IMG/VR virus record: IMGVR_UViG_2645727669_000017
Direction: 5' to 3' (one strand)
DNA: 40,004 bases
Source: a virus
Lineage: Duplodnaviria; Heunggongvirae; Uroviricota; Caudoviricetes
Translations under genes and position numbers: made by a program
Shown: positions 1 to 40,004 of the stretch, piece by piece
How positions within the stretch are numbered: the first letter of the stretch is position 1
How the letters are laid out: each line of letters begins with the position of its first letter
Notes under the pieces: generated by a model
Databases searched by the model: none
Seen by the model: the letters and a program-made list of their open reading frames with translations, nothing else
What the model was told of the DNA's origin: nothing

Positions 1-90
1 TTGCCTCCCCCCCGTTGATGGGTAAAATAGCCGCAATTTTTCGTTTTCAACAAGCGCGGCGCGATGCCGCTTACTCAAGAAGAAAGAATT

Positions 91-165
91 ATGACGTTGT
101 CTCCTTATTTGCAAGAGGTGGCGAAGCGCCGCACTTTTGCCATTATTTCTCACCCCAATAATTAA
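91..165 (+). pseudogene. prfC: 5' fragment of the peptide chain release factor 3 gene, truncated by prophage insertion (attL junction)
   Basis: ATG at 91 encodes [22 protein letters not shown], which matches my recollection of the RF3 N-terminus up to the start of the GTP-binding P-loop; it then diverges (NN-stop) into AT-rich DNA at ~156-160. Confidence 0.65.
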
Positions 166-319
166 GCCAAAATTAAAGCTCTTTTACTCTTTCAAAATCC
201 TTTCAATTAATTGAGTTATAATCATATAATTCATTTAATAACATGATGTTATGTTGTTTCTTTGATTGAAAATTCTTTCATGTAACTTTAAATCGATCAG
301 GTTGCTTTCATCAAAAATC

Positions 320-376
320 TGTACATGCGCTTGTACATAATGTACAAAACAGCAGAGGTGTTTTGTTATTTGTACA
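320..376. promoter_or_regulatory. Cluster of four TGTACA hexamers including the perfect palindrome TTGTACA-TAA-TGTACAA, just upstream of the int start; candidate integrase arm-type or operator sites
   Basis: TGTACA at 320, 333, 341 and 371; palindrome at 332-348; AT-rich promoter-like context; int RBS AAGGTGAG follows. Confidence 0.3.
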
Positions 377-385
377 AGGTGAGTA

Positions 386-1609
386 ATGGCGTTGTCTGAT
401 GCGTGGTTGCGTTCAGTCGTTGGAAAGGAACGTGATAAGGTTTTGGTTAAATCCGATCGTGATGGTTTGTCTGTCAGAGTATCACCGAAAGGTCGCGTAG
501 TGTTCCAATATCGTTATCAATGGGCAGGGAAAGGCGAGCGCCTTGATATCGGAACTTACCCGGCAACTGGATTAAAAGAGGCCAGAGAAGAAGTTATCCG
601 TCTTCGTGGTGAACTCGAGTCAAACCGCAATCCACGATTGGTCAAGCAGGTAGAAAAACGCAAAGCTACTGAAGCCATGACGGTGGAGTCTGTGATCCGT
701 GCCTGGTATGCAGCATATTGTGTAAAAAATAAAAAAGGCTCTGAGCAGATACTCCGCTCATTTGAACTGCACCTGTTCTCTAAAATCGGGAGTATCCCTC
801 ACGATGTAGCTACATTGCATGATTGGTTAGAGGTCCTGGAGCCTCTTAGCACTAAGACTCCAGCAATAGCAGACCGATTGCTAATTAACGCAAAGCAGGC
901 CCATGTCTGGGCGTATAAGAGAAAGCTCATTGAAACTCGCCCGCTGTCGGATATCACGGGTAAAGATATGGATATCCGTAAAGGTCAGAAGAAACGGTTT
1001 CTGACACATGATGAAATTAAAATCCTTTATGCTGCGATCGATGGTTCTCGAATGGTTCCTAAATACCGGGCCTTCATTAAACTATTGCTGCATTTTGGTT
1101 GCCGTAGTTCAGAGCTAATTACTGCCCGGGTGGACGATTTTGATTTCATTAATAAAGTATGGACTGTACCACCAGAACGACATAAGACTGGGGAGATAAC
1201 AGGCGAACCGCTAAAGCGACCCATTATTGAACCGGTTGAAGAGCTTATAAAGTACGCTATCTCTATGAACAATGGTTCCGATATGCTTTTTACTAAGGAA
1301 GGAAGCTGGGAACCCGTTGGTCGGACATCATTGCAGTCGCTGCCTTACAATTTAATGCAGTACGCATGGCGGCGTTTGGGGTATCAATTCCCTCATTGGT
1401 CTCTTCATGATTTGAGACGAACAGCACGAACAAACTTTTCTGATCTTACTGAGCCTCATATTGCAGAAATAATGCTAGGTCATAAACTGCCAGGGGTATG
1501 GCAAGTTTATGATAAGAGCGATTATCTAGAAGAACAGCGTAAAGCCTACCAGGCATGGTGGGAGAGAGTTGAATCGATTGTTACTTGTACTAACTCATGC
1601 TCCAATTGA
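386..1609 (+). CDS. int: Tyrosine-type site-specific integrase (P4-like, with N-terminal arm-binding domain)
   Basis: 407-aa ORF; N-terminal LSVRVSPKGRVVFQYRYQ motif typical of the integrase arm-binding domain; C-terminal HDLRRTARTN...Y catalytic region; next to the att junction and reading inward. Confidence 0.9.
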   Translation: MALSDAWLRSVVGKERDKVLVKSDRDGLSVRVSPKGRVVFQYRYQWAGKGERLDIGTYPATGLKEAREEVIRLRGELESNRNPRLVKQVEKRKATEAMTVESVIRAWYAAYCVKNKKGSEQILRSFELHLFSKIGSIPHDVATLHDWLEVLEPLSTKTPAIADRLLINAKQAHVWAYKRKLIETRPLSDITGKDMDIRKGQKKRFLTHDEIKILYAAIDGSRMVPKYRAFIKLLLHFGCRSSELITARVDDFDFINKVWTVPPERHKTGEITGEPLKRPIIEPVEELIKYAISMNNGSDMLFTKEGSWEPVGRTSLQSLPYNLMQYAWRRLGYQFPHWSLHDLRRTARTNFSDLTEPHIAEIMLGHKLPGVWQVYDKSDYLEEQRKAYQAWWERVESIVTCTNSCSN

Positions 1610-1642
1610 TACAGTATGCCCAGCCAGTATGTAATCAAATTT

Positions 1643-1690
1643 GGCAGCCTGCTTTGAGCGTAAAGCGAGAGCTGCCATTATTCTTATATT
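1643..1690. terminator. Two-tier hairpin followed by a T-rich tract between the convergent int and the 517-aa gene
   Basis: GGCAGC (1643-1648) pairs with GCTGCC (1671-1676), with inner stem GCTTT/AAAGC; followed by ATTATTCTTATATTT. Confidence 0.35.
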
Positions 1691-1780
1691 TGAACGCTAT
1701 ACGATTAACTTTTTGACTGATAGATCAACTGGGTTCAGGATACCACCTGCAATATAAGCAGGTGATGGATAAATATATCA

Positions 1781-3334
1781 TTATTGGTCAGGATATTTTG
1801 ATAGTTCAACTTCAAAAGTTGAATTTTTGTTTTTTAGAACATGAACAACACCTTTATAAAGTTGCCGTAATTTATTTACTGCATTTATATCAATGGAAGC
1901 AGGGGAGAATGCTCGGATAAGATTGTTGAAGATTTCCTTGGAGTAAGCAGATTTCTTCTTTTTATCAAGAGAGTCCATTCTTTTAATAATGATTTCTAAA
2001 AGATATGTCTTTTGATTGTTATGCATTTTTTCTGAAGTAATAATCAGATACATCATTTCCCCCAAGGTTTTAGAGGCAAAGAACTCTGGAGATTGCTCTT
2101 TATCTTCTGTTGTCCAGTTATCATAATTGAGGTGTTCTGTTGCTCCTGCCCATATATTACAACGGCTGATTAGCTCATATATTAAATAATCAAATCGCAT
2201 GGGGAACTCTCTATTTACATCTATGCTGCTAGATTTTTCATAGCTCTCAAGTATTTCCTTTAGGAAACAACGATAATACATGAGCCACATATTGTTTTTT
2301 GAGCGTTTGAATATTGCTGTAGATACCATAACATCGAAAAACGTCAATCCAACGAAGATTGGGCATTCCCAACGCTCATCACTACTTGAATAGTAATTAT
2401 CTGGATGATTGTAAAAGCAAGAACTCCCTTTTTGTTTTTTTATGTAGCTAATGACATAATTACCCACAGGTTTCCATATTTCTAAATCTATCGCCATGCG
2501 AATATCATTTAAATAAAAATTAAGCAAGGCATTACTTTCGTCGAGTGCATACTCCCCTGTATATGAACGATTTTGGTTGTCTCGTAACTCCCTATACATA
2601 ATGCTGTTTGGGTTAGATATTAAATACGTAAAGAAATTTGTATTATACTCACAATTATATCTAAGCTGTAAGCAGGTGGCCTTCATAGCTACGTGAGGGT
2701 AAGTATCAATTAGATAATGTGAAAAAACCTTTGATTTCAGAAGATTGGATATATTTAATTGAATATCATTTTGTCTTTTGTCTTCATAAGGGAAAAACTT
2801 TGACATAAATCTCCTGACTTTTTTGAATCGTAATTTTTTTACCTTCTCTTCATCCATTTCAATGGGAGATAATGAAGGGGCTAAGTAATTATGTACGCGA
2901 ACATACCATTTTTTATTGCTGATTATATTGAATAGCTGCTCGTGATATTTATCAAAAAGATATCCTAGTTGTTCTATTTTTTTTGCGCGCAGATATGTTT
3001 CTGAAACACTGATCCAACAGGTAAGGTTTGCTTTTGGTAGTATTTTGCCCTGTACTTTAATTCCAAAAAATATAATTATGATACAAAGACAAGTAAAAGC
3101 CAATGTATCTTCGTTAAAACCGAGTATCCAAGGGATCGGTTTTATCGGGAAAACACTTAGCAAAACCTTAGAATATATAACTGTTAATATTGTTGATATA
3201 AAAAAGATAATGAATACTAAATTAAATTTAGATATGCGTAACCTTAAATCAACACGTCTCTCATCCGTTAAGAGAGTATACCAAGCAATAAGTATGACGA
3301 AGACTGCTAGTAAACCATTGGCACCCATTATCAC
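1781..3334 (-). CDS. AT-rich membrane-anchored protein of unknown function (about 3 N-terminal TM helices plus ~420-aa soluble domain); candidate phage-defence or exclusion gene
   Basis: 517-aa ORF; hydrophobic N-terminus (LLAVFVILIAWYTLL, LVFIIFFISTILTVIY, LAFTCLCIIIIFFGI); N/K/I/Y/F-rich composition and visibly low GC versus flanking DNA; AT-rich promoter-like sequence upstream at 3335-3385. Confidence 0.6.
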   Translation of the reverse strand: MIMGANGLLAVFVILIAWYTLLTDERRVDLRLRISKFNLVFIIFFISTILTVIYSKVLLSVFPIKPIPWILGFNEDTLAFTCLCIIIIFFGIKVQGKILPKANLTCWISVSETYLRAKKIEQLGYLFDKYHEQLFNIISNKKWYVRVHNYLAPSLSPIEMDEEKVKKLRFKKVRRFMSKFFPYEDKRQNDIQLNISNLLKSKVFSHYLIDTYPHVAMKATCLQLRYNCEYNTNFFTYLISNPNSIMYRELRDNQNRSYTGEYALDESNALLNFYLNDIRMAIDLEIWKPVGNYVISYIKKQKGSSCFYNHPDNYYSSSDERWECPIFVGLTFFDVMVSTAIFKRSKNNMWLMYYRCFLKEILESYEKSSSIDVNREFPMRFDYLIYELISRCNIWAGATEHLNYDNWTTEDKEQSPEFFASKTLGEMMYLIITSEKMHNNQKTYLLEIIIKRMDSLDKKKKSAYSKEIFNNLIRAFSPASIDINAVNKLRQLYKGVVHVLKNKNSTFEVELSKYPDQ

Positions 3335-3385
3335 CTCTGAATAAGCTACATTTAGACATTCATAAAAAACTTTAATACTATGTAC

Positions 3386-3580
3386 TTATTGTAACAAATT
3401 CTGGGTGTTTTCATCAGAATTATCTGCATCATCCTGCACCATTAATTTTGGTGCTTCGCTGGTGGTATTTGCAACATCTACTTCAGGCACAGAGTAGACA
3501 GTCTGATTAGGTTTAGCTCTGTGCCATAGATGTGTTAACTCACATCTGAACGAATACGTATTACTCAATAACTCCCGCAA
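3386..3580 (-). CDS. Small acidic hypothetical protein downstream of xis (uncertain)
   Basis: 64-aa ORF overlapping the xis-like stop by ~20 nt; no recognisable motif. Confidence 0.2.
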   Translation of the reverse strand: MRELLSNTYSFRCELTHLWHRAKPNQTVYSVPEVDVANTTSEAPKLMVQDDADNSDENTQNLLQ

Positions 3581-3755
3581 ACCTGTATATCTTGCGTGAT
3601 GCCCATTTATTTGGGCAGGATTTAATATCAGGATCTGGGAAGTCAGGCCTGTATTTCTGGCCAGTTCTCCTGTTTACGCTGTTCCAGCGAAGAACTGTCG
3701 ATACTGAAACGCCACAGAAATCAGCGACTTGTTTAGTTGTCATTAAGTTGTTCAT
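3561..3755 (-). CDS. xis: Excisionase / AlpA-family HTH DNA-binding protein
   Basis: 64-aa ORF with TTKQVADFCGVSVSTVLRW HTH and a downstream FPDP...KW motif characteristic of AlpA/Xis-type proteins. Confidence 0.5.
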   Translation of the reverse strand: MNNLMTTKQVADFCGVSVSTVLRWNSVNRRTGQKYRPDFPDPDIKSCPNKWASRKIYRFAGVIE

Positions 3756-4936
3756 TACTTCACCTCCTGCGGCGGCTCCGGTAGCGGCATCCAGTGGGTT
3801 ACTTTCGATGCCGGTTCTTCCCCATTGTCAGTAACTGCCCACCATTTGTTTCTCGAACAATCGTAATACCCTTCGAAGGTATCGCACTCAGTCCAGCCGT
3901 AAGACTTACCCCAACACCAAACATACTGTTTATCGTTCGGCATTCGCTCACTACAGCTTATCCAACCATCCGGAGTTACCGGAGAGTTGCCATTCACAAG
4001 GTCAGCTCGAACATATAGCGTGTCATCATGGTGCTGATTGTGGCTGCACCACGTTAATTCGCTTAACTCGCCATCTTCTGGCCATACTCCAGCTGTTTGC
4101 AGCCAGATATGGGCTGGCGCATCTTGGCAAGGTGTATTAACTGGCAACTTGTAAGTTTGGCTTACAGGTTGGCTACCCTGAAGCATGGCCGCGCGGCAGG
4201 CATTCCACCCCTTCACATAACCGAACGCCATCAACTGATCATTCATGGCGGGCAGCATTGTGTGGGTCGTACTGATTTCCTCCGGCACTACTGGCGATGG
4301 CTGTTTGGCTTCTAAATCAGCAATTCTGTCAACTACGGCATCGACAGCATCTGAAAAACTGAAACAGTTACTCCACTCCGGCCAGTTCCCGGTTGCTGCA
4401 AAGTACATATCTGCTAAAGCAGATTCAGCATGGTCACGCTCGTTAATGAGTTGCTCTTCGCTTTTCTCCAGTTCAGCAATACGCTTCTCTGCGGCTTCTG
4501 CCCTGCATTGTTCCCGTTGGAACATTTTGTGGGTGCGGTCGAGCGCCTCAAGTCTGGCTGCTGATGTTTTCTCTTCTGCTTCAAGCTCAACGCGCAGCTT
4601 CCCAACCGTAAGCGCAATATCCTCGTTCTCCTGGTCGCGGGATTTGATGTATTGCTGGTTTCTTTCCCGTTCATCCAGTAGTGCCAGCGCAACATTTGGA
4701 TTAAAAGCAGCAATAAATTCAGCGTTTGCATAAGCCTGAACATCTGTTTCAATCAGGCAGTTAACATGACATTCCGCAATCACGCCACCGGGTTCTCCTT
4801 TCCATTTTTGACAAACAAAAACTCCTGTTAAATTGCCGTGTTGGTTAACAGATGTATGCCCTACGATGTAGCTTCCTTTAGTTGCTTTCTCTGCCTTTTC
4901 ACGCAGTGCCTGATAGTCAATTGTCATTCTCGCCAT
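3755..4936 (-). CDS. Ea22-like early protein with central coiled coil and C-terminal DUF551-like Cys/Trp-rich domain
   Basis: 393-aa ORF; coiled-coil region (ELEAEEKTSAARLEALDR...); C-terminal WCWGKSYGWTECDTFEGYYDCSRNKWW resembling the DUF551 domain of lambdoid Ea22-like proteins. Confidence 0.55.
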   Translation of the reverse strand: MARMTIDYQALREKAEKATKGSYIVGHTSVNQHGNLTGVFVCQKWKGEPGGVIAECHVNCLIETDVQAYANAEFIAAFNPNVALALLDERERNQQYIKSRDQENEDIALTVGKLRVELEAEEKTSAARLEALDRTHKMFQREQCRAEAAEKRIAELEKSEEQLINERDHAESALADMYFAATGNWPEWSNCFSFSDAVDAVVDRIADLEAKQPSPVVPEEISTTHTMLPAMNDQLMAFGYVKGWNACRAAMLQGSQPVSQTYKLPVNTPCQDAPAHIWLQTAGVWPEDGELSELTWCSHNQHHDDTLYVRADLVNGNSPVTPDGWISCSERMPNDKQYVWCWGKSYGWTECDTFEGYYDCSRNKWWAVTDNGEEPASKVTHWMPLPEPPQEVK

Positions 4937-5550
4937 CCTTCACAGTTGTAATCACTACAGCCTTCAAAATCATATGGGTTGTACTGCCAGGTGATTTTTC
5001 CGCAATGCGGACAATTCCAACGCACCTTCCCGCTTCGCGACTTCTTTCTTCTGTTCTGCTTTTTCAACCAGTCAGGCATGACCAAACCTGCGCCCTGAAC
5101 CATTGTTCTGCGGTTAAAGTTATTGATATTGAACGTCCGGCGCTTTGCTGAATCAGCAATGGAAAATGGCAACCAAACTATTCCTGGTTCGTTTTTGTTG
5201 GCGACGCTAAAGATGGTCGCTTTACTGAAGTCATCTGTTGGCAATCCACCGTGTTGAAGCCAGTAAACATCGTTGCCGTTCCAGCTACTTTTTTTGTAGG
5301 CCACATACGCAGTGCAATCTGGCTCAATCAGGTTTTCTGTAGGGATGTACTGGTAATCAACGTGCCACACAGCCATTGCATCCACGCTATCAGCGCAAAC
5401 AGGCTGATCGATATCTCGACCACAATTCCAGGCTTTTTGGGCTTCTTCCAGCGTGTAAACATGAGCGCGATCGATATTAGAACTGTAACCATTGCCGTTA
5501 TGGCAATGGAATGAAGCGTTATTACCCACAGTTTCACGCAAGCACATCAT
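4924..5550 (-). CDS. Hypothetical early protein with C-terminal Cys-rich zinc-ribbon-like motif
   Basis: ORF 4924..5601; an internal Met (MMCLRE) gives a start that does not overlap the upstream gene; C-terminal CPHCGKITW...CSDYNC. Confidence 0.45.
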   Translation of the reverse strand: MMCLRETVGNNASFHCHNGNGYSSNIDRAHVYTLEEAQKAWNCGRDIDQPVCADSVDAMAVWHVDYQYIPTENLIEPDCTAYVAYKKSSWNGNDVYWLQHGGLPTDDFSKATIFSVANKNEPGIVWLPFSIADSAKRRTFNINNFNRRTMVQGAGLVMPDWLKKQNRRKKSRSGKVRWNCPHCGKITWQYNPYDFEGCSDYNCEGWRE

Positions 5551-5564
5551 GTAAAAGCGGTTAT

Positions 5565-5915
5565 TCACTGGTTGCCTCCTTTGCGAATCTGTTCCGCCCA
5601 TTCTTCAAGGGATTTCTCCGCATATTCACCGGACAGACCATCAATCGGGTGCGGTTCATTAGCCAACTCATCTTTCGCTGACAGAATCATGCGTGTAACG
5701 TCGAAAACTTCACGTAAAGACTTATTGATAAATCCGTGATTGAACGCAGCAGCAAGGCGGCTTGCGGTATAGTTAATACCCTCGTTGCGAGCCTCAGCAC
5801 GTACTTCATCGAATTTACGCACCAGATACTCAGCATTTGTTTCATTCACTTTCAGATCTCGCGGTACACATTTCCCGCGAAGAAACCCTTCCATTTCGAA
5901 AACATTCATGCGCAT
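5565..5915 (-). CDS. Hypothetical early protein (possibly CPS-53 YfdS-like)
   Basis: 116-aa ORF; alternative start at 5909 forms an ATGA overlap with the upstream stop. Confidence 0.5.
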   Translation of the reverse strand: MRMNVFEMEGFLRGKCVPRDLKVNETNAEYLVRKFDEVRAEARNEGINYTASRLAAAFNHGFINKSLREVFDVTRMILSAKDELANEPHPIDGLSGEYAEKSLEEWAEQIRKGGNQ

Positions 5916-6442
5916 TTGCGTAACTCCGATAACTCGTTAAAACGTTCCATAAACATCCCGTAGGCATGGCCCGGTGCCAGTGGAATCACGTTGAACATCT
6001 CTGTTGCCGGGATGCCTTCCAGTACAGGCCAGAAAGAGCCATCATCAAGCCCGAGATCGCGGCGTTCGGTTGCCAGCATGATGAGATCGGCATATTTCAC
6101 GGGCGTACTCATAACCGGGGGTAACCCGTATTTCTCACGGATTACGGCGTCTATTTTTTCTTCCATCTGTTTATAGTCAGGAAGAAGGCGTTTCAGTGGA
6201 GCGGGGATGTCCTGGCAATACGCTTCTGTTGCATCATGCATTAACGCTTCAAAAGCAAATTCCTGCGGTACCAGCTGGCTGCAAAGAACCGCATGTTGGG
6301 CGACGCTGTAGAAGTGCGAAAGATGACCGGCAAAGCGACAGATATTTGAAAGGGAAACCGCGATATCGTTAATATCGATGTCGTCTTTATTTATCCTGTC
6401 ATAATAAAAATGCTTACCGGAAAAAGTTTTAATAAATGACAT
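5906..6442 (-). CDS. yfdR: HD-domain phosphohydrolase, likely a 5'-deoxynucleotidase (YfdR-like)
   Basis: Metal-binding motifs H..H and HD (VAQHAVL, LMHDATEAY); the 178-aa product from the internal ATG (MSFIKTF) with GGAG RBS matches the recalled size of E. coli YfdR. Confidence 0.7.
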   Translation of the reverse strand: MSFIKTFSGKHFYYDRINKDDIDINDIAVSLSNICRFAGHLSHFYSVAQHAVLCSQLVPQEFAFEALMHDATEAYCQDIPAPLKRLLPDYKQMEEKIDAVIREKYGLPPVMSTPVKYADLIMLATERRDLGLDDGSFWPVLEGIPATEMFNVIPLAPGHAYGMFMERFNELSELRKCA

Positions 6443-6569
6443 TTTGTTCTCCACGTATATGCGCTGCACCGCGCTGAATTCTGGTAAAAGGAAGCCCTCA
6501 CCATCCGGCGATTATTGAGTTAATTACGTTTCCATAAATGCCCCCGCAGGGGCATTTGCAGTAATGAAA

Positions 6570-7394
6570 TCAGGCGGTGAAAGTACCAATAAAGGTTTCT
6601 ACTTTGCTGTCTTTGAATTTCTCAACAAGCAGATCACGAAATTCGTTAGCCATTTCTTCCTGCACTGCTTCCAGCTGAATAATGCGCAGAACCAGTACAG
6701 GACGATCGCCAGTGATAATGCTGAGGCGTAATTTAAATGGACGTTCTTTCAGACCTTCAAACGGAACGCATTTAAATTCAAATGCCACTGGCATAATATC
6801 TTTGGTCTTCGCTTCGACAGACTCCATCAGGGAGCGTTTGCCGCTGAAGTCATTATCTTCAAAATCAGCGGTCTGGTTTGCTTCAATCGTGATTTTACGG
6901 ACAGCCGCAGCCGCTTTTGTTGCCTGAATAGCGTCACCATTAGCATCAAAGCCCACAAGGTAGTCGGCCCAGTCTTCAATCCATTCTGCCAGTGACTTCT
7001 GGGAGTTACGCTCGCCATTAACAGACAACAGAGCAGAAAACGGTGCTGTCTTTTTTAGCTTGAGAGTGGCGGTGTTATCTGCGTGACCTGGTTCATCAAT
7101 AGTACCCAGGTTAAGCACACTGACGGCACGCATATTATCGGCATCGATAAAGCAGCGGGTGCCTTCATCTGCAAGATCTTTAGAATAACGGGTAAAGTCA
7201 TCGATGCTGGCAGTGGAAAGCGCACCACGGAAACGGAAACGATTTAAATTAAATTTTTCCAGATCATGAATGCGGAAATTCTCAGGCAATGCCACAGCAT
7301 CGGCACCAATCTTACTGATAATTTCATTAACACCCTGAGCAGAAATAAGGGCATGGATTTGATTAATTGCGGTTGCGTCTAAGTTCTGAGACAT
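6570..7394 (-). CDS. yfdQ: DUF2303-like early protein (YfdQ-like)
   Basis: 274-aa ORF in an operon with the HD phosphohydrolase; length and context fit my recollection of the CPS-53 yfdP-Q-R-S arrangement. Confidence 0.5.
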
Positions 7395-7458
7395 AATAAG
7401 TCCTCACTATATAAAGATATTCAGTGATGAGATAAATAATCAGTTTATTAATAACGTA

Positions 7459-7821
7459 TTAATGACCTGCTGCGCGGAGTTTTCCGTCAGGTTCACCGGC
7501 AAGAGTCAGTAATTGTCCCTGGTCTTCCTGCAGAATAGTCAGGCGACCACCGCGATTGACATACATCGGCGTTTCGGTGGTGTCTTCTTCGGAAATTTTC
7601 CCGCGGTTAGTCGGGCGAACATATGAGAGTTTGTGTTTGATTTTCACACGGTTCTCATCAAATGGTTCGATTTCCAGGTTGAGTGAGACCTTACCTTTGG
7701 TTTTCGTGTTCATCACACCTGAAGCGACTTCACTGAGAACTGCGCCGATTTTGGTTTCAAATACGCCGCCGTCCAGCTCCCCGATAAATGCCTGCACATC
7801 AGTACTGCGTTCGCTAGCCAT
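7459..7821 (-). CDS. yfdP: Hypothetical early protein (YfdP-like), first gene of the leftward early operon
   Basis: 120-aa product from internal ATG (MASERSTDV) preceded by GAGGAG RBS; the longer track ORF (to 8052) runs into a structured non-coding leader. Confidence 0.5.
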   Translation of the reverse strand: MASERSTDVQAFIGELDGGVFETKIGAVLSEVASGVMNTKTKGKVSLNLEIEPFDENRVKIKHKLSYVRPTNRGKISEEDTTETPMYVNRGGRLTILQEDQGQLLTLAGEPDGKLRAAGH

Positions 7822-7869
7822 TTTGCTGCTCCTCATCATATCGACCCTGCAAGGTCGGTTGGTTTCTCC

Positions 7870-7957
7870 ACAAAACAGAGAAGAACACCTGCGGTGGCAG
7901 CCGCCCGGGTGGATTGGGTTATGAGCCCGTCGTCCGGTGATGCTCTTCTCTGTTTTG
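7870..7957 (-). ncRNA. Long imperfect hairpin (15-bp arms) in the untranslated leader of the leftward early operon; candidate structured regulatory RNA
   Basis: ACAAAACAGAGAAGA (7870-7884) is the exact reverse complement of TCTTCTCTGTTTTGT (7943-7957); ~58-nt GC-rich interior with further complementarity. Confidence 0.35.
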
Positions 7958-8429
7958 TAAAAAGAGCGGTACCAGCCGGAAGCAAGTGTACAAACTGGTA
8001 CCGCCAAAGCAGTGGCTGTTGTGGTGGGCTTGTCACTTAAGCGTATGGTCAACCTGACAACCCGGTGTCCTCAACGGGGAAGGAATAACCCCGCCATACT
8101 TACCGCCGCGCCATTTCGCGGATTACCACAACGCTGAGAGCACTTAGCCAGTTACGGCACCACACTTTGTCGCGGTTCCATAAATGCCCTCATCGTTGCA
8201 CCCTGGTCTCTTCCCAGGCGTCAAACCGAATCGCCACGCTGGTTAGGCGTCTTATCAGCATCCTCATTGACTTGCACATTCCGGCTACCTGGTTTGTTTG
8301 CCCGAGCAAGGAGTGGATTGTCCCCTTTAACGTCCCCAGACCGCTAACGACGCATGTGCCATACGCCGTGTTACAACCAAATTTTGTTAGTACCTTGTTT
8401 GTAGGTCTGGAAAGAAAGATAAAATGAAG

Positions 8430-8468
8430 TTGCGCATTATGCAAGTGTTTTTATTGCGAGATATGCAA
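8430..8468 (-). promoter_or_regulatory. oL/pL-like region: two operators of form TTGC-N7-GCAA overlapping a leftward sigma70-like promoter
   Basis: TTGCGCATTATGCAA (8430-8444) and TTGCGAGATATGCAA (8454-8468); on the minus strand TTGCAT and CATAAT-like hexamers about 17 nt apart. Confidence 0.45.
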
Positions 8469-8524
8469 TTTGGTGGGTAATGAAAAGCCACCTTCTGGTG
8501 GCTAATTGATGTTGAGGTAGGGGG

Positions 8525-9217
8525 TTAATTGTGTCGCTTAAGGGTTTGTGACTGACTGATTAAGACCTTTCCAAAGACCATAAACCGATGTTCGTTTTCG
8601 CTGGTAATTCCCCATTCGCGGTAAATCTGATTATCAGAAATTACCAGCAGTTTATCAGGTATCATTTGCAGTCGTTTGACGTAAATTTTATCATCAAAAC
8701 CAAATACATATATACCATCCCCATCAAACTGATTGATACTGATATCAACGAAGATGAGATCTCCTGGCTCAATGGTTGGACACATACTGTCCCCACGAAC
8801 GTTGATAACTTTAATGTGATTTGCTGGTCGTCCACCAAACATCGATACAGCATTATCAGTTCTGTATTCAATGGCATGAATCACATCAATGACATCACCG
8901 CCCTGGATAAGGCCATTTCCCGCACTGGCACTGACATCCAGCATTTCAATACGGAATACATCCTTCACCTGCGCAACATCCTCACTAATACTGTTTTTAC
9001 ATACAGTATTACTTTTGAGGTCTGAGGTAAAGAGATCAGCAATATCAACACCTAAGCTCCTGGCAATATTACTCAGGGCTTGTTCAGTGAATTGTTTCTG
9101 CTTACCTGTTTCGAGGCGCGAGATATTCGCCGCATCCACTCCTATTGCTTCAGCGAGATCGGCGATTTTCATGTTCTTCGCCTGGCGAAGTTGTCTGACT
9201 CGATTTCCTATGTTCAT
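8525..9217 (-). CDS. CI-like prophage repressor (XRE HTH + S24 LexA-type autopeptidase domain)
   Basis: 230-aa ORF; N-terminal HTH (RVRQLRQAKNMKIADLAEAIGVDAANISRLETGK); C-terminal S24 signature (GDSMCPTI...KRL); divergent from the cro-like gene. Confidence 0.9.
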   Translation of the reverse strand: MNIGNRVRQLRQAKNMKIADLAEAIGVDAANISRLETGKQKQFTEQALSNIARSLGVDIADLFTSDLKSNTVCKNSISEDVAQVKDVFRIEMLDVSASAGNGLIQGGDVIDVIHAIEYRTDNAVSMFGGRPANHIKVINVRGDSMCPTIEPGDLIFVDISINQFDGDGIYVFGFDDKIYVKRLQMIPDKLLVISDNQIYREWGITSENEHRFMVFGKVLISQSQTLKRHN

Positions 9218-9237
9218 GCGTTTATTACATTTCTTTA

Positions 9238-9300
9238 TTGCGCGTTAAGCAAATCAACTTGCGCAAAATATTTGCGTGAAATAATATGCTCATCACGCAA
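9238..9300. promoter_or_regulatory. oR region with pR/pRM: operator TTGCGCGTTAAGCAA, palindrome TTGCGCAA and inverted repeat TTGCGTGA...TCACGCAA
   Basis: Same half-site (TTGC/GCAA) as the oL sites; putative pR -35 TTGCGC (9259-9264) and -10 TAATAT (9282-9287), 17-nt spacer, upstream of cro RBS GGAGG. Confidence 0.5.
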
Positions 9301-9314
9301 TATGTGGAGGTTAT

Positions 9315-9575
9315 ATGCAATCACCATTACGGAATGTGCGTAAGGCGCACGGATTTACTTTGCAGCATGTTGCTGCGGGCGTTCAGGTCAATCCAGCGAC
9401 GCTGAGTCGTATTGAAAGACTGGAACAAATTCCATCTATCGAGCTTGCAGAACGTCTGGCCAATTTTTTTAAGGGAGAAATCAGCGAAATGCAGATTCTC
9501 TATCCTGCACGCTTTCAATCTAGTCAAAACCGGAATGAGTTAAAACCACAGGAACAGGAGGTAAGCCGTGGGTAA
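9315..9575 (+). CDS. Cro-like HTH regulator
   Basis: 86-aa ORF with XRE-type HTH (FTLQHVAAGVQVNPATLSRIER); transcribed divergently from the repressor off the oR region. Confidence 0.75.
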   Translation: MQSPLRNVRKAHGFTLQHVAAGVQVNPATLSRIERLEQIPSIELAERLANFFKGEISEMQILYPARFQSSQNRNELKPQEQEVSRG

Positions 9576-10119
9576 GCATCACTGGAAAGTGGAAAAACAG
9601 CCTGAGTGGTACGTGAAAGCTGTCAGAAAAACTATCGCGGTGTTGCCGGGGGGTTACGCTGAAGCTGCTGAGTGGCTGGATGTAACAGAGAACGCTTTAT
9701 TCAACCGCCTTCGTGCCGATGGCGATCAGTTTTTTCCGTTGGGATGGGCAATGGTTTTACAGCGTGCGGCTGGTACTCACCACATTGCGGATGCTGTCGC
9801 ACAGTCTGCTGGTGGGGTGTTTGTATCACTTCCAGAAATTGAGGAAGTAGAGAACGCCGATATAAACCAGCGCCTGCTGGAAGTCATCGAACAGATCGGG
9901 AGTTACTCAAAGCAGATTCGTTCGGCAATCGAAGATGGGGTAGTGGAGCCACACGAGCAGACAGCAATTAATGATGAGTTGTATCTGTCAATTTCGAAGC
10001 TCCAGGAGCATGCAGCACTGGTCTACAAAATCTTCTGCGCTCCAGAAAAGAGTAACGCCCGCGAGTGTGCAGCTCCGGGCGTCGTGGCGTTTTGTGTCTG
10101 TGGAGAAACTAACGCATGA
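9568..10119 (+). CDS. CII-like / YdaT-like phage regulatory protein
   Basis: 183-aa ORF with GTG start immediately downstream of cro, overlapping it; assignment by position and size only. Confidence 0.45.
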   Translation: MGKHHWKVEKQPEWYVKAVRKTIAVLPGGYAEAAEWLDVTENALFNRLRADGDQFFPLGWAMVLQRAAGTHHIADAVAQSAGGVFVSLPEIEEVENADINQRLLEVIEQIGSYSKQIRSAIEDGVVEPHEQTAINDELYLSISKLQEHAALVYKIFCAPEKSNARECAAPGVVAFCVCGETNA

Positions 10120-10444
10120 ACAGTTTAACGGCAAATAACCGTTTGTCGCAACAGCTGGTGGTCAGTGTCGCTGCACACCTGTTGTTACGGCATGAATGCA
10201 GATTACCAAATCACCTGGCTGTAAGTAACCACAGAGAACTTTACCTGACTGTGGGGGGCGAGTTGTGCAGGAACTTAACCGCTGGTTTCGTGACGGAAGA
10301 GGACTTTATGTTCATGTTATTCGTTGGGAGCCAGAAACACAGCGCGTTATCTATCTTCGCAAAGACTACCCGCATGAGTGCTTTAGTCCTTTGTGGAAAT
10401 TCAGGCGTGATTTTGTTGAGTGTGAAGGACCACCAGCATATTGA
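10116..10444 (+). pseudogene. Small gene apparently split by a frameshift at a G6 tract (10253-10258)
   Basis: The frame from ATG 10116 (MNSLTANNRLSQQ...LYLTVGG) and a second open frame (RVVQELNRWFRDGRGLYVHVIRWEPETQRVIYLRKDYPHECFSPLWKFRRDFVECEGPPAY-stop at 10444) meet at GTGGGGGGCG; together ~108 aa. Confidence 0.3.
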
Positions 10445-10718
10445 TTCTGCAATTCCGGGACGTTACACTGTTCAGGCACCTTATAAAGCGGGTGCCGGGA
10501 TTGGCGTCCTGAAATTGTCAACGGCGATGTATGACGCGCCAGCGTCTTTTTTATCGTCCGCATTTGCTCACATCCAGATTATGGTGGGCTGGGCGGGGGC
10601 ACCGAAAGGTGCGCCGGTCTCCGTTGACGCCGGTTACGCCAACCCCGTCCAGTTCACCACCAGTGAAATTGGCGTTTCCGGTGGTGGAAGTTTTTCACTG
10701 TCAACGGAGGCTGCCATC

Positions 10719-11276
10719 ATGGCTACGATCCAAGCCCTCACTCAACCTGAAATCACCATTGACAACGGCCAGGCCGTTACCACTTCTTTGGCTGTTGCCA
10801 ACTTCTTCTCCAAGCGTCACGACGATGTGCTGAAAAAGATCCGCACTCTGGATTGTTCCCCTGAGTTTTGTGCCCGCAATTTTGCGGAGACATCGATTTC
10901 GGTAAATCAACCGAACGGTGGTACACGCAAGCTCCCTTGCTATCAAATCACACGAGACGGTTTTGCGTTTCTTGCTATGGGTTTCACGGGTAAACGTGCT
11001 GCCCGGTTCAAAGAGGCATACATCAATGCCTTTAACCAGATGGAAAAACTGCTTTCAAAGCCATCCACGCTGAGCGATGCCGCAGATAACGCCAGCGTGC
11101 TTTACTCCCACCTGTCGGTAATCCACAAGGTCTGGCTGCAGCAGCTTTATCCTATGTTGGCAAAAGCTGAATCTCCGCTGGCTGTTAGCTTATATGATTA
11201 TATTAATGATGCTTCGGCGCTGGCCTGCCTCATAAATTTGTCGCTGAACCCTTCAGAGGTAAGGGGGCGCAAATGA
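10719..11276 (+). CDS. Rha-family phage regulatory protein
   Basis: Conserved Rha-like N-terminus (ITIDNGQAVTTSLAVANFFSKRHDDVLKKIRTL) starts at internal ATG 10719 with GGAGG RBS; the 386-aa track ORF 10116..11276 is judged composite. Confidence 0.6.
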   Translation: MATIQALTQPEITIDNGQAVTTSLAVANFFSKRHDDVLKKIRTLDCSPEFCARNFAETSISVNQPNGGTRKLPCYQITRDGFAFLAMGFTGKRAARFKEAYINAFNQMEKLLSKPSTLSDAADNASVLYSHLSVIHKVWLQQLYPMLAKAESPLAVSLYDYINDASALACLINLSLNPSEVRGRK

Positions 11277-11497
11277 TCCGGAATATTTTCAAACGGTTTA
11301 CCAATCAGACTTTCCGTTGTCCTCGTCCGGGTCAGTGGTACACCACACCTGCAGGGCATGTTCTACGTGTTAGCCTGGTTGACCGTGAATGTCAGAAGGT
11401 GATTTGTGAACCGCTGGGCCGTAATTACCGCGTCAGTATGCCGCTTATAGCCTTTCGCTCCGGAAAAAACATGAAGCATCTCGGAGGTGCTGCATGA
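11273..11497 (+). CDS. Small hypothetical protein
   Basis: 74-aa ORF with ATGA overlap to the Rha stop and overlapping the next gene start. Confidence 0.35.
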   Translation: MIRNIFKRFTNQTFRCPRPGQWYTTPAGHVLRVSLVDRECQKVICEPLGRNYRVSMPLIAFRSGKNMKHLGGAA

Positions 11498-12312
11498 GTA
11501 TGGAGCTGATGGTTAAAGCGATGAAAATTCGAGTGGGTAATCCATTGCGAAAACTGGTTCTGATCAAGCTGGCTGATAATGCCAGCGATCAGGGGGAGTG
11601 CTGGCCCAGCTACCAGCATATTGCTGACCAGTGCGAGATTAGCAAACGTTCTGTGATGAATCATATTGCGGCCCTTTGTGAGTCCGGGCTGGTAAAAAAA
11701 GTCACCCGGAAAGGTGAAAAAGGTAACTCAAGTAATATCTATCTCCTTCATCTGGATGGTGCAGGAGATTCACTAGGGGGTAGTGCAAATAATTCACTAT
11801 CTGGCGCAGCAAATTCACCAGGTAGTGCAGGAGTTGCACCAGGGGGTAGTGCAGGAGATTCACCCAGAACCAGTCACTCTTTTGAACCAGTCAAAGAACC
11901 AGTCAATGAACCAATAGCTGTTGGTGCATCAGTTGATGAGTCTGTGCGAGTTCGTTCAAACCGACCGGAATACTCTCCGGAGTTTGAGCAGGCATGGCTG
12001 GCATATCCCAAACGTGCTGGTGGCAATTCAAAATCTGCAGCCTTCAAAGCCTGGAAAGCCCGTTTGAATGAGGGGGTAAACCCCGAAACCATGCTGGAAG
12101 GTGTGAAACGCTACGCGGGCTGGGTATCTGCGATGGGTAACAGCGGCACACAATTTGTGAAACAGGCTGTCACGTTCTTTGGTCCGGATCGTCATTTCGA
12201 AGAATCCTGGGAAGTTCCTGCGGTATCTGCAGCCAGACGTGAGGACCCGTACTTCAAAGCCAGTTACGACAACGTGGACTACAGCCAGATCCCGGCAGGA
12301 TTCAGGGGGTGA
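11494..12312 (+). CDS. Replication initiation protein (O-like, N-terminal winged HTH) with internal origin iterons
   Basis: 272-aa ORF; N-terminal HTH (SYQHIADQCEISKRSVMNHIAALCESGLVKK); Gly/Ser/Ala-rich repetitive linker encoded by direct DNA repeats; position after cro/cII. Confidence 0.65.
   Translation: MSMELMVKAMKIRVGNPLRKLVLIKLADNASDQGECWPSYQHIADQCEISKRSVMNHIAALCESGLVKKVTRKGEKGNSSNIYLLHLDGAGDSLGGSANNSLSGAANSPGSAGVAPGGSAGDSPRTSHSFEPVKEPVNEPIAVGASVDESVRVRSNRPEYSPEFEQAWLAYPKRAGGNSKSAAFKAWKARLNEGVNPETMLEGVKRYAGWVSAMGNSGTQFVKQAVTFFGPDRHFEESWEVPAVSAARREDPYFKASYDNVDYSQIPAGFRG
11759..11910. repeat. Iteron-like direct repeats inside the replication gene; candidate ori
   Basis: About four copies of GG(T/G)AGTGCAGGAG(A/T)T(T/G)CAC between 11759 and 11866, followed by three GAACCAGTC repeats (11866-11910). 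Confidence 0.5.
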
Positions 12313-12314
12313 TC

Positions 12315-12803
12315 ATGAGTCTTTTGAATGAAGTTCAGAAATACATTGAAGCCCATCCGGGGTGTACTTCCGGAGACATTGCGGATGCTTTTGCAGGTTA
12401 CTCACGGCAGCGCGTTCTGCAGTATGCAAGCAAGTTACGTCAGAGTGGGCGTGTGGCTCACCGTTGTGAAGGAGATACACGCAGACATTTCCCGCGCCTG
12501 ACTGAGAGAGCGCAGGAGCTGGAACCACAACCAGTTCGTGAAACCAGACCTGTGCGCAATTTCTATGTCGGCACTAACGACCCGCGGGTGATTTTGTGCC
12601 TGACCCGCCAGGCGGAAGAACTGGAGTCAAGGGGCTTATACCGTCGTGCTGCAACCGTGTGGATGGCGGCATTCCGTGAAAGCCACTCCCAGCCAGAACG
12701 AAACAATTTTCTGGCACGTCGTGAGCGGTGCTTACGGAAAAGCAGCAAGCGCGCTGCATCGGGTGAAGAGTGGTATCTGTCAGGGAATTACGTGGGGGCT
12801 TAA
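12315..12803 (+). CDS. PerC-family transcriptional regulator homologue with N-terminal winged-helix region
   Basis: PerC-like motif LESRGLYRRAATVWMAAF...RRERCLRK; ATG 12315 with AGGGGG RBS; TAATG overlap with the next gene. Confidence 0.5.
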   Translation: MSLLNEVQKYIEAHPGCTSGDIADAFAGYSRQRVLQYASKLRQSGRVAHRCEGDTRRHFPRLTERAQELEPQPVRETRPVRNFYVGTNDPRVILCLTRQAEELESRGLYRRAATVWMAAFRESHSQPERNNFLARRERCLRKSSKRAASGEEWYLSGNYVGA

Positions 12804-13456
12804 TGAGTAATAAATATTGCCGGGCGCTGGTGGAACTGCGGAACAAACCAGCCCATGAACTGAAGGAAGTGGGCGATCAGTGGCGCACGCCGGATAACAT
12901 TTTCTGGGGAATTAACACCCTGTTTGGCCCGTTTGTCCTGGATCTGTTTACTGACGGTGATAACGCCAAATGTACCGCGTATTACACGGCGGAAGACAAC
13001 GCGCTGGCGCATGACTGGTCAGAACGTCTTGCGGAGCTTAAAGGTGCTGCCTTTGGTAATCCCCCATACAGCCGCGCCAGTCAGCATGAGGGGCAATACA
13101 TCACCGGCATGCGTTACATCATGAAACATGCCAGTGCCATGCGTGATAAAGGCGGGCGCTATGTTTTCCTGATCAAAGCTGCCACCTGCGAAGTGTGGTG
13201 GCCGGAAGATGCAGATCATATTGCTTTTATTCGCGGGCGTATTGGTTTTGAACTGCCTGCCTGGTTTATCCCGAAAGATGAGAAGCAGGTGCCGACAGGC
13301 GCTTTCTTCGCTGGTGCTATTGCTGTTTTCGACAAGACCTGGAAGGGACCGGCAATCAGCTACATCGGGCGCGATGAACTTGAGGCATGTGGTGAGGCGT
13401 TTCTGGCGCAGGTTCGCCAGCAGGCAGAAAAACTGGTCAGGGAGATGGCGGCATGA
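12803..13456 (+). CDS. Phage DNA N6-adenine methyltransferase (Dam-like)
   Basis: NPPY catalytic motif (GNPPYS) within a ~217-aa product; start from TAATG overlap at 12803. Confidence 0.8.
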   Translation: MSNKYCRALVELRNKPAHELKEVGDQWRTPDNIFWGINTLFGPFVLDLFTDGDNAKCTAYYTAEDNALAHDWSERLAELKGAAFGNPPYSRASQHEGQYITGMRYIMKHASAMRDKGGRYVFLIKAATCEVWWPEDADHIAFIRGRIGFELPAWFIPKDEKQVPTGAFFAGAIAVFDKTWKGPAISYIGRDELEACGEAFLAQVRQQAEKLVREMAA

Positions 13457-13779
13457 CGACGTTAACTCAATGCCAGCAGCAGGTGCTGGATATGCTGATT
13501 TCTTATCAGAAAGAACGTGGCTTCCCGCCAACCAATCAGGAGGTGGCAACCATGCTGGGATACCGTTCAGTGAATGCAGCGGTGGAGCATCTTCGCGCAC
13601 TGGAGAAAAAAGGCGTCATCACGATAAAGCGTGGCGTGGCCCGGGGGATCACGCTTCATACCGCGGTGAAGGACGACGACAGCGAGGCGGTCGGGATTAT
13701 CCGCTCACTGCTTGCCGGTGAGGAAAACGCAAGGCTGCGTGCAACCCACTGGTTACATGAGAGAGGCTTGAAAGCATGA
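13453..13779 (+). CDS. LexA-like DNA-binding-domain protein lacking the S24 protease domain
   Basis: 108-aa ORF; N-terminus (LTQCQQQVLDMLISYQKERGFPPTNQEVATMLGYRSVNAAVEHLRALEKKGVI) parallels the LexA N-terminal winged HTH; no Ser/Lys dyad domain. Confidence 0.6.
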   Translation: MTTLTQCQQQVLDMLISYQKERGFPPTNQEVATMLGYRSVNAAVEHLRALEKKGVITIKRGVARGITLHTAVKDDDSEAVGIIRSLLAGEENARLRATHWLHERGLKA

Positions 13780-14165
13780 AGCTGATCCTGCCTTTTCCGC
13801 CCAGCGTGAACACGTACTGGCGACACCCCAACAAAGGGGCGTTTGCTGGTAAGAGCCTGATAAGCTCGGCGGGGCGAAAATTCCAGAGCGCGGCGTGCGC
13901 AGCAATAGTTGAGCAGTTACGTCGTCTGCCGAAACCAACGTCGGCACCTGCTTCAGTGGAGATCGTGTTGTTTCCTCCGGATAACCGGATCCGCGATCTG
14001 GACAACTATAACAAGGCGCTGTTTGACGCCCTGACCCATGCGGGTGTGTGGGAAGACGACAGTCAGGTGAAAAGAATGCTGGTGGAGTGGGGACCGGTTA
14101 TCCCGAAAGGGAAGGTCGAGATCACTATCAGTAAGTACGAGAAAACGGCGGGTGCAGCCGCCTGA
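13776..14165 (+). CDS. rusA: RusA Holliday junction resolvase
   Basis: 129-aa ORF with RusA-like LPFPPSVNTYWRH and DLDNYNKALFDALT motifs. Confidence 0.85.
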   Translation: MKLILPFPPSVNTYWRHPNKGAFAGKSLISSAGRKFQSAACAAIVEQLRRLPKPTSAPASVEIVLFPPDNRIRDLDNYNKALFDALTHAGVWEDDSQVKRMLVEWGPVIPKGKVEITISKYEKTAGAAA

Positions 14166-14184
14166 TCAAGAGGAGAAACGAAGT

Positions 14185-14994
14185 ATGAATAATCTGATGG
14201 TCATTGATGGTATTGAAGTTCGTCGTGATGCTTATGGGCGTTACAGCCTGAACGATCTGCATCGCGCAGCAGTAGCATCTGGTGCAAATGCCAGAACCAA
14301 GGAGCCGGGAAAGTTTCTTTCCAGCCAACAAACTGTTGAGCTTGTTCATGAATTGACCAACACCCAGAATTTGGGTGTTGACCCGGTGAGTGTGATTCAT
14401 GGGGGAAATGAACGGGGAACGTATGTCTGCAAGGAACTGGTGTATGCCTATGCAATGTGGATCAGCCCGTCATTCCATCTGAAGGTGATCCGTACTTTCG
14501 ATATGGTAACCAGCGCACCGGAAAAATTATCCGGACAGGCTGCTGACAAGATGCAGGCTGGCGTGATCCTGCTGGACTTTATGCGCCGGGAGTTAAACCT
14601 GTCTAACTCTTCAGTGCTTGGTGCCTGTCAGAAACTCCAGGAGGCTGTTGGCTTACCGAATCTGGCACCGCGCTATGCCATTGATGCTCCTGCTGATGCA
14701 CACGATGGCTCAAGTCGCCCGACACTGTCACTGAGTGCACTGCTGAAACAGTATGGTATACGCCTGACGGCTAATCAGGCATATCACCAGATGGTGAAAC
14801 TGGGGATCGTCGAGCAGCGCGAACGATACAGCCGTACCGCGATTAACAACATCAAAAAATTCTGGTCGCTGACAGCGAAAGGCTGCATGTTCGGCAAGAA
14901 CATCACCAGTCCCGCAAATCCGCGCGAGACGCAGCCGCATTTCTTCGAATCCCGATTCTCTGAGCTGTTAAAGCTGCTCGATACCGTTCATTGA
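14185..14994 (+). CDS. KilA-N domain protein
   Basis: N-terminal KilA-N signature (VIHGGNERGTYVCKELVYAYAMWISPSFHLKVIRTF); internal ATG 14185 preceded by AAGAGGAG RBS. Confidence 0.7.
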   Translation: MNNLMVIDGIEVRRDAYGRYSLNDLHRAAVASGANARTKEPGKFLSSQQTVELVHELTNTQNLGVDPVSVIHGGNERGTYVCKELVYAYAMWISPSFHLKVIRTFDMVTSAPEKLSGQAADKMQAGVILLDFMRRELNLSNSSVLGACQKLQEAVGLPNLAPRYAIDAPADAHDGSSRPTLSLSALLKQYGIRLTANQAYHQMVKLGIVEQRERYSRTAINNIKKFWSLTAKGCMFGKNITSPANPRETQPHFFESRFSELLKLLDTVH

Positions 14995-14995
14995 G

Positions 14996-15991
14996 GTGAC
15001 CGTGAGAGCACTACTGACCCCTGAAATTGCCCCGCGTATGGGGATCGTATTGTTCAGGCCAGGTTCAGAGCTGATGCCCCTGTTTATGCAGGGGCGTGTC
15101 CTGCTGGAGCCTGAGCCGGAGCGTTATTCATCTTTCGCCAGTGGTGCCGTTCCGGCGGCATCACAACCGCTGGCGGATGATCCTGCCGTTCGGGCCGTGT
15201 TCCGCAATGAGGCAGTGATCCGTCGTGCTGGTGGCGTGGAATGTCTTGAAAGCTGGTTACTTCGTGAAAAAGGCTGCCAGTGGCCTCATTCCGACTGGCA
15301 CAGCGAGAACATGACCACAATGCGACACGCTCCGGGTGCAATCCGTCTGTGCTGGCACTGCGATAACCAGCTGCGCGATCAGTTCACGGAACGGCTGGAA
15401 TCAATGGCAACGGATAACTGTGCCCGCTGGGTGTTGTCTGTTGTGCGTCGGGATCTCGGTTTTGATGACAGTCACGTTGTGACAATGCCGGAACTGTGCT
15501 GGTGGCTGATTCGTAATGATCTGGCGGATGCCTTACCGGAAAGTGCAGCCCGTAAGGCACTGAGATTACCGAAGCCTGTTGTGCCGTCTGTTACCCGGGA
15601 AAGTGACCTTGTGCCTTCGGTTCCTGCCACCAGCATCATCCAGGATAAGGCGAAAAAGGTGCTGGCGCTGAAAGTGGATCCGGAGTCGCCGGAGTCTTTT
15701 ATGTTACGCCCAAAACGTCGCCGCTGGGTTAATGAAAAGTACACGCGCTGGGTTAAGACACAGCCGTGTGCATGTTGTGGAAAGCCCGCTGATGATCCCC
15801 ACCACCTGATAGGTCACGGTCAGGGTGGAATGGGAACAAAAGCGCATGACCTTTTTGTGTTGCCTTTGTGCAGAAAGCATCACGACGAGCTGCATGCGGA
15901 TACCGTGGCATTTGAAGAGAAGTATGGCTCCCAGCTGGAGCTGATATTTCGTTTTATCGATCGTGCGCTGGCAATTGGCGTGCTGGCCTGA
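14996..15991 (+). CDS. DUF968-like prophage protein with C-terminal HNH-type zinc-finger nuclease motif
   Basis: 331-aa ORF (GTG start); C-terminal [13 protein letters not shown]...HHDELH typical of HNH/DUF968 proteins of lambdoid nin regions. Confidence 0.6.
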
Positions 15992-16008
15992 TTTTGTGGA
16001 GAAAGTTG

Positions 16009-16374
16009 ATGCGTGATATTCAAATGGTTCTTGAACGTTGGGGGGCATGGGTGGCAAATAATCACGAGGATGTCACCTGGTCGTCTATTGCTGCAGGATT
16101 TAAAGGACTAATCCCTTCAAAAGTAAAATCCCGCCCGCAATGTTGTGACGATGACGCGATGATCATTTGTGGATGCATGGCTCGCCTGAAAAAGAACAAC
16201 AGCGATTTGCACGATTTATTAGTGGATTATTATGTAGGTGGTATGACTTTTATGGCGCTTGCCCGTAAACATGGGCGTTCTGATTGCTGGGTTGGGCGTT
16301 TATTGCAAAAGGCTGAAGGTGTAGTTGATGGCATGTTAATGATGTTAGAAATTGAGCTAGAGATGGATCGTTAG
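16009..16374 (+). CDS. Late-gene antiterminator Q (short Q family)
   Basis: ~121-aa product from internal ATG ([14 protein letters not shown]...) with Cys-rich zinc-binding core ([16 protein letters not shown]); last gene before the late region. Confidence 0.65.
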
Positions 16375-16385
16375 AAGACCTCTTA

Positions 16386-16414
16386 TTGAGGGGGTAATTG
16401 AATCAGTTTAATGT
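16386..16414 (+). promoter_or_regulatory. Candidate late promoter pR'
   Basis: TTGAGG (16386-16391), 17-nt spacer, TAATGT (16409-16414), immediately downstream of the Q stop. Confidence 0.3.
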
Positions 16415-16415
16415 G

Positions 16416-16446
16416 TGGGGAGTCGATTTATTCTCCCCATTTTATT
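16416..16446 (+). terminator. Rho-independent terminator (candidate tR') just downstream of the putative late promoter
   Basis: TGGGGAG (16416-16422), 10-nt loop, CTCCCCA (16433-16439), then a T-rich run. Confidence 0.5.
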
Positions 16447-16454
16447 TAATTTAT

Positions 16455-16901
16455 TTAAGGTTTTAATTCATCAAGACGTTGTTGGATAGTGTTTTTGCTT
16501 GCGTTGTCTGTTATAGACATTTGTTGTACTTGCCCCATTGCCATTTGAGTTTCCATCCACATATCGGCCCACACTTTTGTATCGTTATTAACTTGAGCGA
16601 TAGTAAATCTGACTTTTGATACCGGGGTTGTTGAATAGGCATTGCCGATTAACATTTGTCCAAAAACAGCAGAGCCGCCTTCCAGTTCTTTACCACATAT
16701 AACACTGCTGTTATCCGCGTTGTAAATTATCAACCCTCTACTATTGCAGTAATTCACAAGGGCATCTTTGACTTTATCTTTTGTCGTATTTTGATAAACC
16801 CCCTCAGGTTTTCCTGATTGAGTTTTCTTTATCAATGGTACGGAAGAAGTACAACCTGAAATGATAGTTGCGCTAAGTAATAGTACAGTCATTTTATTCA
16901 T
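16455..16901 (-). CDS. Lipoprotein moron of unknown function, antisense to late transcription between Q and the lysis genes
   Basis: 148-aa ORF with lipoprotein signal peptide and lipobox (LLLSATIISGC); AT-rich; opposite orientation to flanking genes. Confidence 0.6.
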   Translation of the reverse strand: MNKMTVLLLSATIISGCTSSVPLIKKTQSGKPEGVYQNTTKDKVKDALVNYCNSRGLIIYNADNSSVICGKELEGGSAVFGQMLIGNAYSTTPVSKVRFTIAQVNNDTKVWADMWMETQMAMGQVQQMSITDNASKNTIQQRLDELKP

Positions 16902-17147
16902 GTTTCTTATCCATTGTTAAGGGCATACCCACACAATTATTTTTATTGGAGATGAATAATCAACCGTTTACAATCGTAAAAAATCAAATATGCTGTTAAG
17001 AGTGGTTACTTCGCCACACAACTTAAACCCGCCGCTGAGCGGTTTTTTTGTACCTGTAAACCTGGTGCAGTACAGTAAACACGCTGGTGGTCGTGAATAC
17101 TGACTTTTTATCTTGCTGGCTTTTTAGACAAGAGTTATTGGTATGTC

Positions 17148-17375
17148 ATGTTAACCAGAAGGGAAAAAGACATGCTAAAACAGCAAGATATGACAGAAAC
17201 CGCCGCCGCAGTCCTTCATTTCTTACCTGCTGACAAGTGGGTAACGCCACGCATGATGACGAGAACTACCGGAGTAAGCGAAGCCCGGTGCCAGTTAATA
17301 CTGACTCAGTTAGTTCTGGCGGGTCTGGCGAAGGATAACGGCGGGTACGGGAATAAATTCAGACGCTGCCAGTAA
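17148..17375 (+). CDS. Small putative winged-helix DNA-binding protein
   Basis: 75-aa ORF upstream of the methyltransferase; function unknown. Confidence 0.35.
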   Translation: MLTRREKDMLKQQDMTETAAAVLHFLPADKWVTPRMMTRTTGVSEARCQLILTQLVLAGLAKDNGGYGNKFRRCQ

Positions 17376-17525
17376 TGGCGGTTTCCTGCTGTGAAAATGG
17401 GCGGCTGGTGGGTGTTGGTAGCACCTGCCAGCCATTCGCTCATGCTTACTGGTCACAAGCGAACCACGGCCCACTGCTTTAGCGCAAAAGCAGAGTGAGC
17501 CTACCAGAGTTACGCTTACTGATCC

Positions 17526-18578
17526 ATGAAAAATACTGTAAAAATAAACAGTGTTGATTTAATCAACGCTGATTGCCTGCATTTTATTCAGTCCCTGCCT
17601 GATGATTCCATTGACCTGATTGTTACCGATCCGCCGTACTTCAAGGTGAAACCCAACGGCTGGGACAATCAGTGGAAAGGGGACGAAGATTACCTTAAGT
17701 GGCTGGACCACTGTCTGGCCCAGTTCTGGCGGGTGTTAAAACCTGCCGGAAGCCTTTACCTGTTCTGTGGGCATCGCCTGGCATCTGATATTGAGATCAT
17801 GATGCGTGAACGTTTCAACGTGCTTAACCATATCATCTGGGCGAAGCCGTCCGGACGTTGGAATGGGTGTAATAAAGAAAGTCTGCGTGCATATTTTCCA
17901 GCCACAGAGCGCGTTCTGTTTGCTGAACATTACCAGGGGCCATATCGCGGCAAAAGTGACGGCTATGCGGCAAAAGAAAGGGAACTCAAACAGCACATAA
18001 TGGCACCGCTGATTTCGTATTTCAGGGATGCTCGTGCCGAACTGGGTATAACGGCAAAACAAATTGCCGAAGCCACAGGTAAGAAAAATATGGTTTCCCA
18101 CTGGTTTGGTGCCAGTCAGTGGCAGTTGCCGAATGAGGCTGACTATCGGAAGTTACAGGCACTGTTTTCCCGTATAGCGGCAGAGAAGTTTCAGGAACAA
18201 CAACTGGAACAACCACACCACCAGCTGGTGGCATCTTATGATTCACTGAATCGCAAATATTCTGAATTGCTGGATGAGTTTAAATCTCTCCGGCGCTATT
18301 TCTCCGTATCAGTCTCCGTGCCTTATACCGATGTCTGGATGCATAAACCCGTTCAGTTCTACCCGGGTAAACATCCGTGTGAGAAACCTGCGGATATGCT
18401 CCGGCAAATAATCAATGCCAGTAGTCGACCTGGTGATCTGGTTGCTGATTTTTTTATGGGATCCGGTTCCACAATAAAAGCAGCAATGGCGCTGGGGCGT
18501 CGGGCCTTAGGTGTTGAGCTTGAGTCAGAGCGGTTTAACCAGACAGTGAAAGAGATAAACGAGCTGGTGGGGAAATAA
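17526..18578 (+). CDS. Orphan N6-adenine/N4-cytosine DNA methyltransferase
   Basis: 350-aa ORF with DPPY catalytic motif (IVTDPPYF) near the N-terminus and a C-terminal AdoMet-binding region (DFFMGSGST); no adjacent restriction enzyme. Confidence 0.85.
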   Translation: MKNTVKINSVDLINADCLHFIQSLPDDSIDLIVTDPPYFKVKPNGWDNQWKGDEDYLKWLDHCLAQFWRVLKPAGSLYLFCGHRLASDIEIMMRERFNVLNHIIWAKPSGRWNGCNKESLRAYFPATERVLFAEHYQGPYRGKSDGYAAKERELKQHIMAPLISYFRDARAELGITAKQIAEATGKKNMVSHWFGASQWQLPNEADYRKLQALFSRIAAEKFQEQQLEQPHHQLVASYDSLNRKYSELLDEFKSLRRYFSVSVSVPYTDVWMHKPVQFYPGKHPCEKPADMLRQIINASSRPGDLVADFFMGSGSTIKAAMALGRRALGVELESERFNQTVKEINELVGK

Positions 18579-18584
18579 TCTGGT

Positions 18585-18606
18585 GGCCACGTAGGTGGCC
18601 TTTTTA
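18585..18606 (+). terminator. Hairpin plus T-run between the methyltransferase and the holin
   Basis: GGCCAC (18585-18590), loop GTAG, GTGGCC (18595-18600), then TTTTT. Confidence 0.4.
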
Positions 18607-18644
18607 TTTCCATTACACAGCACCCGCATCTGCGAGGTGGGGTT

Positions 18645-18860
18645 ATGAAATCCATGGATAAGTTAACAACGGGTGTCGCCTATGGCACCTCAGCAGGTAG
18701 TGCCGGGTACTGGTTTTTACAGTTGCTCGATAAAGTCACGCCCTCACAGTGGGCGGCAATAGGTGTGCTGGGTAGTCTGGTATTTGGCTTGCTGACGTAT
18801 CTGACAAACCTTTATTTCAAGATTAAAGAAGATAAGCGTAAGGCTGCGAGAGGTGAATAA
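18645..18860 (+). CDS. Class II holin (phage 21 S-type pinholin) with dual start
   Basis: 71-aa ORF; two TM segments; MKSMDK dual-start arrangement (ATG 18645 and 18654); strong resemblance to the S21 holin. Confidence 0.85.
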
Positions 18861-19357
18861 TGTCGCCATCATTACGCAAGGCTGTTGCTGCTGCTATTGG
18901 TGGTGGGGCTGTTGCCATAGCGTCTGTGCTCATCACTGGTCCGAGTGGTGACGATGGCCTGGAAGGTGTCAGCTACATACCATACAAAGATATCGTTGGC
19001 GTATGGACTGTATGCCACGGACACACCGGAAAAGACATCATGCTAGGTAAAACGTATACCGAAGCAGAATGCAAAGCCCTCCTGAATAAAGACCTTGCCA
19101 CGGTCGCCAGACAAATTAACCCGTACATCAAAGTCGATATACCGGAAACAACGCGCGGCGCTCTTTACTCGTTCGTCTACAACGTGGGTGCTGGCAATTT
19201 CAGAACATCGACGCTTCTTCGCAAAATAAACCAGGGCGATATCAAAGGCGCATGTGACCAGCTACGTCGCTGGACATACGCTGGCGGTAAGCAATGGAAA
19301 GGCCTGATGACTCGTCGTGAGATTGAGCGTGAAGTCTGTTTGTGGGGGCAACAATGA
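18860..19357 (+). CDS. SAR endolysin (lysozyme with N-terminal signal-anchor-release domain)
   Basis: 165-aa ORF; Gly/Ala-rich weakly hydrophobic N-terminus ([20 protein letters not shown]) followed by a lysozyme-like domain; pairs with the pinholin. Confidence 0.85.
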
Positions 19358-19821
19358 GCAGAGTAACCGCGATTATCTCCGCTCTGGTTATCTGCATCAT
19401 CGTCTGCCTGTCGTGGGCGGTCAATCATTACCGTGATAACGCCATCGCCTACAAAGAACAGCGTGATAAAAAAGTCAGTGAGCTGAAGCAGGCGACCGCC
19501 ACCATCGCTGACATGCAGCAGCGTCAGCGTGATGTTGCTGCGATCGATGCAAAATACACGAAGGAGTTAGCCGATGCGAAAACTGAAAATGAAACTCTGC
19601 GCGCTGATGTTGCCGCTGGTCGTAAGCGCCTGCGGGTCAATGCCAGTTGCTCCGCAGCCGTGCGTGAAGCCACCGGACCCACCAGCATGGATAATGCAAC
19701 CAGCCCCCGACTGGCAGACACCGCTGAACGGGATTATTTCACCCTCAGAGAACGGTTGATGACGATGCAGAAGCAACTGGAAGGGGCGCAGGAATATATC
19801 CGCACCCAGCGCATTAAGTAG
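19354..19821 (+). CDS. rz: Rz i-spanin
   Basis: N-terminal TM segment then coiled coil; ATGA overlap with the endolysin stop; contains the embedded Rz1 frame. Confidence 0.8.
19574..19759 (+). CDS. rz1: Rz1 o-spanin lipoprotein, embedded in the +1 frame of Rz
   Basis: 61-aa ORF wholly inside Rz; lipobox LVVSAC; proline-rich mature region. Confidence 0.8.
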
Positions 19822-19842
19822 CTGGAGAAAAAACACGAATCT

Positions 19843-20205
19843 GTGGTTTTTACTGAGCGCGGTGTACACGGTGGAACATATGGCGGGAAGTTTGTTGCTT
19901 ATGATTATGCAGCATGGCTAAACCCCGGATTTAAATATGCAGCCTATAAAGTCCTGGATGACTACTTCACCGGAGAACTTCAGCATCGCAACAGCTTAAG
20001 TGCGCAGCTCAATATGAAGTGTCATGAGTTTGATCAGAAAAAAGATATGGTGAGCTTCTGTGGACAAGGGCTGGCGGCATGGCGCTATACGAAGCCAGTG
20101 TTGGTCGCTGAGATTAACTCCCTGGCTAACCAGCTGCAGATAACGATCCCCGGGCTGTCCGGTATTTGCCGGTATGAAATTACCGGAAGGCGCGGTCGTT
20201 ACTGA
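19843..20205 (+). pseudogene. Remnant carrying only the C-terminal half of a KilA-N domain
   Basis: Begins at GTG with GVHGGTYGGKFVAYDYAAWLNPGFKYAAYKV (C-terminal half of the KilA-N signature); sits directly after the Rz stop in the same frame. Confidence 0.35.
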
Positions 20206-20439
20206 GTAAGAGCAGGCATTACAGCAGCCCTTCACTGAGGGGCTGCGATAATGTGAGGAATAAAAAACCGGCAGGGGAAATCCATTGAAGATTTGCCGGT
20301 GGCAAAAGATGGCCATGCTTTTAACCTTAGTAGCAGAGCTACGGAGTTCAACAACGACCGTCGCCGTTATCTTGCTGAAAGGCGTTTCAATGATTTTCAT
20401 CAATTTATTCATCAGCAATGGTGATAATCACTCTCATTT

Positions 20440-20530
20440 TGGCGGGTCCTTCCGGTGGGGTGGCCTGCCACGGGGCGGGAGCGTTGCGGAAAAAGGCTAG
20501 TTTTTGAAATTTCATCCGTCATCACCACTA
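20440..20530. other. Candidate cos site (cosN/cosB-like) upstream of the terminase genes
   Basis: GGGGCGGGAGCGTTGCGGAAAAAGG...TGAAATTTCATCCGTCAT resembles my recollection of lambda GGGCGGCGACCTCGCGGGTTTTCG...TGAAAATTTTCCGG...CGTCAT; about 130 nt upstream of the small terminase subunit. Confidence 0.4.
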
Positions 20531-20658
20531 CTGTAATGTATTGATATTACGGTGATTTTATTTTTATGGTGTCGATTTTGATTGTTTTTTGTTCACCACT
20601 AACACCGTTTGCCTAAAGTTGTTCGCAAGATGCATGTTTAAAACATTCTGGAGCGGGT

Positions 20659-21153
20659 ATGGATCGAGAGTTAAAAAATCTGACGCTGAATATCAGTCAA
20701 CTGGCGGCACTGTCAGGTGTACATCGCCAGACTGCTGCGGCAAGGCTGCAAAATCTACCCGTTGCAGGGGGGCATGAAAGCAACCTCAAGCTTTATCGGG
20801 TGGTTGATATTGTGTCGGCATTTCTGGCATTACCACCGCCGGTTGCAGAAGGCGAAATGGACGCGCATGAGCGCAAAGCCTGGTATCAGTCTGAACGTGA
20901 GCGTCTTAAGTTCGAACAGGAAACGGCACAACTCATTCCGGCCAGTGATGTCAGACGGGAGTTTGCCATCTGGGCAAAAGCGGTCGTGCAGGTGCTGGAG
21001 ACATTACCGGATATTCTTGAACGTGACTGCGGTCTGCAGCCTGCCGCTGTGAGCCGTGTTCAGTCCATTATTGATGATCTGCGCGATCAGATAGCCCTGC
21101 GGGTGACTGAAGCAGGTGCGGATGATGAGGAGGAATTACAGCAGGAGGAGTAA
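20659..21153 (+). CDS. Terminase small subunit
   Basis: 164-aa ORF with N-terminal winged HTH and acidic C-terminus; directly precedes the large subunit with TAATG overlap. Confidence 0.8.
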   Translation: MDRELKNLTLNISQLAALSGVHRQTAAARLQNLPVAGGHESNLKLYRVVDIVSAFLALPPPVAEGEMDAHERKAWYQSERERLKFEQETAQLIPASDVRREFAIWAKAVVQVLETLPDILERDCGLQPAAVSRVQSIIDDLRDQIALRVTEAGADDEEELQQEE

Positions 21154-23255
21154 TGCTGAATCAGGAAACCGCAAAGGCAGCACGAACCGATTCAGGTTAT
21201 ATCCTTCGCGCACCGAGACGAATGCGGGTTGCTGATGCCGTTGCTCAGTATATGCGGGTGCCCATGGGGGCCGGGAACTCAGTCCCGTGGGATCCGCTGG
21301 TGGCACCGTATGTTATTGAGCCGATGAACTGCCTGGCCTCGCGTGAATACGACGCAGTGATATTTGTTGGCCCGGCACGAACCGGCAAGACTATCGGCCT
21401 GATTGACGGCTGGGTGATTTACAACGTGATTTGCGATCCTGCTGATATGCTGATCATTCAGATGACGGAGGAAAAAGCCCGCGAACACTCCAAAAAACGA
21501 CTCGCCAGAACGTTTCGCGTCAGCCCGGAAGTGGTCAGTCGCCTGAGTCCGAACAAAAATGACAACAACGTTTATGACAGAACATTCCTTGCTGGCAACT
21601 ACCTGAAAATCGGCTGGCCGTCAGTCAATATCATGTCCTCATCAGATTATAAATGCGTCGCGCTGACGGATTATGACCGTTTTCCGGAAGATATTGATGG
21701 CGAGGGGGATGCCTTCTCTCTTGCCTCAAAACGTACCACCACATTTATGTCCAGCGGTATGACGTTGGTGGAGAGTTCCCCCGGCAGGGATGTGAAGGAT
21801 GTGAAATGGCGACGGACTTCACCGCATGAGGCTCCACCAACCACGGGGATCCTGTCGCTCTATAACCGTGGTGATCGCCGTCGCTGGTACTGGCCCTGTC
21901 CACACTGTGGTGAGTATTTTCAGCCCTGCGGCGATGTGGTTGCTGGTTTCCGTGATATTGCCGATCCCGTGCTGGCAAGTGAGGCGGCTTATATTCAGTG
22001 TCCTTCCTGTTCAGGACGGATTATGCCTGAACACAAACGTGAGCTGAACGGACGTGGGGTCTGGTTGCGGGATGGTGAATCCATCAATGCGGATGGCAGT
22101 CGTTATGGTGATCCCCGACGCTCACGTATTGCGTCATTCTGGATGGAGGGTCCGGCAGCTGCTTACCAGACACTCTCGCAACTCGTTTACAAACTGCTTA
22201 CTGCAGAACAGGAATACGAGACAACCGGAAGTGAAGAAACACTCAAGACGGTTATCAATACCGACTGGGGATTACCTTATCTTCCCCGCGCCAGCATGGA
22301 GCAACGAAAAAGTGAACTGCTTGAGCAGCGGGCAGAGCCAGTTCCTTCCCGCAGTGTGCCGGATGGCGTTAATTTCCTTGTGGCGACAGTGGATGTGCAG
22401 GCGGGACGTCATCGCCGTTTTGTGGTTCAGGTAACGGGCTATGGCAGCCGTGGCGAACGCTGGATTATTGATCGTTACAACATCACGCAGTCATTGCGCG
22501 GTGACAGCGACGGGGAGAGCCAGCGAATTGATCCGGCCAGCTATCCGGAAGACTGGGATGTCCTGCTGACGGATGTTTTTCATAAAAGCTGGCCGCTGGC
22601 CTCCGATCCTTCTCAACAAATGCGACTGATGGCAATGGCGGTGGACTCCGGCGGTGAAGACGGGGTCACTGATAATGCCTATAAATTCTGGCGTCGTTGC
22701 CGTCGTGATGGCCTTGGTAAACGTATTTACCTGTTTAAGGGCGACAGCATCCGGCGCGCAAAACTGATCACCCGTACATTCCCTGATAACACCGGACGAA
22801 CGGGCCGACGGGCGCAGGCCGCAGGTGATGTGCCGCTCTGGCTTCTTCAGACGGATGCACTGAAAGACCGGGTGAATAACGCGTTATGGCGTGACTCGCC
22901 AGGTCCCGGCTATGTGCATTTCCCTGACTGGCTGGGGAGCTGGTTTTACGACGAACTGACGTATGAAGAGCGGAGCAGTGACGGGAAATGGAGTAAGCCG
23001 GGTCGCGGTGCCAACGAAGCTTTTGACCTGATGGTGTATGCCGAGGCTCTGGTCATTCTGCATGGATACGAAAAGATCCGCTGGCCGGATGCACCGGAGT
23101 GGGCGAGCCGGGAAACCTGGCTGGAGTGTGTCCAGGACAGTACCGAACCGTCATCCTCACCGGAACCGGTATCCACGCCTGTTAAAAAACAAAAACGGAA
23201 GAAAACAGTAACTGACGATGTTAACCCCTGGCTGACTTCCGGAGGATGGTTATGA
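21153..23255 (+). CDS. Terminase large subunit (GpA family)
   Basis: 700-aa ORF; Walker A-like VGPARTGKT; GpA-type domain organisation; synteny with small subunit and portal. Confidence 0.9.
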   Translation: MLNQETAKAARTDSGYILRAPRRMRVADAVAQYMRVPMGAGNSVPWDPLVAPYVIEPMNCLASREYDAVIFVGPARTGKTIGLIDGWVIYNVICDPADMLIIQMTEEKAREHSKKRLARTFRVSPEVVSRLSPNKNDNNVYDRTFLAGNYLKIGWPSVNIMSSSDYKCVALTDYDRFPEDIDGEGDAFSLASKRTTTFMSSGMTLVESSPGRDVKDVKWRRTSPHEAPPTTGILSLYNRGDRRRWYWPCPHCGEYFQPCGDVVAGFRDIADPVLASEAAYIQCPSCSGRIMPEHKRELNGRGVWLRDGESINADGSRYGDPRRSRIASFWMEGPAAAYQTLSQLVYKLLTAEQEYETTGSEETLKTVINTDWGLPYLPRASMEQRKSELLEQRAEPVPSRSVPDGVNFLVATVDVQAGRHRRFVVQVTGYGSRGERWIIDRYNITQSLRGDSDGESQRIDPASYPEDWDVLLTDVFHKSWPLASDPSQQMRLMAMAVDSGGEDGVTDNAYKFWRRCRRDGLGKRIYLFKGDSIRRAKLITRTFPDNTGRTGRRAQAAGDVPLWLLQTDALKDRVNNALWRDSPGPGYVHFPDWLGSWFYDELTYEERSSDGKWSKPGRGANEAFDLMVYAEALVILHGYEKIRWPDAPEWASRETWLECVQDSTEPSSSPEPVSTPVKKQKRKKTVTDDVNPWLTSGGWL

Positions 23256-23464
23256 ACCAGAATGATATCGAAGCCATGATTCAGCGTTATATGGAAGCTG
23301 AAATGGCGGTGCTGGACGGAAAATCCGTCACCTTTAATGGTCAGCAGATGACCATGGAAAACTTATCTGAGATCCGGCAGGGACGGCAGGAGTGGGAGCG
23401 CCGCCTTGCGGCTCTGATTACACGACGACGGGGGCATCCCGGGTACCGGCTGGCGAGGTTCTGA
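23252..23464 (+). CDS. Head-tail joining protein W
   Basis: ~70-aa product with gpW-like C-terminus (RRRGHPGY); ATGA overlap with terminase stop; GGAGG RBS. Confidence 0.7.
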   Translation: MNQNDIEAMIQRYMEAEMAVLDGKSVTFNGQQMTMENLSEIRQGRQEWERRLAALITRRRGHPGYRLARF

Positions 23465-24972
23465 TGGCAATTCTTGATGATGTGATTGGCGTTTTTTCAC
23501 CTGGATGGAAAGCGGCAAGGCTGCGTTCCCGTGCGGTGATCCAGGCTTATGAAGCCGTAAAAACGACGCGGACACACAAAGCCCGACGGGAGAACCGAAC
23601 TGCCGACCAGCTAAGCCAGTACGGGGCCGTGTCGTTACGTGAGCAGGCCCGTTACCTTGATAACAACCACGATCTGGTTATTGGTGTATTTGACAAGCTG
23701 GAAGAACGGGTGGTGGGGAAAAACGGGATTATTGTCGAGCCACATCCGGTATTACGCAATGGGGCCATTGCCCGTGATCTGGCAGCGGAGATTCGCACCC
23801 GATGGAGTGAATGGTCTGTCAGCCCGGAAGTCACCGGGCAGTTTACCCGTCCGATGCTGGAACGTCTGATGCTGCGTACCTGGCTGCGCGATGGTGAGGT
23901 GTTTGCCCAGATGGTTTCCGGGCGCATAAACAGCCTGACGCCTTCTGCCGGTGTTCATTTCTGGCTGGAGGCGCTCGAGCCAGACTTTATTCCCATGACC
24001 AGTGATGAGAGCAACAGGCTGAATCAGGGCGTGTTTGTTGATGACTGGGGGCGTCCCGAAAAATATCTGGTGTATAAAAGCCGTCCCGTATCCGGACGGC
24101 AGATGGAAACCAAAGAAGTGGATGCAGAGCGAATGCTGCATCTTAAATTTGTTCGCCGTCTGCACCAGATGCGCGGGACGTCTTTGTTGTCCGGTGTGCT
24201 GATCCGCCTCAGTGCCCTGAAAGATTATGAAGATTATGAGCTGACTGCAGCAAGGATCGCCGCTGCTCTGGGGATGTACATCCGCAAAGGCGACGGGCAG
24301 AGCTATGAACCGGATGGTAATGGCAGCAAGGATAAGGAACGCGAGCTTACCATTCAGCCAGGCATTATTTACGACGATCTGAAACCCGGCGAAGAAATCG
24401 GAATGGTGAAGTCGGATCGCCCCAATCCTAACCTTGAAACTTTTCGTAATGGTCAGTTGCGTGCCGTGGCGGCGGGCAGTCGTCTGAGTTTTTCCAGTAC
24501 AGCGCGCAACTATAACGGCACTTACAGCGCCCAGCGTCAGGAGCTGGTTGAATCTACTGATGGCTACCTGATCCTGCAGGACTGGTTTATTGGTGCCGTC
24601 ACCCGCCCGATGTATCGTGCCTGGCTGAAACAGGCTGTGGCATCCGGTGTTATCAGGCTACCCCGCGATCTTGACCGTTCTTCACTGTATACCGCGGTGT
24701 ATTCCGGACCAGTGATGCCGTGGATTGACCCTGTTAAGGAGGCTGAGGCCTGGAAAATCCAGATTCGTGGTGGAGCGGCGACAGAATCAGACTGGGTACG
24801 TGCTGGTGGTCGTAATCCGGATGATGTCAAACGTCGGCGCAAGGCCGAAATTGATGAAAACCGCAAGCTGGATCTGGTATTTGATACCGATCCGGCCAGT
24901 GATAAAGGAGGCAGTAGTGCCGCAACGAAACGACAGGAGCCGCAGCACACCGACGACCAGTCCGAAGATTAA
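23464..24972 (+). CDS. Portal protein
   Basis: ~502-aa product starting MAILDDVIG; TGATG overlap with W; position between terminase and protease/capsid. Confidence 0.9.
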   Translation: MAILDDVIGVFSPGWKAARLRSRAVIQAYEAVKTTRTHKARRENRTADQLSQYGAVSLREQARYLDNNHDLVIGVFDKLEERVVGKNGIIVEPHPVLRNGAIARDLAAEIRTRWSEWSVSPEVTGQFTRPMLERLMLRTWLRDGEVFAQMVSGRINSLTPSAGVHFWLEALEPDFIPMTSDESNRLNQGVFVDDWGRPEKYLVYKSRPVSGRQMETKEVDAERMLHLKFVRRLHQMRGTSLLSGVLIRLSALKDYEDYELTAARIAAALGMYIRKGDGQSYEPDGNGSKDKERELTIQPGIIYDDLKPGEEIGMVKSDRPNPNLETFRNGQLRAVAAGSRLSFSSTARNYNGTYSAQRQELVESTDGYLILQDWFIGAVTRPMYRAWLKQAVASGVIRLPRDLDRSSLYTAVYSGPVMPWIDPVKEAEAWKIQIRGGAATESDWVRAGGRNPDDVKRRRKAEIDENRKLDLVFDTDPASDKGGSSAATKRQEPQHTDDQSED

Positions 24973-26944
24973 TTCCTGGTTCAGGATGCAGGCTGGTCAC
25001 CAGAGTGACGCGGATATTTATATTTATGACGAGATTGGTTTCTGGGGTGTTACAGCGAAGCAGTTTATCAGTGATCTGAATGCACTGGGCGATATCACCC
25101 ACATTAATCTCCATATTAATTCACCGGGTGGCGATGTCTTTGAAGGCATCGCCATTTTTAATGCGCTGAAAACACATGGTGCGTCCATTACCGTTTATGT
25201 CGACGGTGTGGCGGCGTCAATGGCGTCGGTCATTGCGATGGTAGGAAACCCGGTCATTATGCCGGAAAACACCTTCATGATGATTCATAAACCATTTGGC
25301 TTTACGGGCGGTGATGCGGAGGACATGCGCACCTATGCCGACCTGCTCGATAAAGTTGAGGCGGTTCTGTTACCCGCTTATGCACAGAAAACCGGGAAAA
25401 CCACCGATGAAATTGCTGCCATGCTGGCGGATGAGACCTGGATGTCCGGTGCCGAATGTCTGGCACATGGATTTGCTGATCAGGTAACGCCAGCCGTTAA
25501 GGCAATGGCATGTATTCAGTCAAAACGTACAGAGGAATTTAAAAAGATGCCGGAATCCATTCGAAACATGATTACTCCGCCACGCAACAGTGCTCCACGC
25601 GTACAGGATAATGAACCTGAAGCCTCCCGGACGCCAGTGCAGGCAGCAGCACCCGTGGTGGATGAAAACAGCATCCGTGCGCAGGTACTGGCAGAGCAAA
25701 AAGCGCGTGTAAACGGTATTAATGATCTGTTTGCCATGTTTGGCGGGCGTTATCAGACGCTGCAGGCTCAGTGTCTTGCCGATCCTGAATGTTCGCTGGA
25801 GCAGGCCCGCGAAAAGCTGTTGAACGAGATGGGGCGCGAGTCCACGCCATCCAATAAAAATACCCCGGCTCATATTTATGCCGGTAACGGTAATTTTGTG
25901 GGGGACGGGATCCGCCAGGCGCTGATGGCGCGTGCCGGATTTGAAAAAACCGAACGTGATAATGTCTACAACGGGATGACCCTGCGTGAATATGCCCGTA
26001 TGTCACTGACTGAACGGGGTATTGGGGTTTCCAGTTATAACCCGATGCAGATGGTCGGTGCGGCGTTCACACACAGTACGTCTGACTTCGGTAATATTCT
26101 GCTGGATGTTGCGAACAAAGCCATTCTGCAGGGCTGGGAAGATGCCCCTGAAACCTATGAACAGTGGACGCGGAAAGGTCAGTTGTCTGATTTTAAAATT
26201 GCCCATCGTGTGGGTATGGGGGGCTTCAGTGCTCTGCGTCAGGTGCGTGAAGGGGCGGAATATAAATACGTCACCACCGGAGATAAACAGGCCACTATTG
26301 CACTGGCGACCTATGGCGAGCTGTTCAGTATCACCCGTCAGGCCATTATCAATGATGATCTGAATATGCTGACCGATGTCCCGATGAAACTGGGCCGTGC
26401 GGCGAAATCCACTATTGCCGATCTGGTTTATGCCATTCTGACGTCTAACCCGAAAATCTCCACAGATAATGTAAGTCTGTTCGATAAAGCGAAACATGCA
26501 AACGTACTGGAGAGCGCTGCAATGGACGTGGCATCGCTGGATAAAGCCCGCCAGTTGATGCGCGTTCAGAAAGAGGGGGAGCGTCATCTGAATATTCGTC
26601 CTGCGTTCGTACTGGTACCGACGGCGATGGAGTCTGTTGCTAACCAGGTCATTCGCTCCTCAAGTGTCAAGGGGGCTGACATTAACGCCGGTATTATTAA
26701 CCCGGTGAAAGATTTTGCGACCGTTATTGCAGAGCCTCGTCTTGATGATAACAGCCAGACCACCTTCTACCTGGCTGCGTCAAAAGGCTCCGATACGATT
26801 GAAGTGGCTTATCTCAACGGTGTGGATACGCCATATATTGATCAGATGGAGGGCTTCAGTGTGGATGGCGTGACAACGAAAGTGCGTATTGACGCCGGTG
26901 TCGCGCCAGTTGATCACCGCGGTCTGGTGAAATGTACGGCGTAA
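24917..26944 (+). CDS. Prohead protease (ClpP/S49-like) fused to major capsid protein
   Basis: Single ORF with N-terminal ClpP-like domain (INSPGGDVFEGIAIFNAL...SMASVIAM), a linker and a C-terminal capsid domain; start taken as GTG 24917 with AAGGAGG RBS (alternative ATG 24986). Confidence 0.85.
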   Translation: MPQRNDRSRSTPTTSPKINSWFRMQAGHQSDADIYIYDEIGFWGVTAKQFISDLNALGDITHINLHINSPGGDVFEGIAIFNALKTHGASITVYVDGVAASMASVIAMVGNPVIMPENTFMMIHKPFGFTGGDAEDMRTYADLLDKVEAVLLPAYAQKTGKTTDEIAAMLADETWMSGAECLAHGFADQVTPAVKAMACIQSKRTEEFKKMPESIRNMITPPRNSAPRVQDNEPEASRTPVQAAAPVVDENSIRAQVLAEQKARVNGINDLFAMFGGRYQTLQAQCLADPECSLEQAREKLLNEMGRESTPSNKNTPAHIYAGNGNFVGDGIRQALMARAGFEKTERDNVYNGMTLREYARMSLTERGIGVSSYNPMQMVGAAFTHSTSDFGNILLDVANKAILQGWEDAPETYEQWTRKGQLSDFKIAHRVGMGGFSALRQVREGAEYKYVTTGDKQATIALATYGELFSITRQAIINDDLNMLTDVPMKLGRAAKSTIADLVYAILTSNPKISTDNVSLFDKAKHANVLESAAMDVASLDKARQLMRVQKEGERHLNIRPAFVLVPTAMESVANQVIRSSSVKGADINAGIINPVKDFATVIAEPRLDDNSQTTFYLAASKGSDTIEVAYLNGVDTPYIDQMEGFSVDGVTTKVRIDAGVAPVDHRGLVKCTA

Positions 26945-26967
26945 ACGTCGCAGACAACAACTCTGAT

Positions 26968-26987
26968 GGCCCGTAAGGGCTTTTTTT
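26968..26987 (+). terminator. Short hairpin plus T7 run after the capsid gene
   Basis: GCCC-GTAA-GGGC followed by TTTTTTT; second hairpin AGCCCC-TGAAC-GGGGCT at 26999-27015. Confidence 0.35.
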
Positions 26988-27030
26988 GTACCTGAAATCA
27001 GCCCCTGAACGGGGCTGTGCGGAGACAGTT

Positions 27031-27354
27031 ATGGCAAAGAATTTTGTAGAAGAAGGAAAAACGGTGGCGATTGTTGCCAGTGCAGCCATCAGCAGCGGAG
27101 ACCTGGTGCAGGTGGGTGATGTTTTTGCGGTGGCGCTGACCGATATTCCACAGGGTGAAACAGGCGACGGCCTGACCGAAGGTGTGTTTATGCTGCCTAA
27201 GCTGAAAACGGATGACATGAAAACGGGTAAGAAGGTTTATCTGAAGTCCGGAAAAGTTCAGCTGACTAACAGCGGCTCTGATCCGCTGGTCGGGGTTGTC
27301 TGGGCAGATGCCGGAACCAGTGCAGAAGAAGTGCCGGTAAAACTCAATGTCTGA
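27031..27354 (+). CDS. Head accessory protein (DUF2190-like; decoration or head-closure candidate)
   Basis: 108-aa product from ATG 27031 with GGAG RBS; positioned between capsid and head-tail joining genes. Confidence 0.45.
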   Translation: MAKNFVEEGKTVAIVASAAISSGDLVQVGDVFAVALTDIPQGETGDGLTEGVFMLPKLKTDDMKTGKKVYLKSGKVQLTNSGSDPLVGVVWADAGTSAEEVPVKLNV

Positions 27355-27622
27355 TCCCTTTTCCCGGCTGGCAGCGCGTATGGATGCGATCACGGTCAGA
27401 AAGATGGGAAAGACAGCCTCGATTAATGATGTCGATATGACTGTGATCCCGGGAGAAACACTGGCAGAGCTGAATGCTCTGTCCGGACCTGCGGTCTCTC
27501 TGGTGGTGTTTTCTTCGGGATACCGCCCACGGCGCGGGGATCGCGTTGTTTATGACGGACAACATTGGACGGTCACACGGCATGAACGCTTTAACGGTAA
27601 GCCAATGATCTTTATTGAGTAA
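27347..27622 (+). CDS. Head-tail joining protein (FII-like)
   Basis: 91-aa ORF with RRGDRVVYDGQHWTV motif resembling the lambda FII C-terminal region; synteny before Z. Confidence 0.5.
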   Translation: MSDPFSRLAARMDAITVRKMGKTASINDVDMTVIPGETLAELNALSGPAVSLVVFSSGYRPRRGDRVVYDGQHWTVTRHERFNGKPMIFIE

Positions 27623-27633
27623 AGAGGTGTGGG

Positions 27634-28212
27634 ATGAAGGGGCTTGAGAATGCCATCCGCAATCTGAACAGCCTTGATACCCGTATGGTGCCACAGGCCA
27701 GCGCATGGGCGATAAACCGTGTGGCACAGAAAGCGGTCTCGGTTGCCACCCGGCAGGTTGCCGGGAATACCGTTGCGGGAGATAACCAAGTGAAAGGGAT
27801 ACCCCTGAAACTGGTACGTCAGCGTGTCCGGGTGTTTAAAGCCAGTCCGTCAGGAAAAATGACGGCCAGGATCCGCGTTAACCGGGGCAATCTGCCTGCC
27901 ATTAAGCTGGGGACCGCCCGGGTCAGTCTGACCCGGCGTGGTGGAAAACTGCAGTACCGTGGCAGCGTGCTGAAGGTGGGTAAATATCTTTTCCGGGATG
28001 CGTTTATTCAGCAACTGGCGAATGGTCGCTGGCATGTGATGCGGCGTATTGATGGCAAAAATCGTTACCCCATTGATGTGGTGAAAATCCCTCTGTCCGG
28101 ACCGCTGACACAGGCATTTGAAGATGCCCGCGACCGCATCATTGCTGCGGAAATGCCGAAACAGCTGGGGTATGCACTGAAACAACAACTGAGGTTATGG
28201 CTGACCCGATGA
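27634..28212 (+). CDS. Z: Minor tail protein Z
   Basis: 192-aa ORF closely matching my recollection of lambda gpZ (INRVA..., RVNRGNLPAIKLG, NGRWHVMRR...NRYPIDVVKIP). Confidence 0.85.
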   Translation: MKGLENAIRNLNSLDTRMVPQASAWAINRVAQKAVSVATRQVAGNTVAGDNQVKGIPLKLVRQRVRVFKASPSGKMTARIRVNRGNLPAIKLGTARVSLTRRGGKLQYRGSVLKVGKYLFRDAFIQQLANGRWHVMRRIDGKNRYPIDVVKIPLSGPLTQAFEDARDRIIAAEMPKQLGYALKQQLRLWLTR

Positions 28213-28610
28213 ACCGACATACACAAATCCGCCAGGTCGTACTGGCACGCCTTCGGGAACAGTGTGGAGACAGCGCCACGTTTTTTGACGGGCTTCCGGC
28301 ATTTGTTGATGCGCAGGAACTGCCTGCCGTGGCGGTGTGGCTGAGTGATGCTCAGTACACCGGAAAAATGACGGATGAAGATGACTGGCAGGCTGTTCTG
28401 CATATTGCTGTCTTCATCCGGGCACAGGCACCGGATTCAGAGCTGGATATGTGGATGGAGAGCACCATTTTCCCGGCTCTGAATGATATACCGGCACTTT
28501 CCGGACTCATCGACACCCTGATCCCTCTCGGTTTTAACTATCAACGTGATAATGAGATGGCCACCTGGGCGATGGCGGAAATCACGTACCAGATCACGTA
28601 CACGAATTAA
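28209..28610 (+). CDS. U: Tail terminator protein U
   Basis: ATGA overlap with Z; product matches lambda gpU pattern (ATFFDG, FPAVAVWLSDAQYTG, PDSELDMWMES, DIPALS). Confidence 0.85.
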   Translation: MNRHTQIRQVVLARLREQCGDSATFFDGLPAFVDAQELPAVAVWLSDAQYTGKMTDEDDWQAVLHIAVFIRAQAPDSELDMWMESTIFPALNDIPALSGLIDTLIPLGFNYQRDNEMATWAMAEITYQITYTN

Positions 28611-28620
28611 GGAGGTGGCA

Positions 28621-29364
28621 ATGACCACACCAAATCCACTGGCAAAAACGAAAGGTGCGGGAACGACGTTCTGGATGTACACCGGCAAGGGCGATGCGTT
28701 TGCGAACCCTTTATCGGACACTGACTGGCTGCGTCTTGCGATGGTGAAGGATCTGCAGCCTGGCGAAATGACCGCTGATGCAGAAGATGACACTTATCTC
28801 GATGATGAAGATGCAGACTGGAAAACGACAACCCAGGGGCAGAAATCCGTCGGTGATACTTCGGCGACGCTGGCCTGGCGTCCGGGTGACAGCGGGCAGA
28901 AAAAACTGGTTCAGTTGTTCGACTCCGGTGAAGTCTGCGCGTTTCGTATCAAATATCCCAACGGTACTGTTGATGTTTTCCGTGGCTGGCTGAGTTCACT
29001 GGGTAAAACCATTGCCTCAAAAGACGTGATGACCCGCACAGTGAAAATCAGCGGTGTGGGGCGTCCGTATCTGGCAGAAGAAGGCACTGAAACCGTGGGC
29101 GTTACCGGGCTGACGGTGGCACCGGCATCTGCCAGTGTAAAAGTGGGAGCAACCACCACGCTGACCTTTACAGTAAAACCTGACGGAGCCAGTGACAAAG
29201 CGATCAGTGTGCATTCGACAGATCCACAGACTGCCACGGTGACCCTGAACGGGCTTGTGGCCACGGTGAAAGGCGTGAAGCAGGGCAGTGTCAGCATTGT
29301 GGGCATGACTTCTGACGGCGATTTTGTGGCAGTGGCTACGGTGGCCGTCAGCGCCGCAGGTTAA
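28621..29364 (+). CDS. V: Major tail protein V with C-terminal Ig-like domain
   Basis: MTTPNPLAKTKGAGTTFWMY...YLDDEDADW...NGTVDVFRGW closely matches lambda gpV as I recall it; AAGGAGGTG RBS. Confidence 0.9.
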   Translation: MTTPNPLAKTKGAGTTFWMYTGKGDAFANPLSDTDWLRLAMVKDLQPGEMTADAEDDTYLDDEDADWKTTTQGQKSVGDTSATLAWRPGDSGQKKLVQLFDSGEVCAFRIKYPNGTVDVFRGWLSSLGKTIASKDVMTRTVKISGVGRPYLAEEGTETVGVTGLTVAPASASVKVGATTTLTFTVKPDGASDKAISVHSTDPQTATVTLNGLVATVKGVKQGSVSIVGMTSDGDFVAVATVAVSAAG

Positions 29365-29384
29365 CAGGACGATACTCATCATTT

Positions 29385-29408
29385 GCCCCGATTATCCGGG
29401 GCTTTTTT
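29385..29408 (+). terminator. Hairpin plus T-run between V and G (partial terminator or attenuator)
   Basis: GCCCCG-ATTATC-CGGGGC followed by TTTTTT, immediately before the G RBS. Confidence 0.4.
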
Positions 29409-29421
29409 GCAGGTGGAGAAC

Positions 29422-29811
29422 ATGATGTTTCTGAAACAGGGCACGTTTAATTATGAAAAGCAGTCCGTGGTGCTCAGTGAGCTGTCCGGGCTGCAGAGAA
29501 TTGAATATCTGGCGTTTGTTCAGCAGCGAACGGCAAAGTTTGATGCCGAAGAGGGAGAACTGCCGGAGGCTGAACGACAGATTGCTTTTCTGCGGATGGG
29601 GATGGATATCAATGCCTGGCTGGTTTCCCGCTCACTGTGGAATGCGGAACAGTCTCAGGATGTTGAGACGCTTTGCGCATCCGTTATTACAACATGGTCG
29701 TATGATGCCCTGGGAGCGGGGGCGGAGATGGTTCTGTCGCTGAGCGGTATGGGAGCCATTGAGAATGCCGGGGATTTGGAGCATGAGGTGCTGACGCCGG
29801 AAAAGTCCTGA
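29422..29811 (+). CDS. G: Tail assembly chaperone G
   Basis: MMFLKQG... matches lambda gpG pattern (VTLSELSALQRIE); stop at 29809-29811. Confidence 0.85.
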   Translation: MMFLKQGTFNYEKQSVVLSELSGLQRIEYLAFVQQRTAKFDAEEGELPEAERQIAFLRMGMDINAWLVSRSLWNAEQSQDVETLCASVITTWSYDALGAGAEMVLSLSGMGAIENAGDLEHEVLTPEKS

Positions 29812-30149
29812 CGCGGGAAATGCAGTTTGTCATGCGGCTTGCCCGGGAGTTCCGGCGGGCAGACTGGCGGCGGATGCTGTCGGAAATGTCGGCCACTGAG
29901 CTTGGTGAGTGGGGCGATTATTTCCGGATGCAGAGCTTCAGTGATGTGTGGATGGATGCGCAGTTTGCCTCGCTGAAGGCATTGATCGTGAGAATGGTGT
30001 CCGGCAGCAGTGATGCTGCGGTGGCTGATTTCAGCCTTTTACCGGAAGAGAACGGGATACCGGAGCGAACGGACGAAGAACTGATGCATCTTGGGGAAGG
30101 TATTTCCGGAGGTGTGCGTTATGGACCAGATAGCCAACCTGGTCATTGA
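29787..30149 (+). CDS. T: T segment of the tail assembly chaperone G-T fusion, reached by a -1 programmed frameshift near the 3' end of G
   Basis: The -1 frame is open from 29787 to 30149 and overlaps the last 8 codons of G; candidate slippery heptamer GGAAAAG at 29799-29805. Confidence 0.7.
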   Translation, partial: GADAGKVLTREMQFVMRLAREFRRADWRRMLSEMSATELGEWGDYFRMQSFSDVWMDAQFASLKALIVRMVSGSSDAAVADFSLLPEENGIPERTDEELMHLGEGISGGVRYGPDSQPGH

Positions 30150-33100
30150 TTTGGGGATTGATGCGGCAGAGTTTAAAAATGAAATTCCCCGTATCAAAAA
30201 CCTTCTGAATGGTGCAGCCAGCGATGCAGAACGGTCTTCTGCCCGTATGCAGCGTTTTATGGAGCGTCAGACTCAGGCCGCCCGGCAGACAATGCAGGCG
30301 GCTTCTTCGGCTGCAACAGCCGCATCCGTCCATGCGCAGACGGTGGAGAAGAGCGCACAGGCTCATGAACGCATGGCCCGCGAGGTGGAGCAAACCCGCC
30401 AGCGTATGGAGGCACTGAGCCAGAAAATGCGCGAGGAACAGGCACAGGCCATGGCTCTGGCGGAGGCTCAGGATAAAGCGGCTGCCGCGTTTTATCGTCA
30501 GATTGACAGTGTGAAACAGGCCAGTGCGGGGTTGCAGGAATTACAGCGTATTCAGCAGCAGATCCGACAGGCCAGAAACAGTGGCGGGATTGGTCAGCAG
30601 GATTATCTGGCGCTGATTTCTGAGGTTACGGCGAAAACCCGTGTTCTTACGCAGGCTGAGGCAGAGGCTACCCGACAGAAAGTGGCGTTTATCCGTCAGC
30701 TTAAAGAGCAGGCAACCCGCCAGAATCTTTCTTCTTCTGAGTTGCTTCGTGCCAGGGCTGCCCAGCTGGGGGTAAGCAGTGCTGCAGAAGTGTATATCCG
30801 CAAAATGGAGCGGGCAGGAAAAGCCACGCATTCGCTGGGTCTGAAAAGTGCAGCGGCCCGCCAGGAGATAGGCGTTCTGATAGGTGAACTGGCCCGCGGC
30901 AATTTAGGGGCGCTGAGGGGATCCGGGATAACGCTGGCTAACCGTGCCGGATGGATAGACACACTGATGTCACCGAAAGGCATGATGCTGGGCGGGGTTA
31001 TTGGCGGTATTACCGCGGCCGTCTATGGTCTGGGTAAAGCCTGGTATGACGGTCAGAAGGAGGGGGAAGAATTTAACCGCCAGCTGTCGCTGACGGGGCA
31101 TTATGCCGGAGTCACTGCCGGGCAGCTGTGGACGCTCAGTCGTGCTATTTCCGGGAATGGTATCACGCAACATGCTGCAGCCGGTGCGCTGGCTCAGGTG
31201 GTGGGGAGTGGTGCATTTCGTGGAAACGATATCGGTATGGTGGCGAGAGCTGCCGCACAGATGGAGCGATCGGTTGGCCAGTCGATCAGCGATACCATAA
31301 ATCAGTTTAAGCGGCTGAAGGATGATCCTGTAAATGCCGCGAAGGCTCTGGACAATGAGCTGCATTTTCTTACTGCCACTCAGCTTGAGCAGATACGCAT
31401 CCTTGGAGAGCAGGGGCGGTCCAGTGATGCGGCACGGATAGCCATGTCTGCACTGGCAGAGGAAACCGGTCGGCGTACTGCGGATATTGATAATAACCTC
31501 AATGCGCTGGGTAGTACGCTGCAAACCTTGTCTGACTGGTGGAAGCAGTTCTGGGATGCGGCCATGAATATTGGTCGTGAAGATTCGCTGGATGCGCAGA
31601 TTGCCACTTTGCAGGAGAAAGTATCGCGGGCGAAAAGACTCCCCTGGACGGCATCATCTTCTCAGGTTGAATACGATCAGCAGCGTCTTAACGAGCTTCA
31701 GGAGAAAAAACGCCAGAAGGATTTGCAGGATGCAAAAGAGCAGGCAGAGCGGAATTATCAGGAGCAACAGAAACGACGTAATGCTGAAAATGCTGCACTG
31801 AACCGGATGAATGAAACGGAAGCAGCACGACATCAGCGTGAAATTGCGCGTATTAATGCCATGCAGTACGCCGACCAGGCTGTCAGGGATGCGGCGATAC
31901 AACGTGAAAATGAACGTTACGAGAAAGCCCTGGCATCCGGTAAGAAAAAAACACGCGAAACCCGTAATGATGAGGCCACCCGGTTATTGCTGCAGTACAG
32001 TCAGCAACAGGCACAGGTGGAAGGACAGATTGCTGCTGCAAGACAGTCAGCAGGCATTGCCACTGAAAAGATGACAGAAGCGCATAAACAGCTTCTGGCT
32101 CTGCAGCAGCGCATCAGCGACCTGGACGGGAAAAAACTGACGGCAGATGAAAAGAGTGTGCTGGCCCGTAAAGATGAACTGATTCAGGCACTGACGCTGC
32201 TGGATGTAAAACAGCAGGAGCTTCAGAAACAGACGGCACTCAACGATCTGAAGAAAAAAACAATTCAGCTGACCAGTCAACTGGCTGAAGAAGAGCGCGC
32301 TCAGCGTCAGCAACATGACCTGGATATCGCCACGGTGGGTATGGGTGATCAGCAGCGGCAGCGATATCAGGTACAACTGAGCCTTCGCCAGAAATACCAG
32401 CAACAGCTGGAGCAGTTGAGGCGGGATAGTGAGCAGAAAGGGACATATAACACGGATGACTACAGAAAGGCCGAGCAGGCGCTGACGGAGAGCCTGAACA
32501 GGCAACTGAATGAGAATCGCCGTTACTGGCAACAGCTTGAAATTGCTCAGGGTAACTGGAAAAACGGTGCCATGCGGGCGTTTCAGAATTTCACGGCAGA
32601 TGCGGATAATGCGGCAGGCACTGCGGAGCAGATGCTTACAGCGGCATTTAATAGTGCAGGTAATGCACTGGCTACATTCTGTACCACCGGAAAACTGAAC
32701 TTCAAATCTTTTACCGCCTCGCTCCTTTCTGATCTGGCAAAAATCATGGCTCAGATGTCCATGATGCAGGCAGTTAAGGGGATTGGTTCGGCGTTTGGCT
32801 GGGGGAGTGCAGCAACTGCCAGTGTGACGCCCAATGCTGATGGTGGTGTTTATCAGTCTGCTGATTTGAGTCGCTACAGTGGCACGGTGGTTAACCGTCC
32901 GACGTTTTTTGCTTTTGCAAAAGGTGCAGGTGTGATGGGGGAAGCTGGGCCTGAAGCCATTCTGCCTCTGCGTCGTGGTGCTGACGGTAAGCTGGGGGTT
33001 GTGGCGGATATTGGTGGTTCAGGTATGGCGATGTTTGCCCCGCAGTACAACATCGAGATCAATAACGATGGCACGAACGGGCAGATAGGTCCGGCTGCCC

Positions 33101-33195
33101 TGAAGGTGGTTTATGACCTCGGGAAAAAAGCAGCAGCGGACTTTATGCAACAGCAGTCCCGTGATGGTGGTCTGTTCTCCGGAGGTGGACGATGA
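30121..33195 (+). CDS. H: Tail tape measure protein H
   Basis: ~1024-aa product; N-terminus MDQIANLVIDLGIDAAEF and C-terminus NNDGTNGQIGPAALKVVYD...RDGGLFSGGGR match lambda gpH as I recall it; GGAGGTG RBS. Confidence 0.9.
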   Translation: MDQIANLVIDLGIDAAEFKNEIPRIKNLLNGAASDAERSSARMQRFMERQTQAARQTMQAASSAATAASVHAQTVEKSAQAHERMAREVEQTRQRMEALSQKMREEQAQAMALAEAQDKAAAAFYRQIDSVKQASAGLQELQRIQQQIRQARNSGGIGQQDYLALISEVTAKTRVLTQAEAEATRQKVAFIRQLKEQATRQNLSSSELLRARAAQLGVSSAAEVYIRKMERAGKATHSLGLKSAAARQEIGVLIGELARGNLGALRGSGITLANRAGWIDTLMSPKGMMLGGVIGGITAAVYGLGKAWYDGQKEGEEFNRQLSLTGHYAGVTAGQLWTLSRAISGNGITQHAAAGALAQVVGSGAFRGNDIGMVARAAAQMERSVGQSISDTINQFKRLKDDPVNAAKALDNELHFLTATQLEQIRILGEQGRSSDAARIAMSALAEETGRRTADIDNNLNALGSTLQTLSDWWKQFWDAAMNIGREDSLDAQIATLQEKVSRAKRLPWTASSSQVEYDQQRLNELQEKKRQKDLQDAKEQAERNYQEQQKRRNAENAALNRMNETEAARHQREIARINAMQYADQAVRDAAIQRENERYEKALASGKKKTRETRNDEATRLLLQYSQQQAQVEGQIAAARQSAGIATEKMTEAHKQLLALQQRISDLDGKKLTADEKSVLARKDELIQALTLLDVKQQELQKQTALNDLKKKTIQLTSQLAEEERAQRQQHDLDIATVGMGDQQRQRYQVQLSLRQKYQQQLEQLRRDSEQKGTYNTDDYRKAEQALTESLNRQLNENRRYWQQLEIAQGNWKNGAMRAFQNFTADADNAAGTAEQMLTAAFNSAGNALATFCTTGKLNFKSFTASLLSDLAKIMAQMSMMQAVKGIGSAFGWGSAATASVTPNADGGVYQSADLSRYSGTVVNRPTFFAFAKGAGVMGEAGPEAILPLRRGADGKLGVVADIGGSGMAMFAPQYNIEINNDGTNGQIGPAALKVVYDLGKKAAADFMQQQSRDGGLFSGGGR

Positions 33196-33521
33196 AAACC
33201 TTCCGCTGGAAAGTGAAACCCGGTATGGATGTGGCTTCGGCCCCTTCCGTAATAAAGGTGCGCTTTGGTGATGGCTATTCTCAGCGTGCGCCTGCCGGGC
33301 TGAACGCTGACCTGAAAACGTACAGCGTGACGCTTTCTGTTCCCCGCGAGGAGGCCACGGCACTGGAATCGTTTCTGGCTGAGCACGGGGGCTGGAAGGC
33401 CTTTCTGTGGACGCCGCCTTATGGCTACCGGCAGATAAAGGTGACCTGCGCAAAATGGTCGTCGCGGGTCAGTGTGTTGCGTGTTGAGTTCAGCGCAGAG
33501 TTTAAACAGGTGGTGAACTGA
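33192..33521 (+). CDS. M: Minor tail protein M
   Basis: 109-aa product nearly identical to lambda gpM as I recall it (MKTFRWKVKPGMDVAS...EFSAEF.QVVN). Confidence 0.9.
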   Translation: MKTFRWKVKPGMDVASAPSVIKVRFGDGYSQRAPAGLNADLKTYSVTLSVPREEATALESFLAEHGGWKAFLWTPPYGYRQIKVTCAKWSSRVSVLRVEFSAEFKQVVN

Positions 33522-34219
33522 TGCAGGATATCCGGCAGGAAACACTGAATGAATGCACCCGTGCGGAGCAGTCGGCCAGCGTGGTGCTCTGGGAAATCGA
33601 TCTGACAGAGGTCGGTGGTGAACGTTATTTTTTCTGTAATGAGCAGAACGAAAAAGGTGAGCCGGTCACCTGGCAGGGGCGGCAGTATCAGGCCTATCCC
33701 ATTCAGGGAAGTGGATTTGAGATGAACGGCAAAGGAGCCAGTGCAAGGCCAACGCTGAAAGTCTCTAATCTGCACGGCATGGTCACCGGGATGGTGGAAG
33801 ACCTGCAGAGTCTGGTCGGAGGAACGGTGGTCAGGCGTAAGGTTTACGCCCGTTTTCTGGATGCGGTGAACTTCGTCAACGGAAATAGCGATGCCGATCC
33901 GGAGCAGGAGGTGATCAGCCGCTGGCGCATCGAGCAGTGCAGCGAACTGAGCGCGGTGAGCGCCTCTTTTGTACTGTCCACGCCGACGGAAACGGATGGC
34001 GCTGTTTTTCCGGGGCGCATCATGCTGGCCAACACCTGTACCTGGACCTATCGCGGTGATGAGTGCGGTTATAGCGGTCCGGCTGTCGCGGATGAATATG
34101 ACCAGCCGACGTCCGATATCACGAAAGATAAATGCAGTAAATGCCTGAGTGGCTGTAAGTTTCGCAATAATGTCGGCAACTTTGGCGGCTTCCTTTCCAT
34201 TAACAAACTTTCGCAGTAA
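33521..34219 (+). CDS. L: Minor tail protein L
   Basis: 232-aa ORF in the lambda position with gpL-like Cys-rich C-terminus. Confidence 0.9.
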   Translation: MQDIRQETLNECTRAEQSASVVLWEIDLTEVGGERYFFCNEQNEKGEPVTWQGRQYQAYPIQGSGFEMNGKGASARPTLKVSNLHGMVTGMVEDLQSLVGGTVVRRKVYARFLDAVNFVNGNSDADPEQEVISRWRIEQCSELSAVSASFVLSTPTETDGAVFPGRIMLANTCTWTYRGDECGYSGPAVADEYDQPTSDITKDKCSKCLSGCKFRNNVGNFGGFLSINKLSQ

Positions 34220-34223
34220 TCCC

Positions 34224-34967
34224 ATGACAGAGACAGAATCAGCGATTCTGGCGCACGCCCGGCGATGTGCGCCAGCGGAGTCGTGCGGCTTCGTGGTGAG
34301 AACGCCGGAGGGGGAAAGATATTTTCCCTGCGTGAATATCTCCGGTGAGCCGGAGGAGTATTTCCGGATGTCGCCGGAGGACTGGCTGCAGGCAGAAATG
34401 CAGGGTGAGATTGTGGCGCTGGTCCACAGTCACCCCGGTGGTCTGCCCTGGCTGAGTGAGGCCGATCGGCGGCTGCAGGTGCAGAGTGATTTGCCGTGGT
34501 GGCTGGTCTGCCGGGGGGCGATTTACAAGTTCCGCTGTGTGCCACATCTTACCGGGCGGCGCTTTGAGCACGGGGTGACGGACTGTTACACGCTGTTCCG
34601 GGATGCTTACCATCTGGCGGGGATTGAGATGCCGGATTTTCATCGCGAGGATGACTGGTGGCGTAACGGTCAGAATCTCTATCTGGATAATCTGGAGGCC
34701 ACAGGGCTGTATCAGGTGCCGTTGTCAGCGGCGCAGCCGGGCGATGTGCTGCTGTGCTGTTTTGGTTCATCGGTGCCGAATCATGCCGCCATTTACTGTG
34801 GTGACGGCGAGCTGCTGCACCATATTCCTGAACAACTGAGCAAACGAGAGAGGTATACCGACAAATGGCAGCGACGCACACACTCCCTCTGGCGTCACCG
34901 GGCATGGCACGCATCTGCCTTTACGGGGATTTACAACGATTTGGTCGCCGCATCGACCTTCGTGTGA
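34224..34967 (+). CDS. K: Tail assembly protein K (JAB/MPN plus NlpC/P60-like domains)
   Basis: MTETESAILAHARRCAPAESCGF...HSHPGG (JAB motif) closely matches lambda gpK as I recall it; internal ATG 34224 just after the L stop. Confidence 0.9.
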   Translation: MTETESAILAHARRCAPAESCGFVVRTPEGERYFPCVNISGEPEEYFRMSPEDWLQAEMQGEIVALVHSHPGGLPWLSEADRRLQVQSDLPWWLVCRGAIYKFRCVPHLTGRRFEHGVTDCYTLFRDAYHLAGIEMPDFHREDDWWRNGQNLYLDNLEATGLYQVPLSAAQPGDVLLCCFGSSVPNHAAIYCGDGELLHHIPEQLSKRERYTDKWQRRTHSLWRHRAWHASAFTGIYNDLVAASTFV

Positions 34968-35506
34968 AAACGGGGGCTGAAGCCATCCGGGCGCTGGCCA
35001 CGCAGCTTCCGGCGTTTCGCCAGAAACTGAATGAGGGCTGGTATCAGGTGCGCATTTCCGGGCGTGATGCAGGCGAAAACGAATTATCTGCCCGTCTTAA
35101 TGAGCCGCTGGCAAATGGTGCCGTGATCCACATCGTACCGCGTCTGGCGGGTGCCAAAAGTGGCGGTATTTTTCAGGCAGTGCTGGGTGCGGCGCTAATT
35201 GCTACGGCAATCTGGATGCCGGGGCTTAGTATTGTTGCAAGTAATCTCATGTTCTCTCTTGGGGCAGGTATGGTTTTAGGCGGTGTTGCGCAGATGCTGG
35301 CACCGAAAGCCAAAACGCCTAAAGTGTCAGCCACTGATAACGGTAAGCAAAATACCTATTTTTCCTCATTGGATAACATGGTTGCCCAGGGCAATGTCCT
35401 GCCTGTTCTGTACGGTGAAATGCGCGTGGGGTCACGTGTGGCATCTCAGGAGATCAGCACGGCAGATGAAGGGGATGGTGGTCAGGTTGTGGTAATTGGG
35501 CGGTAA
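34865..35506 (+). CDS. I: Tail assembly protein I
   Basis: MAATHTLPLASPGMARICLYGDLQRFGRRIDLRV... and C-terminus VVIGR match lambda gpI as I recall it; overlaps the 3' end of K in another frame. Confidence 0.85.
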   Translation: MAATHTLPLASPGMARICLYGDLQRFGRRIDLRVKTGAEAIRALATQLPAFRQKLNEGWYQVRISGRDAGENELSARLNEPLANGAVIHIVPRLAGAKSGGIFQAVLGAALIATAIWMPGLSIVASNLMFSLGAGMVLGGVAQMLAPKAKTPKVSATDNGKQNTYFSSLDNMVAQGNVLPVLYGEMRVGSRVASQEISTADEGDGGQVVVIGR

Positions 35507-35578
35507 TATTATTTACTCATGTTCTAACTGATTTAATATTTATATCGAACACTGATAATTATTCTGTTGGTTAGCTAT

Positions 35579-35917
35579 ATGAACAAAACGATTTTATTCT
35601 GCACGATTATTGCCTTAACAGGATGTAAATCTTTGGATTACGTAAAATCCGGCAAGCCTGTAATGGAAGGTAATTCATTAAAAAATATTGATGAATTGTC
35701 AGGCTGCATATCCAGACAATGGGCTGGTAATGGAACACCTATAACATCCCTTCCTATTGAGAATGGGGTAAGCCTTTTAGTTCCACAGGCTATGGGTGGG
35801 TATGATGTTGTGCTTGATATCAAAAAAGCAGGAAATGGCAGTAGTTTTACTCTTTATGAACGCGTACCAGCATTAACGCCAAAAATTTTTGCTGATAGTG
35901 TTAATGCATGTAAATAA
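35579..35917 (+). CDS. Lipoprotein moron between I and J; candidate superinfection-exclusion or surface factor
   Basis: Lipoprotein signal peptide and lipobox (MNKTILFCTIIALTGC); AT-rich island with its own promoter-like upstream region (35507-35578) and terminator; lambda has no gene at this position. Confidence 0.6.
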   Translation: MNKTILFCTIIALTGCKSLDYVKSGKPVMEGNSLKNIDELSGCISRQWAGNGTPITSLPIENGVSLLVPQAMGGYDVVLDIKKAGNGSSFTLYERVPALTPKIFADSVNACK

Positions 35918-35941
35918 TAGTTAATCCTGCCGTAACTCATG

Positions 35942-35969
35942 AGCCGCCTTTTGGGCGGCTTTGTTGTTT
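35942..35969 (+). terminator. Rho-independent terminator after the lipoprotein moron
   Basis: AGCCGCC-TTTTG-GGCGGCT followed by TTGTTGTTT. Confidence 0.5.
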
Positions 35970-35983
35970 ATGGAGTGTGAGGA

Positions 35984-38146
35984 ATGGGTAAAGGTAGCAG
36001 TAAGGGGCATACCCCGCGCGAAGCGAAGGACAACCTGAAGTCCACGCAGCTGCTGAGTGTGATCGATGCCATCAGCGAAGGGCCGGTTGAAGGTCCGGTG
36101 GATGGATTAAAAAGCGTGCTGCTGAACAGTACGCCGGTGCTGGACAGTGAGGGGAATACCAATATCTCCGGCGTCACGGTGGTGTTCCGGGCAGGTGAGC
36201 AGGAGCAGACACCGCCTGAGGGCTTTGAATCCTCCGGCTCCGAGACGGTGCTGGGTACGGAAGTGAAATATGACACGCCGATCACCCGGACCATCACGTC
36301 GGCAAACATTGACCGTCTGCGTTTTACTTTCGGCGTGCAGGCACTGGTGGAAACCACCTCAAAGGGTGACCGGAATCCGTCGGAAGTCCGCCTGCTGGTT
36401 CAGATACAACGTAACGGTGGCTGGGTGACGGAAAAAGACATCACCATTAAGGGCAAAACCACGTCGCAGTATCTGGCCTCGGTGGTGGTGGATAACCTGC
36501 CGCCGCGCCCGTTCAATATCCGGATGCGCAGGATGACGCCGGACAGCACCACAGACCAGCTGCAGAACAAAACGCTCTGGTCGTCATACACCGAAATCAT
36601 CGATGTGAAACAGTGCTACCCGAACACGGCACTGGTCGGCGTACAGGTGGACTCGGAGCAGTTCGGCAGCCAGCAGGTGAGCCGTAATTATCATCTTCGC
36701 GGGCGCATTCTGCAGGTGCCGTCGAACTATAACCCGCAGACGCGGCAATACAGCGGTATCTGGGACGGAACGTTAAAACCGGCATACAGCAACAACCCGG
36801 CCTGGTGTCTGTGGGATATGCTGACCCATCCGCGCTACGGCATGGGGAAACGTCTTGGTGCGGCGGATGTGGATAAATGGGCGCTGTATGTCATCGGCCA
36901 GTACTGCGACCAGGCAGTGCCGGACGGCTTTGGCGGCACGGAGCCGCGCATCACCTGTAATGCCTACCTGACCACACAGCGCAAGGCGTGGGATGTGCTC
37001 AGTGATTTCTGCTCGGCGATGCGCTGTATGCCGGTATGGAACGGGCAGACGCTGACGTTCGTGCAGGACCGGCCATCGGATAAGGTGTGGACCTATAACC
37101 GCAGTAATGTGGTGATGCCGGATGATGGCGCGCCGTTCCGCTACAGCTTCAGCGCCCTGAAAGACCGCCATAATGCCGTTGAGGTGAACTGGATTGACCC
37201 GAACAACGGCTGGGAGACGGCAACAGAGCTTGTGGAGGACACGCAGGCCATTGCCCGTTACGGTCGTAACGTCACGAAGATGGATGCCTTTGGCTGTACC
37301 AGCCGGGGGCAGGCACACCGCGCCGGGCTGTGGCTGATTAAAACAGAACTGCTGGAAACGCAGACCGTGGACTTCTGCGTGGGCGCAGAAGGGCTTCGCC
37401 ATGTGCCGGGCGATGTCATTGAAATCTGTGATGATGACTATGCCGGTATCAGCACCGGCGGGCGCGTGCTGGCGGTAAACAGCCAGACCCGGACGCTGAC
37501 GCTCGACCGTGAAATCACGCTGCCATCCTCCGGTACCACGCTGATAAGCCTGGTTGACGGAAGTGGCAATCCGGTCAGCGTGGAGGTTCAGTCCGTCACC
37601 GACGGCGTGAAGGTAAAAGTGAGCCGTGTTCCTGACGGCGTTGCTGAATACAGCGTATGGGGGCTGAAGCTGCCGACGTTGCGCCAGCGCCTGTTCCGCT
37701 GCGTGAGTATCCGTGAGAACGACGACGGCACGTACGCCATCACAGCCGTGCAGCATGTCCCGGAAAAAGAGGCCATCGTGGATAACGGGGCGCACTTTGA
37801 CGGCGACCAGAGCGGCACGGTGAATGGTGTCACGCCGCCAGCGGTGCAGCACCTGACCGCAGAAGTCACCGCAGACAGCGGGGAATATCAGGTGCTGGCG
37901 CGATGGGACACACCGAAGGTGGTGAAGGGCGTGAGCTTCATGCTCCGCCTGACCGTAACAGCAGACGACGGCAGTGAGCGGCTGGTCAGCACGGCCCGGA
38001 CGACGGAAACCACATACCGCTTCACGCAACTGGCCCTGGGAAACTACACGCTGACAGTCCGGGCGGCAAATGCCTGGGGGCAGCAGGGCGATCCGGCATC
38101 GGTATCGTTCCGGATTGCCGCACCGGCAGCACCTGTCACGGATTGA
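35984..38146 (+). CDS. J: Tail tip / host specificity protein J, N-terminal ~720 aa, ending prematurely because of a frameshift
   Basis: [26 protein letters not shown]... J-like through ...[10 protein letters not shown], then VTD-stop; lambda J is ~1130 aa in one frame. Confidence 0.85.
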
Positions 38147-39398
38147 ACTGACACCAGGCTATTTTCAGATAACAGCAACCCCGAAACTGGCCGTATATGA
38201 CCCGACGGTACAGTTTGAGTTCTGGTTCTCGGAAAAGCGGATTACCGATATCAGGCAGGTTGAAACCACAGCCCGCTATCTTGGCACGGCGCTGTACTGG
38301 ATAGCCGCCAGTAGCAATATCAAACCGGGCCATGATTATTACTTTTATATCCGCAGCGTGAACACCGTAGGCAAATCGGCATTTGTGGAGGCCGTCGGTC
38401 GGGCGAGCGATGATGCGGAAGGTTACCTGAATTTTTACAAAGGCCAGATAAACAAAACCCATCTCGGCAAGGAACTGCTGGAAAAAGTCGAGCTGACGGA
38501 GGATAACGCCAGCAAACTGGAGGAGTTTTCGAAAGAGTGGAAGGACGCCAACGATAAATGGAATGCCATGTGGGCCGTCAAAATTGAGCAGACCAAAGAC
38601 GGCAAACATTATGTCGCGGGTATTGGCCTCAGCATGGAGGACACGGAGGAAGGCAAACTGAGCCAGTTTCTGGTTGCCGCTAACCGTATCGCATTTATTG
38701 ACCCGGCAAACGGGAATGAAACGCCGATGTTTGTGGCGCAGGGCAACCAGATATTCATGAACGACGTGTTCCTGAAACGCCTGACGGCCCCCACCATTAC
38801 CAGCGGTGGAAATCCACCGGCATTTTCCCTGACACCAGACGGAAAGCTGACCGCTAAAAATGCGGATATCAGTGGCAGAGTGAATGCGAACGCCGGGACG
38901 CTCAACAATGTCACGGTAAATGAAAACTGTACGATTAAGGGCATGCTGGAGGCGACCCAAGTCAGAGGGGACTTCGTTAAAGCTGTATCCAAATCATTTC
39001 CGAAACAGGCTGGTACGTGGGGTAACACGGAAACACCAAACGGGACGGTTACAGTCACCATCAGCGATGATCATAACTTTGACCGTCAAATCATTATTCC
39101 GCCCATTATCTTTAACGGAATAGCGTATAGCTATCCGGGAAGTGGTAATAACCCGGGAGGTAAAAGTTACACGGGTTATGGTTTTGAAGTTCGCAAAAAC
39201 GGTGTATTAATCGCATCCAGAGAAACTAAAGGGGCCATTCCCGGTAGCTACAGTGCGGTTATTGATATGCCGAGTGGCAGGGGAAGCGTCACTCTGGAGT
39301 TTAAGGTTTTCCATAAAGGCAATCAGTGGGCAGGTAATATCACCGACTGTACGGTGATTGTGACCAAAAAAGCCGCTTCCGGCATCAGTATTCGTTGA
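38070..39398 (+). CDS. J: C-terminal receptor-binding portion of J in the +1 frame (J-like sequence begins ~38136)
   Basis: Frame-B ORF reads [31 protein letters not shown]... to the J C-terminus; the upstream part of this ORF overlaps the end of the N-terminal J ORF. Confidence 0.7.
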
Positions 39399-39418
39399 AA
39401 TTGTTATAACCCATATAA

Positions 39419-39444
39419 GGGCACCAAAAATGGTGCCTTTTTTA
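39419..39444 (+). terminator. Rho-independent terminator after J
   Basis: GGCACC-AAAAAT-GGTGCC followed by TTTTTT. Confidence 0.55.
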
Positions 39445-39467
39445 TTGCAGAAAAGCGAGAGGTAATT

Positions 39468-40004
39468 ATGCGTAAAGTTTGTGCAGCAATTTTGTCCGCA
39501 GCCATTTGTCTGGCCGTATCCGGTGCGCCTGCATGGGCGTCTGAACATCAGTCCACACTGAGCGCGGGGTATCTTCATGCCCGGACGAACGCTCCCGGTA
39601 GCGATAATCTTAACGGGATTAACGTGAAATACCGTTATGAATTTACGGACACGCTGGGGCTGGTGACGTCATTCAGCTATGCAGGAGACAAGAATCGCCA
39701 GCTTACCCGTTACAGCGATACCCGCTGGCATGAAGATTCCGTGCGTAACCGCTGGTTCAGCGTAATGGCGGGGCCGTCTGTGCGCGTGAATGAATGGTTC
39801 AGCGCGTATGCGATGGCGGGTGTGGCTTACAGCCGTGTGTCGACTTTCTCCGGGGATTATCTTCGCGTAACTGACAACAAGGGGAAAACGCACGATGTGC
39901 TGACCGGAAGTGATGACGGTCGCCACAGCGACACCTCTCTGGCGTGGGGAGCTGGCGTGCAGTTTAACCCGACCGAATCCGTGGCCATTGATATTGCTTA
40001 TGAA
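39468..40004 (+). CDS. lom: Lom outer-membrane protein (Ail/Lom family), 3' end beyond the window
   Basis: ATG 39468 with GAGAGG RBS; signal peptide [24 protein letters not shown]; GINVKYRYE and later motifs match lambda Lom as I recall it; runs off the window end. Confidence 0.85.

Follow-up and report, generated by a model that had tools for sequence, protein, structure and literature searches.

The closest described counterparts of the element studied here are phage cdtI, reportedly described by Asakura et al. in 2007, and the SXT/R391 integrative conjugative elements (ICEs), reportedly described by Hochhut and Waldor in 1999. [quoted passage not shown] The 5′ end of this gene is the insertion site of SXT/R391 elements (PMC2791158), which supply it with a new promoter and a new N-terminus (PMC8409611). 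For a Stx1 phage in prfC it was described in 2007 that integration changes a short N-terminal region of RF-3, with the question of expression left open by Ogura et al. (PMC2323221), and Stx1a and Stx2c phages have been reported at prfC in clonal complex 119 (PMC10132054). In the comparative study by Bobay et al., prfC is listed as 'disrupted' by prophages (PMC3603311), a label that is a trap for annotation, since prophages at this site do not simply destroy the gene. Integration into prfC with a replacement start is already known, and the finding presented here is correct but ordinary; its value is that of a clean and checkable example for annotation.

Our analysis covered a stretch of 40,004 nucleotides, which we refer to as the window. 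Positions 1-385 very probably represent the attL of a lambda-like prophage that inserted into the 5′ end of E. coli prfC by tyrosine-recombinase site-specific recombination, the phage attP bringing along a replacement start for the gene. The original prediction had interpreted the left end as an integration into prfC, and this interpretation is supported. According to the mechanism we propose, the exchange would fall in the stretch that encodes Ile-Ile-Ser-His-Pro, immediately ahead of the GTPase P-loop. The P arm of attP would consist of a DinI-like gene, a ribosome binding site (RBS), an ATG and 21 codons mimicking the RF3 N-terminus, and would be followed by a 14-bp core, ATTATTTCTCACCC, then by the P′ arm and then by int. 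As products, one would expect an attL in which the native prfC promoter, RBS and 22 codons, closing after two phage codons to give a 24-aa remnant, point at int, and an attR beyond the window in which the 5′ end contributed by the phage reads in frame into codon 23 and the rest of prfC, yielding a 528-aa hybrid RF3.

The integrase gene (386-1609, plus strand) encodes a tyrosine integrase of 407 aa of the P4/IntSXT type that reads into the prophage. The protein contains the domains Arm-DNA-bind_3 (PF13356), Phage_int_M (PF22022) and Phage_integrase (PF00589), all above gathering scores, matches the phrog_1 integrase family and is 97% identical in amino acids to the integrase of cdtI. Core, P′ arm and P arm, the latter with its DinI-like gene and prfC mimic, are likewise the same in cdtI, as is the position of the excisionase gene, and the lambda-type late genes are partly shared. 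The Stx1a and Stx2c phages at prfC show 96-98% DNA identity to the window over P′ arm and int. In contrast to the cdtI and Stx phages, the window showed neither cdt nor stx cargo, and its early and late modules are mosaic. We furthermore scanned for relatives of the integrase in one genome per species, including Trabulsiella, Pantoea, Xenorhabdus, Kangiella and marine MAGs. Among relatives with 83-46% identity, a truncated RF3 N-terminus was located about 200 nt upstream in 10 of 13 loci, all of them breaking at CACCC; the integrase family tracks the prfC site. Orthologous integrases with 83-63% identity and the identical prfC break point were observed in three IMG/VR loci (L037, L041 and L042) and in loci from Trabulsiella, Pantoea and Xenorhabdus (L045-L049), and the P′ arms of these elements differ from that of the window (CCACGAATCACCCC..., CAATCATTGCTCTGG...).

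Of the features of the prfC-targeting integrase cluster, arm-binding and catalytic domains, insertion at ...ATT ATT TCT CAC CC and an excisionase ORF are present in the window, and the element is a member of the cdtI-type prfC-targeting phage group that works like SXT at the att site. With respect to SXT/R391, the break in prfC falls at the same CACCC in marine gammaproteobacteria that carry distant relatives of the integrase (46-50% identity). A protein search gave no match to IntSXT by name, and cluster look-ups of six relatives of about 50% identity returned generic names; a relationship between the window integrase and that of SXT is nevertheless suggested by the published cluster (PMC8138268) together with the conservation of the break point. 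The element in the window, unlike SXT/R391, is not conjugative but a tailed phage, with genes for terminase, portal, tape measure and J. The SXT/R391 ICE family is defined by an Int near-identical to IntSXT and a conjugative backbone with tra and setCD/setR (PMC2791158), and the element does not belong to it, since it is a tailed phage without such a backbone. No tra or setCD genes were found in the annotations of relatives, and lambdoid phage genes are present throughout in window and relatives. The dusA-specific elements (e.g. IMEVchUSA3) follow the same strategy of entering the 5′ end of a conserved gene and providing a new promoter and an altered N-terminus, and here a lacZ fusion showed expression (PMC8409611). 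As target gene and integrase family differ, they are an analogue and not a relative.

The left end of the window carries host DNA up to the attachment core. Positions 1-155 are 100% identical to the uninterrupted E. coli prfC locus and comprise the yjjG-prfC intergenic region and the first 22 prfC codons, which bears out the original reading of these codons as the RF3 N-terminus up to the P-loop. Identity to prfC is lost after position 155 and the DNA from 157 onward is unrelated to it, while base 156 is C in the window and G in native prfC (CCG to CCC, Pro either way). BLAST searches with a 400-base query revealed matches over this region in 5,425 of 5,426 complete E. coli genomes; the match was mostly confined to 1-155, where the uninterrupted genomes are annotated as 'prfC: peptide chain release factor 3'. 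The same prfC′-int junction was found in 701 complete E. coli genomes, which cover at least 80% of window positions 1-400 and are annotated at the junction with a 'hypothetical protein' next to a 'tyrosine-type recombinase/integrase', and a junction with identical bases was seen in about 30 prophage contigs of IMG/VR. Because 701 independent complete genomes carry it, the left junction is confirmed as real, far beyond chance or artefact.

The host part upstream of the gene (1-90, plus strand; 100% identical to uninterrupted E. coli genomes) contains the yjjG-prfC intergenic region with the native prfC RBS and a promoter-like site, TTGCCT-16-TAAAAT at 1-28, whose 9/12 match to the consensus is not proof of a promoter. 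The end of yjjG lies directly left of position 1 in the relatives. Translation and genome matches identify the ORF at 91-165 (plus strand) as a truncated prfC′ consisting of 22 native RF3 codons, two phage-derived codons (Asn-Asn) and TAA. Its ATG is intact, as had been predicted, and is preceded by GAAGAAAGAA, but it is located at 91, one base to the right of the implied position 90. The 22 RF3 codons are followed by AAT AAT TAA with the stop at 163-165, and the 75-nt ORF is nested in a longer mechanical ORF (64-165). GC content changes from 0.48 (1-150) to 0.25-0.29 (151-375). The short Asn-Asn-stop tail, the AT-rich phage DNA and the inward-reading integrase were all recovered as the prediction had described them. 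No tRNA genes were found in the window. The 69 nt equivalent to the prfC stub in the genomes of F8704-2 and HN257 are a partial pseudogene according to PGAP. PGAP names the stub a partial 'hypothetical protein' pseudogene and not a prfC fragment (91-159 in the window, 47674-47742 in F8704-2 and 1004-1072 in HN257), which is a further trap for annotation at this site.

An alignment of attL, attR and two attP sequences and a survey of the junction across loci placed the attL core at 142-155. These 14 bp are the same in attL, attR and phage attP and, as far as BLAST matches reveal it, in attB. The attL of the window reads GCC-ATTATTTCTCACCC-CAATAA and the attR of F8704-2 reads GCA-ATTATTTCTCACCC-GGACGCC, with host C against phage A at position 141 and phage C against host G at position 156. 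Judging from this comparison, strand exchange must have taken place within 142-155, or slightly to the left, and not at about 156-160 where attL had been predicted. An attR from IMG/VR (L040) has the host C at the equivalent of position 141, i.e. GCC and not GCA left of the core, so exchange or mismatch correction can reach slightly leftward. A second copy of the core is absent within the window, and since the core is not repeated there the window's own attR must lie outside the 40,004 bases.

Between the junction and int lies the P′ arm of the phage attachment site (156-385, plus strand; 230 bp), which is AT-rich (25-29% GC) and contiguous with the P arm in cdtI and in phage 2H10. It starts with CAATAATT, an inverted copy of the Ile-Ile codons AATTATT. 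Across attP this gives a perfect 7-bp inverted repeat, AATTATT/AATAATT, with 9-bp spacing, and the two halves may be candidate core-type integrase sites flanking the overlap region. The tail of the stub reads Asn-Asn-stop because AATAATTAA mirrors the Ile-Ile codons. Four TGTACA motifs (starts at 320, 332, 341 and 371; 320-376) are located just upstream of int, and these 57 bp hold four of the nine such motifs in the 40-kb window. In the relatives, the P arm ahead of the hybrid prfC contains similar motifs, and the repeat families are common to the P and P′ arms of the cdtI attP. By analogy with other arm-binding integrases, the TGTACA cluster might consist of arm-type binding sites for the integrase. 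Integration leaves the native prfC promoter region and RBS directed at int, 220 nt downstream. A terminator-like site was not found in window positions 1-450, and an RNA fold of positions 150-400 consisted of AT-rich hairpins with no canonical terminator. With no terminator-like site between the native prfC RBS and int, host read-through transcription of int is possible in the lysogen.

The opposite prophage end can be seen in relatives. F8704-2 and HN257 share both ends, with yjjG, the prfC stub and int on the left and a DinI-like gene, a 1,587-nt prfC and osmY on the right. The predicted matching core at this end was found in the attR sequence of F8704-2; the attR of HN257 was read from annotation only. 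The attR DNA of F8704-2 reads ...caattATGACAAGCCTTTTGGCCGCAGAGGTAGCGAAAAGAAGAACCTTTGCAATTATTTCTCACCCGGACGCCGGTAAA... and its uninterrupted translation is a 528-aa hybrid RF3. Specifically, the attR-side prfC has its own ATG and 21 phage-derived codons, which are joined in frame to codon 23 onward, and is annotated as an intact 1,587-nt prfC; in the annotation of HN257, both the DinI-like protein and the protein accession of the hybrid prfC are those of F8704-2. From residue 8 to its C-terminus the hybrid can be aligned with E. coli RF3 (PDB 2H5E), and it differs from the native protein in the first 7 residues only (MTSLLAA replacing MTLSPYLQ). The junction of DinI-like gene and hybrid prfC is present in 692 genomes, near the 701 with the left junction. 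The original prediction had also raised the alternative of an intact prfC elsewhere; F8704-2 and HN257 carry prfC in one place per record and no second, native copy. By this measure, about one in eight complete E. coli genomes (about 13%) would have an RF3 with a phage-encoded N-terminus, probably under phage-supplied expression signals.

The two arms are joined in free phages. In the free-phage attP of cdtI (NC_009514) and 2H10 (NC_049950), the DinI-like gene and the prfC-like start lead to ...GCAATTATTTCTCACCC, then to CAATAATTAAGCC... and then to int, and replacement 5′ end, core and the P′ arm of the window are contiguous. This order matches exactly the prediction of the Campbell model from the attL of the window and the attR of the relatives. 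The prediction that the phage supplies a replacement prfC 5′ end at attR therefore holds for the relatives, with their 21 phage codons and intact 1,587-nt prfC, and for the free-phage attP, whereas the window's own attR lies beyond base 40004. It probably resembles that of the relatives, with the DinI-like gene on the minus strand, ...ATGACAAGCCTTTTGGCCGCAGAGGTAGCGAAAAGAAGAACCTTTGCAATTATTTCTCACCCGGACGCC... leading into prfC, and then osmY. The window itself stops in lom, and its last 53 bases matched more than 120 lambdoid lom genes in a scan of viral contigs.

We argue that the replacement 5′ end has probably been selected to yield a working RF3, because the mimic differs in synonymous positions only, natural RF3 proteins vary in the same residues and the hybrid ORFs are intact. 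Over the EVAKRRTFA codons upstream of the core, 8 of 27 bases differ between the phage mimic and native prfC, all of them synonymous (among them two changes of CGC to AGA), and none of 200,000 random placements of eight substitutions kept the EVAKRRTFA peptide. The synonymous-only pattern could also result from capture of the prfC 5′ end of another species and not from selection inside the phage. When the P arm was compared by short-word BLAST with the regions upstream of native prfC in E. coli, Trabulsiella, Pantoea, Xenorhabdus and marine relatives in search of such a donor, only chance-level matches of 9-17 nt were obtained. In Pantoea, Xenorhabdus, Kangiella and others, natural RF3 proteins differ in both sequence and length over the first 7-10 residues and are invariant thereafter. 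The hybrid ORF was intact in all three relatives read, F8704-2, HN257 and JMF1; in the last of these a deletion took part of the P arm, and hybrid residue 7 is Thr. By analogy with SXT, which sets a precedent for the promoter, the hybrid prfC is probably transcribed from a phage-supplied promoter and functional.

A reading in which the insertion is real but prfC is inactivated is improbable. The hybrid ORF at attR would then be unexpressed or poorly expressed because the authentic promoter and RBS have been removed, and lysogens would be functional prfC knock-downs. The upstream region of the hybrid ATG would fit this reading in that it contains only weak promoter-like matches, the best candidates matching 8-9/12 consensus positions and none being a convincing sigma-70 promoter. 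The tandem rare AGA-AGA at hybrid positions 11-12 points in the same direction, as do the openness of Ogura et al. about expression of the non-essential prfC (PMC2323221) and the classification by Bobay et al. (PMC3603311). Since prfC is non-essential, the persistence of lysogens does not prove that the hybrid functions. Inactivation is difficult to reconcile, however, with hybrid ORFs that stay open in every relative read, with a mimic whose eight differences are all silent, and with natural N-termini that vary over just the residues that are replaced. In addition, a purine-rich AAAGAGA is located 8-14 nt upstream of the hybrid ATG, and SXT supplies both promoter and N-terminus at the very same site.

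Doubtful, and less probable than inactivation, is the possibility that the prophage retunes prfC, with RF3 made from P-arm signals at a lowered or SOS-responsive level and the orphaned native promoter feeding constitutive Int. Two CTG-N10-CAG LexA-type boxes (CTGTGTTTGTATACAG, CTGTATGAATAAACAG) are located in the P arm between the DinI-like gene and the hybrid prfC (at about 4450-4500 in F8704-2, designated L001, corresponding to 920-968 in L002). The best promoter-like site in prfC sense (TCTACA-16-TATTAT, 182 nt upstream) contains one of these boxes as its spacer; the second box is part of the promoter-like site of the DinI-like gene, and the two sites are arranged back to back. In JMF1 the deletion occurred between two CTTTGGCT repeats, and both LexA-type boxes are gone while the hybrid prfC is intact. 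Hybrid codons 11-12 (4262-4257 in F8704-2, minus strand) encode Arg-Arg as AGA-AGA versus CGC-CGC in native prfC. AGA is among the rarest codons in E. coli, and tandem rare Arg codons near the start can depress translation. Given the promoter-like site with its LexA-type box and the tandem AGA codons, the level of RF3 could be lowered or SOS-responsive. If this were true, the retuned RF3 level could alter termination fidelity and quality control in lysogens.

Two further explanations concern the left end itself. That the 22 codons are the phage's own prfC mimic, and the left end the attP of an unintegrated phage or an attR, might be suspected as phages of the cdtI family carry a prfC-like 5′ segment beside the core, but this is refuted by the native sequence match and the attP comparison and has next to no probability: the phage mimic differs in sequence (ATGACAAGCCTTTTGGCCGCA...GCGAAAAGAAGAACCTTTGCA), whereas the window has the native version and, ahead of it, 90 bp of the native yjjG-prfC intergenic region that show 100% identity to genomes lacking the phage. 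The mosaic structure of the window relative to its best left-end match might suggest a chimeric assembly or the remnant of a degraded prophage, but this is just as implausible: a junction with identical bases is found in about 700 complete genomes and some 30 IMG/VR prophage contigs, and the window contains intact int, xis and a full lambda-type morphogenesis module.

Further into the prophage, an ORF at 3561-3755 (minus strand) encodes a candidate excisionase (recombination directionality factor) of 64 aa with a hit to the phrog_1553 excisionase family (E 8e-35) and weak HTH_17/MerR matches; cdtI and 2H10 likewise have a gene annotated 'excisionase' at this position. An AT-rich ORF (about 30-35% GC) of 517 aa with hydrophobic N-terminal segments is located between int and xis (1781-3334, minus strand); its sole match was phrog_13820 (unknown function), with none in Pfam, NCBIfam or PADLOC. 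Elsewhere the same slot holds unrelated genes, a 2,133-nt ORF in cdtI and a 720-nt ORF in 2H10 and HN257, and it looks like a position for variable cargo (moron or defence?). The late region of the window encodes lambda-type terminase, portal, protease/capsid fusion, tape measure, J and lom. Positions 15005-40004 matched phages vB_EcoS-569R4, PhiR55_1, mEp460 and cdtI at 95-97%, in agreement with the annotation of HN257. With this late module and the int-xis module at the prophage end, the element has the characters of a lambda-like temperate siphovirus.

No complete genome of the collection contained the whole window. The closest match to the prophage as a whole was HN257 (L057), which covers 84% of positions 1-25000. 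F8704-2 matches 100% over positions 1-400 and is colinear with the window over 1-3992 only (99.6%, BLAST). We also considered whether the window is the F8704-2 prophage itself, which was rejected by a base-by-base comparison with 26,942 mismatches. The module of int, att site and cargo shared over 1-3992 is thus combined with unlike late genes, which indicates that one prfC-targeting module is common to different phage bodies. The same int/att module is carried by lambda-like phages, by the converting phages for Stx1a, Stx2c and Cdt-I and by a prophage body of the contractile-tail type. The morphogenesis genes of the F8704-2 prophage are of this contractile-tail type (tail sheath, baseplate J/gp47 and GP46), while the late genes of the window are lambda-type.

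Follow-up and report, generated by a model that had tools for sequence, protein, structure and literature searches.

Known superinfection-exclusion proteins are small and phage-specific. Proteins that counter host defences also tend to be small, as well as soluble and expressed early. In CPS-53, P22 and Sf6, the slot adjacent to the integrase holds gtrABC or oac. For the gene analyzed here, the closest description is a computational prediction: DefensePredictor, whose predictions cover 3,000 E. coli strains, lists the cluster WP_047661322.1 as a 'Predicted novel defense gene' in Table S10 (Science 2026, PMC13092281). The cluster has a mean log-odds of 8.35 compared to the strict cut-off of 4, lacks HHblits or Foldseek matches to known defence proteins, and lies outside the 94 cloned transcription units and the 42 validated systems (PMC13092281). 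The model, for which an overall validation rate of 45% was reported, also uses neighbouring genes and GC content (PMC13092281). The listed member (Table S10, PMC13092281), WP_015740443.1, is the 436-aa fragment of a frameshifted allele, also annotated at the same locus in O103:H2 12009.

Table S10 is silent on the architecture, family and context of this gene, which we analyzed in a virus-derived stretch of 40,004 nucleotides (IMG/VR record IMGVR_UViG_2645727669_000017; Caudoviricetes), referred to as the window. The original prediction, made from the sequence of the window, had called it a candidate undescribed defence or exclusion gene. This wording is accurate in that the gene has no described function, but its listing in Table S10 precedes our work. 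Neither the literature nor the tables of validated systems contained its accessions, its signature peptide or any experimental phenotype, and a literature search on the matching phage protein family phrog_13820 returned nothing. HepS and the serine-recombinase screen concern unrelated systems.

Results

A low-GC gene under purifying selection in a variable prophage slot

The gene resides in a lambdoid prophage integrated beside yjjG (Table 1). Its orientation, convergent with int and the same as that of the xis-like and early-left genes, is as described in the original prediction. The open reading frame reported at that time, 517 aa when read from a GTG (1781..3334, minus strand), is present, whereas its start required revision: the ATG at 3328, preceded by a GAGG Shine–Dalgarno sequence, is the better start, yielding a protein of 515 aa as in the RefSeq annotation, to which it is an exact match. 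The GTG at 3334 falls within this Shine–Dalgarno sequence and adds just two codons. A stop-free run of 515 codons at the same composition has a chance probability of ~1e-18, and comparison with the orthologs from Yersinia, Sodalis and a metagenome-assembled genome (MAG) yielded dN/dS values of 0.15–0.21, showing a real gene under purifying selection across genera.

Table 1 Features of the locus in window coordinates.
Feature	Coordinates	Strand	Remarks
Tyrosine integrase (Arm-DNA-bind_3, Phage_int_M, Phage_integrase)	386..1609	+	Convergent with the 515-aa gene
Variable cargo cassette, int-xis slot	1611..3500	.	Comparison with sister prophages
CDS of the 515-aa protein	1781..3328	-	Stop codon 1781-1783; protein = WP_032276170.1
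All-alpha domain, aa 94-515, predicted cytoplasmic	1784..3049	-	
Codon 495, GTT, Val	1844..1846	-	Family alignment
Codon 346, AAT, Asn	2291..2293	-	Family alignment
Family signature S242-x2-Y245-x-E247-x3-N251-Q252-N ... Y260 ... N266 (YRELRDNQNRSYTGEYALDESN)	2531..2605	-	
N-terminal membrane module, aa 1-93	3050..3328	-	Hydropathy and AF2 helices
TM1 (~aa 5-20), TM2 (~aa 35-55), TM3 (~aa 76-91)	within 3050..3328	-	
Upstream leader within the cassette	3329..3500	-	Shine–Dalgarno GAGG 3337-3334; extended -10-like TGTTACAAT 3396-3388
Two hairpins just 3' of the xis-like stop, right cassette junction	3486..3548	-	
Excisionase-like 64-aa HTH protein	3561..3755	-	HTH_17/MerR match weak, under the Pfam cut-off

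The GC content of the open reading frame is 0.326, compared to 0.45 for the integrase, 0.47 for the downstream early genes and 0.505 for the whole window, bearing out the low GC noted earlier relative to the flanking genes. It is the lowest-GC 1.5-kb stretch of the 40-kb window, about 3.5 SD under the mean. The homologs likewise have GC contents of 0.28–0.40 in every host examined, including the GC-rich Pseudomonas protegens.

On the other side of the gene, the 64-aa neighbour has a 97%-identical counterpart annotated as 'excisionase' in phages cdtI and 2H10. Sister prophages with different cargo are homologous to the window up to 1609-1659 on the left side and again from 3468-3501 on the right side. 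Among 5,426 E. coli genomes, 35 contain the gene, always as a single copy and always in the yjjG prophage slot, with most copies intact at 515 aa; the integrase family is present in 700. At least 6–7 other cargos fill the same int-xis slot, one of them a DUF4365-nuclease-TPR protein. This comparison of presence and absence, which had been proposed together with the prediction, supports a horizontally acquired cargo of an integrase-adjacent variable slot.

About 140–185 nt of upstream DNA accompany the gene and are conserved in the Yersinia, Sodalis and MAG homologs. This leader contains, 59 nt 5' of the ATG, the extended -10-like element TGTTACAAT. A consensus scan did not confirm the suggestion that the gene has its own promoter, as it returned no minus-strand promoter upstream and matches at chance level (10 found vs 9.5 expected); given the conserved leader with its -10-like element, such a promoter is nonetheless plausible. 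The right junction of the cassette holds two hairpins, CAGATGTG-N6-CACATCT(G) and GGCACAGAG-N22-CTCTGTGCC, and the leader folds with a z-score of -3.4. The hairpins have neither a T-run nor an Rfam match, and the terminator scan stayed at chance level. An upstream micro-ORF was rejected as a conserved gene, since in the alignment the Sodalis sequence lacks a start codon and that of the MAG is stopped early.

A three-helix membrane module joined to an all-alpha domain

Hydropathy and AF2 helices agree on three N-terminal transmembrane (TM) helices, followed by a soluble domain of ~420 aa that is all-alpha and contains a variable low-confidence insert at ~aa 140-200; both parts correspond to the layout originally described. 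The basic loop after TM1, DERRVDLRLR, is conserved in the family (consensus PRxxRLxLxLR), as is a PWxxGF loop between TM2 and TM3. Positive charges concentrate in loop 1 and in the stretch after TM3, which by the positive-inside rule would place the large domain in the cytoplasm; the PWxxGF loop is correspondingly predicted to be periplasmic. A hydrophobic segment at aa 322-343 was considered as a fourth TM helix and rejected, as most relatives lack this hydrophobicity and the AF2 model shows with confidence (pLDDT about 90) a core helix inside the soluble domain.

Searches for known families returned nothing for the window protein in Pfam (E<=1), NCBIfam (E<=10) or PADLOC-DB v2.0.0 (E<=10), nor in PDB with single-sequence and profile searches, consistent with the earlier remark that no motif could be assigned. 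Among 40 diverse family members, none matched Pfam at E<=0.01, and PADLOC gave one marginal match (DruL, E=0.0094). SLATT, Abi, HEPN, Imm/SieB/Rex and TPR/HEAT were without a Pfam-A or NCBIfam match at or near the curated cut-off. The AlphaFold model is confident, and its structural matches are only generic helical solenoids; the profile and structure searches suggested at the outset therefore yielded no relative of known function or fold, and the suggested PADLOC comparison was equally empty. A HEPN (Rx4-6H) or HD-type motif around the conserved histidine was rejected because the family does not retain the arginine throughout, the spacing does not fit and the fold gives no support. Homology to a housekeeping or O-antigen enzyme, named in advance as evidence against the prediction, was found by none of the searches used. 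O-antigen and serotype-conversion cargo (GtrA/B/C, Oac) is marked by GT2, acyltransferase_3 or GtrA domains, 4–11 TM helices and operons of 1–3 genes beside att/int; the protein, which has no matching domain and only three TM helices, shares with it only the genomic position.

A large family with a conserved polar constellation

The gene is not an orphan but belongs to a large uncharacterised family without relatives of known function or fold. A profile search collected 754 clusters at 50% identity. E-values of 1e-30 or lower were reached by 324, and the best 150 of the 754 are nearly all 500–600 aa long and matched over the full length. PHROG phrog_13820, of unknown function, matches with E=6.6e-40 over aa 6-461, and relatives of ~20% identity occur on Klebsiella phage records of 110–120 kb, probably phage-plasmids. 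A scan of 148 representatives found the TM module in 142, with no domain swapping; the remaining six are probably fragments. In block conservation, TM1 and loop 1 equal the soluble core, indicating that the membrane module is more than an anchor.

The conserved polar set comprises S242, Y245, E247, N251, Q252, N266, D275, N307, H346, Y351, E374 and D495, with E247 kept in 156/159 members. Position 346 is His in 155/159 members (motif W-H-M-W-L-x-Y) and Asn in all E. coli alleles; the Citrobacter ortholog (P0002) has the canonical His. Position 495 is Asp in 138/159 members. The window allele and a 100%-identical IMG/VR contig (L032) alone have Val here, the remaining E. coli alleles having Asp. 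Between E. coli alleles the nonsynonymous share of differences is 3/3, 10/12 and 37/54. Frameshifted or truncated copies exist in O103:H2 12009 and in Stx1a phages, and many members of the cluster are fragments.

Homologs keep company with defence genes

The narrower family alignment, used to scan genome contigs, provided nine loci; the contigs of very distant representatives were mostly too short to inform on context. Homologs were found with a type I R-M system, a ParS/Xre toxin-antitoxin pair and integrases; on a P4-like satellite with HEPN and a retron-like pair of reverse transcriptase and TIR; and on the Sodalis ICE, a conjugative element, with the Lamassu-type genes LmuB_C and SMEK_N. 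A Pseudomonas homolog neighbours an integrase, and others lie immediately beside Hachiman HamA/HamB or with type I HsdR and PDC-S71. Further homologs lie near McrB_N-HNH, between gpS and gpV at the moron site of a P2-like phage, and in an invertase and tail-fibre region. As a raw count, known or candidate defence genes lie within 10 kb in ~8 of 11 independent non-E. coli loci. ArdC anti-restriction genes are located 2–3 kb upstream of two distant homologs, on the Sodalis ICE and on P0087, a plasmid-like contig with ParA. The Acinetobacter locus has seemingly ordinary metabolic neighbours, as read from Pfam matches pooled over six loci.

An all-vs-all comparison of the open reading frames within 3.5 kb, covering 12 loci and the window, recovered no recurring neighbour other than integrases, and no conserved adjacent partner of the kind expected for a two-gene toxin-antitoxin or sensor-effector operon. 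The organisation is thus that of a single gene. Vibrio 'upstream ORFs', considered as a partner gene, are integrase C-terminal remnants.

Discussion

The reading we put forward, which we hold to be evenly poised between right and wrong, is that of a stand-alone, inner-membrane-anchored anti-phage immunity protein from an uncharacterised family, carried as accessory cargo by a lambdoid prophage. By its three conserved TM helices, the ~420-aa all-alpha domain would be tethered to the inner membrane on the cytoplasmic side, where its conserved polar constellation might recognise a phage-derived cue or substrate. The membrane module could respond to this recognition by compromising membrane integrity, giving abortive infection, or by halting the infection locally at the membrane, and no partner gene would be necessary. 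The hydropathy, AF2 and conservation data are compatible with an abortive-infection membrane effector, while we infer from them and from the context that the protein acts in defence, how it is oriented in the membrane and that sensing domain and membrane effector share the work. The variable cargo slot, the company of defence systems and the DefensePredictor score speak for the original defence or exclusion candidate, but context and score are not independent, since the model also takes neighbours and GC; the ArdC neighbours and the deviating E. coli alleles speak against it. Tentatively, and with considerable doubt, the gene could be the founder of a large family of single-polypeptide immune proteins that spans several phyla and at least 750 clusters at 50% identity. 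In these proteins a cytoplasmic domain of new all-alpha fold, whose conserved pocket centred on Glu/His/Glu/Asp would make it a new enzyme or ligand sensor, would be permanently coupled to a conserved 3-TM module and would work by a mechanism unlike any described system.

As a prophage-encoded inner-membrane protein beside int, the product might instead act in superinfection exclusion, blocking the incoming phage genome at the inner membrane without killing the cell; the predicted periplasmic PWxxGF loop and the conserved TM1 could touch the ejection apparatus, and homologs occupy moron sites in tail-gene regions of P2-like and other phages. We consider this unlikely, as a protein of 515 aa with a large conserved cytoplasmic domain is unlike the known exclusion proteins, no Pfam exclusion family was matched, and the family also rides on conjugative elements and a P4-like satellite and occurs in chromosomal islands beside R-M or Hachiman, a distribution typical of general defence genes. 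The two ArdC-associated loci count against immunity in that they would also fit an anti-defence or transfer role, and together with the many kinds of mobile elements carrying the family and its relatives on the Klebsiella phages they could point to cargo that aids its mobile element without acting against phages: an anti-defence or establishment factor for conjugative elements or phages, exclusion of related elements from entry, or an addiction or toxin module. To this we give little credence, because the protein is large and membrane-bound, unlike the usual anti-defence proteins, an antitoxin-like partner is not conserved, the DefensePredictor score is that of a defensive gene, and several homologs lie in chromosomal R-M/Hachiman islands, with integrases being the only mobile-element genes detected by the neighbour scans. 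That the protein is a membrane-associated enzyme of new all-alpha fold altering a lipid-linked or envelope substrate on the cytoplasmic side, as in serotype conversion or receptor masking, appears very improbable. Many int-adjacent prophage genes do modify the envelope, the soluble domain is tethered to the membrane, and the dense conserved polar residues (E247, H346, E374, D495 and N/Q/Y) resemble an active site or ligand pocket; yet neither sequence nor structure resembles GtrA/B/C, acyltransferase_3, glycosyltransferases or any enzyme fold, the TM helices number only three, and the family is not confined to the prophages of O-antigen hosts, as highly diverse bacteria carry it in defence islands, on satellites and on conjugative elements.

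Whatever the function of the family, the window copy itself may be a weakened or inactive allele heading to loss, a possibility we lean against. It arises because two of the most conserved polar residues deviate, with Asn346 shared by all E. coli alleles and Val495 private to this one, and evolution within E. coli is near-neutral, nearly all allele differences being nonsynonymous; these features and the frameshifted copies also weigh against the immunity reading. On the other hand, most genomic copies are intact, Asn is sometimes able to substitute for His as a ligand, and a nonsynonymous excess is also expected from diversifying selection on an immune sensor or from very recent polymorphism.

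If the role as an anti-phage immunity protein is confirmed, a widespread, fold-orphan single-gene family would join the bacterial immune repertoire. The analysis defines targets for mutagenesis, E247, H346, E374 and D495 together with the conserved membrane module, and the E. coli alleles without the near-universal His, including the window allele that also lacks Asp495, provide a natural experiment. The int-xis gap of yjjG-site lambdoid prophages, including Stx1a- and Stx2c-converting phages, emerges as a cargo hotspot with at least seven uncharacterised fillings. In pathogenic E. coli, carriage by Shiga-toxin phages could let the gene influence which phages are able to superinfect or replace them.

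Comparison with known systems

Among phage-borne genes, phrog_13820 represents the phage branch of the same family and carries no annotation in PHROG, while T4 Imm, P22 SieA and HK97 gp15 resemble the exclusion reading in principle. The gtrABC/oac serotype-conversion cargos are likewise AT-rich membrane-protein genes beside an integrase, but show no homology and combine ~10 TM helices with a large periplasmic domain, in contrast to three TM helices and a predicted cytoplasmic domain here. The helical-repeat (TPR/HEAT/ARM) sensor domains of Avs/STAND proteins are all-alpha like the domain described here, whose best structural matches are helical solenoids, and the nuclease-TPR protein that alternates with our gene in the same slot may be compared with such sensors. 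Closest in layout are lambda RexB, the TM effectors of CBASS and Pycsar, SLATT-domain proteins, Kiwa KwaA and the retron 2TM effectors, which also have short N-terminal TM modules and come from defence islands or prophages. None of them matches the window protein in sequence; a further resemblance lies in the proposed mode of action, disrupting the membrane or sensing at its level. These effectors work with a separate sensor or signal-generating partner, whereas here one polypeptide would do both.

Coding potential, translation start and upstream DNA

The original prediction described a 517-aa ORF with a GTG start. This minus-strand frame is indeed present, but its GTG falls within the Shine-Dalgarno GAGG, and the ATG at 3328, which this GAGG precedes, is the likely translation start. 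RefSeq annotates the same 515-aa form (exact protein WP_032276170.1, "hypothetical protein"). As 515 codons without a stop have a probability of ~1e-18 at the ORF's own composition, and dN/dS amounts to 0.15–0.21 against orthologs from Yersinia, Sodalis and a MAG, this is not a chance ORF. Its GC content is 0.326, whereas int has 0.45, the early genes have 0.47 and the window as a whole has 0.505; it is the 1.5-kb stretch of lowest GC in the window, in line with the low GC noted originally, and the gene is AT-rich in all hosts examined.

The proposed promoter was not recovered by a consensus scan, which yielded 10 matches versus 9.5 expected, none of them upstream on the right strand. The cassette nevertheless carries its own upstream DNA, of which ~185 nt are conserved with homologs from other genera; this stretch contains TGTTACAAT 59 nt ahead of the ATG, and this conservation makes a putative promoter of its own plausible. 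Folding of the 232-nt leader gave z = -3.4. Two strong hairpins lie at the cassette junction, directly past the stop codon of the xis-like gene, the second of which, GGCACAGAG-N22-CTCTGTGCC, is also found upstream of the Yersinia homolog. The junction hairpins showed neither a T-run nor an Rfam match.

Family, fold and conservation

Consistent with the earlier failure to assign any motif, the protein had no match in Pfam, NCBIfam, PDB sequences or PADLOC, the last of which had been suggested as a check; the sole database match was PHROG phrog_13820, whose function is not annotated. A word-indexed search returned 31 relatives only; an exhaustive profile search returned 754 clusters at 50% identity, of which 324 reached E<=1e-30. 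Nearly all of the best 150 of the 754 clusters are 500–600 aa long and matched full-length, and 40 diverse members gave no Pfam match and no real PADLOC match.

The AlphaFold model (AF2; pLDDT 85.6, pTM 0.80) is confident and helical throughout, and agrees with hydropathy on the predicted three N-terminal TM helices followed by a large domain, which is all-alpha. Five basic residues in loop 1 and five directly after TM3 suggest, by the positive-inside rule, that the large domain is cytoplasmic. All full-length family representatives retain the TM module, with an insert at about residues 140–200 as the sole variable part and no domain swaps or added domains seen among them. Across 159 members the top-conserved positions are polar or aromatic residues of the soluble domain: S242, Y245, E247 (156/159), N251, Q252, Y260, N266 and D275, then N307, H346 (155/159), W348, Y351, E374, W393 and D495 (138/159). 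The domain thus looks like one with a putative pocket or active site. TM1 and the following basic loop are conserved about equally to this core, which argues that the membrane module is functional beyond mere anchoring.

A variable cassette in yjjG-site prophages

The window is a lambdoid prophage integrated beside yjjG. As described originally, gene and integrase are transcribed towards each other; a 64-aa HTH gene, annotated as "excisionase" in phages cdtI and 2H10, runs in the same direction as the gene. Elsewhere this HTH gene is called "DNA-binding protein" or "excisionase", and several RefSeq E. coli genomes (e.g. loci L001, L002, L020) leave it unannotated. The int–gene–xis module also occurs in Stx1a- and Stx2c-converting phages. 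While the integrase family (>=90% nt identity) is found in 700 genomes, the gene is carried by 35 of 5,426 complete E. coli genomes, always single-copy, only at the yjjG-prophage site and at >=99.3% identity.

BLAST against sister prophages showed homology ending just past the int stop (1609–1659) and restarting at 3468–3501, indicating that a ~1.85-kb cassette is the variable unit; the proposed presence/absence comparison thus found the same slot filled by other cargo. The uncharacterised alternatives encode 183+62 aa, 150+160 aa, 331 aa, a 646-aa DUF4365 (nuclease-like)-TPR protein, a 710-aa ORF (orf33 of phage cdtI) and a 377-aa ORF (phage PhiR63_1). With at least seven unrelated fillings, the int–xis gap is a cargo hotspot. 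Downstream of xis, the early-left region is highly mosaic among sister prophages.

All E. coli alleles carry Asn at the near-universal His346, and the window allele, which IMG/VR contig L032 matches exactly, additionally carries Val in place of the near-invariant Asp495, a change shared by no other allele seen. The three differences that set it apart from the other E. coli alleles are all nonsynonymous (3/3); against a further allele, 10 changes are nonsynonymous and 2 synonymous, and against another, 37 are nonsynonymous or indels and 17 synonymous. Frameshifted copies occur in O103:H2 12009 and Stx1a phages. Together, the almost wholly nonsynonymous differences within E. coli, both substitutions and the frameshifts fit either relaxed constraint or diversifying selection.

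Coordinates of features in the window (unprefixed) and in comparison loci or contigs (L) and a family member's contig (P)
Feature	Location	Remark
Integrase	386..1609
ORF under study	1781..3334 (-)	from GTG
Cargo hotspot	1611-3500; L023:6412-7256; L024:6325-7301; L025:6591-7586; L026:6399-8339; L034:5303-7435; L035:3905-5038	int–xis gap
Allele variation	2291-2293 (-); 1844-1846 (-); L021:4082-5630	H346N; D495V codons
Junction hairpins	3486-3548 (-)
Excisionase-like HTH gene	3561..3755 (-)
Mosaic early-left region	3755-5807	breaks ~3991, 4145-4224, 5807
Ead/Ea22+DUF551 fusion ORF	3755-4936	early-left region
225-aa ORF	4924-5601	Cys-rich C-terminal region; faint sub-threshold Pfam matches only (DUF7575, Nop10p)
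Homologs at other phage/satellite moron sites	L031:5023-8172; L030:2892-7069; L007:7429-15309	P2-like, invertase, P4-like contexts
ArdC-type gene	L010:6670-7614; P0087 contig	ArdcN + MPTase-PolyVal
Recombinase remnant	L014:9752-9886; L016:9741-9884	Vibrio

Neighbourhoods of homologs

Apart from integrases, no conserved neighbour was found in 12 loci and the window. Among the independent homologs, that of Pseudomonas protegens lies at the edge of an island, next to an integrase in convergent orientation. In a marine gammaproteobacterium the homolog is flanked on one side by a type I R-M system and a ParS/Xre pair, and on the other by three integrase genes. In a P4-like satellite it follows the primase and adjoins a retron-like reverse transcriptase and TIR pair, and the int end carries a HEPN gene. 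LmuB_C, SMEK_N and ArdC accompany the homolog on a conjugative element of Sodalis; elsewhere it immediately adjoins Hachiman HamA/HamB in Vibrio ouci, has a type I HsdR at 4 kb in V. intestinalis and is near PDC-S71 in Yersinia. On viral contigs, one homolog separates gpS from gpV in a P2-like phage, another neighbours a Gin/Cin-type invertase accompanied by tail-fibre genes, and a McrB_N-HNH gene is the neighbour elsewhere. The family that the gene stands for is large, unannotated and fold-orphan, and is strongly associated with defence islands.

The small ORF immediately preceding the homolog in two Vibrio loci is a tyrosine recombinase C-terminal remnant (…LLGHAKLESTIEYL…), placing the homolog at a decayed integrase junction. 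Two distantly related conjugative or plasmid-like loci carry an ArdC-type anti-restriction gene 2–3 kb upstream of the homolog, with three small genes between, which could be a recurring arrangement.

Proposed function

The gene, originally put forward as a candidate undescribed defence or exclusion gene, has never been studied in the literature, but carries one computational flag: DefensePredictor lists its cluster as "Predicted novel defense gene" (mean log-odds 8.35, strict threshold 4), reports no homology or fold match for it and did not include it among its cloned or validated sets (PMC13092281). Since its inputs comprise neighbours and GC, this score and the context evidence do not count as independent.

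The reading with the best support is that of an immune protein made of a single polypeptide and anchored in the inner membrane, and we give a defence role at the membrane an even chance. Its cytoplasmic all-alpha domain would detect a phage cue or act on it, and the conserved 3-TM module would carry out or relay the response. Abortive membrane disruption ranks as the likeliest outcome, itself only tentatively proposed, with a local block of infection as the alternative. Classical superinfection exclusion appears unlikely. The proximity of ArdC in two distant loci hints at a function for the mobile element other than defence, such as anti-defence or establishment, which we likewise consider improbable, and an envelope-modifying enzyme is very unlikely. 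The gene is real, well-delimited and horizontally mobile cargo. It represents a new protein family of a familiar kind, namely predicted defence cargo in a prophage hotspot.

Follow-up and report, generated by a model that had tools for sequence, protein, structure and literature searches.

A yfdP-yfdQ-yfdR accessory cassette with a candidate role at host replication initiation in the early-left operon of a Chi-rich lambdoid prophage

The early-left region of the prophage analyzed here can be identified with essential certainty as yfdP-yfdQ-yfdR, an accessory cassette known from lambdoid prophages of the SfV/CPS-53 type; it is followed by two mosaic ORFs and an Ea22/DUF551 gene. The best explanation of the module, which we favor with modest confidence, combines this cassette with expression of the pL type, interference with the host initiator of replication, and recombination through RecBCD and Chi. 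The gene set has already been described, and the finding is real but ordinary.

The window, that is, the whole stretch of 40,004 nt designated IMGVR_UViG_2645727669_000017, has the appearance of an intact prophage, from integrase through tail genes, and adjoins yjjG; the prophage is probably intact and inducible. Replication is represented by a single O/DnaD-like gene (11494-12312), and the phage encodes neither a helicase nor a loader. Five co-directional ORFs, all on the minus strand, lie exactly within 4924-7821, the span given in an earlier note on this DNA, and ORF calls together with Pfam and PHROG matches bear out the gene content it listed, namely an HD protein, a DUF2303 protein, and three small proteins. 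The early-left position that it assigned is also correct. The right-hand bound of the region is a cI-type repressor (8525-9217, minus strand) with HTH and S24 peptidase domains (Pfam HTH_3 and Peptidase_S24; PHROG transcriptional repressor), and on the other side the cassette is flanked by Ea22, xis, and int. The next gene of the operon after the last of the five ORFs encodes a 393-aa Ead/Ea22-like protein with a C-terminal DUF551 domain (3755-4936, minus strand; Pfam Ead_Ea22, E=1.9e-33; DUF551, E=3.8e-18), and the leftward string of genes ends distally with the excisionase gene xis (3561-3755, minus strand; phrog_1553, E=7.7e-36). The tight packing with overlapping stops and starts described earlier holds for the four junctions from yfdR down to xis, which overlap by 10, 4, 13, and 1 nt, but not for the first two, where gaps of 64 nt (yfdP-yfdQ) and 127 nt (yfdQ-yfdR) were found.

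The proteins of the cassette are nearly identical to those of the E. coli K-12 prophage CPS-53, with 99.2% identity for YfdP, 99.3% for YfdQ, and 97.8% for YfdR. DNA matching the cassette, annotated as yfdP/yfdQ/yfdR, occurs in 3239 of 5426 complete E. coli genomes (~60%), as well as in viable plaque-forming phages, including SfV, SfIV, mEp460, and Stx phages. Comparison with the K-12, ST64B, and ArgO145 copies gave dN/dS values of 0.04-0.22, which indicates purifying selection.

Upstream of the cassette, an intrinsic-terminator-like hairpin lies just past the cI stop codon (8486-8503, minus strand), with a seven-pair stem containing 5 G-C pairs followed by TTTCATT. Close to it, TTGCGCATTATGCAA and TTGCGAGATATGCAA, palindromes of 15 nt that resemble operators, lie 24 nt apart (8430-8468, minus strand); both belong to the repeat family of TTGCGCGTTAAGCAA, which stands between cI and cro (9238-9252). 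By this sequence resemblance, 8430-8468 probably constitutes the OL/pL region, with operator and promoter roles; a consensus scan called no promoter at this site, where the hexamers are weak. The leader of about 600 nt contains a long near-perfect hairpin (7870-7958, minus strand), a 25-nt inverted repeat with 84% complementarity followed by UUUUGU, whose predicted fold has a dG of -61.5 kcal/mol (z = -4.6). This hairpin lies some 50 nt ahead of the start codon of yfdP, a gene with a good ribosome-binding site, and could serve as attenuator or terminator or as a site for RNase III. Leftward transcription would most likely begin at a repressor-controlled promoter by the two OL-like operators just downstream of cI, and the transcript would cross the structured leader. 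Given the strong hairpin ahead of yfdP and the lack of a called promoter at the operators, expression from pL is something that we infer.

The first two genes of the cassette encode YfdP (7459-7821, minus strand; 120 aa; Pfam PF27127, phrog_204) and the DUF2303 protein YfdQ (6570-7394, minus strand; 274 aa; PF10065, phrog_210). YfdQ is a full member of PF10065, matching over residues 7-272 with E=2e-92 and 309.7 bits (cut-off 26.6), and YfdP belongs to PF27127 by its identity to the K-12 protein and by the precomputed PF27127 assignment of 120 of the 120 homologues listed. Their genes stand side by side, as a conserved pair, in phages of several gammaproteobacteria (Escherichia, Salmonella, Vibrio, Pseudomonas/Stutzerimonas, Xanthomonas/Xylella, Psychrobacter, and Acinetobacter); in six groups of phages or prophages that are unrelated to one another, the YfdP gene lies directly before the DUF2303 gene. 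The partnership of YfdP with YfdQ is conserved. In the YfdP model, a single long helix precedes a sheet of three strands, and in the fold libraries searched neither the YfdP nor the YfdQ model gave a significant match to a solved structure. PDB entry 9o7m contains 36 chains of a YfdQ homologue, from which YfdQ is probably a very large homo-oligomer. Conserved polar residues (H104, Q132, E140, D141, R166, and R223) suggest a binding or catalytic site. In an unlikely but conceivable reading, YfdP-YfdQ is a self-contained two-protein phage cassette and could represent a novel type of factor for host takeover or DNA transactions, for instance by rendering the block of DnaA by YfdR effective, or by working on intermediates of replication or repair without the HD protein.

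The third gene, yfdR, encodes an HD-domain phosphohydrolase (5906-6442, minus strand; 178 aa; phrog_318); annotation starts the gene with the ATG at 6442, and the ORF extends further upstream to a GTG at 6469, which would give 187 aa. YfdR belongs to the HD superfamily, as it contains the H...HD...D metal-binding motif; in the alignment with PDB 2gz4 (E=3e-14), its AQH, MHD, and KYAD segments pair with the same residues, and its HD signature aligns with YfbR. It falls outside the YfbR-like family, scoring 25.0 bits against a cut-off of 25.9 for PF12917 and 20.4 against 122 for NCBIfam NF003009. Only 4 of its 178 residues differ from the K-12 allele, none within the HD motif. According to the account of Zimmerman et al. 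2008 given in PMC4776307, K-12 YfdR has dNMP phosphatase activity of low affinity, its affinity for nucleotides being far below that of the true 5'-deoxynucleotidase YfbR. Relatives of YfdR occur in 333 phage records, including phages of Bacillus, Caulobacter, and Rhizobium, and DnaA binding is unlikely to be the conserved role throughout; the ancestral job of the family is therefore probably enzymatic.

Both distal ORFs are accessory genes of mosaic or mobile character. The first (5565-5915, minus strand; 116 aa), defined by BLASTP against K-12 and by PHROG matches, is 88% identical to the YfdS N-terminus over residues 1-42 (phrog_583), while residues 36-116 match PHROG families 614, 14548, and 368, which are C-terminal domains of other early-left and Ea22-type families; the DUF551 domain is absent from this ORF. 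The second (4924-5601, minus strand; phrog_2457, E=7.5e-117) encodes 225 aa, or 214 aa from the GTG at 5568 where its RefSeq relatives start, and carries a C-terminal zinc-ribbon-like CxxC...C...C motif. It found no match in Pfam, NCBIfam, PDB, or PADLOC, and its homologues occupy 163 phage records, 129 of them Vibrio, along with records named P1, SJ46, and IME10. It is a mobile accessory gene, and the complete five-gene arrangement occurs in 12 of 5426 E. coli genomes. The module is composite, as YfdP and YfdQ are a conserved pair and the HD gene is separate, with a much wider phage distribution.

The earlier description of the function of this module as not known is not borne out, given that the proteins are 98-99% identical to K-12 YfdP, YfdQ, and YfdR, for which DnaA and oriC data are published. 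K-12 YfdR binds DnaA domain I, and its binding to domains I-II depends on Phe46 (PMC4776307, Noguchi & Katayama 2016). In the same study, multicopy yfdQ and yfdR together with either yfdS or yfdT formed the minimal set that inhibited initiation at oriC in vivo, yfdP being dispensable, and extracts oversupplied with YfdQRST inhibited oriC replication in vitro (PMC4776307). These functional data come throughout from multicopy or over-expressed K-12 copies; initiation showed no phenotype when yfdQRST was deleted, and the authors, who proposed a lambda-P-like role in the ancestral phage, concede a possible artefact (PMC4776307). Both yfdQ and yfdR of the inhibitor set are present here (99.3% and 97.8% identity). 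A clear counterpart of the third component was not seen, which speaks against this function: a yfdT homologue is absent, the 116-aa ORF has just residues 1-42 of YfdS, and the DUF551 domain is instead at the C-terminus of the Ea22-like protein. Interference with the host initiator is the activity grounded in experiment, on the K-12 copies: YfdR, which has an HD fold and weak phosphatase activity on dNMPs, binds DnaA domain I at Phe46 in moderate competition with DiaA and the DnaB helicase, and restrains oriC initiation together with YfdQ and a third small protein. During lytic growth of the phage, new rounds of host replication would be shut off and DnaB would be freed for the phage origin.

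The cassette was previously described as standing in place of recombination genes. This holds by position, as no recognizable Rec module is present, but not in the sense of a functional substitute, since the cassette does not functionally replace lambda Red. Lambda-type recombination genes are absent; when the ORFs of the early-left, early-right, and nin regions were scanned with PHROG, only RusA, a resolvase encoded in the nin region, and a DUF968/HNH protein were detected, and no early ORF had a PHROG or Pfam match to a lambdoid Rec module of the lambda Red, P22 Erf-Abc, or RecET type. The window contains 18 Chi sites against 1.64 expected, a number that none of 100 shuffles reached; 14 of the 18 are on the plus strand, and 15 lie between 9808 and 19686, toward the cos-proximal early-right and lysis end. 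Lacking a Rec module and carrying 18 Chi sites mostly in one orientation, the prophage fits the lambdoid class without a Rec module and with high Chi (LLS functional type). Judging by these sequence features, host RecBCD probably supplies recombination by acting at the many Chi sites of the phage.

Other readings of the module have to be weighed against interference with DnaA. YfdR may be mainly an enzyme, an early dNMP phosphatase or signaling-nucleotide hydrolase that reshapes nucleotide pools or disarms defenses, with DnaA binding as a side effect of over-expression. The metal-binding motif is intact, phrog_318 is annotated as dNMP phosphatase, RefSeq names the K-12 protein 5'-deoxynucleotidase, and the many phages of unrelated hosts among the 333 records argue for a host-independent enzymatic role; however, identity to YfbR is 24% and the family scores are below the Pfam and NCBIfam cut-offs, and the defensive part of the idea has no specific support here, with neither a PADLOC match nor a defense-related neighbor. 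We know of no assay of YfdR on cyclic or signaling nucleotides, and consider this reading rather unlikely. Far less probable is a hidden recombination module, in which YfdP and YfdQ would be an unrecognized annealing, ssDNA-binding, or DNA-repair pair that replaces Red. The pair occupies the Rec-module position, elsewhere adjoins SSB, RecT/exonuclease, or DnaQ-type nuclease genes, and includes a protein whose deletion causes weak MMS sensitivity, as cited in PMC4776307; the 36 chains of the solved homologue are also what a large oligomer would be expected to give. Nevertheless, the same pair co-occurs with complete Rec modules (Gam-RecT-Exo-SSB in ArgO145; recombinase, exonuclease, and SSB in Tenjo), the models of both proteins show no similarity to Rad52/Red-beta/RecT/Erf, RecA-like, or OB folds, and the marked excess of Chi sites suggests that the phage relies on RecBCD. 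Zheng et al. 2025 (PMC12315714) reached the same conclusion.

It is also improbable that the cassette mainly serves the lysogen, through stress tolerance or control of other prophages, rather than lytic growth. As cited in PMC4776307, deletion of K-12 yfdQ or yfdS increases sensitivity to H2O2, and that of yfdQ increases sensitivity to MMS; in addition, YfdQ production restored plaques of phage SW1 (bioRxiv 10.1101/413146), and the cassette has stayed intact within the decayed CPS-53 remnant. Against this, the reported phenotypes are weak, the repressor-type operators and terminator-like leader that precede the genes predict silence in the lysogen, and the same genes are kept in viable phages as well as in apparently non-temperate ones, for example Vibrio phage 34E29.1 and the Tenjo group of Xanthomonas phages. 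The strong terminator-like hairpin, the lack of a called consensus promoter, and the cryptic nature of the prophage that holds the best-studied copy could be taken as signs of a decayed, unexpressed remnant. Such a reading can hardly be credited, as every ORF is full length, the dN/dS values are low, isolated plaque-forming phages carry the cassette, and the whole window resembles an intact prophage.

The cassette carries little weight as a discovery, being present in E. coli K-12 and in more than half of complete E. coli genomes, and having a functional paper of its own. Its value lies in a test case, an intact and probably inducible prophage that combines the DnaA-targeting genes yfdQ and yfdR with a Chi-rich signature and no Rec module. 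Since both signatures occur together in such a prophage, relatives such as mEp460 or SfV are suited to testing whether host initiation is silenced through DnaA domain I, and they also offer a route to the role of the widespread YfdP-YfdQ pair.

Among known systems, the closest is CPS-53 (KpLE1) of K-12, yfdP-yfdQ-yfdR-yfdS-yfdT, which shares the order of the first three genes and their gaps (64-65 nt and 127 nt). In contrast to CPS-53, a decayed remnant at argW, the present prophage is apparently complete and lies beside yjjG; its 116-aa ORF retains just residues 1-42 of YfdS, the zinc-ribbon ORF replaces yfdT, and DUF551, which makes up K-12 YfdS, is fused to the Ea22-like protein. In Shigella phage SfV, orf32-orf31-orf30-orf29 occupy the same early-left site between cI and xis/int, and a putative terminator is annotated between cI and orf32, at a place that corresponds to that of the leader hairpin described here. 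Cassette DNA is ~98% identical in SfV and SfIV, and the YfdQ protein of mEp460 is 99.3% identical, whereas the ST64B copies share just ~57-68% protein identity; across SfV, mEp460, SfIV, ST64B, and Stx cassettes, the distal accessory genes are variable. [quoted passage not shown] With the E. coli 5'-deoxynucleotidase YfbR and with Atu1052 (PDB 2gz4), YfdR has in common the metal-binding HD motif and a signature of the form HDAxE...D(I/L)PxP(L/V)K, but it differs from YfbR in its low identity, its sub-threshold family scores, its much lower reported nucleotide affinity, and its DnaA-binding activity. Lambda P and B. subtilis SirA are likewise small DnaA binders that block initiation, with no sequence or fold kinship to YfdR; SirA uses the Phe46-equivalent site of domain I, as YfdR does, whereas lambda P binds domain III and doubles as a helicase loader.

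The early-left cassette of this phage, located between the cI-type repressor gene and the xis/int genes, is near certain to be the yfdP-yfdQ-yfdR cluster found in CPS-53, a cryptic prophage of E. coli K-12. Its 120-, 274- and 178-aa products share 99.2, 99.3 and 97.8% identity with K-12 YfdP, YfdQ and YfdR, respectively, and the 274-aa product is a full DUF2303 member (E=2e-92). This is a known finding; our analysis confirms the observation made in the earlier note and supports its interpretation in part, because the function of these genes is not wholly unknown and the proposed module is composite.

Five ORFs lie on the minus strand at 4924-7821, exactly as claimed, with the cI-type repressor gene (8525-9217) upstream of them: yfdP (7459-7821), yfdQ (6570-7394), yfdR (5906-6469; 187 aa from a GTG, or 178 aa from the ATG at 6442, the start annotated in relatives), a 116-aa ORF (5565-5915) and a 225-aa ORF (4924-5601; 214 aa from the GTG at 5568, the start used in RefSeq relatives). 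Downstream, on the same strand, are the gene of an Ead/Ea22-like protein with DUF551 at its C-terminus (3755-4936) and, distal to it, the excisionase gene (3561-3755). The tight packing that had been reported holds for the distal part, where the four junctions after yfdR, up to xis, overlap by 10, 4, 13 and 1 nt, but not for yfdP-yfdQ-yfdR, where the gaps measure 64 and 127 nt. A further minus-strand ORF of 517 aa (1781-3334) sits between int and xis where the DNA is very rich in AT (GC 0.33-0.40 vs ~0.5 elsewhere), a moron/defence-gene type of position. This ORF matches phrog_13820, of unknown function, and appears to have a hydrophobic N-terminus; no Pfam or PADLOC match was obtained for it.

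The two distal ORFs depart from the K-12 cluster. The 116-aa ORF resembles YfdS only over its first 42 residues (88%), beyond which it carries a C-terminal domain as in other early-left/Ea22-type families. The 214/225-aa ORF is a mobile accessory gene of phrog_2457 without a counterpart in K-12, and its product has a zinc-ribbon-like CxxC...C...C motif at the C-terminus. The gene recurs in 163 phage records, with 95-96% identity in the records named SJ46, P1 and IME10 and 37-45% in more than 100 of the Vibrio phages that make up most of the set. PADLOC returned no defence-system match for any protein of the cassette.

The distribution of these genes indicates that they do not form one module. 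Megablast located the cassette DNA in 3239 of 5426 complete E. coli genomes, where the genes are annotated as yfdP/yfdQ/yfdR; the exact five-gene version with the zinc-ribbon ORF occurs in only 12 of the 5426. The yfdP-yfdQ-yfdR core is also present in SfV, SfIV, mEp460, cdtI and many Stx phages. By tblastn, 184 phage records contain YfdQ and 180 contain YfdP, at nearly equal counts per taxon (Escherichia, Vibrio, Stx phages, Xanthomonas, Salmonella, Shigella and Pseudomonas). A related-loci search with the YfdQ alignment yielded near-identical E. coli copies only, and distant gene context was read from annotated phage records. In every distant case opened, a YfdP homologue lies directly upstream of DUF2303 (ArgO145, Pseudomonas phage PG1, Vibrio phage 34E29.1, Xanthomonas phage Tenjo, Psychrobacter phage Psymv2 and Pseudomonas-type prophages), while the gene that follows DUF2303 varies among SSB, a DUF820 protein, a DksA-type zinc finger and hypothetical proteins. 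Relatives of YfdR, found in 333 phage records, have a spread quite unlike that of YfdP and YfdQ and include Bacillus, Caulobacter, Rhizobium, Stenotrophomonas and Ruegeria phages. It follows that the HD gene is a widespread phage module in its own right, one that in enterobacterial lambdoids happens to be linked to the conserved YfdP-YfdQ pair. In the early-left YfdP-DUF2303 operons of the Pseudomonas/Stutzerimonas-type prophage contigs L092-L095 (genes at ~1847-2053 or 3809-4015), we also observed a CsrA homologue right after the repressor gene and, two genes past DUF2303, an Rv2179c-like exonuclease.

In a set of 1.84 billion proteins, DUF2303 comprises 1467 representative clusters at 50% identity, nearly all single-domain and ~270 aa long. 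Among 69 diverse members, the polar residues E46, T61, H104, Q132, E140, D141, R166 and R223 are near-invariant, which hints at a defined site. A YfdQ homologue is present in the PDB (9o7m, “YfdQ Protein”, 36 chains, E=1e-44); by tblastn its sequence derives from a group of Xanthomonas phages with MET23-P3 (98.8%) and Tenjo among its members, and we found no paper that cites the entry. For YfdP, the PDB sequence set contained no relative, even by profile search. Profile-profile comparison of YfdP with YfdQ gave no sign of a relationship.

Signals around cI make leftward, repressor-controlled expression of the cassette plausible. A terminator-like hairpin (8486-8503) directly follows the cI stop, and past it are two operator-like 15-nt palindromes (TTGCG-N5-GCAA; 8430-8444 and 8454-8468). 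A third of the same family is located in the cI-cro intergenic region (9238-9252), so that the family flanks cI on both sides; the paired copies would fit an OL/pL region. At the operator-like site a sigma-70 consensus scan called no promoter, and only weak hexamers were seen by eye. The leader DNA (7822-8524) recurs in mEp460, PhiR47_1 and cdtI with 98-99% conservation. Within the ~600-nt leader, just upstream of yfdP, a minus-strand hairpin at 7870-7958 has nearly perfect 25-nt arms followed by UUUUGU (dG -61.5 kcal/mol, z = -4.6), and a putative terminator is annotated at the equivalent position in SfV. Attenuator, terminator and RNase III site are all possible roles of this hairpin, and expression may thus involve attenuation or RNA processing. 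Rfam gave no match across 3300-9400, even at E<=0.1. Elsewhere on the plus strand, isrK (10476-10552, 62.2 bits) and C4 antisense RNA (10577-10664, 81.4 bits) score above their gathering thresholds just upstream of, or in the 5' part of, a Rha/anti-repressor-like ORF (10116-11276); together they look like a P1/P7-type antisense-controlled anti-repressor unit.

The description of the function as not known has in part been overtaken by work on the K-12 copies. [quoted passage not shown] Extra copies inhibited oriC initiation in the wild type and several mutant backgrounds, extracts oversupplied with YfdQRST inhibited initiation in vitro, and DnaA pulled down YfdR alone; gene deletion gave no initiation phenotype, and the authors allow for an over-expression artefact (PMC4776307). 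In a preprint, YfdQ production restored plaque production by the co-resident phage SW1 (bioRxiv 10.1101/413146).

The claim that the cassette stands in place of recombination genes is right by position. When the ORFs of the early-left, early-right and nin regions were scanned with PHROG and Pfam, no annealing protein, exonuclease, SSB or RecBCD inhibitor came up; RusA (13776-14165) and a DUF968/HNH protein were the only finds. The Chi octamer (GCTGGTGG) occurs 18 times in the window, all between 3458 and 24809, vs 1.64 expected from shuffles, a count reached in 0 of 100 shuffles. Fourteen of the 18 sites are on the plus strand, and 15 are packed into 9808-19686 (early-right, nin and lysis region), at ~1 site per 0.7 kb. 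If cos is located immediately ahead of the small terminase gene (20659), this region would become the right end once the genome is packaged. The phage seems to have a single replication gene, which encodes an O-like/DnaD-like initiator with an HTH_36 domain (11494-12312, plus strand); a PerC-like regulator comes next, and we recognised neither a helicase nor a helicase-loader gene.

As the best overall explanation, to which we give slightly better than even weight, we infer that early in lytic growth the cassette would put a stop to new host initiation, which would leave DnaB available for the phage origin, while recombination would be left to RecBCD working on a Chi-rich genome. Our confidence in the mechanistic part is moderate. 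A primarily enzymatic role of the HD protein is a less probable alternative. The HD motif of YfdR is intact, and its sequence agrees with a distant relationship to YfbR, as proposed in PMC4776307; identity to YfbR is 24%, YfdR scores too low for the YfbR family cut-offs of both Pfam and NCBIfam, and among solved structures its closest relative is the uncharacterised Atu1052 (PDB 2gz4). [quoted passage not shown]

A role that benefits the lysogen appears improbable. Slightly more doubtful still is a hidden recombination function of YfdP-YfdQ. Genes near DUF2303 commonly act in DNA transactions (SSB, recombinase, exonuclease, DnaQ-like and Rv2179c-like nucleases); the trio, however, is also present with a complete Rec module in ArgO145, which argues against a hidden recombinase (PMC12315714). 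We confirmed the ArgO145 order as Gam-RecT-Exo-SSB, then the YfdP homologue, then DUF2303. Models of YfdP and YfdQ bear no likeness to Rad52/RecT/Erf, RecA-like or OB folds, and the Chi enrichment suggests that the phage relies on RecBCD; on these grounds we rejected a hidden recombinase. That the cassette is a decayed remnant is very unlikely indeed: dN/dS values of 0.04-0.22 against the K-12, ST64B and ArgO145 copies place its genes under purifying selection.

Phages LLS and ST64B have been named as carriers of the same yfbR-like/yfdQ/yfdP trio in their early-left operon (PMC12315714). The combination seen in the window, no Rec module and a high Chi content, is the signature of the lambdoid class described by Zheng et al. 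2025 (PMC12315714).

Follow-up and report, generated by a model that had tools for sequence, protein, structure and literature searches.

A mosaic of structured RNA modules, including a dicF-type locus, in the early-left leader of a lambdoid prophage

The 608-nt leader (7822-8429) that separates the operator-like 15-mers from the first early-left gene of this lambdoid prophage is a mosaic of independently distributed RNA modules, named here A, S1, B, C and D, read on the minus strand from pL. The region is non-coding; modules A, B and D covary, module B is homologous to the DicF precursor, and a terminator-like anatomy is present. The part made of B and C is a new variant of the dicF-type locus. 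For the interval as a whole, we favour, with fair though not strong confidence, a reading in which it constitutes the untranslated 5' part of the pL transcript and serves as a polycistronic dicF-type precursor of structured and small RNAs that includes an attenuator. The preliminary description of this DNA had pictured one structured element centred on a long hairpin; at least five separable modules were found in its place, with the hairpin at the end of the series.

The window, i.e., the whole stretch of 40,004 nucleotides that was analysed, contains a lambdoid prophage with an integrase gene at 386-1609 and a cI-like repressor gene at 8525-9217 on the minus strand. Genes resembling cro and cII follow to the right, a Q-like late antiterminator is encoded at 15994-16374, and an Rfam scan at the gathering threshold found a C4-family RNA in the rightward operon. 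Between the cI-like gene, which is accompanied by a terminator hairpin (8486-8503), and the leader lies a candidate oL (8430-8468) composed of the operator-like 15-mers TTGCGCATTATGCAA and TTGCGAGATATGCAA, which are 24 bp apart and belong to the direct-repeat family D1; it is their position that makes them candidate operators. On the minus strand (8416-8444), a -35 hexamer TTGCAT (8444-8439), a 17-nt spacer and a -10 hexamer TATCTT (8421-8416) can be read from the sequence and probably represent pL, with a predicted transcription start at about 8409. This promoter was missed by a consensus promoter scan of the window; an identical TATCTT is found 8-10 nt ahead of module A in two related loci (L140 and L164). 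At the far end, also on the minus strand (7819-7834), the Shine-Dalgarno sequence GAGGAG (7834-7829) precedes the ATG (7821-7819) of the first early-left ORF, which lies outside the leader (7459-7821, minus strand) and encodes a YfdP-like protein of 120 aa (phrog_204, E = 1e-49) with homologues in cdtI (orf39), SfV (orf32) and ST64B (sb37).

The claim that this interval holds no convincing ORF was borne out. ORFs overlapping 7822-8429 do not exceed 86 aa if the TTG-extended version of the downstream gene's frame is left aside; none of them has a Pfam match, and no reading frame stays open throughout the relatives, whose alignments contain mainly gaps of lengths indivisible by three. All six frames are interrupted by stops in six of 22 module-A sequences and in ten of 21 module-B sequences, the window's own among the latter. 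The sole PHROG matches in the interval, to two families of "unknown function", lie over the hairpin flagged earlier and are most likely products of spurious ORF calls. Nor was there any sign of the N gene that might be expected at this place: searches of PHROG and Pfam with the early-left ORFs and the interval ORFs gave no N homologue, which is weak evidence given that N proteins are very divergent; at the equivalent place in SfV, orf33 is neither arginine-rich nor N-like. Regarding known RNAs, the suggested Rfam/cmsearch comparison was run over 7700-8560 with Rfam 15, and the interval matches no curated family, either at the gathering threshold or at E <= 10, save for a spurious hairpin-ribozyme match of 17.5 bits (E = 1.4). 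ARAGORN detected no tRNA or tmRNA in the window.

The mosaic character of the leader emerges from distant blastn searches against phage genomes, in which the query splits into segments of differing distribution with sharp junctions: segment 7822-8026 finds its matches in SfV, SfII and Stx2c phages, 8010-8132 in Qin-like phages (mEp460 and others) and in an Actinobacillus phage, 8126-8369 in phiV10-like podoviruses, and 8205-8382 in phages P1 and P7. In addition, the full 567 nt are 98% conserved across phages of differing immunity regions (cdtI, Ayreon and Stx2c phages), and the modules are conserved well beyond their flanks and across genera, e.g., at 84.5% to an Actinobacillus phage. The whole 608 nt fold with a z-score of -3.9. 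Invariant or frequent G-U pairs are possible on the minus strand only (U-G at 23-33 of helix H1 in module A in 22/22 sequences, at 92-102 of module B in 21/21 and at 1-118 of module D in 12/12), and tRNA genes adjoin the corresponding segments of P1 and the phiV10 group, on the strand equivalent to the window's minus strand; therefore, we take the functional molecule to be the leftward, pL-sense RNA.

Module B (8018-8132, minus strand) connects the leader with DicF. Homology and covariation delineate a four-way junction with a closing stem (8132-8125 / 8025-8018) and three arms (arm 1, 8121-8106; arm 2, 8105-8063; arm 3, 8063-8026). The stretch 8132-8010 is 92.7% identical over 123 nt to the sequence directly upstream of dicF in Qin. 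Across 21 diverse sequences, 94.8% of cells are paired and both partners have changed in ten pairs (shuffles, 4.4 +/- 1.4; slid controls, three at most); a profile built from 21 sequences recovers the window's copy. A candidate loop-loop pairing (pseudoknot) reads GUAUGG/CCAUAC and becomes GCAUGG/CCAUGC in the P1 type, a U-A pair being replaced by C-G. In a scan of viral contigs, a conserved 23-mer of module B turned up in at least 120 loci. Downstream of B, we distinguished 42 variants from more than 120 phage contigs: all 42 begin with a variable stretch, each except L059 continues with a hairpin and a U-run, and the types comprise canonical DicF, which forms the majority, the window type, the P1 type, the Actinobacillus type and others. 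As a side observation, UGCUGUGUGUAGUC is a widespread seed.

In Qin, the homologue of B is the 5' part of the 190-nt DicF species, the production of which needs RNase III and which RNase E converts to the 53-nt DicF (PMC10448788), while the 3' end of the 72-nt DicF is a product of RNase III (PMC9438474). Two of the options raised at the outset, a regulatory leader and an sRNA, are supported by the combination of a segment so close to the upstream region of Qin dicF with the variable stretch and terminator that follow it.

Module C (7957-8017, minus strand) occupies the DicF slot with a linker, AGCCACUGCUUU (8017-8006), a hairpin (8005-7965) and a U-tract (7963-7959). The hairpin, listed as inverted repeat I4 (10/10 complementary), has ten perfect pairs and one G-U, and the module folds at -22.5 kcal/mol (z = -2.3); the consensus terminator scan missed it because its loop is too long. 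The layout of this 3' unit, a U-rich stretch, a hairpin and a U-tail, is CUUUGGCGGUACCAG...CUGGUACCGCUCUUUUU, and the motif UUUGGCGGUAYCAGUUU is common to module C and DicF. Module C is predicted to be an sRNA-like 3' unit with an intrinsic terminator. We considered whether it could be DicF itself, a candidate ruled out by the failure of the Rfam model, the loss of the seed and chance-level pairing with ftsZ. The DicF model (RF00039) gave no match at its gathering score of 48 bits, nor at E <= 10 whether 861 nt or 121 nt were searched, and the same model scored 76.7 bits on both positive controls, Qin and mEp460. The 5' seed of DicF (UUUCUGGUGAC / UUUCUGGUGACG) is deleted in the alignment with Qin. 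A duplex between module C and the ftsZ start region was no better than with shuffled sequences, a fraction of 0.88 of which did as well or better, in a crude test that ignores intramolecular structure. Because the model, seed and ftsZ tests fail, module C is a variant of the dicF-type locus and not DicF; what the leader has of such a locus is a homologous B directly upstream and a U-rich stretch with hairpin and U-tail.

Upstream of B, the stalk S1 (8129-8198, minus strand) is a long-range stem of 16-18 bp formed by 8198-8183 with 8145-8129 and identified from compensatory variants; it encloses a variable insert. Its pairing is kept by compensatory changes in 35 distinct versions, with inserts of 44-205 nt in 32. 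The units downstream of S1 open with GUUGUGG, close with CCACAAC and contain module B, a real tRNA-Arg or other structured inserts. In Qin, the duplex homologous to S1 folds at -35.5 kcal/mol, and its 3' strand includes the position calculated for the 5' end of the 190-nt DicF, a species that depends on RNase III; by analogy, S1 is probably an RNase III site. Two further ideas about this part were dropped. That the S1 insert pairs with the 5' arm of C to form an antiterminator is contradicted by phiV10, which has the same insert and lacks C; an RNase P signal of the CCA type behind the closing stems was unsupported.

The hairpin flagged in the preliminary description corresponds to module D (7870-7958, minus strand), in which a stem of 21-25 bp closes a three-way junction. 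Its arms (7870-7894 / 7934-7958) are 25 nt long and 84% complementary. The perfect 15-bp arms reported earlier are real and lie at 7870-7884 / 7944-7958, one base off the coordinates first given; the GC-rich sub-stems are both present as well. One sub-hairpin, at 7937-7905, carries the conserved GGGCUCAUAACCC, and another, at 7904-7891, is variable. Module D folds at -49.2 kcal/mol, compared with -25.9 +/- 3.3 for shuffled sequences (z = -7.1; 0/200 shuffles as good). In 12 variants, 93.4% of cells are paired; both partners have changed in eight pairs, where shuffles gave 3.0 +/- 1.2 and slid controls no more than two. The authors of the flag had proposed a covariation analysis across relatives and were ready to give up their reading if the hairpin proved not to be conserved; this analysis was run and found it conserved with compensatory changes, and that ground for doubt therefore falls away. 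The 29 sequence variants of module D precede at least seven different downstream start contexts, and D always comes after a terminator U-tract. Between D and the gene (7842-7869, minus strand), comparison of the module-D variants reveals a conserved GGAGAAAC(C/U)AAC and then a small hairpin (7857-7842); GGAGAAAC is kept in all module-D variants but one, and the small hairpin varies in sequence with its pairing kept. The minimum-energy fold has GGAGA paired to the U-tract of module C.

At the place of D, between dicF and dicB, Qin has a stem of 21 bp (z = -5.0), and the 3' end of the 72-nt DicF falls in the 5' arm of this stem. Since the stem matches D in position and shape, we view D as equivalent in position and structure to a known RNase III site, the two sequences being unrelated. 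If an RNase III stem is defined by roughly two turns of near-perfect duplex and rnc-dependent cleavage, the candidates in the leader are D (21-25 pairs) and S1 (16-18 pairs), both kept by compensatory changes.

The resemblance to dicBF of Qin (E. coli K-12) therefore involves more than module B. Both loci sit at the same place in a lambdoid early operon, in both a short single-stranded stretch and then a terminator hairpin with the common motif come after B, and in both an S1-type duplex upstream and a long stem downstream frame the unit, where in Qin they coincide with RNase III-dependent ends. The leader differs in that it is without the 53-nt DicF, the 5' seed being deleted and the loop being different, and in that it has module A upstream, another stem (D) and a yfdP-like gene instead of dicB. 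On this basis, it is tempting to propose the following course of events, for which the promoter, RNA ends and cleavages are predicted and the RNase III and RNase E steps are carried over from Qin. Transcription would start near 8409 and produce module A first, then S1, B, and the linker and terminator hairpin of C. A share of the transcripts would end at C as a non-coding RNA about 450 nt long. RNase III would cut S1 and, on read-through transcripts, also the stem of D, releasing a B-C RNA of about 170 nt that would be the counterpart of the 190-nt DicF species. The linker and pyrimidine-rich loop of C, accompanied by the U-rich stretch, hairpin and U-tail that are typical of Hfq-binding sRNAs, would act by base pairing. 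Transcripts extending past C would reach the yfdP-like gene and the early-left genes behind it, and the cut in D would set the 5' end of the mRNA.

Module A ("A-core"; 8189-8374, minus strand) is a structured RNA of about 185 nt, delimited by a covariance model (R1) and by covariation. Its helices are H1 (8368-8348), H2 (8342-8336 with 8292-8286), H4 (8244-8224) and H5 (8218-8202), the last with an invariant loop GAAGAGA; between the helices lie invariant blocks, GGUAGCCGGAAUGUGCAAG, the loop GAAGAGA and the loop CGUGGCGAU. With R1, the window yields a single copy (154 bits, E = 6e-46), P1 likewise one, and HK022, Qin and SfV none; Rfam has no family for it at E <= 10. In 22 diverse sequences, 94.2% of the cells of the four helices are paired, and nine pairs (41 cells) have changed on both sides, compared with 5.6 and 12.6 in shuffles; slid controls gave at most four such pairs. 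For modules A and B, single-sequence folds are no better than shuffles (z about -1), and hence their structural support is the covariation alone. RNAalifold on automatic alignments under-predicted both, since the variable hairpins misalign; for this reason, helices were defined by hand and then counted. Within module A, a contact between GCACAU and AUGUGC is proposed. A T-box-like contact between the H4 loop and tRNA 3' ends was contemplated and dropped as unsupported.

Module A is present in at least 120 viral contigs. A 16-mer scan of genome contigs returned mostly chance matches from unrelated phyla, 14 of 120 passing the module-A profile, and the true copies in reference genomes belong to several genera, all of them Enterobacteriaceae among the records checked. 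P1 carries A between trnI and ban, so that its ban operon includes both B and A, and in phiV10/SPN1S-like phages A lies ahead of tRNA-Arg. Modules A and B are independent of each other: among the matches listed, A stands alone in 94 loci and B alone in 104, and the two occur together in 33. In 68 of the 120 loci listed, a co-oriented cI/DicA-like repressor gene ends upstream of A, in most of them at roughly 85-220 nt, a distance that fits only operators and a promoter; module A is therefore the first pL-transcribed element there. Our best guess is that A acts in cis as a leader element that helps RNA polymerase, or the transcript, through a long untranslated stretch containing a terminator. 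To assume a single role for the whole leader may nevertheless be wrong, since A occurs without B and in short operons. More tentatively, A, as the first product of pL, might represent a class of phage leader RNAs not described before and act directly on the host machinery. It would either render RNA polymerase resistant to termination and Rho with no phage protein involved, a put-like function achieved by a larger, unrelated fold, or else titrate a host factor. If true, it would explain early-left expression in many N-less lambdoid prophages of Enterobacteriaceae, and the GUUGUGG...CCACAAC units behind A would be exchangeable small-RNA cassettes (B, tRNA-Arg, "E" and "F" types).

The preliminary description had mentioned an RNA-based antitermination element of the HK022 put type. 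Like put, the leader offers a non-coding RNA that directly follows pL, and the lambdoid phage that carries it has no detectable N: no N-family match was obtained for the early-left and interval ORFs. As a matter of family membership, the assignment fails on size, fold, similarity and copy number. The put RNA is about 70 nt long, forms two stem-loops and lies just downstream of the early promoter (PMC9378689), whereas module A has about 185 nt with at least four covarying helices and variable hairpins. In functional terms, put is characterised by terminator read-through in cis that depends on the beta-prime zinc-binding domain. Comparing the leader with the pL-nun and cro-cII regions of HK022 by blastn-short gave chance matches only (12 nt at most), and R1, run on HK022 with filters off, scored 8.2 bits at best, on an unrelated terminator hairpin, with no match to putL or putR. 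Unlike put, module A also lives in non-lambdoid contexts and lacks a putR-like second copy: no leader module recurs elsewhere in the window, R1 with filters off found nothing above 4.8 bits over 8400-20000, which includes the rightward operon, and only one of 127 loci has two copies of A, in tandem on one strand, none having a copy in the rightward operon. A put-like function is possible all the same, because A occupies the putL position, as it does in two loci with HK022-like operators (L158 and L165). A lambda-type N/nut system is not found either: there is no arginine-rich N ORF, the boxA-like CGCUCUUUUUAC (7967-7956) is not conserved and becomes CGCCC, CGACC or CGUCC in relatives, and a canonical boxA follows module A in one of 115 contexts.

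The rival that deserves most attention, albeit a rather unlikely one in our opinion, holds that A, alone or with B, is a cis-acting processive antiterminator RNA analogous to put that replaces N/nut. Such an RNA would bind the transcribing RNA polymerase and carry it past terminator C, later terminators and Rho. It would suit a phage that has a Q-like late antiterminator and no N homologue found, in which an intrinsic terminator separates pL from the first gene; it would also suit the place of A as first transcribed element behind so many repressor genes and at the putL position of L158 and L165, and it has been remarked elsewhere that put-like RNAs may serve lambdoids devoid of N (PMC12315714). 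Besides the dissimilarity to putL and putR in sequence, model score, size and helices, and the want of a second copy in any rightward operon, two contexts of A argue against a dedicated antiterminator: in phiV10-like phages A heads a unit of about 1 kb (promoter, tRNA-Arg and ORF), where processive antitermination is hardly needed, and in P1 it lies downstream of the terminator behind module B. One may also imagine A as an abundant immediate-early RNA that acts in trans. It would bind and titrate some protein of host or phage origin (nucleases, defence proteins, Hfq/ProQ and RNA polymerase come to mind), and the remaining leader would merely carry it. The invariant single-stranded blocks and loops beside covarying stems, the way A moves as a separate unit between the pL operons of lambdoid phages, the ban operon of P1 and the tRNA units of the phiV10 type, and its true copies in several enterobacterial genera speak in favour of this idea, which we deem improbable: no partner protein co-occurs with A, the contexts of which differ, and invariant loops fit tertiary contacts, or cis contacts with the polymerase, equally well.

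Readings that deny the interval any separate RNA products fare no better. That it is only a long 5' UTR serving the translation or stability of the first gene seems a little more improbable still. Module D, GGAGAAAC and the small hairpin do border on the Shine-Dalgarno sequence and are found ahead of various genes, with which they travel, and the lambda N leader, where an RNase III hairpin affects N translation, offers a precedent; this reading accounts for D at most, however, given that A, S1 and B occur elsewhere without D or the first gene found here, that B is followed by a terminator-type 3' unit in all variants but the one mentioned, and that the homologous region of Qin yields discrete RNAs (PMC10448788). 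A functionless scar of mosaic recombination, or an element acting as DNA (protein-binding sites or a single-strand origin), would agree with segments that match different phage groups at sharp junctions; it is very improbable in the light of modules conserved across genera far beyond their flanks, as far as the Actinobacillus phage, and of compensatory changes and strand-specific G-U pairs, which indicate selection on the fold of a minus-strand RNA. The least credible reading, already contradicted by the data, is that of a small protein, e.g., a divergent N with a non-canonical start. ORFs of 66-86 aa do exist on both strands, two of them match the PHROG families mentioned above, and database annotators have called hypothetical proteins here, but no frame is open across relatives, stops fill all six frames in some of the A and B sequences, gaps seldom respect codons, Pfam is silent, SfV orf33 is not arginine-rich, and the variation tracks base pairing rather than codons.

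The dicF-type precursor that we favour can be set beside other known systems. Like the lambda pL leader (nutL), it has a long untranslated stretch between pL and the gene and a long RNase III-type hairpin near the ribosome-binding site, but the window has neither an N gene nor a conserved boxA; the GAAGA loop of lambda nutL boxB is a mere resemblance to the H5 loop GAAGAGA. With 3'ETS-leuZ and other 3'-end-derived Hfq sRNAs, it has in common a cloverleaf-like unit and a short trailer ending in the operon terminator. Phages of the phiV10 type have a real tRNA-Arg in the slot of B, and its first bases, GUGGCAUU, resemble those of B, GUGGUAAU; B is nonetheless not a tRNA (ARAGORN and the Rfam tRNA model are negative), and the four-way junction is a resemblance only. 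Like C4 of P1/P7 and CI of P4, the products would be phage regulatory RNAs excised from the leader of an early operon, although modules A-D are related to neither by sequence or model.

In the published literature searched, we found no description of A, of D, of the S1/cassette layout or of B as a structured element. DicF appears as one variant of a wider family, in which a conserved four-way-junction domain is combined with interchangeable seed-plus-terminator units, and which is common to lambdoid prophages, P1 and even an Actinobacillus phage. Module A is a second conserved structured RNA, with no Rfam match, located exactly at the nutL/putL position of classical phages, and it bears on how N-less lambdoid phages pass early terminators. 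Nothing is annotated under the leader in complete E. coli genomes, of which 1,030 out of 5,426 contain it in full and 4,786 contain parts of it. The leader is 100% identical to that of chromosomal prophages in Shiga-toxin-producing and O111 strains of E. coli, E. coli E2855 and RM9322 match its 608 nt at 100% identity, and it offers new candidate prophage small RNAs in Shiga-toxin-producing strains.

In several relatives, the DicF slot of the early-left leader carries UGCUGUGUGUAGUC(C/U)U, a sequence that is strongly conserved, lies 5' of several differing terminator hairpins and is found on the minus strand of SfV (L006, 2150-2340) as well as in L044, L059, L138, L157, L160, and L187. Such a pattern would be anticipated if the stretch were the seed of a family of prophage small RNAs that has yet to be described. 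The window differs from these relatives in that the same slot, held by a seed and terminator unit (module C), carries AGCCACUGCUUU in place of UGCUGUGUGUAGUC(C/U)U. In P1 (L005, about 26200-26260), we also noted UUUUCUGGUGAUGAC between the structured RNA module A and ban, just 3' of the former and just 5' of the ban ribosome-binding site; it is nearly the same as the DicF 5' seed UUUCUGGUGACG, with no DicF hairpin accompanying it.

A recurrent stem-closed structured unit, GUGGUGAAUGCG...CACCACA(AC), hereafter the E type, is encountered inside the dicF-dicB stem of Qin (L009, 1957-2075), 5' of the C-type hairpin of SfV (about 2200-2330), and, in other phages such as L142 and L223, immediately 3' of module A and the long-range stem S1 that follows it. 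The E-type unit is interchangeable with module B (the four-way-junction domain related to the Qin DicF precursor) and with tRNA-Arg. Two contexts of module A stand alone: a perfect rrn-type boxA, UGCUCUUUAACAA, preceded by a small hairpin and situated about 110 nt 3' of module A, occurs in L196 only (one of 115 contexts); among 127 loci, L149 alone has more than a single copy of module A, its two copies being arranged in tandem on the same strand about 640 nt apart (3992-4961, minus strand). It is worth mentioning that UCCUU or CUCCUU is displayed in the apical loops of many hairpins that are variable in other respects, including helix H2 of module A (about 8300-8310) and arm 2 of module B (about 8080-8088) in the window, and C-type hairpins in relatives. 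The motif resembles the anti-Shine-Dalgarno end of 16S rRNA, a likeness that may be fortuitous.

Short ORFs overlying hairpin D, the long stem at 7870-7958, match phrog_33599 and phrog_3651, both of "unknown function" (window 7836-8040, both strands); these families seem to have arisen from false gene predictions over this conserved non-coding RNA, e.g., cdtI orf40. In the rightward operon, an isrK-family RNA (10476-10552, plus strand, 62 bits) lies directly 5' of a C4 antisense RNA (10577-10664, plus strand, 81 bits). Both are contained in a mechanically listed ORF of 386 aa (10116-11276), whose C-terminal part is similar to an antirepressor and whose 5' part is probably non-coding. The region looks like a P1/P7 immI-type (c4-icd-ant) module, here set within a lambdoid prophage and its rightward operon. 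Finally, a 7-bp GC-rich hairpin (8486-8503), which on the minus strand has a run of U residues, sits right after the cI-like gene and just upstream of the operators and is likely the terminator of the repressor transcript.

Follow-up and report, generated by a model that had tools for sequence, protein, structure and literature searches.

The TTGC-N7-GCAA sites found on either side of the cI gene of this phage are, with a probability of roughly 0.85, the operators of CI and Cro in a lambdoid immunity region of the mEp460/SfII type. This view draws on the motif itself and on its enrichment, on the positions that it keeps across loci, on the conserved promoter-like elements that it overlaps and on the way in which it changes with the repressor allele, all of which are direct observations in the 40,004-nucleotide stretch of viral DNA analysed (the window) and in related loci. 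The details of the switch mechanism are held with less confidence than this general claim. The features of the region are as follows.

8389-9543, unstranded: immunity cassette comprising pL/oL, the cI terminator, cI, oR and most of cro, delimited by comparison with phage Ayreon
8416-8444, minus strand: predicted pL, with -35 TTGCAT (8444-8439), a 17-nt spacer, -10 TATCTT (8421-8416) and a start at about 8409
8430-8444, unstranded: predicted proximal oL operator, TTGCGCATTATGCAA, an exact site of 21.1 bits whose position is kept in relatives
8454-8468, unstranded: predicted distal oL operator, TTGCGAGATATGCAA, an exact site of 19.4 bits, 24 bp from the proximal site
8486-8503, minus strand: intrinsic terminator after cI, AGCCACC-AGAA-GGTGGCT then TTTTCATT, from a terminator scan
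8525-9217, minus strand: cI repressor, 230 aa, with an N-terminal Cro/C1-type helix-turn-helix (HTH) and a C-terminal Peptidase_S24 domain
9224-9252, minus strand: predicted pRM, with -35 TTGCTT (9252-9247), a 17-nt spacer, -10 TGTAAT (9229-9224) and a start at the A of the cI ATG
9238-9252, unstranded: predicted oR3-like operator, TTGCGCGTTAAGCAA, over the pRM -35 and spacer, an exact site of 16.4 bits
9259-9273, plus strand: invariant TTGCGCAA (9259-9266) with the pR -35 TTGCGC, plus a degenerate second half
9259-9287, plus strand: predicted pR, with -35 TTGCGC (9259-9264), a 17-nt spacer, -10 TAATAT (9282-9287) and a start at about 9294
9286-9300, unstranded: predicted oR1-like operator, ATGCTCATCACGCAA, one mismatch, 14.9 bits
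9315-9575, plus strand: cro-like gene, 86 aa, Pfam HTH_3 (3.1e-10), with a GGAGG ribosome-binding site before it
9336-9350, unstranded: degenerate palindrome GTGCGTAAGGCGCAC in cro codons 8-12, two mismatches, 4.3 bits

The cI product matches PHROG 4 (transcriptional repressor) and, in Pfam, Peptidase_S24 (5.9e-19) together with HTH_3, HTH_26 and HTH_31. In an alignment of CI with five relatives no variation is seen at the Ala99-Gly100 cleavage site or in the Ser144/Lys181 dyad. The cro-like gene is divergent from cI and lies 97 bp from the cI start, and the homologous gene is annotated as Cro in PhiR47_1, SfII and mEp460. These data confirm the pair of divergent repressor and cro-like genes described in the initial annotation. 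An open reading frame of the CII(CP76)/YmfL family follows at 9568-10119. Behind cI, a GC-rich hairpin with a T-run occupies the same place in relatives as the terminator does here. BLASTP of the CI N-terminus against Cro gave no alignment; the two recognition helices share the pattern xSR(L/I)E, judged by eye only. No close solved structure was found for CI or Cro, the matches being limited to distant HTH and UmuD structures, and the best PDB sequence matches of the repressor include an engineered 434-type domain (dh434, E ~2e-4). As all of these structures are distant, no structural inference on DNA recognition is drawn from them.

The 15-bp form was reported in the initial annotation twice near the leftward promoter and once at oR, and exact matches are present at all three places. 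In the whole window TTGC-N7-GCAA occurs exactly six times, compared with 1.48 expected from shuffled sequences. Three of the exact sites lie within 222 bp, the sum of the two intergenic stretches around cI, for which the Poisson P is ~9e-8. It could be argued that a short degenerate pattern has clustered by chance in AT-rich intergenic DNA, a view favoured by the finding that 1 of 100 shuffles also gave six exact matches, and by the absence of enrichment across the window when one mismatch is allowed (26 matches versus 28.8 expected). The latter result means that the signal resides in the local cluster of sites rather than in the bare pattern. A symmetrised weight matrix was built from 69 sites, all from relatives, with the window's own sites left out, and returned a refined motif of TTGC(G/A)(T/C/A)WWW(A/G/T)(C/T)GCA(A/T). 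As the sites in the matrix were picked by their TTGC/GCAA ends, only its inner columns and the positions of the sites constitute independent evidence. The four highest matrix scores in the window are those of the two oL sites, the oR3-like site and the oR1-like site, in that order. The fifth-best score, 10.7 bits, falls within the range obtained with shuffled windows, where the top score is 11.5 +/- 2.9 on average. The remaining exact matches, at 5145 (7.2 bits) and at 5492 and 20963 (both below 4.3 bits), were discarded as chance occurrences on the basis of these low scores. The further copies that had been described as degenerate do include an additional oR copy; the site at 9286-9300 is, in contrast to that description, a second good site. 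The TTGCGCAA palindrome also mentioned there is present at 9259-9266. No other repeated palindrome was found in the two intergenic regions around cI.

The comparative data are drawn from 26 related loci, whose CI proteins are 40-96% identical to that of this phage, found by searching the proteins of annotated phages and those of one genome per species. The hosts of these prophages span 15 or more enterobacterial genera, including Shigella, Citrobacter, Salmonella, Klebsiella, Kluyvera, Pseudescherichia, Buttiauxella, Trabulsiella, Pantoea, Mixta, Rosenbergiella, Dryocola, Proteus, Serratia and Phaseolibacter. Most were fetched with peptide patterns, one of the two (ETGKQK) lying in the recognition helix, and the sample is therefore biased towards relatives with the same DNA specificity. 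The inner bases of the operator sites vary among the 26 relatives, but the positions of the sites are fixed. Relative to the cI ATG, 23 loci have a site starting at -35, and the other three have it at -34, -36 and, where a leader is inserted, -78. On the cI-sense strand TTGCG-N6-GCAT lies 48 bp upstream of the oR3-like site in all relatives, with a nearly invariant TTGCGCAA between the oR3-like and oR1-like sites. At oL, two sites 22-24 bp apart are located 42-131 nt after the cI stop, just beyond the terminator hairpin; the second, 22-24 bp upstream, was found in most relatives. When 27 loci were stacked by position, and not by motif, high information was evident only at TTGCG..GCAT, TTGCGCAA, TTGC..GCAA, TGTAAT and the ATG. 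In the 25 relatives' loci that were scanned, the 270 bp of regulatory DNA carry TTGC-N7-GCAW at 64 times the density found elsewhere (92 sites in 7.4 kb of regulatory sequence versus 16 in the remaining 82.7 kb). Against chance clustering stand the Poisson estimate, the identical positions of the sites in 26 diverged loci and the top four matrix scores in the window, and we regard that explanation as already refuted by the comparative data.

The sites coincide with predicted promoters. In pL and pRM the predicted -35 is the TTGCnn half of a full 15-bp site, while the -35 of pR lies within TTGCGCAA. The oR1-like site extends over the predicted transcription start of pR and the final 2 nt of its -10. 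A pL-type TTGCnn-N17-TAnnnT is present in the same register in 20 of 21 relatives, along with the pair of oL sites. The pR-type TTGCGC-N17-TAA(T/C)AT is likewise kept, as either TAATAT or TAACAT, and the position-anchored stack of 27 loci shows conservation of the pRM TGTAAT and of its spacing. The overlap with promoter-like hexamers put forward in the initial annotation agrees with the conserved TTGCnn-N17-TAnnnT arrangement. None of pL, pR and pRM was called by a generic sigma-70 scan, as their -35 hexamers agree with TTGACA at only three of six positions. The -10 of pRM ends 6 nt ahead of the cI ATG and there is no Shine-Dalgarno sequence, from which the cI mRNA is predicted to be leaderless. 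The outer base of the 9286-9300 site is always the non-consensus GCAT because the pR -10 hexamer overlaps the site. The scan's only match between cI and cro, on the minus strand at 9308-9281, was considered as pRM and rejected: it is poorly conserved, its -35 is the cro ribosome-binding site read on the other strand, and CI bound at 9286-9300 would block it. In the Rosenbergiella prophages L101 and L103 cI is preceded by an inserted 43-nt leader that has its own ribosome-binding site and a GTG start, and is consequently not leaderless in these loci; operator and promoter keep their mutual spacing there, 43 nt farther from the cI start.

The close association of the motif with these hexamers raises the question of whether the TTGC blocks are mere -35 elements (TTGnnn) of packed divergent promoters, their palindromy being incidental and the repressor binding elsewhere. 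Consistent with such a role, three TTGC halves are -35 hexamers positioned 17 nt from conserved -10-like hexamers. A promoter function does not, however, account for the GCAA half 7 nt away, which has no promoter role and is equally conserved, nor for two sites that are not -35 elements, the distal one at oL and the one that covers the pR start. Furthermore, the two intergenic regions lack any other repeated palindrome to which a repressor might bind, and the motif is lost together with the repressor allele (see below) although the same promoter functions must be retained. An explanation through -35 elements only is therefore judged very unlikely.

The organization of oR between the two well-defined sites is less clear than that of oL. 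In about half of the relatives the second half of the element at 9259-9273 differs from TTGC by no more than one base; in this phage it is unrecognisable. It is possible that the element is a weak middle operator (oR2-like) whose occupancy depends on cooperativity. With a middle site reduced to one half in this phage, an oR of three sites as in lambda cannot be taken as established. One such arrangement, centred at 9269 (CGCAAAATATTTGCG), was rejected as its everted palindrome is not kept in relatives. TTGC-N6-TTGC repeats of the lambda CII type were also dismissed, as their spacing is wrong and the cII-like gene is of the 186 CP76/YmfL family. Within cro, at the position of the degenerate palindrome listed above, 50-51 bp from the oR1-like site, 18 of 26 relatives carry a site with no more than one mismatch, eight of them exact; examples are loci L087 (1368-1382) and L092 (1367-1381). 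The consistent use of the rare codons TTG and TCG at this palindrome suggests selection at the DNA level.

A comparison with the hetero-immune phage Ayreon defines an exchangeable cassette. Ayreon matches the window at 6501-8388 (97.8%) and 9544-10743 (93%) and is unrelated in between. The left end of the cassette (8389-9543) is ~20 nt past the predicted pL start, and its right end is close to that of cro. The cI and cro products of Ayreon are different proteins from those of this phage, and no TTGC-N7-GCAA was found in its 5.7-kb locus, which at the equivalent positions displays TGTACC-N5-GGTACA and GATACA-N3-TGTATC palindromes. The operator palindrome thus changes together with the repressor. 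The cdtI and Stx2c phages also share the flanks, as judged by a pattern of 59% coverage. The initial annotation held that these sites define the immunity specificity of the prophage. The disappearance of the sites with the cI/cro alleles in Ayreon agrees with this proposal, while the outer TTGC/GCAA bases mark an immunity family rather than a private specificity, since they are common to a whole CI clade across the Enterobacterales and not confined to this phage. Within CI, the repressors of Turner and SE1 provide a useful contrast: they are 42-44% identical to CI and have other HTH sequences, and no site of the TTGC-N7-GCAA type was found in their loci. The motif therefore travels with the N-terminal HTH (NISRLETGKQK).

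These observations also bear on which protein occupies the sites. The main binder might not be CI but Cro alone, the CII/YmfL-like protein or a host factor. Cro is itself an HTH_3 protein encoded in the swapped cassette, and co-variation with the cassette cannot separate it from CI. Arguing for CI, the presence of the motif tracks the CI N-terminal HTH across genera. The gene for the CII-like protein is not part of the swapped cassette; Ayreon has it too and yet lacks the motif. A host factor would not be expected to change along with the cassette. To our knowledge, in every CI/Cro switch that has been studied (lambda, 434 and P22) the two proteins share their operators, which also counts against a different main binder. 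We consider such a binder improbable, albeit slightly less so than the reading of the sites as promoter elements only.

In the preferred reading, in which the sites serve both CI and Cro, the binding protein, affinity order, cooperativity and transcription start points are inferred. CI, an HTH/S24 repressor cleavable in the SOS response, and Cro would each bind the 15-bp operators as dimers, recognising the consensus TTGC(G/A)-N5-(C/T)GCA(A/T), and the left half of the operator would double as the -35 hexamer (TTGCnn) of each early promoter. CI at 8430-8444 would occlude the -35 of pL, and the site 24 bp upstream (8454-8468) could allow cooperative binding. At the other end of the gene, CI at 9286-9300 would block pR at the end of its -10 and at the start point, with TTGCGCAA supplying the pR -35 and one weak half-operator, while CI at 9238-9252, over the pRM -35, would hold down the leaderless transcript from which it is itself made. 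Self-cleavage of CI at Ala99-Gly100, stimulated by RecA during the SOS response, would free pL and pR, after which Cro would be predicted to bind the same sites.

The transcript that pL is predicted to produce has a 590-nt non-coding leader extending to the first leftward gene (7821), which folds better than shuffled sequences (z = -4.0) and is a mosaic of conserved blocks. One of these, on the minus strand at 8199-8372, just outside the immunity cassette, is a conserved structured RNA. In 21 diverse copies its four helices are 98.3% paired and nine pairs show compensatory changes; none of 500 shuffles reached its score, and controls in which the alignment was slid were 29-45% paired. The element recurs in unrelated phages, always co-oriented with transcription. 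It is located between tRNA-Ile/tciC and ban in P1, P7 and SJ46, and upstream of tRNA-Arg(UCU) in epsilon15-like phages (phiV10-type, SPN1S and BUCT711), and more than 200 copies were fetched from IMG/VR. In two contigs ~12 nt separate the -10 of a TTGC-type pL from the start of the RNA. The element gave no match to any Rfam 15 family even at E<=10, contains no tRNA that could be found, has no copy found in HK022, and was not found as a sequence in any paper in the literature.

The rest of the leader (7822-8198, minus strand) consists of other conserved blocks. One, at ~8010-8132, is common to P7, where it lies just downstream of Op(ban), and to Stx2a PPompW phages. A terminator-like hairpin, GCGGTACCAG..CTGGTACCGC followed by TCTTTTT, is present at ~7964-8003, and a long hairpin at ~7870-7950. 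The segment 7962-8027 matches the published 'sRNA-17' alignment of E. coli K1 (PMC7719688). In six relatives (L002, which is SfII, L084, L087, L092, L095 and L097) another leader element, ..GCGAACAGGCAGGACGCCCACGAAGTAGCCGCCGGTGGCGTATGAATGACCGG.., is found 20-90 nt downstream of pL, where it replaces the structured RNA. This element is common to prophages of Salmonella, E. coli, Kluyvera, Buttiauxella and Pantoea.

The SfII/SfV/SfIV group has no reported N gene (PMC3851460). It is conceivable, if rather doubtful, that in such N-less phages CI and the TTGC-N7-GCAA operators gate a pL transcript whose first conserved element, the unclassified structured RNA, acts in cis, by analogy with put of HK022, to carry transcription through the terminator-like hairpins at ~7964-8003 and ~7870-7950 that precede the early-left genes. 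The RNA exists and is conserved; antitermination is a role that we purely infer for it. If true, early gene control would be of a repressor-plus-RNA rather than a repressor-plus-N kind.

To the right of cro, the open reading frame at 10116-11276, annotated as Rha in relatives, contains two plus-strand RNA genes, isrK (Rfam, 62 bits; 10476-10552) and C4 antisense RNA (81 bits; 10577-10664). A GGAGG precedes the ATG at 10719 with which the Rha domain proper begins, and a Pfam Phage_ASH match (residues 117-212 of the frame) coincides with the RNA genes. This segment is probably an RNA-controlled antirepressor module in which the long open reading frame has been mis-called, and it may provide a second layer of immunity.

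The operator and promoter map presented here is testable and applies to an immunity type common in E. coli, Shigella (serotype-converting SfII) and Stx2a prophages, for which it predicts which prophages should cross-repress one another. A single recognition code, TTGC-N7-GCAA together with the NISRLETGKQK helix, extends across prophages from no fewer than 15 genera of enterobacteria and bears on superinfection exclusion and on co-induction among resident prophages. No published description of TTGC-N7-GCAA operators was found in the literature on the motif, on SfV/SfII/ST64B or on mEp460, and the records of the phages with the same immunity annotate only cI, cro and the terminator, with no operators or promoters. 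In concept, the region adds nothing beyond the paradigm of lambda, 434 and P22.

Its features are those of an immunity region: a repressor with HTH and S24 domains, a divergent cro, and the same operator repeated in the cI-cro intergenic region and past the 3' end of cI. The resemblance to the CI/Cro switch of phage lambda (oL, oR, pL, pR and pRM) extends to the divergent cI and cro, the S24 autocleavage repressor, palindromic operators over pR, pRM and pL (putative here), adjacent oL sites 24 bp apart, a leaderless cI mRNA (predicted here) and an exchangeable imm cassette. The differences are also evident. The operator is 15 bp (TTGC-N7-GCAA) compared with 17 bp in lambda, the HTH is of the Xre/434 type (HTH_3), unlike that of lambda, oL has two clear sites rather than three, the middle oR site is degenerate, and oL directly follows the cI terminator without an intervening rexAB. 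The repressors of 434 and P22 (c2) belong to the same HTH class, and there too each half-site has four conserved outer base pairs around a variable AT-rich centre. The 434 operator is ACAA-N6-TTGT, and the half-site sequence and spacing in this phage (N7, 15 bp) differ from those of both 434 and P22.

The comparison with known lambdoid immunity types that the initial annotation had called for places the region in the mEp460/SfII type. At the DNA level PhiR47_1, PhiR40_1 and PhiR55_1 are 98.1% identical over the full query, mEp460 and phiSTEC1575-Stx2k ~98%, Stx2a_1447 97.1% and SfII 90%. The cI-cro-cII-like block is alike, at 97-98% DNA identity, in mEp460, PhiR47_1/PhiR40_1, Stx2a_1447/WGPS2 and 1720a-02, with no shift in the positions of the operator sites, and the CI of PhiR40_1 is 100% identical to that of this phage. 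In Shigella phage SfII the block is 90% identical, CI is 96% identical and the sites lie at the same offsets. There is no substantive difference between phages of the mEp460/SfII type and the phage described here, and judged by its sequence the region is a standard CI/Cro switch of that immunity type.

Follow-up and report, generated by a model that had tools for sequence, protein, structure and literature searches.

The window, by which we mean the whole analysed stretch of 40,004 nucleotides of Caudoviricetes DNA, contains a run of lambdoid early genes. Among them, one small open reading frame (ORF) fills the slot between a replication gene and a DNA adenine methyltransferase gene. The features of this region are collected in Table 1.

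Table 1. Genes, protein segments and sequence signals in and around yfdN (positions refer to the window)
Feature	Position	Strand	Remarks
CII-like gene	9568		Pfam
Ash/Rha protein, 386 aa	10116-11276		PF10554 + PF09669; between CII-like and replication genes
Replication initiator, HTH_36/DnaD_N	11494-12312	+	TGA stop 2 nt before the yfdN ATG
Iteron-like direct repeats	11759-11863 (also 11867-11907)		inside the replication-initiator gene; 66-nt spacing
Shine-Dalgarno-like AGGGGGT	12300-12306	+	ends 8 nt 5′ of ATG 12315; within the final codons of the replication gene
yfdN-type CDS	12315-12803	+	ATG 12315, TAA 12801-12803; 162 aa; 96% identical to K-12 YfdN (b2357)
N-terminal winged helix, Ren-like	12315-12494	+	residues 1-60; three helices and a beta hairpin (model: 3-60)
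Linker, disordered and poorly conserved	12495-12581	+	residues 61-89; pLDDT <50 at 64-79
PerC/ANR three-helix module	12582-12743	+	residues 90-143; holds the motif of the initial annotation; pLDDT 94-97
C-terminal tail	12744-12800	+	conserved motif W153-x-L155-x-G157-x-Y159-V160-G161; structure low-confidence
Tail motif W-x-L-x-G-x-Y-V-G	12771-12797	+	residues 153-161
Phage Dam N6-adenine methyltransferase	12803-13456	+	PF05869; ATG overlaps the yfdN stop by 1 nt (TAATG)
LexA_DNA_bind-only protein, 108 aa	13453-13779		PF01726, E 2.9e-19; without peptidase domain
RusA	13776		Pfam
KilA-N	14152		Pfam
DUF968	14996		Pfam
Q	15994-16374		Pfam
Second DNA methyltransferase, 350 aa	17526-18578		downstream of Q; PADLOC MTase_II, E 3e-152

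Several neighbours deserve a comment of their own. The Ash/Rha protein is described in a related Stx2k phage record only as a 'peptidase'. The LexA-like protein is conserved 3′ of the methyltransferase in most related phages and, judging from its domain content, could occupy SOS boxes without being cleavable. The product of the second methyltransferase gene is annotated in related phages as a DNA adenine methylase; together with Dam it means that the prophage carries two orphan methylases. Further downstream, the late region resembles those of phages cdtI, mEp460 and PhiR40. Where related phages match this late region, their records annotate no stx genes; there are no tRNA genes.

We identify the ORF, from its sequence, as an orthologue of yfdN carried by a lambdoid prophage of the mEp460/SfV/CPS-53 type. 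Its product matches K-12 YfdN at 156 of 162 residues (E 2e-120) and falls into a 99%-identical cluster of 2,305 members. In RefSeq, the ORF is present in 2,668 of 5,426 complete E. coli genomes (about half), mostly under the name yfdN. The surrounding DNA is 98–99% identical to E. coli and Shigella lambdoid phages (phiSTEC1575-Stx2k, Stx2c phages, mEp460 and SfV), in whose records the ORF appears as 'PerC family transcriptional regulator' or as hypothetical. Phage orthologues occur in SfV (orf40), in mEp460 and in phiSTEC1575-Stx2k (gp24). Both the full-length identity and the slot between a replication gene and a methyltransferase gene of a lambdoid prophage place the ORF in the YfdN orthologous group. 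Beyond E. coli chromosomes, many Stx phages, SfV-like phages and Salmonella phages carry the gene.

The ATG at 12315 is favoured as the start codon over an in-frame GTG at 12309, because of the Shine-Dalgarno-like sequence upstream of it and because nearly all homologues begin with MSL. The predicted product is basic (pI 9.8). It matches the Pfam PerC family (PF06069) over residues 98–149 with an E value of 7.4e-9 and 36.2 bits against a gathering cut-off of 22.6, a similarity far beyond chance. Additionally, the whole protein matches PHROG 1324, 'transcriptional activator' (E 2.5e-76), and all 40 diverse YfdN-family homologues match Pfam PerC.

These results bear out the initial annotation, which had proposed from a motif that the ORF encodes a PerC-family homologue in the nin region. 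The motif is present, as GLYRRAATVWMAAF at residues 107–120 (nt 12633–12674) and RRERCLRK at residues 135–142. The profile search, which the annotation had itself named as a refuting test, was positive, and the alignment to PerC/Pch proteins that it had suggested gave 41% identity to PchA over 44 aa and 40% to PchE over 52 aa. The proposed location is also correct: the ORF lies between the replication gene and Q, in a region that we regard as nin-equivalent and that also holds the Dam, LexA_DNA_bind, RusA, KilA-N and DUF968 genes. What the annotation overlooked is that the ORF is simply yfdN. As worded, the PerC-family finding is already known, since the PGAP label reads 'yfdN: PerC family transcriptional regulator' and the K-12 gene has been called 'the K12 unique PerC homologue' (PMC5931665), even though the K-12 record gives 'uncharacterized protein YfdN' (bioRxiv 10.1101/2025.05.07.652715). 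The PerC-family call as stated thus adds nothing new and has modest value as a pointer.

The 48 distinct yfdN alleles found in 80 related viral contigs give a dN/dS of 0.07, which falls to 0.02 in the PerC domain. We therefore consider yfdN a functional gene. Truncated and fused variants do exist in databases, which could point to a chance ORF or a decaying pseudogene; against this stand the dN/dS value, the Pfam PerC match and an architecture that is kept across the family down to 25% identity. The selection and conservation data already refute the pseudogene reading, the chances of which are virtually nil. Two antisense ORFs (12313–12528 and 12574–12846) were rejected as spurious, as the selection pattern matches the plus frame. 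The related-locus search with the family alignment returned only loci at least 97% identical, and single distant queries returned 0–3 loci each; the contexts of distant lineages were taken from contigs that encode homologues.

A consensus scan of the plus strand detected neither sigma-70-like nor terminator-like sites between about 10.8 and 15.4 kb, with the reservation that a weak or activator-dependent promoter could escape such a simple scan. As yfdN has no promoter-like or terminator-like site nearby and abuts both of its neighbours, we place it on the early rightward transcript. Most likely yfdN belongs to the early lytic genes and is not a lysogenic-conversion gene driven by a promoter of its own; its product is expected to be made on induction and not in a stable lysogen. 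A published table of NO-responsive genes in the UPEC strain CFT073 includes yfdN among prophage genes (PMC5320621).

In all seven distant lineages in which the upstream gene could be identified (7/7), it was a replication gene whose stop codon overlaps or abuts the start of the YfdN-type gene. The replication modules in this position are of the HTH_36/Phg_2220_C or lambda P type. The replication-initiator gene of the window contains the iteron-like direct repeats GTGCAGGAGATTCAC...GGGGGTAGTGCA, which, by analogy with lambda ori inside gene O, are probably the phage origin.

An accessory replication factor that works with the initiator encoded immediately upstream would fit this linkage, the coupled start and stop codons and the iteron-like repeats lying 450–550 nt upstream within the replication gene; a fold search among viral structures also gave weak matches to the winged helices of replisome organizers and initiators. 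Nevertheless, YfdN-type genes follow unrelated modules (HTH_36/Phg_2220_C and lambda P), and the replication protein is 71–75% identical where YfdN is 30–35% identical, so that the divergence of YfdN does not follow that of the replication protein. Moreover, in some phages the methyltransferase gene comes straight after the replication gene and a YfdN-type gene is missing, and the PerC/ANR module is not known to take part in replication. We find an accessory replication role quite improbable. The narrower idea that YfdN replaces lambda P as a helicase loader was rejected, as a YfdN-type gene also follows a lambda-P-type gene.

An AlphaFold2 model of YfdN, built from a 40-sequence alignment (mean pLDDT 80.9), predicts a winged helix and a three-helix module joined by a flexible linker and followed by a tail (Table 1). 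Among distant homologues the linker shows a mean pairwise identity of 9%. In an exhaustive HMMER search, the two-domain architecture was still kept by family members of only 25–30% identity. The PerC model is matched over positions 5–56 of 90 only, and BLAST alignments to PchA and PchE end at residues 143–145. The tail motif, which comes after a low-confidence stretch, recurs across the two-domain family and also in some relatives with a short N-terminus.

A sequence search of solved structures returned only insignificant matches to ClpC N-domains (E > 0.2), which leaves the protein without a solved relative. In a Foldseek comparison of the full model with the BFVD viral structures no match reached an E value below 0.001 (best 1.0e-3); the matches were to generic winged helices and Ren was not recovered. 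Fold matches of both the three-helix and the winged-helix part are generic. Since the recognition helix of the winged helix is not conserved across the YfdN family, a common DNA target is unlikely. As modelled and aligned, the two-domain YfdN is not Pch-like and is built differently from the PerC/Pch virulence activators.

The gene that follows is also informative. In 12 of 14 lineage contexts, defined by YfdN-type proteins 25–49% identical to the window protein, it encodes a DNA methyltransferase, usually with an overlap of 1–4 nt; two of the 14 lineages have no adjoining methyltransferase. The adjoining adenine methyltransferases belong to three unrelated Pfam families, PF05869 Dam, PF05063 MT-A70 and PF02086 D12 (loci: window 12315–13456, L007, L008, L009, L092–L094, L097–L100, L102 and L103). 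YfdN-type alleles at least 95% identical to each other stand beside D12 in L092 and beside MT-A70 in L093 and L094. A YfdN-type ORF lies directly upstream in 57 of 80 MT-A70 loci; 21 of the 80 lack a YfdN-type gene within 2 kb, at least three of them with the methyltransferase directly behind the replication gene. In L007 (934–4224), the YfdN-type gene is followed by a 1,096-aa ORF that combines a C5 cytosine methylase, a PAPS_reduct-like part and a D12 adenine methylase.

This recurrent association, across three unrelated families and even for near-identical alleles with different neighbours, raises the idea that YfdN is a partner of the adjoining methyltransferase, either reading methylated DNA through its winged helix or regulating the timing of methylation. 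Some prokaryotic winged helices do sense 6mA (PMC11037411). The two YfdN lineages with no adjoining methyltransferase and the 21 MT-A70 loci with no YfdN-type gene speak against it and fit optional cassettes. In addition, the methyltransferases are 64–86% identical while YfdN is 21–40% identical, so the two do not co-vary, and a binding surface shared by three unrelated enzymes is unlikely. We give such a partnership little credence. An obligatory YfdN-methyltransferase pair was rejected outright, as the same two sets of loci break it. From the gene orders, the link looks like one of optional cassettes in a mosaic backbone.

In about 10 of the 80 close relatives, a 119-aa ORF that shares the start region of Dam replaces the Dam and LexA-like segment, and RusA starts 323 nt after yfdN (L026, L028, L036, L041, L062, L069, L071, L072, L080 and L086). 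Here the methylase region has, judging by the sequence, been deleted or fused repeatedly.

Comparison of the window (12315–12803) with L004, L008, L009, L092, L093, L097, L099, L100, L103 and L105–L184 revealed how variable the YfdN-type gene is relative to its surroundings. The conserved backbone that flanks it is 64–91% identical between loci (RusA 68–91%, methyltransferases of the same family 64–86%, replication protein up to 75%) and the LexA-like protein 40–66%, against 21–49% for the YfdN-type protein. At MT-A70 loci, the median identity is 86% for the methyltransferase and 40% for the YfdN-type protein encoded upstream, and the YfdN-type proteins form at least six deep clusters. Both domains diverge, with a mean identity of 25% in the winged helix and 35% in the PerC module. 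Despite the deep divergence between allelic types, purifying selection is strong within the E. coli yfdN allele. Deep allelic types in a fixed slot look like the pattern typical of lambdoid specificity or arms-race genes. The hypervariability thus makes a variable partner somewhat more likely than one target common to all.

The slot itself recalls that of ren. Lambda Ren is known for its Rex-exclusion phenotype. In Sakai Sp8, ren follows a lambda-type P gene with a 4-nt overlap, and in L007 a YfdN-type gene likewise follows a lambda-P-type gene; like members of the Ren family, yfdN lies immediately 3′ of a replication gene. The profile phrog_142, 'Ren-like exclusion protein', weakly matches YfdN residues 3–67 (E 0.0015). 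A profile of Ren homologues aligns with the YfdN-family profile over 62 columns, beginning at residue 1 in both (hhalign probability 84.5%, E 7e-6); for a single Ren sequence the probability is 16.6%. Our reading is that yfdN occupies the ren slot and that its product joins a winged helix, probably related by descent to that of Ren, to a PerC/ANR module.

Such a kinship would allow for a Ren-like role in counter-exclusion or counter-defence, in which YfdN would be a ren-slot cassette neutralising a host or resident-prophage factor, with the PerC/ANR module as its protein-binding part. The profile alignments, the shared slot and the low identity between conserved flanks, with each allele under purifying selection, all agree with it. 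However, winged-helix profile matches can be generic, the single Ren sequence gave a low probability, and Ren has no PerC module. PADLOC also gives no match for YfdN, although its library leaves out anti-defence genes. We regard a counter-exclusion role as rather unlikely.

A broader proposal, which we make with considerable reserve and hold to be doubtful, is that YfdN-type proteins form a distinct class, in which a Ren-related winged helix joined to a PerC/ANR protein-binding module would serve as a hypervariable specificity or arms-race effector of the ren slot. If this were true, YfdN would be an effector that is expressed early and neutralises some variable factor of the host or of a prophage; it would not be a generic transcription activator. 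Candidate targets would then be silencers of the H-NS family, exclusion systems or defences linked to methylation, and Ren, PerC/Pch and ANR proteins would be mechanistically linked. In any case, the architecture, the ren slot, the hypervariability and the methyltransferase neighbours provide concrete and cheap hypotheses for this y-gene.

PchA and PchE align to YfdN only across residues 94–145, and YfdN reaches the score threshold of the Pfam PerC family with no match to the whole 90-position model. NCBIfam NF033650 (ANR_neg_reg) scores 23.8 bits with the whole of YfdN and 24.5 with its C-terminal domain, both below the cut-off of 32; it is matched by 29 of 42 YfdN-family members (best E 6.3e-12). 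Taken from sequence comparison, PerC/ANR homology at the superfamily level is supported. The published ANR signature, A-x-h-E ... A-x-x-h-W-x-x-A, resembles the PerC motif (PMC4983702), and others have also drawn attention to the likeness of PerC and ANR proteins (PMC11773190).

Within the Pch group, PchA/B/C activate ler, an effect that is hardly seen with PchD and PchE (PMC5931665). Activation of LEE1 by Pch depends entirely on H-NS/StpA/Hha silencing and is accompanied by reduced H-NS occupancy; unpublished observations cited by the same authors reported no co-precipitation of PchA with H-NS (PMC4764244). PchE represses curli, csgD and flagella (PMC6265319, PMC7369912), and EcCIMP1_025, a PerC-family protein of a PICI, represses LEE1 (PMC11773190). 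The PerC family is not uniformly one of activators: LEE1 is activated, ignored or repressed depending on the member. As the effects differ so much, membership supports a 'modulator of nucleoprotein or regulator complexes', not a direction or a target. ANR proteins, for their part, bind AraC-family regulators and H-NS through protein-protein contacts (PMC4983702, PMC10148876). By analogy with these relatives, the description of YfdN as a modulator of nucleoprotein or regulator complexes is supported.

The initial annotation had suggested that the gene could mediate phage-to-host regulatory cross-talk, that is, act from the prophage in a lysogen as a Pch/PerC-like activator of host virulence or other regulons. 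Such cross-talk is plausible by analogy. It would be in keeping with PerC-family membership, with the 40–41% identity of the helical core to PchA and PchE and with the activation of ler by PchA/B/C (PMC5931665, PMC4764244); furthermore, the authors of one study took the precaution of deleting yfdN from MG1655 ahead of ler-lacZ assays (PMC5931665). Still, the suggestion rests on family membership, which predicts little, and it is weakened by the architecture and the operon position of yfdN. The protein is built differently and matches the PerC model over half of its length only, while the gene lies within the early operon with no promoter-like site, unlike pchA. Activation of LEE1 is not seen with PchD, PchE or PICI PerC-like proteins, and one of these represses it (PMC5931665, PMC11773190). 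In the literature we found no reported effect of yfdN on ler. The chance that YfdN is a Pch-like host activator appears slim to us, and its architecture and context caution against the labels 'LEE activator' and 'transcriptional activator'.

The explanation that we prefer, with chances we would set somewhat below even, is that YfdN is an early-expressed protein in which a winged helix and a PerC/ANR module together remodel H-NS-type or regulator complexes. The gene would be transcribed from the early rightward promoter (pR) on induction or infection; in decayed prophages that lack repressor control, its expression might be constitutive. The PerC/ANR module would act as a protein or nucleoprotein interaction unit, as suggested by its characterised relatives: Pch proteins relieve silencing by H-NS/StpA/Hha, and ANR proteins bind H-NS and AraC-type activators. 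The winged helix, a putative DNA-binding domain, may tether this module to DNA. The likely result would be that silenced or regulator-bound DNA is remodelled in favour of early phage development, and side effects could arise on H-NS-silenced host genes or horizontally acquired genes. Overexpression of yfdN from the ASKA collection led to a glycogen-excess phenotype (PMC2853380), which indicates that YfdN can affect host physiology. Our literature search found no experiment on any YfdN-type protein.

Of the known systems, the closest is K-12 YfdN, an orthologue of the window gene that sits in the cryptic prophage CPS-53/KpLE1. It has equivalent neighbours, yfdO (a replication remnant) upstream and yfdM (a methyltransferase remnant) downstream. 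There the flanking genes are truncated remnants, whereas the operon is intact in the window; otherwise the two differ in nothing substantial.

Lambda Ren (about 96–100 aa) resembles the YfdN winged helix at the profile level only, with 18% identity, and has no PerC/ANR module. The ANR proteins Aar and Rnr share a three-helix module with a signature closely like that of YfdN. They are single-domain proteins of less than 10 kDa that accompany AraC-family genes, whereas YfdN has 162 aa and is encoded beside a phage replication gene; Pfam analysis of its neighbours in the window found no adjoining AraC-family gene.

PchD, PchE and the PICI PerC-like proteins are, like YfdN, PerC members carried by mobile elements, but they have a single domain and no winged helix. 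PchE was rejected as the equivalent of YfdN in O157 Sakai, as it has a single domain, is 90 aa long and is encoded by Sp7, an untypable prophage. The pchA gene lies apart from the early operon and adjoins an IS629 copy, in contrast to yfdN, which is an early-operon gene. PchA (104 aa) and PchE (90 aa) each consist of a single domain with the PerC core at the N-terminus. Single-domain PerC/Pch proteins range from 89 to 104 aa, and YfdN, at 162 aa, falls outside the family size of about 90–105 aa. PerC of the EPEC pEAF plasmid and PchA/B/C of EHEC prophages share with YfdN the three-helix core and the signature A-x-x-L-E-x-x-G-[LF]-Y-R-R-A-A-x-x-W ... R-x-x-C-L-R-K. Compared with them, YfdN has an additional 60-aa winged helix and a linker in front of this core and, in place of PerC model positions 57–90, a conserved tail of its own.

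Follow-up and report, generated by a model that had tools for sequence, protein, structure and literature searches.

Two Methyltransferase Genes without a Restriction Partner

A stretch of 40,004 nucleotides (the window; IMG/VR record IMGVR_UViG_2645727669_000017), identified as a lambdoid E. coli prophage of the SfV/mEp460/cdtI type, raises the question of what two DNA methyltransferase genes do in a single prophage and at which stage of the phage life each of them would be used. A preliminary description had called both of them orphans, and this is borne out: the ORFs at 12803..13456 and 17526..18578 (hereafter genes 1 and 2, both on the plus strand) are intact, and no restriction endonuclease was found adjoining either, the neighbours on both sides having been identified as non-nucleases. 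The genes surrounding the two methylases are PerC-like, a LexA-DNA-binding-domain gene, RusA, KilA-N, DUF968/HNH, Q, a lipoprotein, a small ORF and a holin. Among the tested unannotated ORFs of the window, neither Pfam nor PADLOC detected a nuclease, and the two methylases were the only PADLOC matches. The only large unknown ORF (1781-3334) was considered as a nuclease and rejected, its model being all-helical and not of a nuclease fold. The arrangement that defines Type II restriction-modification, an endonuclease gene beside the methylase, is present for neither gene.

The pair itself is routine, since published phages about 98% identical to the window across the methylase region already have both methylases annotated; both genes are thus known, and the regulatory module described below is the only potentially new element. 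The two genes do not travel as a unit. The same allele of gene 2 occurs in 64 related loci, and gene 1 behaves there as a precise presence/absence cassette, found in 48 of them and exactly missing from the other 16, where PerC is joined directly to LexA; the junction repeats of the cassette are GTCAGGGA...ATGA. We consider it probable that the window holds two unrelated, independently assorting methylase cassettes in two different temporal transcription units, the second with a late anti-restriction role.

The Early Dam-Family Gene

Gene 1, in the early (nin-like) region, encodes a Dam-family phage N6-adenine methyltransferase of 217 aa. The earlier assignment as a Dam-like NPPY enzyme agrees with the motif FGNPPYS and with matches above the curated cut-offs of Pfam PF05869 'Dam' (E 1.1e-44, 152.5 bits, cut-off 28.1) and NCBIfam TIGR01712 'phage N-6-adenine-methyltransferase' (251.3 bits, cut-off 97). 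The product is 98% identical to 'dam' of phages cdtI, SfII, and PhiR63_1, and about a third of complete E. coli genomes carry the gene.

The nearest characterised relative, M.EcoVT2Dam of phage VT2-Sakai, is cited as a GATC enzyme in PMC6602927. Both proteins belong to PF05869, with the NPPY of gene 1 at the aligned position, and both genes are situated in the nin region, flanked by the replication genes and Q. However, the gene 1 protein is longer in its C-terminal part (217 versus 175 aa) and the identity is only 29%, so the specificity of the relative cannot be confidently transferred. GATC would be the family precedent for the gene 1 motif, and an enzyme of that specificity would look redundant in a dam+ host. 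The tetranucleotide is mildly under-represented in the window (observed/expected 0.71), a value uninformative on the specificity of gene 1. The enzyme is presumably made soon after induction and would methylate a short motif on replicating phage DNA.

Alternatively, both might be site-specific orphans of the usual kind, switched on in the lysogen and with an epigenetic effect on genes of the host or the prophage. Gene regulation is within the reach of orphan methylases of phages, and gene 1, of the Dam family, lies in the early region. However, the lambdoid early operon is repressed by cI in the lysogen, which argues against it for gene 1, and the data on gene 2 given below make it very unlikely as an account of the pair.

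A Predicted Non-Specific Enzyme of the M.EcoGII Type

Gene 2 (350 aa) had been described as an N4/N6 methyltransferase with a DPPY motif. The motif and the family stand: TDPPYF occupies residues 34-39, near the N-terminus, FFMGSGST occupies residues 309-316, near the C-terminus, and the match to PF01555 N6_N4_Mtase (E 2.2e-42) extends across residues 29-341, split around a central insert. This is the beta-class order of an N-terminal DPPY, a central recognition domain and a C-terminal FxGxG. The reading as a generic site-specific enzyme probably does not stand, since the protein is 81% identical over the full length to M.EcoGII, 89% to the reconstructed ancestor Anc291, and 70% to SUPREM (reference sequences from the machine-read supplement of PMC11551740, in which a few reading errors are possible). 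Each comparison gave one alignment with at most three gaps that spans residues 160-237 and includes the central recognition domain, so that the close relation to characterised M.EcoGII-type enzymes covers the recognition domain as well. The protein is likewise 81% identical, over the full length, to the methylase of phage 1720a-02, which PMC5778455 names as a homologue.

In experiments, M.EcoGII, Anc291 and SUPREM all proved to be non-site-specific (PMC5778455, PMC11551740). M.EcoGII methylates DNA adenine without site specificity (PMC5778455); DNA was methylated by every one of the reconstructed ancestors, and on RNA no motif was seen for M.EcoGII, Anc291 or SUPREM (PMC11551740). From this relationship we infer that the gene 2 enzyme is non-specific, methylating adenine in any context. 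In principle, the target-recognition domain might have been changed by the 19% of divergence from M.EcoGII, but the bracketing ancestors argue against this. The label 'site-specific DNA-methyltransferase' is probably misleading for prophage genes of this type.

Gene 2 shares its prophage location, motif order and length (350 versus 349 aa) with M.EcoGII and M.EcoGI of the E. coli O104:H4 C227-11 prophages; the difference from M.EcoGII amounts to about 19% of residues, the allele of the window being closer to Anc291. Homologues of these enzymes were reported as widespread in E. coli prophages (PMC5778455), and the same was found for gene 2: identical copies of its protein are widespread in IMG/VR, and of 5426 complete E. 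coli genomes, 1158 (about a fifth) contain 80% or more of the gene. M.EcoGII-type enzymes are standard tools for chromatin and RNA footprinting, and their biological role is described as unknown (PMC11551740).

Placement of Gene 2 in the Late Operon

The genes around gene 2 suggest when it would be expressed. The late-gene antiterminator Q (16009..16374, plus strand; PF06530, E 2e-51; start taken from the PhiR40_1 annotation) is 74% identical at the DNA level to Q of VT2-Sakai. A lipoprotein moron of 148 aa with a GC content of 0.39 (16455..16901, minus strand), which co-occurs solely with this Q allele, is inserted between Q and a candidate late promoter pR' (TTTACA-16 nt-TATGCT; 16967..16994, plus strand). 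Positions 16966-17054 are 79% identical to the region directly after Q in VT2-Sakai, the place of a pR' that is constitutive and terminated during lysogeny (PMC7547250). An intrinsic terminator-like hairpin with seven T (17031..17050, plus strand) is a candidate tR' by its sequence features; in Sakai, tR' has been mapped to a second terminator, at a distance of 258 nt from pR' (PMC7547250), of which no counterpart was found in the window. From 17026 onward the window is again homologous to mEp460, a phage with a different Q, and a module boundary is therefore placed there.

Downstream follow, on the same strand as Q, the winged-helix ORF, the leader, gene 2, a terminator-like hairpin with a T run (18585..18610) and the holin, the first gene of the lysis cassette (18645..18860; phrog_20 and phrog_9876), and then, by annotation of relatives, lysozyme (18860-19357) and Rz (19342-19821). 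This is the layout of a lambdoid late operon, and the position of the holin marks gene 2 as lying inside it. Across loci the Q allele varies and the winged-helix ORF and gene 2 are constant. The same methylase sits between Q and stx2A in phage 1720a-02, and VT2-Sakai keeps a 3' remnant of a gene 2-type methylase after tR'; judged by gene order, gene 2 occupies the slot that stx holds in Stx phages.

Placed after pR' and a terminator and before the lysis genes, gene 2 would depend on antitermination by Q for its transcription, which would thus be confined to late lytic growth. The same placement would explain why its homologues are silent in lysogens. M.EcoGI and M.EcoGII show no motif, their methylation is not detectable in lysogens, and their constitutive expression is toxic (PMC5778455); M.EcoMV was transcriptionally inactive by RT-PCR in a study that also gives SMRT data (PMC4659465); silence in lysogens and toxicity are further covered in PMC6602927 and in a review (PMC12707154). 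For gene 2, these reports and its position behind pR' and the terminator argue against an epigenetic enzyme that is active in the lysogen, and the Q-dependent late operon with its stx slot would supply a concrete reason why M.EcoGII-type genes are silent there. A comparison of lysogen and cured methylomes is therefore the wrong test for gene 2: with homologues silent in lysogens, it would wrongly 'refute' an active enzyme.

The Winged-Helix Protein

The small ORF upstream of gene 2 (17172..17375, plus strand; best start ATG 17172) had been taken for a winged-helix protein that might act as a controller. The fold is confirmed by an AF2 model of the stand-alone 67-aa protein (pLDDT 87.5), with the topology helix-helix-helix-strand-strand and Foldseek matches to TrmBL2, IclR N-domains, Z-alpha, and SelB; the protein belongs to PHROG 331, of unknown function, and relatives are named 'TrmB family transcriptional regulator'. 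The controller idea is not borne out. Controller (C) proteins of restriction-modification systems are known as Xre-type HTH proteins that time a restriction gene. The window protein resembles them in being small and encoded just upstream of a methylase (C proteins being DNA-binding), but no restriction gene that it could time was found beside the methylases or among the tested ORFs, it has a winged-helix fold, and no Pfam or NCBIfam HTH match, including HTH_3-type, was obtained for the ORF.

In 51 of 76 loci across Enterobacterales, the winged-helix ORF lies directly upstream of a gene 2-type methylase on the same strand. This linkage is one ground for supposing that the gene 2 enzyme acts mainly on RNA (rRNA or mRNA), with the winged-helix protein as its specificity subunit, and so modulates translation or prophage induction. 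M.EcoGII and the reconstructed ancestors do methylate RNA in vitro (PMC5778455, PMC11551740), the 67-aa fold also resembles RNA-binding SelB and Z-alpha domains, and Stx phages provide a direct precedent: PNB-2, a winged-HTH protein encoded upstream of the MT-A70 methylase M.EcoPA8orf6770P, binds that enzyme in a 1:1 complex and redirects it to 16S rRNA (PMC10810198). However, M.EcoGII has a higher activity with DNA than with RNA (PMC5778455; PMC11551740 argues likewise), gene 2 belongs to the beta-class PF01555 and not to MT-A70, the winged-helix ORF is absent from 22 loci, and a site just before the lysis genes fits the modification of DNA for packaging. We regard a main action on RNA as quite unlikely and retain DNA as the probable substrate.

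A Conserved Structured Leader

Between the winged-helix ORF and gene 2 lies a conserved, structured 5' leader RNA of about 135 nt (17391..17525, plus strand), which abuts the ATG of gene 2. It folds into hairpins A (17403-17433), B (17435-17463), and C (17468-17501), with an alternative stem (17397-17402 with 17438-17443). A possible loop-tail pairing (17451-17455 with 17520-17524, directly before the AUG) would block access to the start region and shows one-sided changes only. Compensatory changes occur in 18 of 30 pairs, and 84% of cells pair, compared with 27-46% when the partners are slid. The leader contains no conserved ORF and no Shine-Dalgarno sequence before the AUG of gene 2. Rfam 15 gave no match at E <= 1 over 16300-18700, and at E <= 10 over 16940-17560 all matches were far below the gathering scores.

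It is unlikely that this sequence, instead of regulating in cis, is a separate small RNA working in trans, a fragment processed from the late transcript or an element at the level of DNA. In Stx phages, pR' transcripts that end prematurely or are processed do act as sRNAs (StxS, PMC7547250), and in many loci a terminator-like hairpin stands immediately upstream of the leader. The leader itself has no terminator of its own; it always runs up to the methylase AUG with constant spacing, and by the CM search and a 15-mer test it is never found without the methylase, the CM search giving one match per locus across Enterobacterales, always abutting the methylase ATG. The numerous G-U pairs and the compensatory changes indicate folding as plus-strand RNA and not a DNA site.

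We tentatively propose, at somewhat less than even confidence, that M.EcoGII-family genes carry a dedicated, uncatalogued control module, consisting of the three-hairpin leader and, in two thirds of loci, the winged-helix protein, which would gate translation of the toxic enzyme or set its substrate, much as Com and the mom leader do in phage Mu. The winged-helix protein cannot be essential for the function of the leader, because 22 loci have the leader without it. No description of the genomic slot from the pR'-terminator to the holin, of the winged-helix partner or of the structured leader was found in PMC5778455 or PMC11551740. If the proposal is true, it has been overlooked how a widely used biotechnology enzyme is regulated in nature, and perhaps also what it truly acts on in vivo; both the partner and the leader are directly testable for translational control or substrate targeting.

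Proposed Role

The preliminary description had offered an anti-restriction or an epigenetic role. Anti-restriction is the most likely one, and for gene 2 an epigenetic function in the lysogen is improbable, given that its homologues are silent there and toxic if constitutive. In the lytic cycle, the gene 2 enzyme would hypermethylate progeny DNA before packaging, and virions with such DNA may be protected against many m6A-sensitive restriction systems of the host infected next. During lysogeny the gene would be off, and toxic genome-wide methylation avoided; the winged-helix protein and the leader may add post-transcriptional control, or substrate targeting, for the toxic enzyme. The benefit is expected to be host-dependent, because hyper-m6A DNA would itself be a target of methylation-dependent restriction.

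Comparison with Known Systems

Two systems resemble the arrangement around gene 2. M.EcoPA8orf6770P and PNB-2 share with it a methylase annotated as a DNA adenine enzyme and a small winged-HTH protein encoded directly upstream. In contrast to gene 2, that methylase is of the MT-A70, DPPW family and is located near int; in its complex with PNB-2, the latter sets the choice of substrate (PMC10810198).

The com-mom operon of Mu encodes a toxic, broadly protective adenine modifier that is silent in the lysogen and expressed late (PMC12707154). In the window, too, a small putative nucleic-acid-binding protein and a structured leader precede what is predicted to be a toxic, broad-specificity adenine modifier. 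The parts differ: Com is a zinc finger and the window protein a winged helix, Mom makes N6-acetamido-adenine and not m6A, and there is no sequence relationship between the systems. A control function for the winged-helix protein and the leader is put forward here as a proposal, and 22 loci do without the winged-helix ORF.

Prophage organization and relatives

The window is a lambdoid prophage. Its gene order opens with the integrase (386-1609) and passes through the cI-like repressor (8525-9217, minus strand) and a cII-like gene to Rha, an O-like replication gene, a PerC-like gene and the Dam-like methylase gene; a gene with a LexA DNA-binding domain, RusA, KilA-N and DUF968/HNH come next, then the late antiterminator Q, a lipoprotein gene on the minus strand, a small winged-helix ORF and the second methylase gene, with holin, lysozyme, Rz, terminase, head and tail genes downstream. 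A tRNA search found none. The region 12000-19500 has about 98% identity to Escherichia phages PhiR40_1 and PhiR55_1 (93% covered), and 97-99% identity over 70-83% of its length to vB_EcoS-569R4, cdtI, mEp460, Ayreon and SfV.

Two further genes were noted. The 148-aa lipoprotein gene (16455-16901, minus strand, GC content 0.39, PHROG 3152) is inserted between Q and the late promoter pR', and the only Q allele that it accompanies in related loci is the one present here. The other is an ORF of 517 aa (1781-3334, minus strand, GC content 0.33) that separates the integrase from the early-left genes and for which no match was found in Pfam, NCBIfam, PADLOC or the PDB sequences, and only 31 homologue clusters, all "hypothetical", in Enterobacterales, Pseudomonas and Shewanella. 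AF2 models it entirely as helices, the N-terminal ones hydrophobic (pLDDT 85.9), and a Foldseek search gave no structural match (best TM below 0.3). A hidden nuclease was rejected, since the model is all-helical and without a match; the ORF is possibly a moron, with exclusion or defence as candidate functions.

Two orphan methylases

The preliminary description had placed two DNA methyltransferases without a cognate restriction enzyme in this prophage, and this was borne out: ORF and profile evidence shows both genes (12803-13456 and 17526-18578) to be intact and orphan, no restriction enzyme adjoins either of them, and PADLOC recognises the two methylases only. Both are already known, and carry annotations in related phage records ("dam" or "DNA N-6-adenine-methyltransferase", and "DNA methylase"). 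The pair is ordinary in E. coli: among 5426 complete genomes, 1725 have the Dam-like gene and 1158 have the second gene at a coverage of at least 80%. Relatives of the latter are found on more than 600 IMG/VR stretches, the best 80 of them being at least 99% identical. No closely related solved structure was found for either methylase (best match of the second at E ~3e-24, no match for the first).

The Dam-like gene as a cassette

The Dam-like gene (12803-13456, 217 aa, motif FGNPPYS) is located early, in a nin-like region, and scores E 1e-44 against PF05869 and 251 bits (cut-off 97) against the NCBIfam equivalog TIGR01712. It overlaps both neighbors: its start with the stop of the PerC-like gene, and its stop with the start of the LexA-like gene. 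We compared 64 IMG/VR loci that have the same allele of the second methylase and both genes flanking the Dam-like one. The gene is present in 48 of them, and in the other 16 PerC is joined directly to LexA, the gap being 3 nt without the gene versus 653 nt with it. In these Dam-less relatives the PerC stop and the LexA start are fused as TAATGA (L016, 3880-3960), and GTCAGGGA...ATGA is found at both junctions of the gene (window 12760-12830 and 13420-13490). Given this distribution and the precise junctions, the gene is a cassette, cleanly gained or lost, whose assortment is independent of the second methylase; the micro-homology suggests that gain or loss proceeds via recombination at GTCAGGGA...ATGA. 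The upstream neighbor encodes a PerC-like (ANR-related) small regulator (12309-12803), and the downstream one a small regulator of 108 aa (13453-13779) that has a LexA-type DNA-binding domain only, without the protease domain.

The nearest characterised relative identified is M.EcoVT2Dam (VT2-Sakai orf32), which also belongs to PF05869, has only 29% identity and was reported to be GATC-specific (PMC6602927). GATC is a guess at the family level, and the GATC statistics of the window gave no usable pointer to the specificity of this enzyme. The GATC methylase M.EcoGV, the second "Dam homologue" of Stx phages, was rejected as a counterpart, since it belongs to the MT-A70 family, like M.EcoPA8orf6770P, and is unrelated. 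Grouping with the non-specific enzymes of the Hia5/Hin1523 type, assigned to the alpha class by Murray et al. (PMC5778455), was dropped, as the paper on those enzymes links to them neither this Dam family nor its characterised members.

The second methylase is of the M.EcoGII type

The second methylase gene (17526-18578) encodes 350 aa with DPPY near the N-terminus and FxGxG near the C-terminus; this motif order and the match to PF01555 with a central insert assign it to the beta class. M.EcoGII (349 aa, beta class), from a prophage of E. coli O104:H4, methylates adenine irrespective of the sequence context, on dsDNA, ssDNA and RNA alike, and Murray et al. named phage 1720a-02 as a carrier of its close homologue (PMC5778455). 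End to end, our protein is 81% identical and 90% similar to M.EcoGII, the reference being taken from the supplement of PMC11551740 as machine-read text in which a few letters are possibly wrong; identity is 81% to the 1720a-02 methylase, and 89% and 70%, respectively, to Anc291 and Anc284/SUPREM, reconstructed ancestors of such enzymes. All reconstructed ancestors methylated DNA, and no sequence motif on RNA was seen for Anc291, SUPREM or M.EcoGII (PMC11551740). Since the protein is bracketed by tested non-specific enzymes, there are strong grounds to predict that this allele is also non-specific. Homologues in ST131 and O111 strains were described as "nonspecific" and transcriptionally silent, with no motif detected (PMC4659465, PMC6602927). 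M.EcoGIX, first considered as the non-specific phage enzyme, was dropped, as it is plasmid-borne and single-strand specific according to the literature.

The nature of the second enzyme had thus been misidentified in the preliminary description, and its general reading of anti-restriction is reasonable. The comparison of the methylomes of lysogen and cured strain, proposed there as a test, would mislead, because M.EcoGII-type homologues are silent in lysogens; for M.EcoGII itself, no expression occurs in the lysogen and constitutive expression is deleterious (PMC5778455).

Position in the late operon

A putative sigma-70-like promoter (16967-16994, TTTACA-16 nt-TATGCT) lies downstream of Q (16009-16374, PF06530), and a terminator-like hairpin with seven T is found at 17031-17050. 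The segment 16966-17054 is 79% identical to that directly after Q in the Stx2 phage VT2-Sakai, in which the late promoter pR' is reported to be active constitutively, with termination of its transcript in lysogeny unless Q acts (PMC7547250). mEp460, which has an unrelated Q, becomes homologous to the window again precisely from 17026 onward. This boundary indicates that the promoter and Q-utilisation segment moves with Q, and that terminator, small ORF, methylase and holin form a separate module. In 1720a-02 a methylase of the same type is located between Q and stx2A, and in VT2-Sakai (locus L004, 20463-20560) ~100 nt from the 3' end of an M.EcoGII-type methylase gene (...KAAMALGRRAIGVELESGRFEQTV...) remain, just past the mapped terminator tR' and ahead of the tRNA and stx2 genes. 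Judging from this remnant, the methylase appears to be ancestral to the VT2-Sakai slot and to have been deleted later. Together, the three comparisons place our gene in the stx slot of the late operon, which offers a concrete mechanism for its regulation: the gene would be silent in the lysogen and expressed once Q acts, shortly before packaging and lysis. Only the first terminator-like hairpin was located, by sequence; a counterpart of the Sakai tR', mapped as the second terminator 258 nt from pR' (PMC7547250), was not found in the window.

The pR'-proximal transcribed region (16966-17054) also has homology to StxS, a small-RNA locus of Stx phages, in the 5' part of that locus, and thus the pR' region of this non-Stx prophage may produce a similar short, constitutive, terminated RNA. 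Derivation of the 3' part of the Sakai StxS from the methylase remnant was rejected, since the remnant lies after the mapped tR'.

A conserved structured leader

In a scan of Enterobacterales with one genome per species, methylases of this type had 64-93% identity, including those of Xenorhabdus, Photorhabdus and Yersinia. From the winged-helix stop to the methylase AUG, the spacer is nearly fixed in length: most genera have 146-154 nt, and Xenorhabdus and Photorhabdus 79-102 nt. Its sequence is strikingly conserved, also in loci without the winged-helix ORF. A covariance model of this leader (17391-17525 in the window), built from 38 sequences, matches the window (154 bits), 1720a-02 and, with a score of at least 65 bits, 53 genome loci, exactly once per locus and always ending at the methylase start codon; VT2-Sakai, where the methylase was lost, gave no match. 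The Xenorhabdus and Photorhabdus spacers (loci L138-L164) keep an element like hairpin A and score poorly with the model; they are probably a reduced variant of the leader. A 15-mer of the leader was found in 77 further IMG/VR loci, with the methylase directly after it in 69, and starting exactly 61 nt past it in 65 of these 69; the remaining eight, which lack the rest of the motif, are probably chance matches. A search of Rfam 15 gave no credible match. A small ORF in the leader (MGGWWVL...) was rejected, since most loci have a stop after its seventh codon and the reading frames differ; no internal ATG-initiated ORF is conserved.

The leader has three hairpins, A (17403-17433), B (17435-17463) and C (17468-17501). 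RNAalifold on a MAFFT alignment recovered a partial structure only, and a hand-curated structure with covariance-model realignment was used instead. Compensatory double changes occur in 18 of 30 pairs, and 84% of cells can pair, compared with 27-46% when the partners are slid. None of 500 shuffles matched the observed values, a control that overstates significance because the sequences are related, so that the slid partners give the fairer comparison. Frequent G-U pairs point to folding as plus-strand RNA, and folding relative to shuffled controls gave z = -2.8 for the plus strand and z = -1.4 for the minus strand. An alternative stem P1 (17397-17402 with 17438-17443), overlapping hairpin B, and a loop-tail pairing (17451-17455 with 17520-17524) fit the alignment with 97% of cells paired; their changes are one-sided, none being compensatory, and both are unproven candidates.

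No Shine-Dalgarno sequence precedes the methylase AUG, and CUGAUCYAUG is nearly invariant there. The GATC at 17521-17524, immediately 5' of the AUG, is likewise nearly invariant in the leader alignments and closes a 1155-nt GATC-free stretch of the window; it may be part of an RNA pairing or a Dam-sensitive DNA site. We infer that the leader would act in cis, limiting or timing translation of the toxic enzyme.

The winged-helix ORF and known systems

The best start of the small ORF (17172-17375, 67 aa) is the ATG at 17172, where its match to PHROG 331 begins. Relatives with 50-60% identity are named "TrmB family transcriptional regulator" by NCBI. Its AlphaFold2 model, based on 20 sequences, has pLDDT 87.5 and a helix-helix-helix-strand-strand order, and the best PDB matches are winged-helix domains of TrmBL2, IclR N-domains, Z-alpha and the SelB RNA-binding domain, with TM-scores of 0.6-0.8 and E-values of only ~4e-3 to 3e-2. 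Thus the winged helix proposed initially is retained, and the suggested role of a controller is not, as the protein is not a C protein of the Xre type and a restriction gene is absent. Of 76 loci, 51 have the ORF directly upstream of the methylase and in its orientation, and it does not occur elsewhere in those loci. In 22 loci the leader is kept without the ORF, so the leader can do without the protein, whatever its function.

Of all elements of this prophage, only the combination of winged-helix ORF, leader and methylase, with its placement in the Q-dependent late operon, may be new. A similar small upstream partner is known in the Stx phage PA8, where a winged-HTH protein is encoded directly upstream of an MT-A70 methylase; it binds this enzyme in a 1:1 complex and redirects it to 16S rRNA (PMC10810198). 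By analogy, either a role like that of the PA8 partner or a Com-like role, as in the com-mom system of phage Mu, is conceivable for the winged-helix protein described here.

Follow-up and report, generated by a model that had tools for sequence, protein, structure and literature searches.

Background

The protein described here has two close counterparts in the literature. One is the N-terminal domain of E. coli LexA (residues 1-84, the part left after cleavage; PDB 1LEA and 3JSO). Some operator binding and repression persist in this natural fragment (PMC10584840), and full SOS induction needs its removal by ClpXP (PMC10584840; PMC3159453). The other is gp6 of the Bacillus tectivirus GIL01, a truncated LexA homologue. 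It binds GaCACAnnTGTGaC, a palindrome at about -43.5 of the late promoter P3, and activates this promoter (PMC6182141). Gp6 is 44% identical to the LexA of its host, yet it recognizes a different palindrome, and its residue K38 was shown to matter (PMC6182141). This precedent shows that phages capture the LexA DNA-binding domain for regulation of their own. The recognition helix of gp6, read from its translation, is SHKTAHRY and differs from the host type. Predicted structures of phage proteins include many short ones, spread over different phages, that have a LexA DNA-binding domain and nothing else, with examples in mycobacteriophage Wildcat, the tectiviruses and uncultured Caudovirales.

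This work is about one such protein, LexN, encoded in a near-complete lambdoid prophage. The window, by which we mean the whole stretch of 40,004 nucleotides that was analysed, is the IMG/VR record IMGVR_UViG_2645727669_000017. LexN shares the fold and register of the E. coli LexA N-terminal domain. It differs from that domain in being a separate phage gene and not a cleavage product, and in ending with a conserved helical hairpin where the LexA fragment ends with a VAA degron. The degron directs the LexA fragment to ClpXP.

LexN and gp6 are alike in being phage-encoded LexA DNA-binding domains without the catalytic domain, expressed early (in the case of LexN, as its operon suggests). Gp6 however is only 66 residues long and has no C-terminal hairpin, whereas LexN carries an extra 40 residues of linker and hairpin. 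BLASTP finds no alignment between the two proteins at E <= 100, so we regard them as independent captures, of a Gram-positive-type LexA in the case of gp6 and of a gamma-proteobacterial-type LexA in the case of LexN. LexN has kept the host-type recognition helix, unlike gp6 with its non-LexA palindrome. The two settings differ as well: GIL01 is a linear plasmid-prophage under the control of host LexA and gp7, while the LexN prophage has its own S24 CI-type repressor. The MecI/BlaI, MarR/MepR and Rrf2 proteins follow a similar plan, a winged helix and then dimerising helices, but they have no sequence relationship with LexN.

It is important to realize what is already established. The gene family has been catalogued and is very common, and truncated LexA homologues encoded by phages are a known kind. 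We found no functional study of an enterobacterial LexN protein in the literature.

Results

The first-pass annotation, made from the sequence alone, placed an open reading frame for 108 amino acids at 13453-13779, and we confirm that position exactly. The gene lies on the + strand, begins with ATG and includes its stop codon within these coordinates. A Shine-Dalgarno sequence, GGGAG, stands at 13440-13444, 8 nt 5' of the ATG. The start codon shares ATGA with the TGA stop of the upstream Dam gene, and the ATG of rusA shares ATGA with the TGA of LexN in the same way. Compared with a Citrobacter homologue that is 84% identical in amino acids, the NG86 dN/dS is 0.09 over the whole gene, 0.08 over residues 1-69 and 0.06 over residues 70-108. 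LexN is a real gene, and both of its halves are under purifying selection.

The family is large. LexN is found in 2233 of the 5426 complete E. coli genomes (41%), at 95-99% nucleotide identity and in up to 4 copies per genome, and it is carried by at least 50 sequenced phages. The carriers include mEp460, SfV (as orf42), SfII, SfIV, cdtI, 2H10, Ayreon, 1720a-02 and the Stx2a, Stx2c and Stx2k converting phages. The genera in which homologues were found are Escherichia, Shigella, Salmonella, Citrobacter, Cronobacter, Kosakonia, Enterobacter, Cedecea, Klebsiella and Hafnia. In PHROG the family is phrog_362, annotated as 'transcriptional repressor' under transcription regulation; residues 1-107 of LexN match positions 1-105 of its 106 (E 1.5e-59), and the identity of LexN to the phage and E. 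coli entries of that group is 95-100%. Most members are 106-112 amino acids long, and the few of 135-165 appear to have N-terminal extensions. The databases also hold Dam-LexN fusions (P0023, P0092, P0098), frameshifted variants and fragments. At NCBI the lambdoid members go under 'LexA family transcriptional regulator' or 'LexA family protein'. Automatic pipelines have also given these proteins the names 'LexA DNA binding domain protein', 'RecA-mediated autopeptidase' or 'SOS-response repressor and protease LexA', and some members have been called Rrf2. The labels that speak of a protease or an autopeptidase are wrong because LexN does not have the protease domain.

The absence of that domain, which had been noticed on first reading together with the resemblance to the LexA winged helix-turn-helix, holds up in profile searches. 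Pfam LexA_DNA_bind (PF01726) aligns over all of its 65 positions with residues 1-65 of LexN (E 2.9e-19, 69 bits against a cutoff of 23.7), while no Pfam match to Peptidase_S24 (PF00717) was found in LexN, which stops at residue 108. The NCBIfam equivalog model for lexA, TIGR00498, is matched over positions 1-91 of 203 at 70.8 bits, below its cutoff of 110.95. Aligned by BLASTP with E. coli LexA (the copy from locus L001), LexN is 43% identical over residues 1-90 and ungapped over 1-69. A sequence search of the PDB with LexN returned LexA entries exclusively.

Structure leads to the same place. We modelled LexN with AlphaFold2 from an alignment of 52 sequences (pLDDT 83, pTM 0.56), and this model replaced one made from the single sequence (pLDDT 70). 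The winged helix-turn-helix occupies residues 1-69 (13453..13659, + strand), where pLDDT is about 87; the predicted helices are at 6-22, 28-35 and 40-52 and the wing strands at 56-58 and 66-68. Foldseek superposes the model on DNA-bound E. coli LexA, 3JSO, with an rmsd of 0.8 Å over 67 residues at 51% identity. The best structures other than LexA have E >= 0.02, and among them MepR and MecI are weak full-length matches with an rmsd of 7-10 Å. Since the strong fold matches are LexA structures alone, the likeness is specific to LexA, and the suspicion that it might reflect only a generic HTH can be dismissed. A PADLOC match of LexN to CARF3 is weak (E 3.6e-4), reflects the winged helix-turn-helix level only and is not meaningful. 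To judge from both alignment and model, the N-terminal part of LexN is a genuine LexA winged helix of the gamma-proteobacterial type.

What such a domain might bind depends on its recognition helix. In LexN this is codons 39-46 (13567..13590, + strand, by the ungapped alignment with LexA), which read SVNAAVEH where E. coli LexA has SPNAAEEH. In a passage of PMC13416735 that quotes Knegtel 1995, residues S39, N41, A42, E44 and E45 of E. coli LexA are given as DNA-binding. The contact of N41 is water-mediated (PMC5999292). Four of the five cited residues, S39, N41, A42 and E45, are identical in LexN and the fifth, E44, is V. LexN also shares H46, K53 and R64-G65-I66 with E. coli LexA, while R28 of LexA is N in LexN. 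The signature SxNAAxEH marks the gamma- and beta-proteobacterial type of LexA, which recognizes CTGT-N8-ACAG. With four of five contacts kept, it is plausible that LexN occupies LexA operators. Across the family S39 is invariant and N41, H46 and R64 are nearly so. Position 44 may be V, A, F, T, L or Y, and is never acidic. Positions 42, 43 or 45 are altered in members P0086, P0124, P0168 and P0242, and P0086 reads T42/I43/A44/G45. The recognition helix thus differs in some members. Binding to SOS boxes should not be taken for granted throughout the family, whose DNA specificity may have drifted.

The remainder of the protein is not LexA. Residues 70-77, TAVKDDDS (13660..13683, + strand), form an acidic and flexible linker, with pLDDT < 50 at 71-75. 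Residues 78-103 (13684..13761, + strand) are predicted to fold as a helical hairpin with helices at 78-88 and 93-103 (pLDDT about 89), a putative dimerisation module. The family motif is EAVxxIRALLAGExxARxRAxxWLxxRG, in which A97 and L101 are invariant; it is kept over at least 10 enterobacterial genera and in homologues down to about 40% identity. No relatives of the hairpin were found in Pfam or among the PDB sequences. The dimer interface of LexA sits in its C-terminal domain, and in LexN the hairpin would take over this role. A 7-mer in the tail that matches LexA 192-198 is a chance match (BLASTP, E 0.37). The BLASTP alignment with LexA does pass through the hinge, and it puts LLAGE of LexN (A88-G89) opposite the LexA cleavage site VAAGE. 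The family however has AG, VG, AN, ER, TR, SG, DD, AC, AE or AD at this position, and the model predicts a helix here. We therefore reject the idea that LLAGE is a pseudo-substrate or a mimic of the cleavage site.

The prophage is organized in the lambdoid manner. It runs from the integrase (386-1609) through the CI-type repressor, an HTH plus Peptidase_S24 protein encoded at 8525..9217 on the - strand, a CII-like gene, Rha, a replication gene that begins at 11494, PerC and a phage Dam (PF05869; 12770..13456, +) to LexN. Directly downstream of LexN is the RusA Holliday-junction resolvase (13776..14165, +), and then come KilA-N, DUF968, antiterminator Q (15994-16374), an N6/N4 DNA methylase of the late region (17526-18578), the lysis genes, the terminase and onward. 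Genes adjoin or overlap throughout 11494-16374, and a simple scan of the + strand from 9.3 to 16.2 kb found no promoter-like site, a weak result since the scan missed pR too. The packing of the genes and the lack of a promoter-like site suggest that LexN belongs to the delayed-early genes of the rightward operon. It would be silent in a lysogen and come on after derepression or infection. LexN lies inside this lytic operon, 4.2 kb downstream of the CI-type repressor, and since that S24 protein fills the immunity role, LexN is not the immunity repressor.

The neighborhood is conserved. At all homologous loci retrieved, including those whose homologues are only 41-48% identical, LexN is just upstream of rusA. 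Beyond rusA a Rha/ANT or KilA-N gene may or may not be present, and DUF968 and an antiterminator come next. The junction of LexN with rusA is usually a 4-bp overlap, and two loci, L009 and L011, have a short ORF in between. The types of immunity, replication and antiterminator modules vary among the loci that carry LexN. No palindrome common to the co-inherited LexN-rusA-DUF968-Q module was found in five diverged loci. With the modules varying and no palindrome shared, what stays constant is the enterobacterial host and its vocabulary of LexA boxes. In the window, a promoter and terminator pair resembling pR'/tR' at 16967-17050 contains no CTGT palindrome.

The window holds 3 exact CTGT-N8-ACAG sequences where about 0.6 would be expected by chance, and 2 of the 3 are strong. 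The first candidate operator is the canonical LexA box TACTGTTTTTACATACAGTA at 8989..9008, within the codons for the linker of the CI-type repressor. It agrees with the consensus at 17 of 20 positions, and its arms are perfect over 9 nt, TAATACTGT-N8-ACAGTATTA. ST64B, phiNP, 1720a-02 and a metagenomic relative (L004) preserve the half-sites of this box while the spacer codons change. The second is the LexA box TACTGTAAAAATAAACAGTG at 17534..17553, lying over codons 3-9 of the N6/N4 methylase gene, and it is conserved in phiNP, 1720a-02, phiP27, Hafnia phage yong2 and a Citrobacter prophage (L013). LexN may bind both candidates. When palindromes of the form CTGT-Nx-ACAG were counted in eight loci only a spacing of 8 was enriched, which speaks against other spacings of these half-sites. 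The boxes and the gene do not always travel together. ST64B and phiNP have boxes and no LexN, and in the Enterobacter prophages L005-L008 no box lies within 12-16 kb of LexN. We can thus reject an obligatory co-occurrence of LexN with phage LexA boxes; the two assort independently.

Phage 1720a-02, the 'bully phage', carries LexN at 99% identity. It suppresses a co-resident prophage, and the published mapping of that effect is to Cro and not to LexN.

Discussion

We tentatively favor the idea that LexN is a LexA surrogate made in the delayed-early part of the lytic program and insensitive to RecA, which re-occupies CTGT-N8-ACAG operators after induction, and we would give this rather less than an even chance. 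The proposed mechanism is as follows. The hairpin would dimerise LexN, standing in for the C-terminal domain of LexA, and the dimer would bind operators of the CTGT-N8-ACAG type. Because LexN lacks the S24 domain, it should not respond to RecA* and should not undergo the self-cleavage that RecA* stimulates. RecA* could then not inactivate LexN, which would take over the operators once host LexA is destroyed in induction. Part of the host SOS regulon would be silenced again, along with the phage's own two LexA boxes, and possibly also LexA-controlled morons and competing LexA-gated elements. The outcome would be repression wherever a box overlaps a promoter.

In its fuller form the argument is that this RecA-proof phage LexA closes the host SOS regulon again after lytic commitment and re-binds the boxes in the cI gene and the methylase gene, and here our confidence is a little lower still. 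More speculatively, such a LexN would also re-bind LexA-gated competitors, namely the antirepressors of other prophages, colicins and SOS toxins. The points in favor of a LexA surrogate are the LexA-specific domain, the four of five contacts, the selection on both domains, the operon context, the constancy of the enterobacterial host and its LexA boxes while phage modules differ, the enrichment of the 8-nt spacing alone and the two conserved boxes. The points against it are a position 44 that is never acidic, the altered positions 42, 43 or 45 of several members, the precedent of gp6, the independent assortment of boxes and LexN, the mapping of the 1720a-02 interference to Cro and a half-site spacing that would depend on a putative hairpin dimer.

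This proposal differs in part from what the first-pass annotation had in mind. Its idea that LexN could occupy LexA operators is plausible. It also suggested that LexN could tune the SOS response that triggers prophage induction, and for LexN's own prophage we find this poorly supported, with LexN deep in the early operon and a separate S24 CI-type repressor in place. Given that placement and that repressor, LexN should appear only after derepression, and so it would act downstream of the trigger. The same annotation raised heterodimerisation with LexA, which is unlikely given that LexN has no LexA C-terminal domain and that its hairpin is without known relatives.

The most serious alternative is a phage-specific transcription factor with an operator of its own, a captured LexA DNA-binding domain of altered specificity and dimer geometry, which like gp6 would activate or repress a phage promoter and leave the SOS boxes alone. 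Gp6, with its own palindrome and its activation of P3, is a direct precedent, and LexA-DBD-only proteins occur commonly across many groups of phages. The loss of E44 throughout the family and the variable positions 42, 43 and 45 suggest a drift in specificity, the new C-terminal module could impose a different half-site spacing, and PHROG 362 is classed under transcription regulation. Yet we found no candidate operator of this kind, the five diverged loci have no palindrome common to the module and no CTGT/ACAG spacing besides 8 is enriched. With flanking modules that differ among carriers it is difficult to see where a conserved phage target would sit, and Q already controls the late genes of lambdoid phages. 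We consider this alternative somewhat less probable than a LexA surrogate. A different kind of alternative takes its lead from the neighbors and makes LexN an accessory of DNA metabolism in a nin-like region, binding DNA with perhaps low specificity and aiding or targeting RusA or the HNH-like nuclease DUF968, or aiding replication. Many genes of the lambda nin region act on recombination, the place just upstream of rusA is held at every locus examined with DUF968 beyond, and the usual 4-bp overlap means a translational coupling that suggests stoichiometric co-expression. It is difficult to reconcile this with the base-contacting residues of a sequence-specific repressor being kept under strong purifying selection. 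The other ORF between LexN and rusA in L009 and L011 also speaks against it, in lambdoid mosaics the order of genes often reflects position and not function, and we know of no RusA partner of LexN's kind. We regard an accessory role as improbable.

Two further explanations remain. In one it is a poison or decoy of LexA, which forms mixed complexes with LexA, the heterodimers of the first-pass annotation, or offers A88-G89 in LLAGE as a pseudo-substrate and in this way alters the cleavage or DNA binding of LexA. The alignment that continues through the hinge to LLAGE/VAAGE invites this idea, and because the N-terminal domains of LexA can cooperate on DNA by themselves, one operator could conceivably take up a mixed pair of LexA and LexN. 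But the Ala-Gly pair is not conserved in the family and belongs to a segment predicted to be a helix of the hairpin, the C-terminal domain of LexA is absent and the hairpin is unlike it save for the chance 7-mer. We would be very surprised if this proved to be the function. In the other LexN has no function and is what decay has left of a full-length gene for LexA or a CI-like protein. Frameshifted and fused variants in the databases (the three Dam-LexN fusions and the fragments) are what one could point to. A dN/dS of 0.09 overall and 0.06 in the non-LexA tail, a constant length in most members, a tail motif kept over at least 10 genera, a presence in 41% of complete E. coli genomes at 95-99% identity, a good Shine-Dalgarno sequence and coupled start and stop codons all argue the opposite. 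Selection and conservation effectively refute this last explanation.

Conclusions

Whichever reading is true, entries now named 'LexA repressor and protease' or 'RecA-mediated autopeptidase' should be named 'LexA DNA-binding-domain protein'. LexN is a worthwhile target since Stx-converting phages and 41% of complete E. coli genomes carry it and it has kept the host-type helix, unlike gp6. If it turns out to have its own operator, it would be a second and independent case of a phage re-purposing LexA's DNA-binding domain, after GIL01 gp6.

If instead LexN binds SOS boxes, then very common prophages of E. coli and Shigella would end or reshape the SOS response and not just exploit it, by means of a repressor that DNA damage cannot remove. 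The Stx2a, Stx2c and Stx2k converting phages are among the carriers. Such an effect would matter for how Shiga toxin is released after antibiotics, for SOS mutagenesis in lysogens and for the competition among co-resident prophages and colicin plasmids. It would also provide a ready-made LexA-type tool that cannot be cleaved. Should the idea of a RecA-proof LexA be true, nearly half of E. coli strains, Stx2 lysogens included, would carry a built-in 'SOS off' switch that shapes the induction of toxin phages and the competition between prophages.

LexA boxes in the repressor and methylase genes

The CI-type S24 repressor gene of the window (8525-9217, reverse strand) contains a near-consensus LexA box, that is a CTGT-N8-ACAG palindrome, which reads TAATACTGT-N8-ACAGTATTA and lies at 8986-9011, within codons ~70-77 in the part that codes for the linker. 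The CTGT/ACAG half-sites of this box are retained in ST64B sb38, phiNP, 1720a-02 and a metagenomic relative, and the codons of the spacer vary. Because the half-sites stay constant while the spacer codons change, the comparison of these sequences suggests selection at the DNA level for a candidate LexA operator within the repressor gene. No promoter adjoining the box at 8986-9011 is evident.

The N6/N4 DNA methylase gene of the late region (17526-18578) has another LexA box, TACTGTAAAAATAAACAGTG at window 17534-17553, which overlaps its codons 3-9. This box occupies the same position in the methylase genes of phiNP, 1720a-02, phiP27, Hafnia phage yong2 and a Citrobacter prophage, and the genes that have it in place are 74-87% identical at the DNA level. 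The methylase may be an SOS-controlled gene in lysogens.

Both conserved boxes are present in phiNP. According to a preprint, the co-resident 'bully phage' 1720a-02 blocks the induction of phiNP through its own Cro. A 99% identical copy of LexN, the 108-aa protein with a LexA-type DNA-binding domain, lies at 5627-5953 of 1720a-02 (L016); the preprint is silent on any part that LexN may play. Several database proteins (P0131, P0132, P0149, P0152, P0153 and others) have two tandem LexA-type DNA-binding domains per chain without an S24 domain, and such chains are an alternative route to a non-cleavable 'LexA dimer'.

A possible late-promoter unit and ORFs without a family match

Downstream of the antiterminator gene Q, a promoter-like site (16967-16994) precedes a strong intrinsic terminator (17029-17050), an arrangement that gives window 16947-17050 the appearance of a pR'/tR' late-promoter unit. 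A reverse-strand ORF of 148 aa (16455-16901), which matches no family, separates the unit from Q. Two other reverse-strand ORFs, one of 517 aa (1781-3334) that adjoins the integrase gene (386-1609) and one of 197 aa (7459-8052), have no match in Pfam or PADLOC; the former could be a moron or unknown accessory gene.

LexA boxes in other prophages

At the edge of the E. coli STEC309 Stx2k prophage (L001), a Panacea-domain gene on the boundary is directly preceded by tandem LexA boxes, ACCTGTGTATATGTACAGTT and TACTGGTTATAAACACAGTG (7977-8019), and the host lexA-dinF locus is only ~4 kb from the prophage. L009 is a prophage of the Enterobacter/Cedecea type. One of its LexA boxes (7560-7579) is between an RNase_A_bac toxin/CdiI_2 immunity moron in reverse orientation and the operon with the LexN homologue; the second (12164-12183) adjoins a reverse-strand 202-aa ORF past the lysozyme gene. 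LexA-gated morons therefore seem to be common in prophages of this kind.
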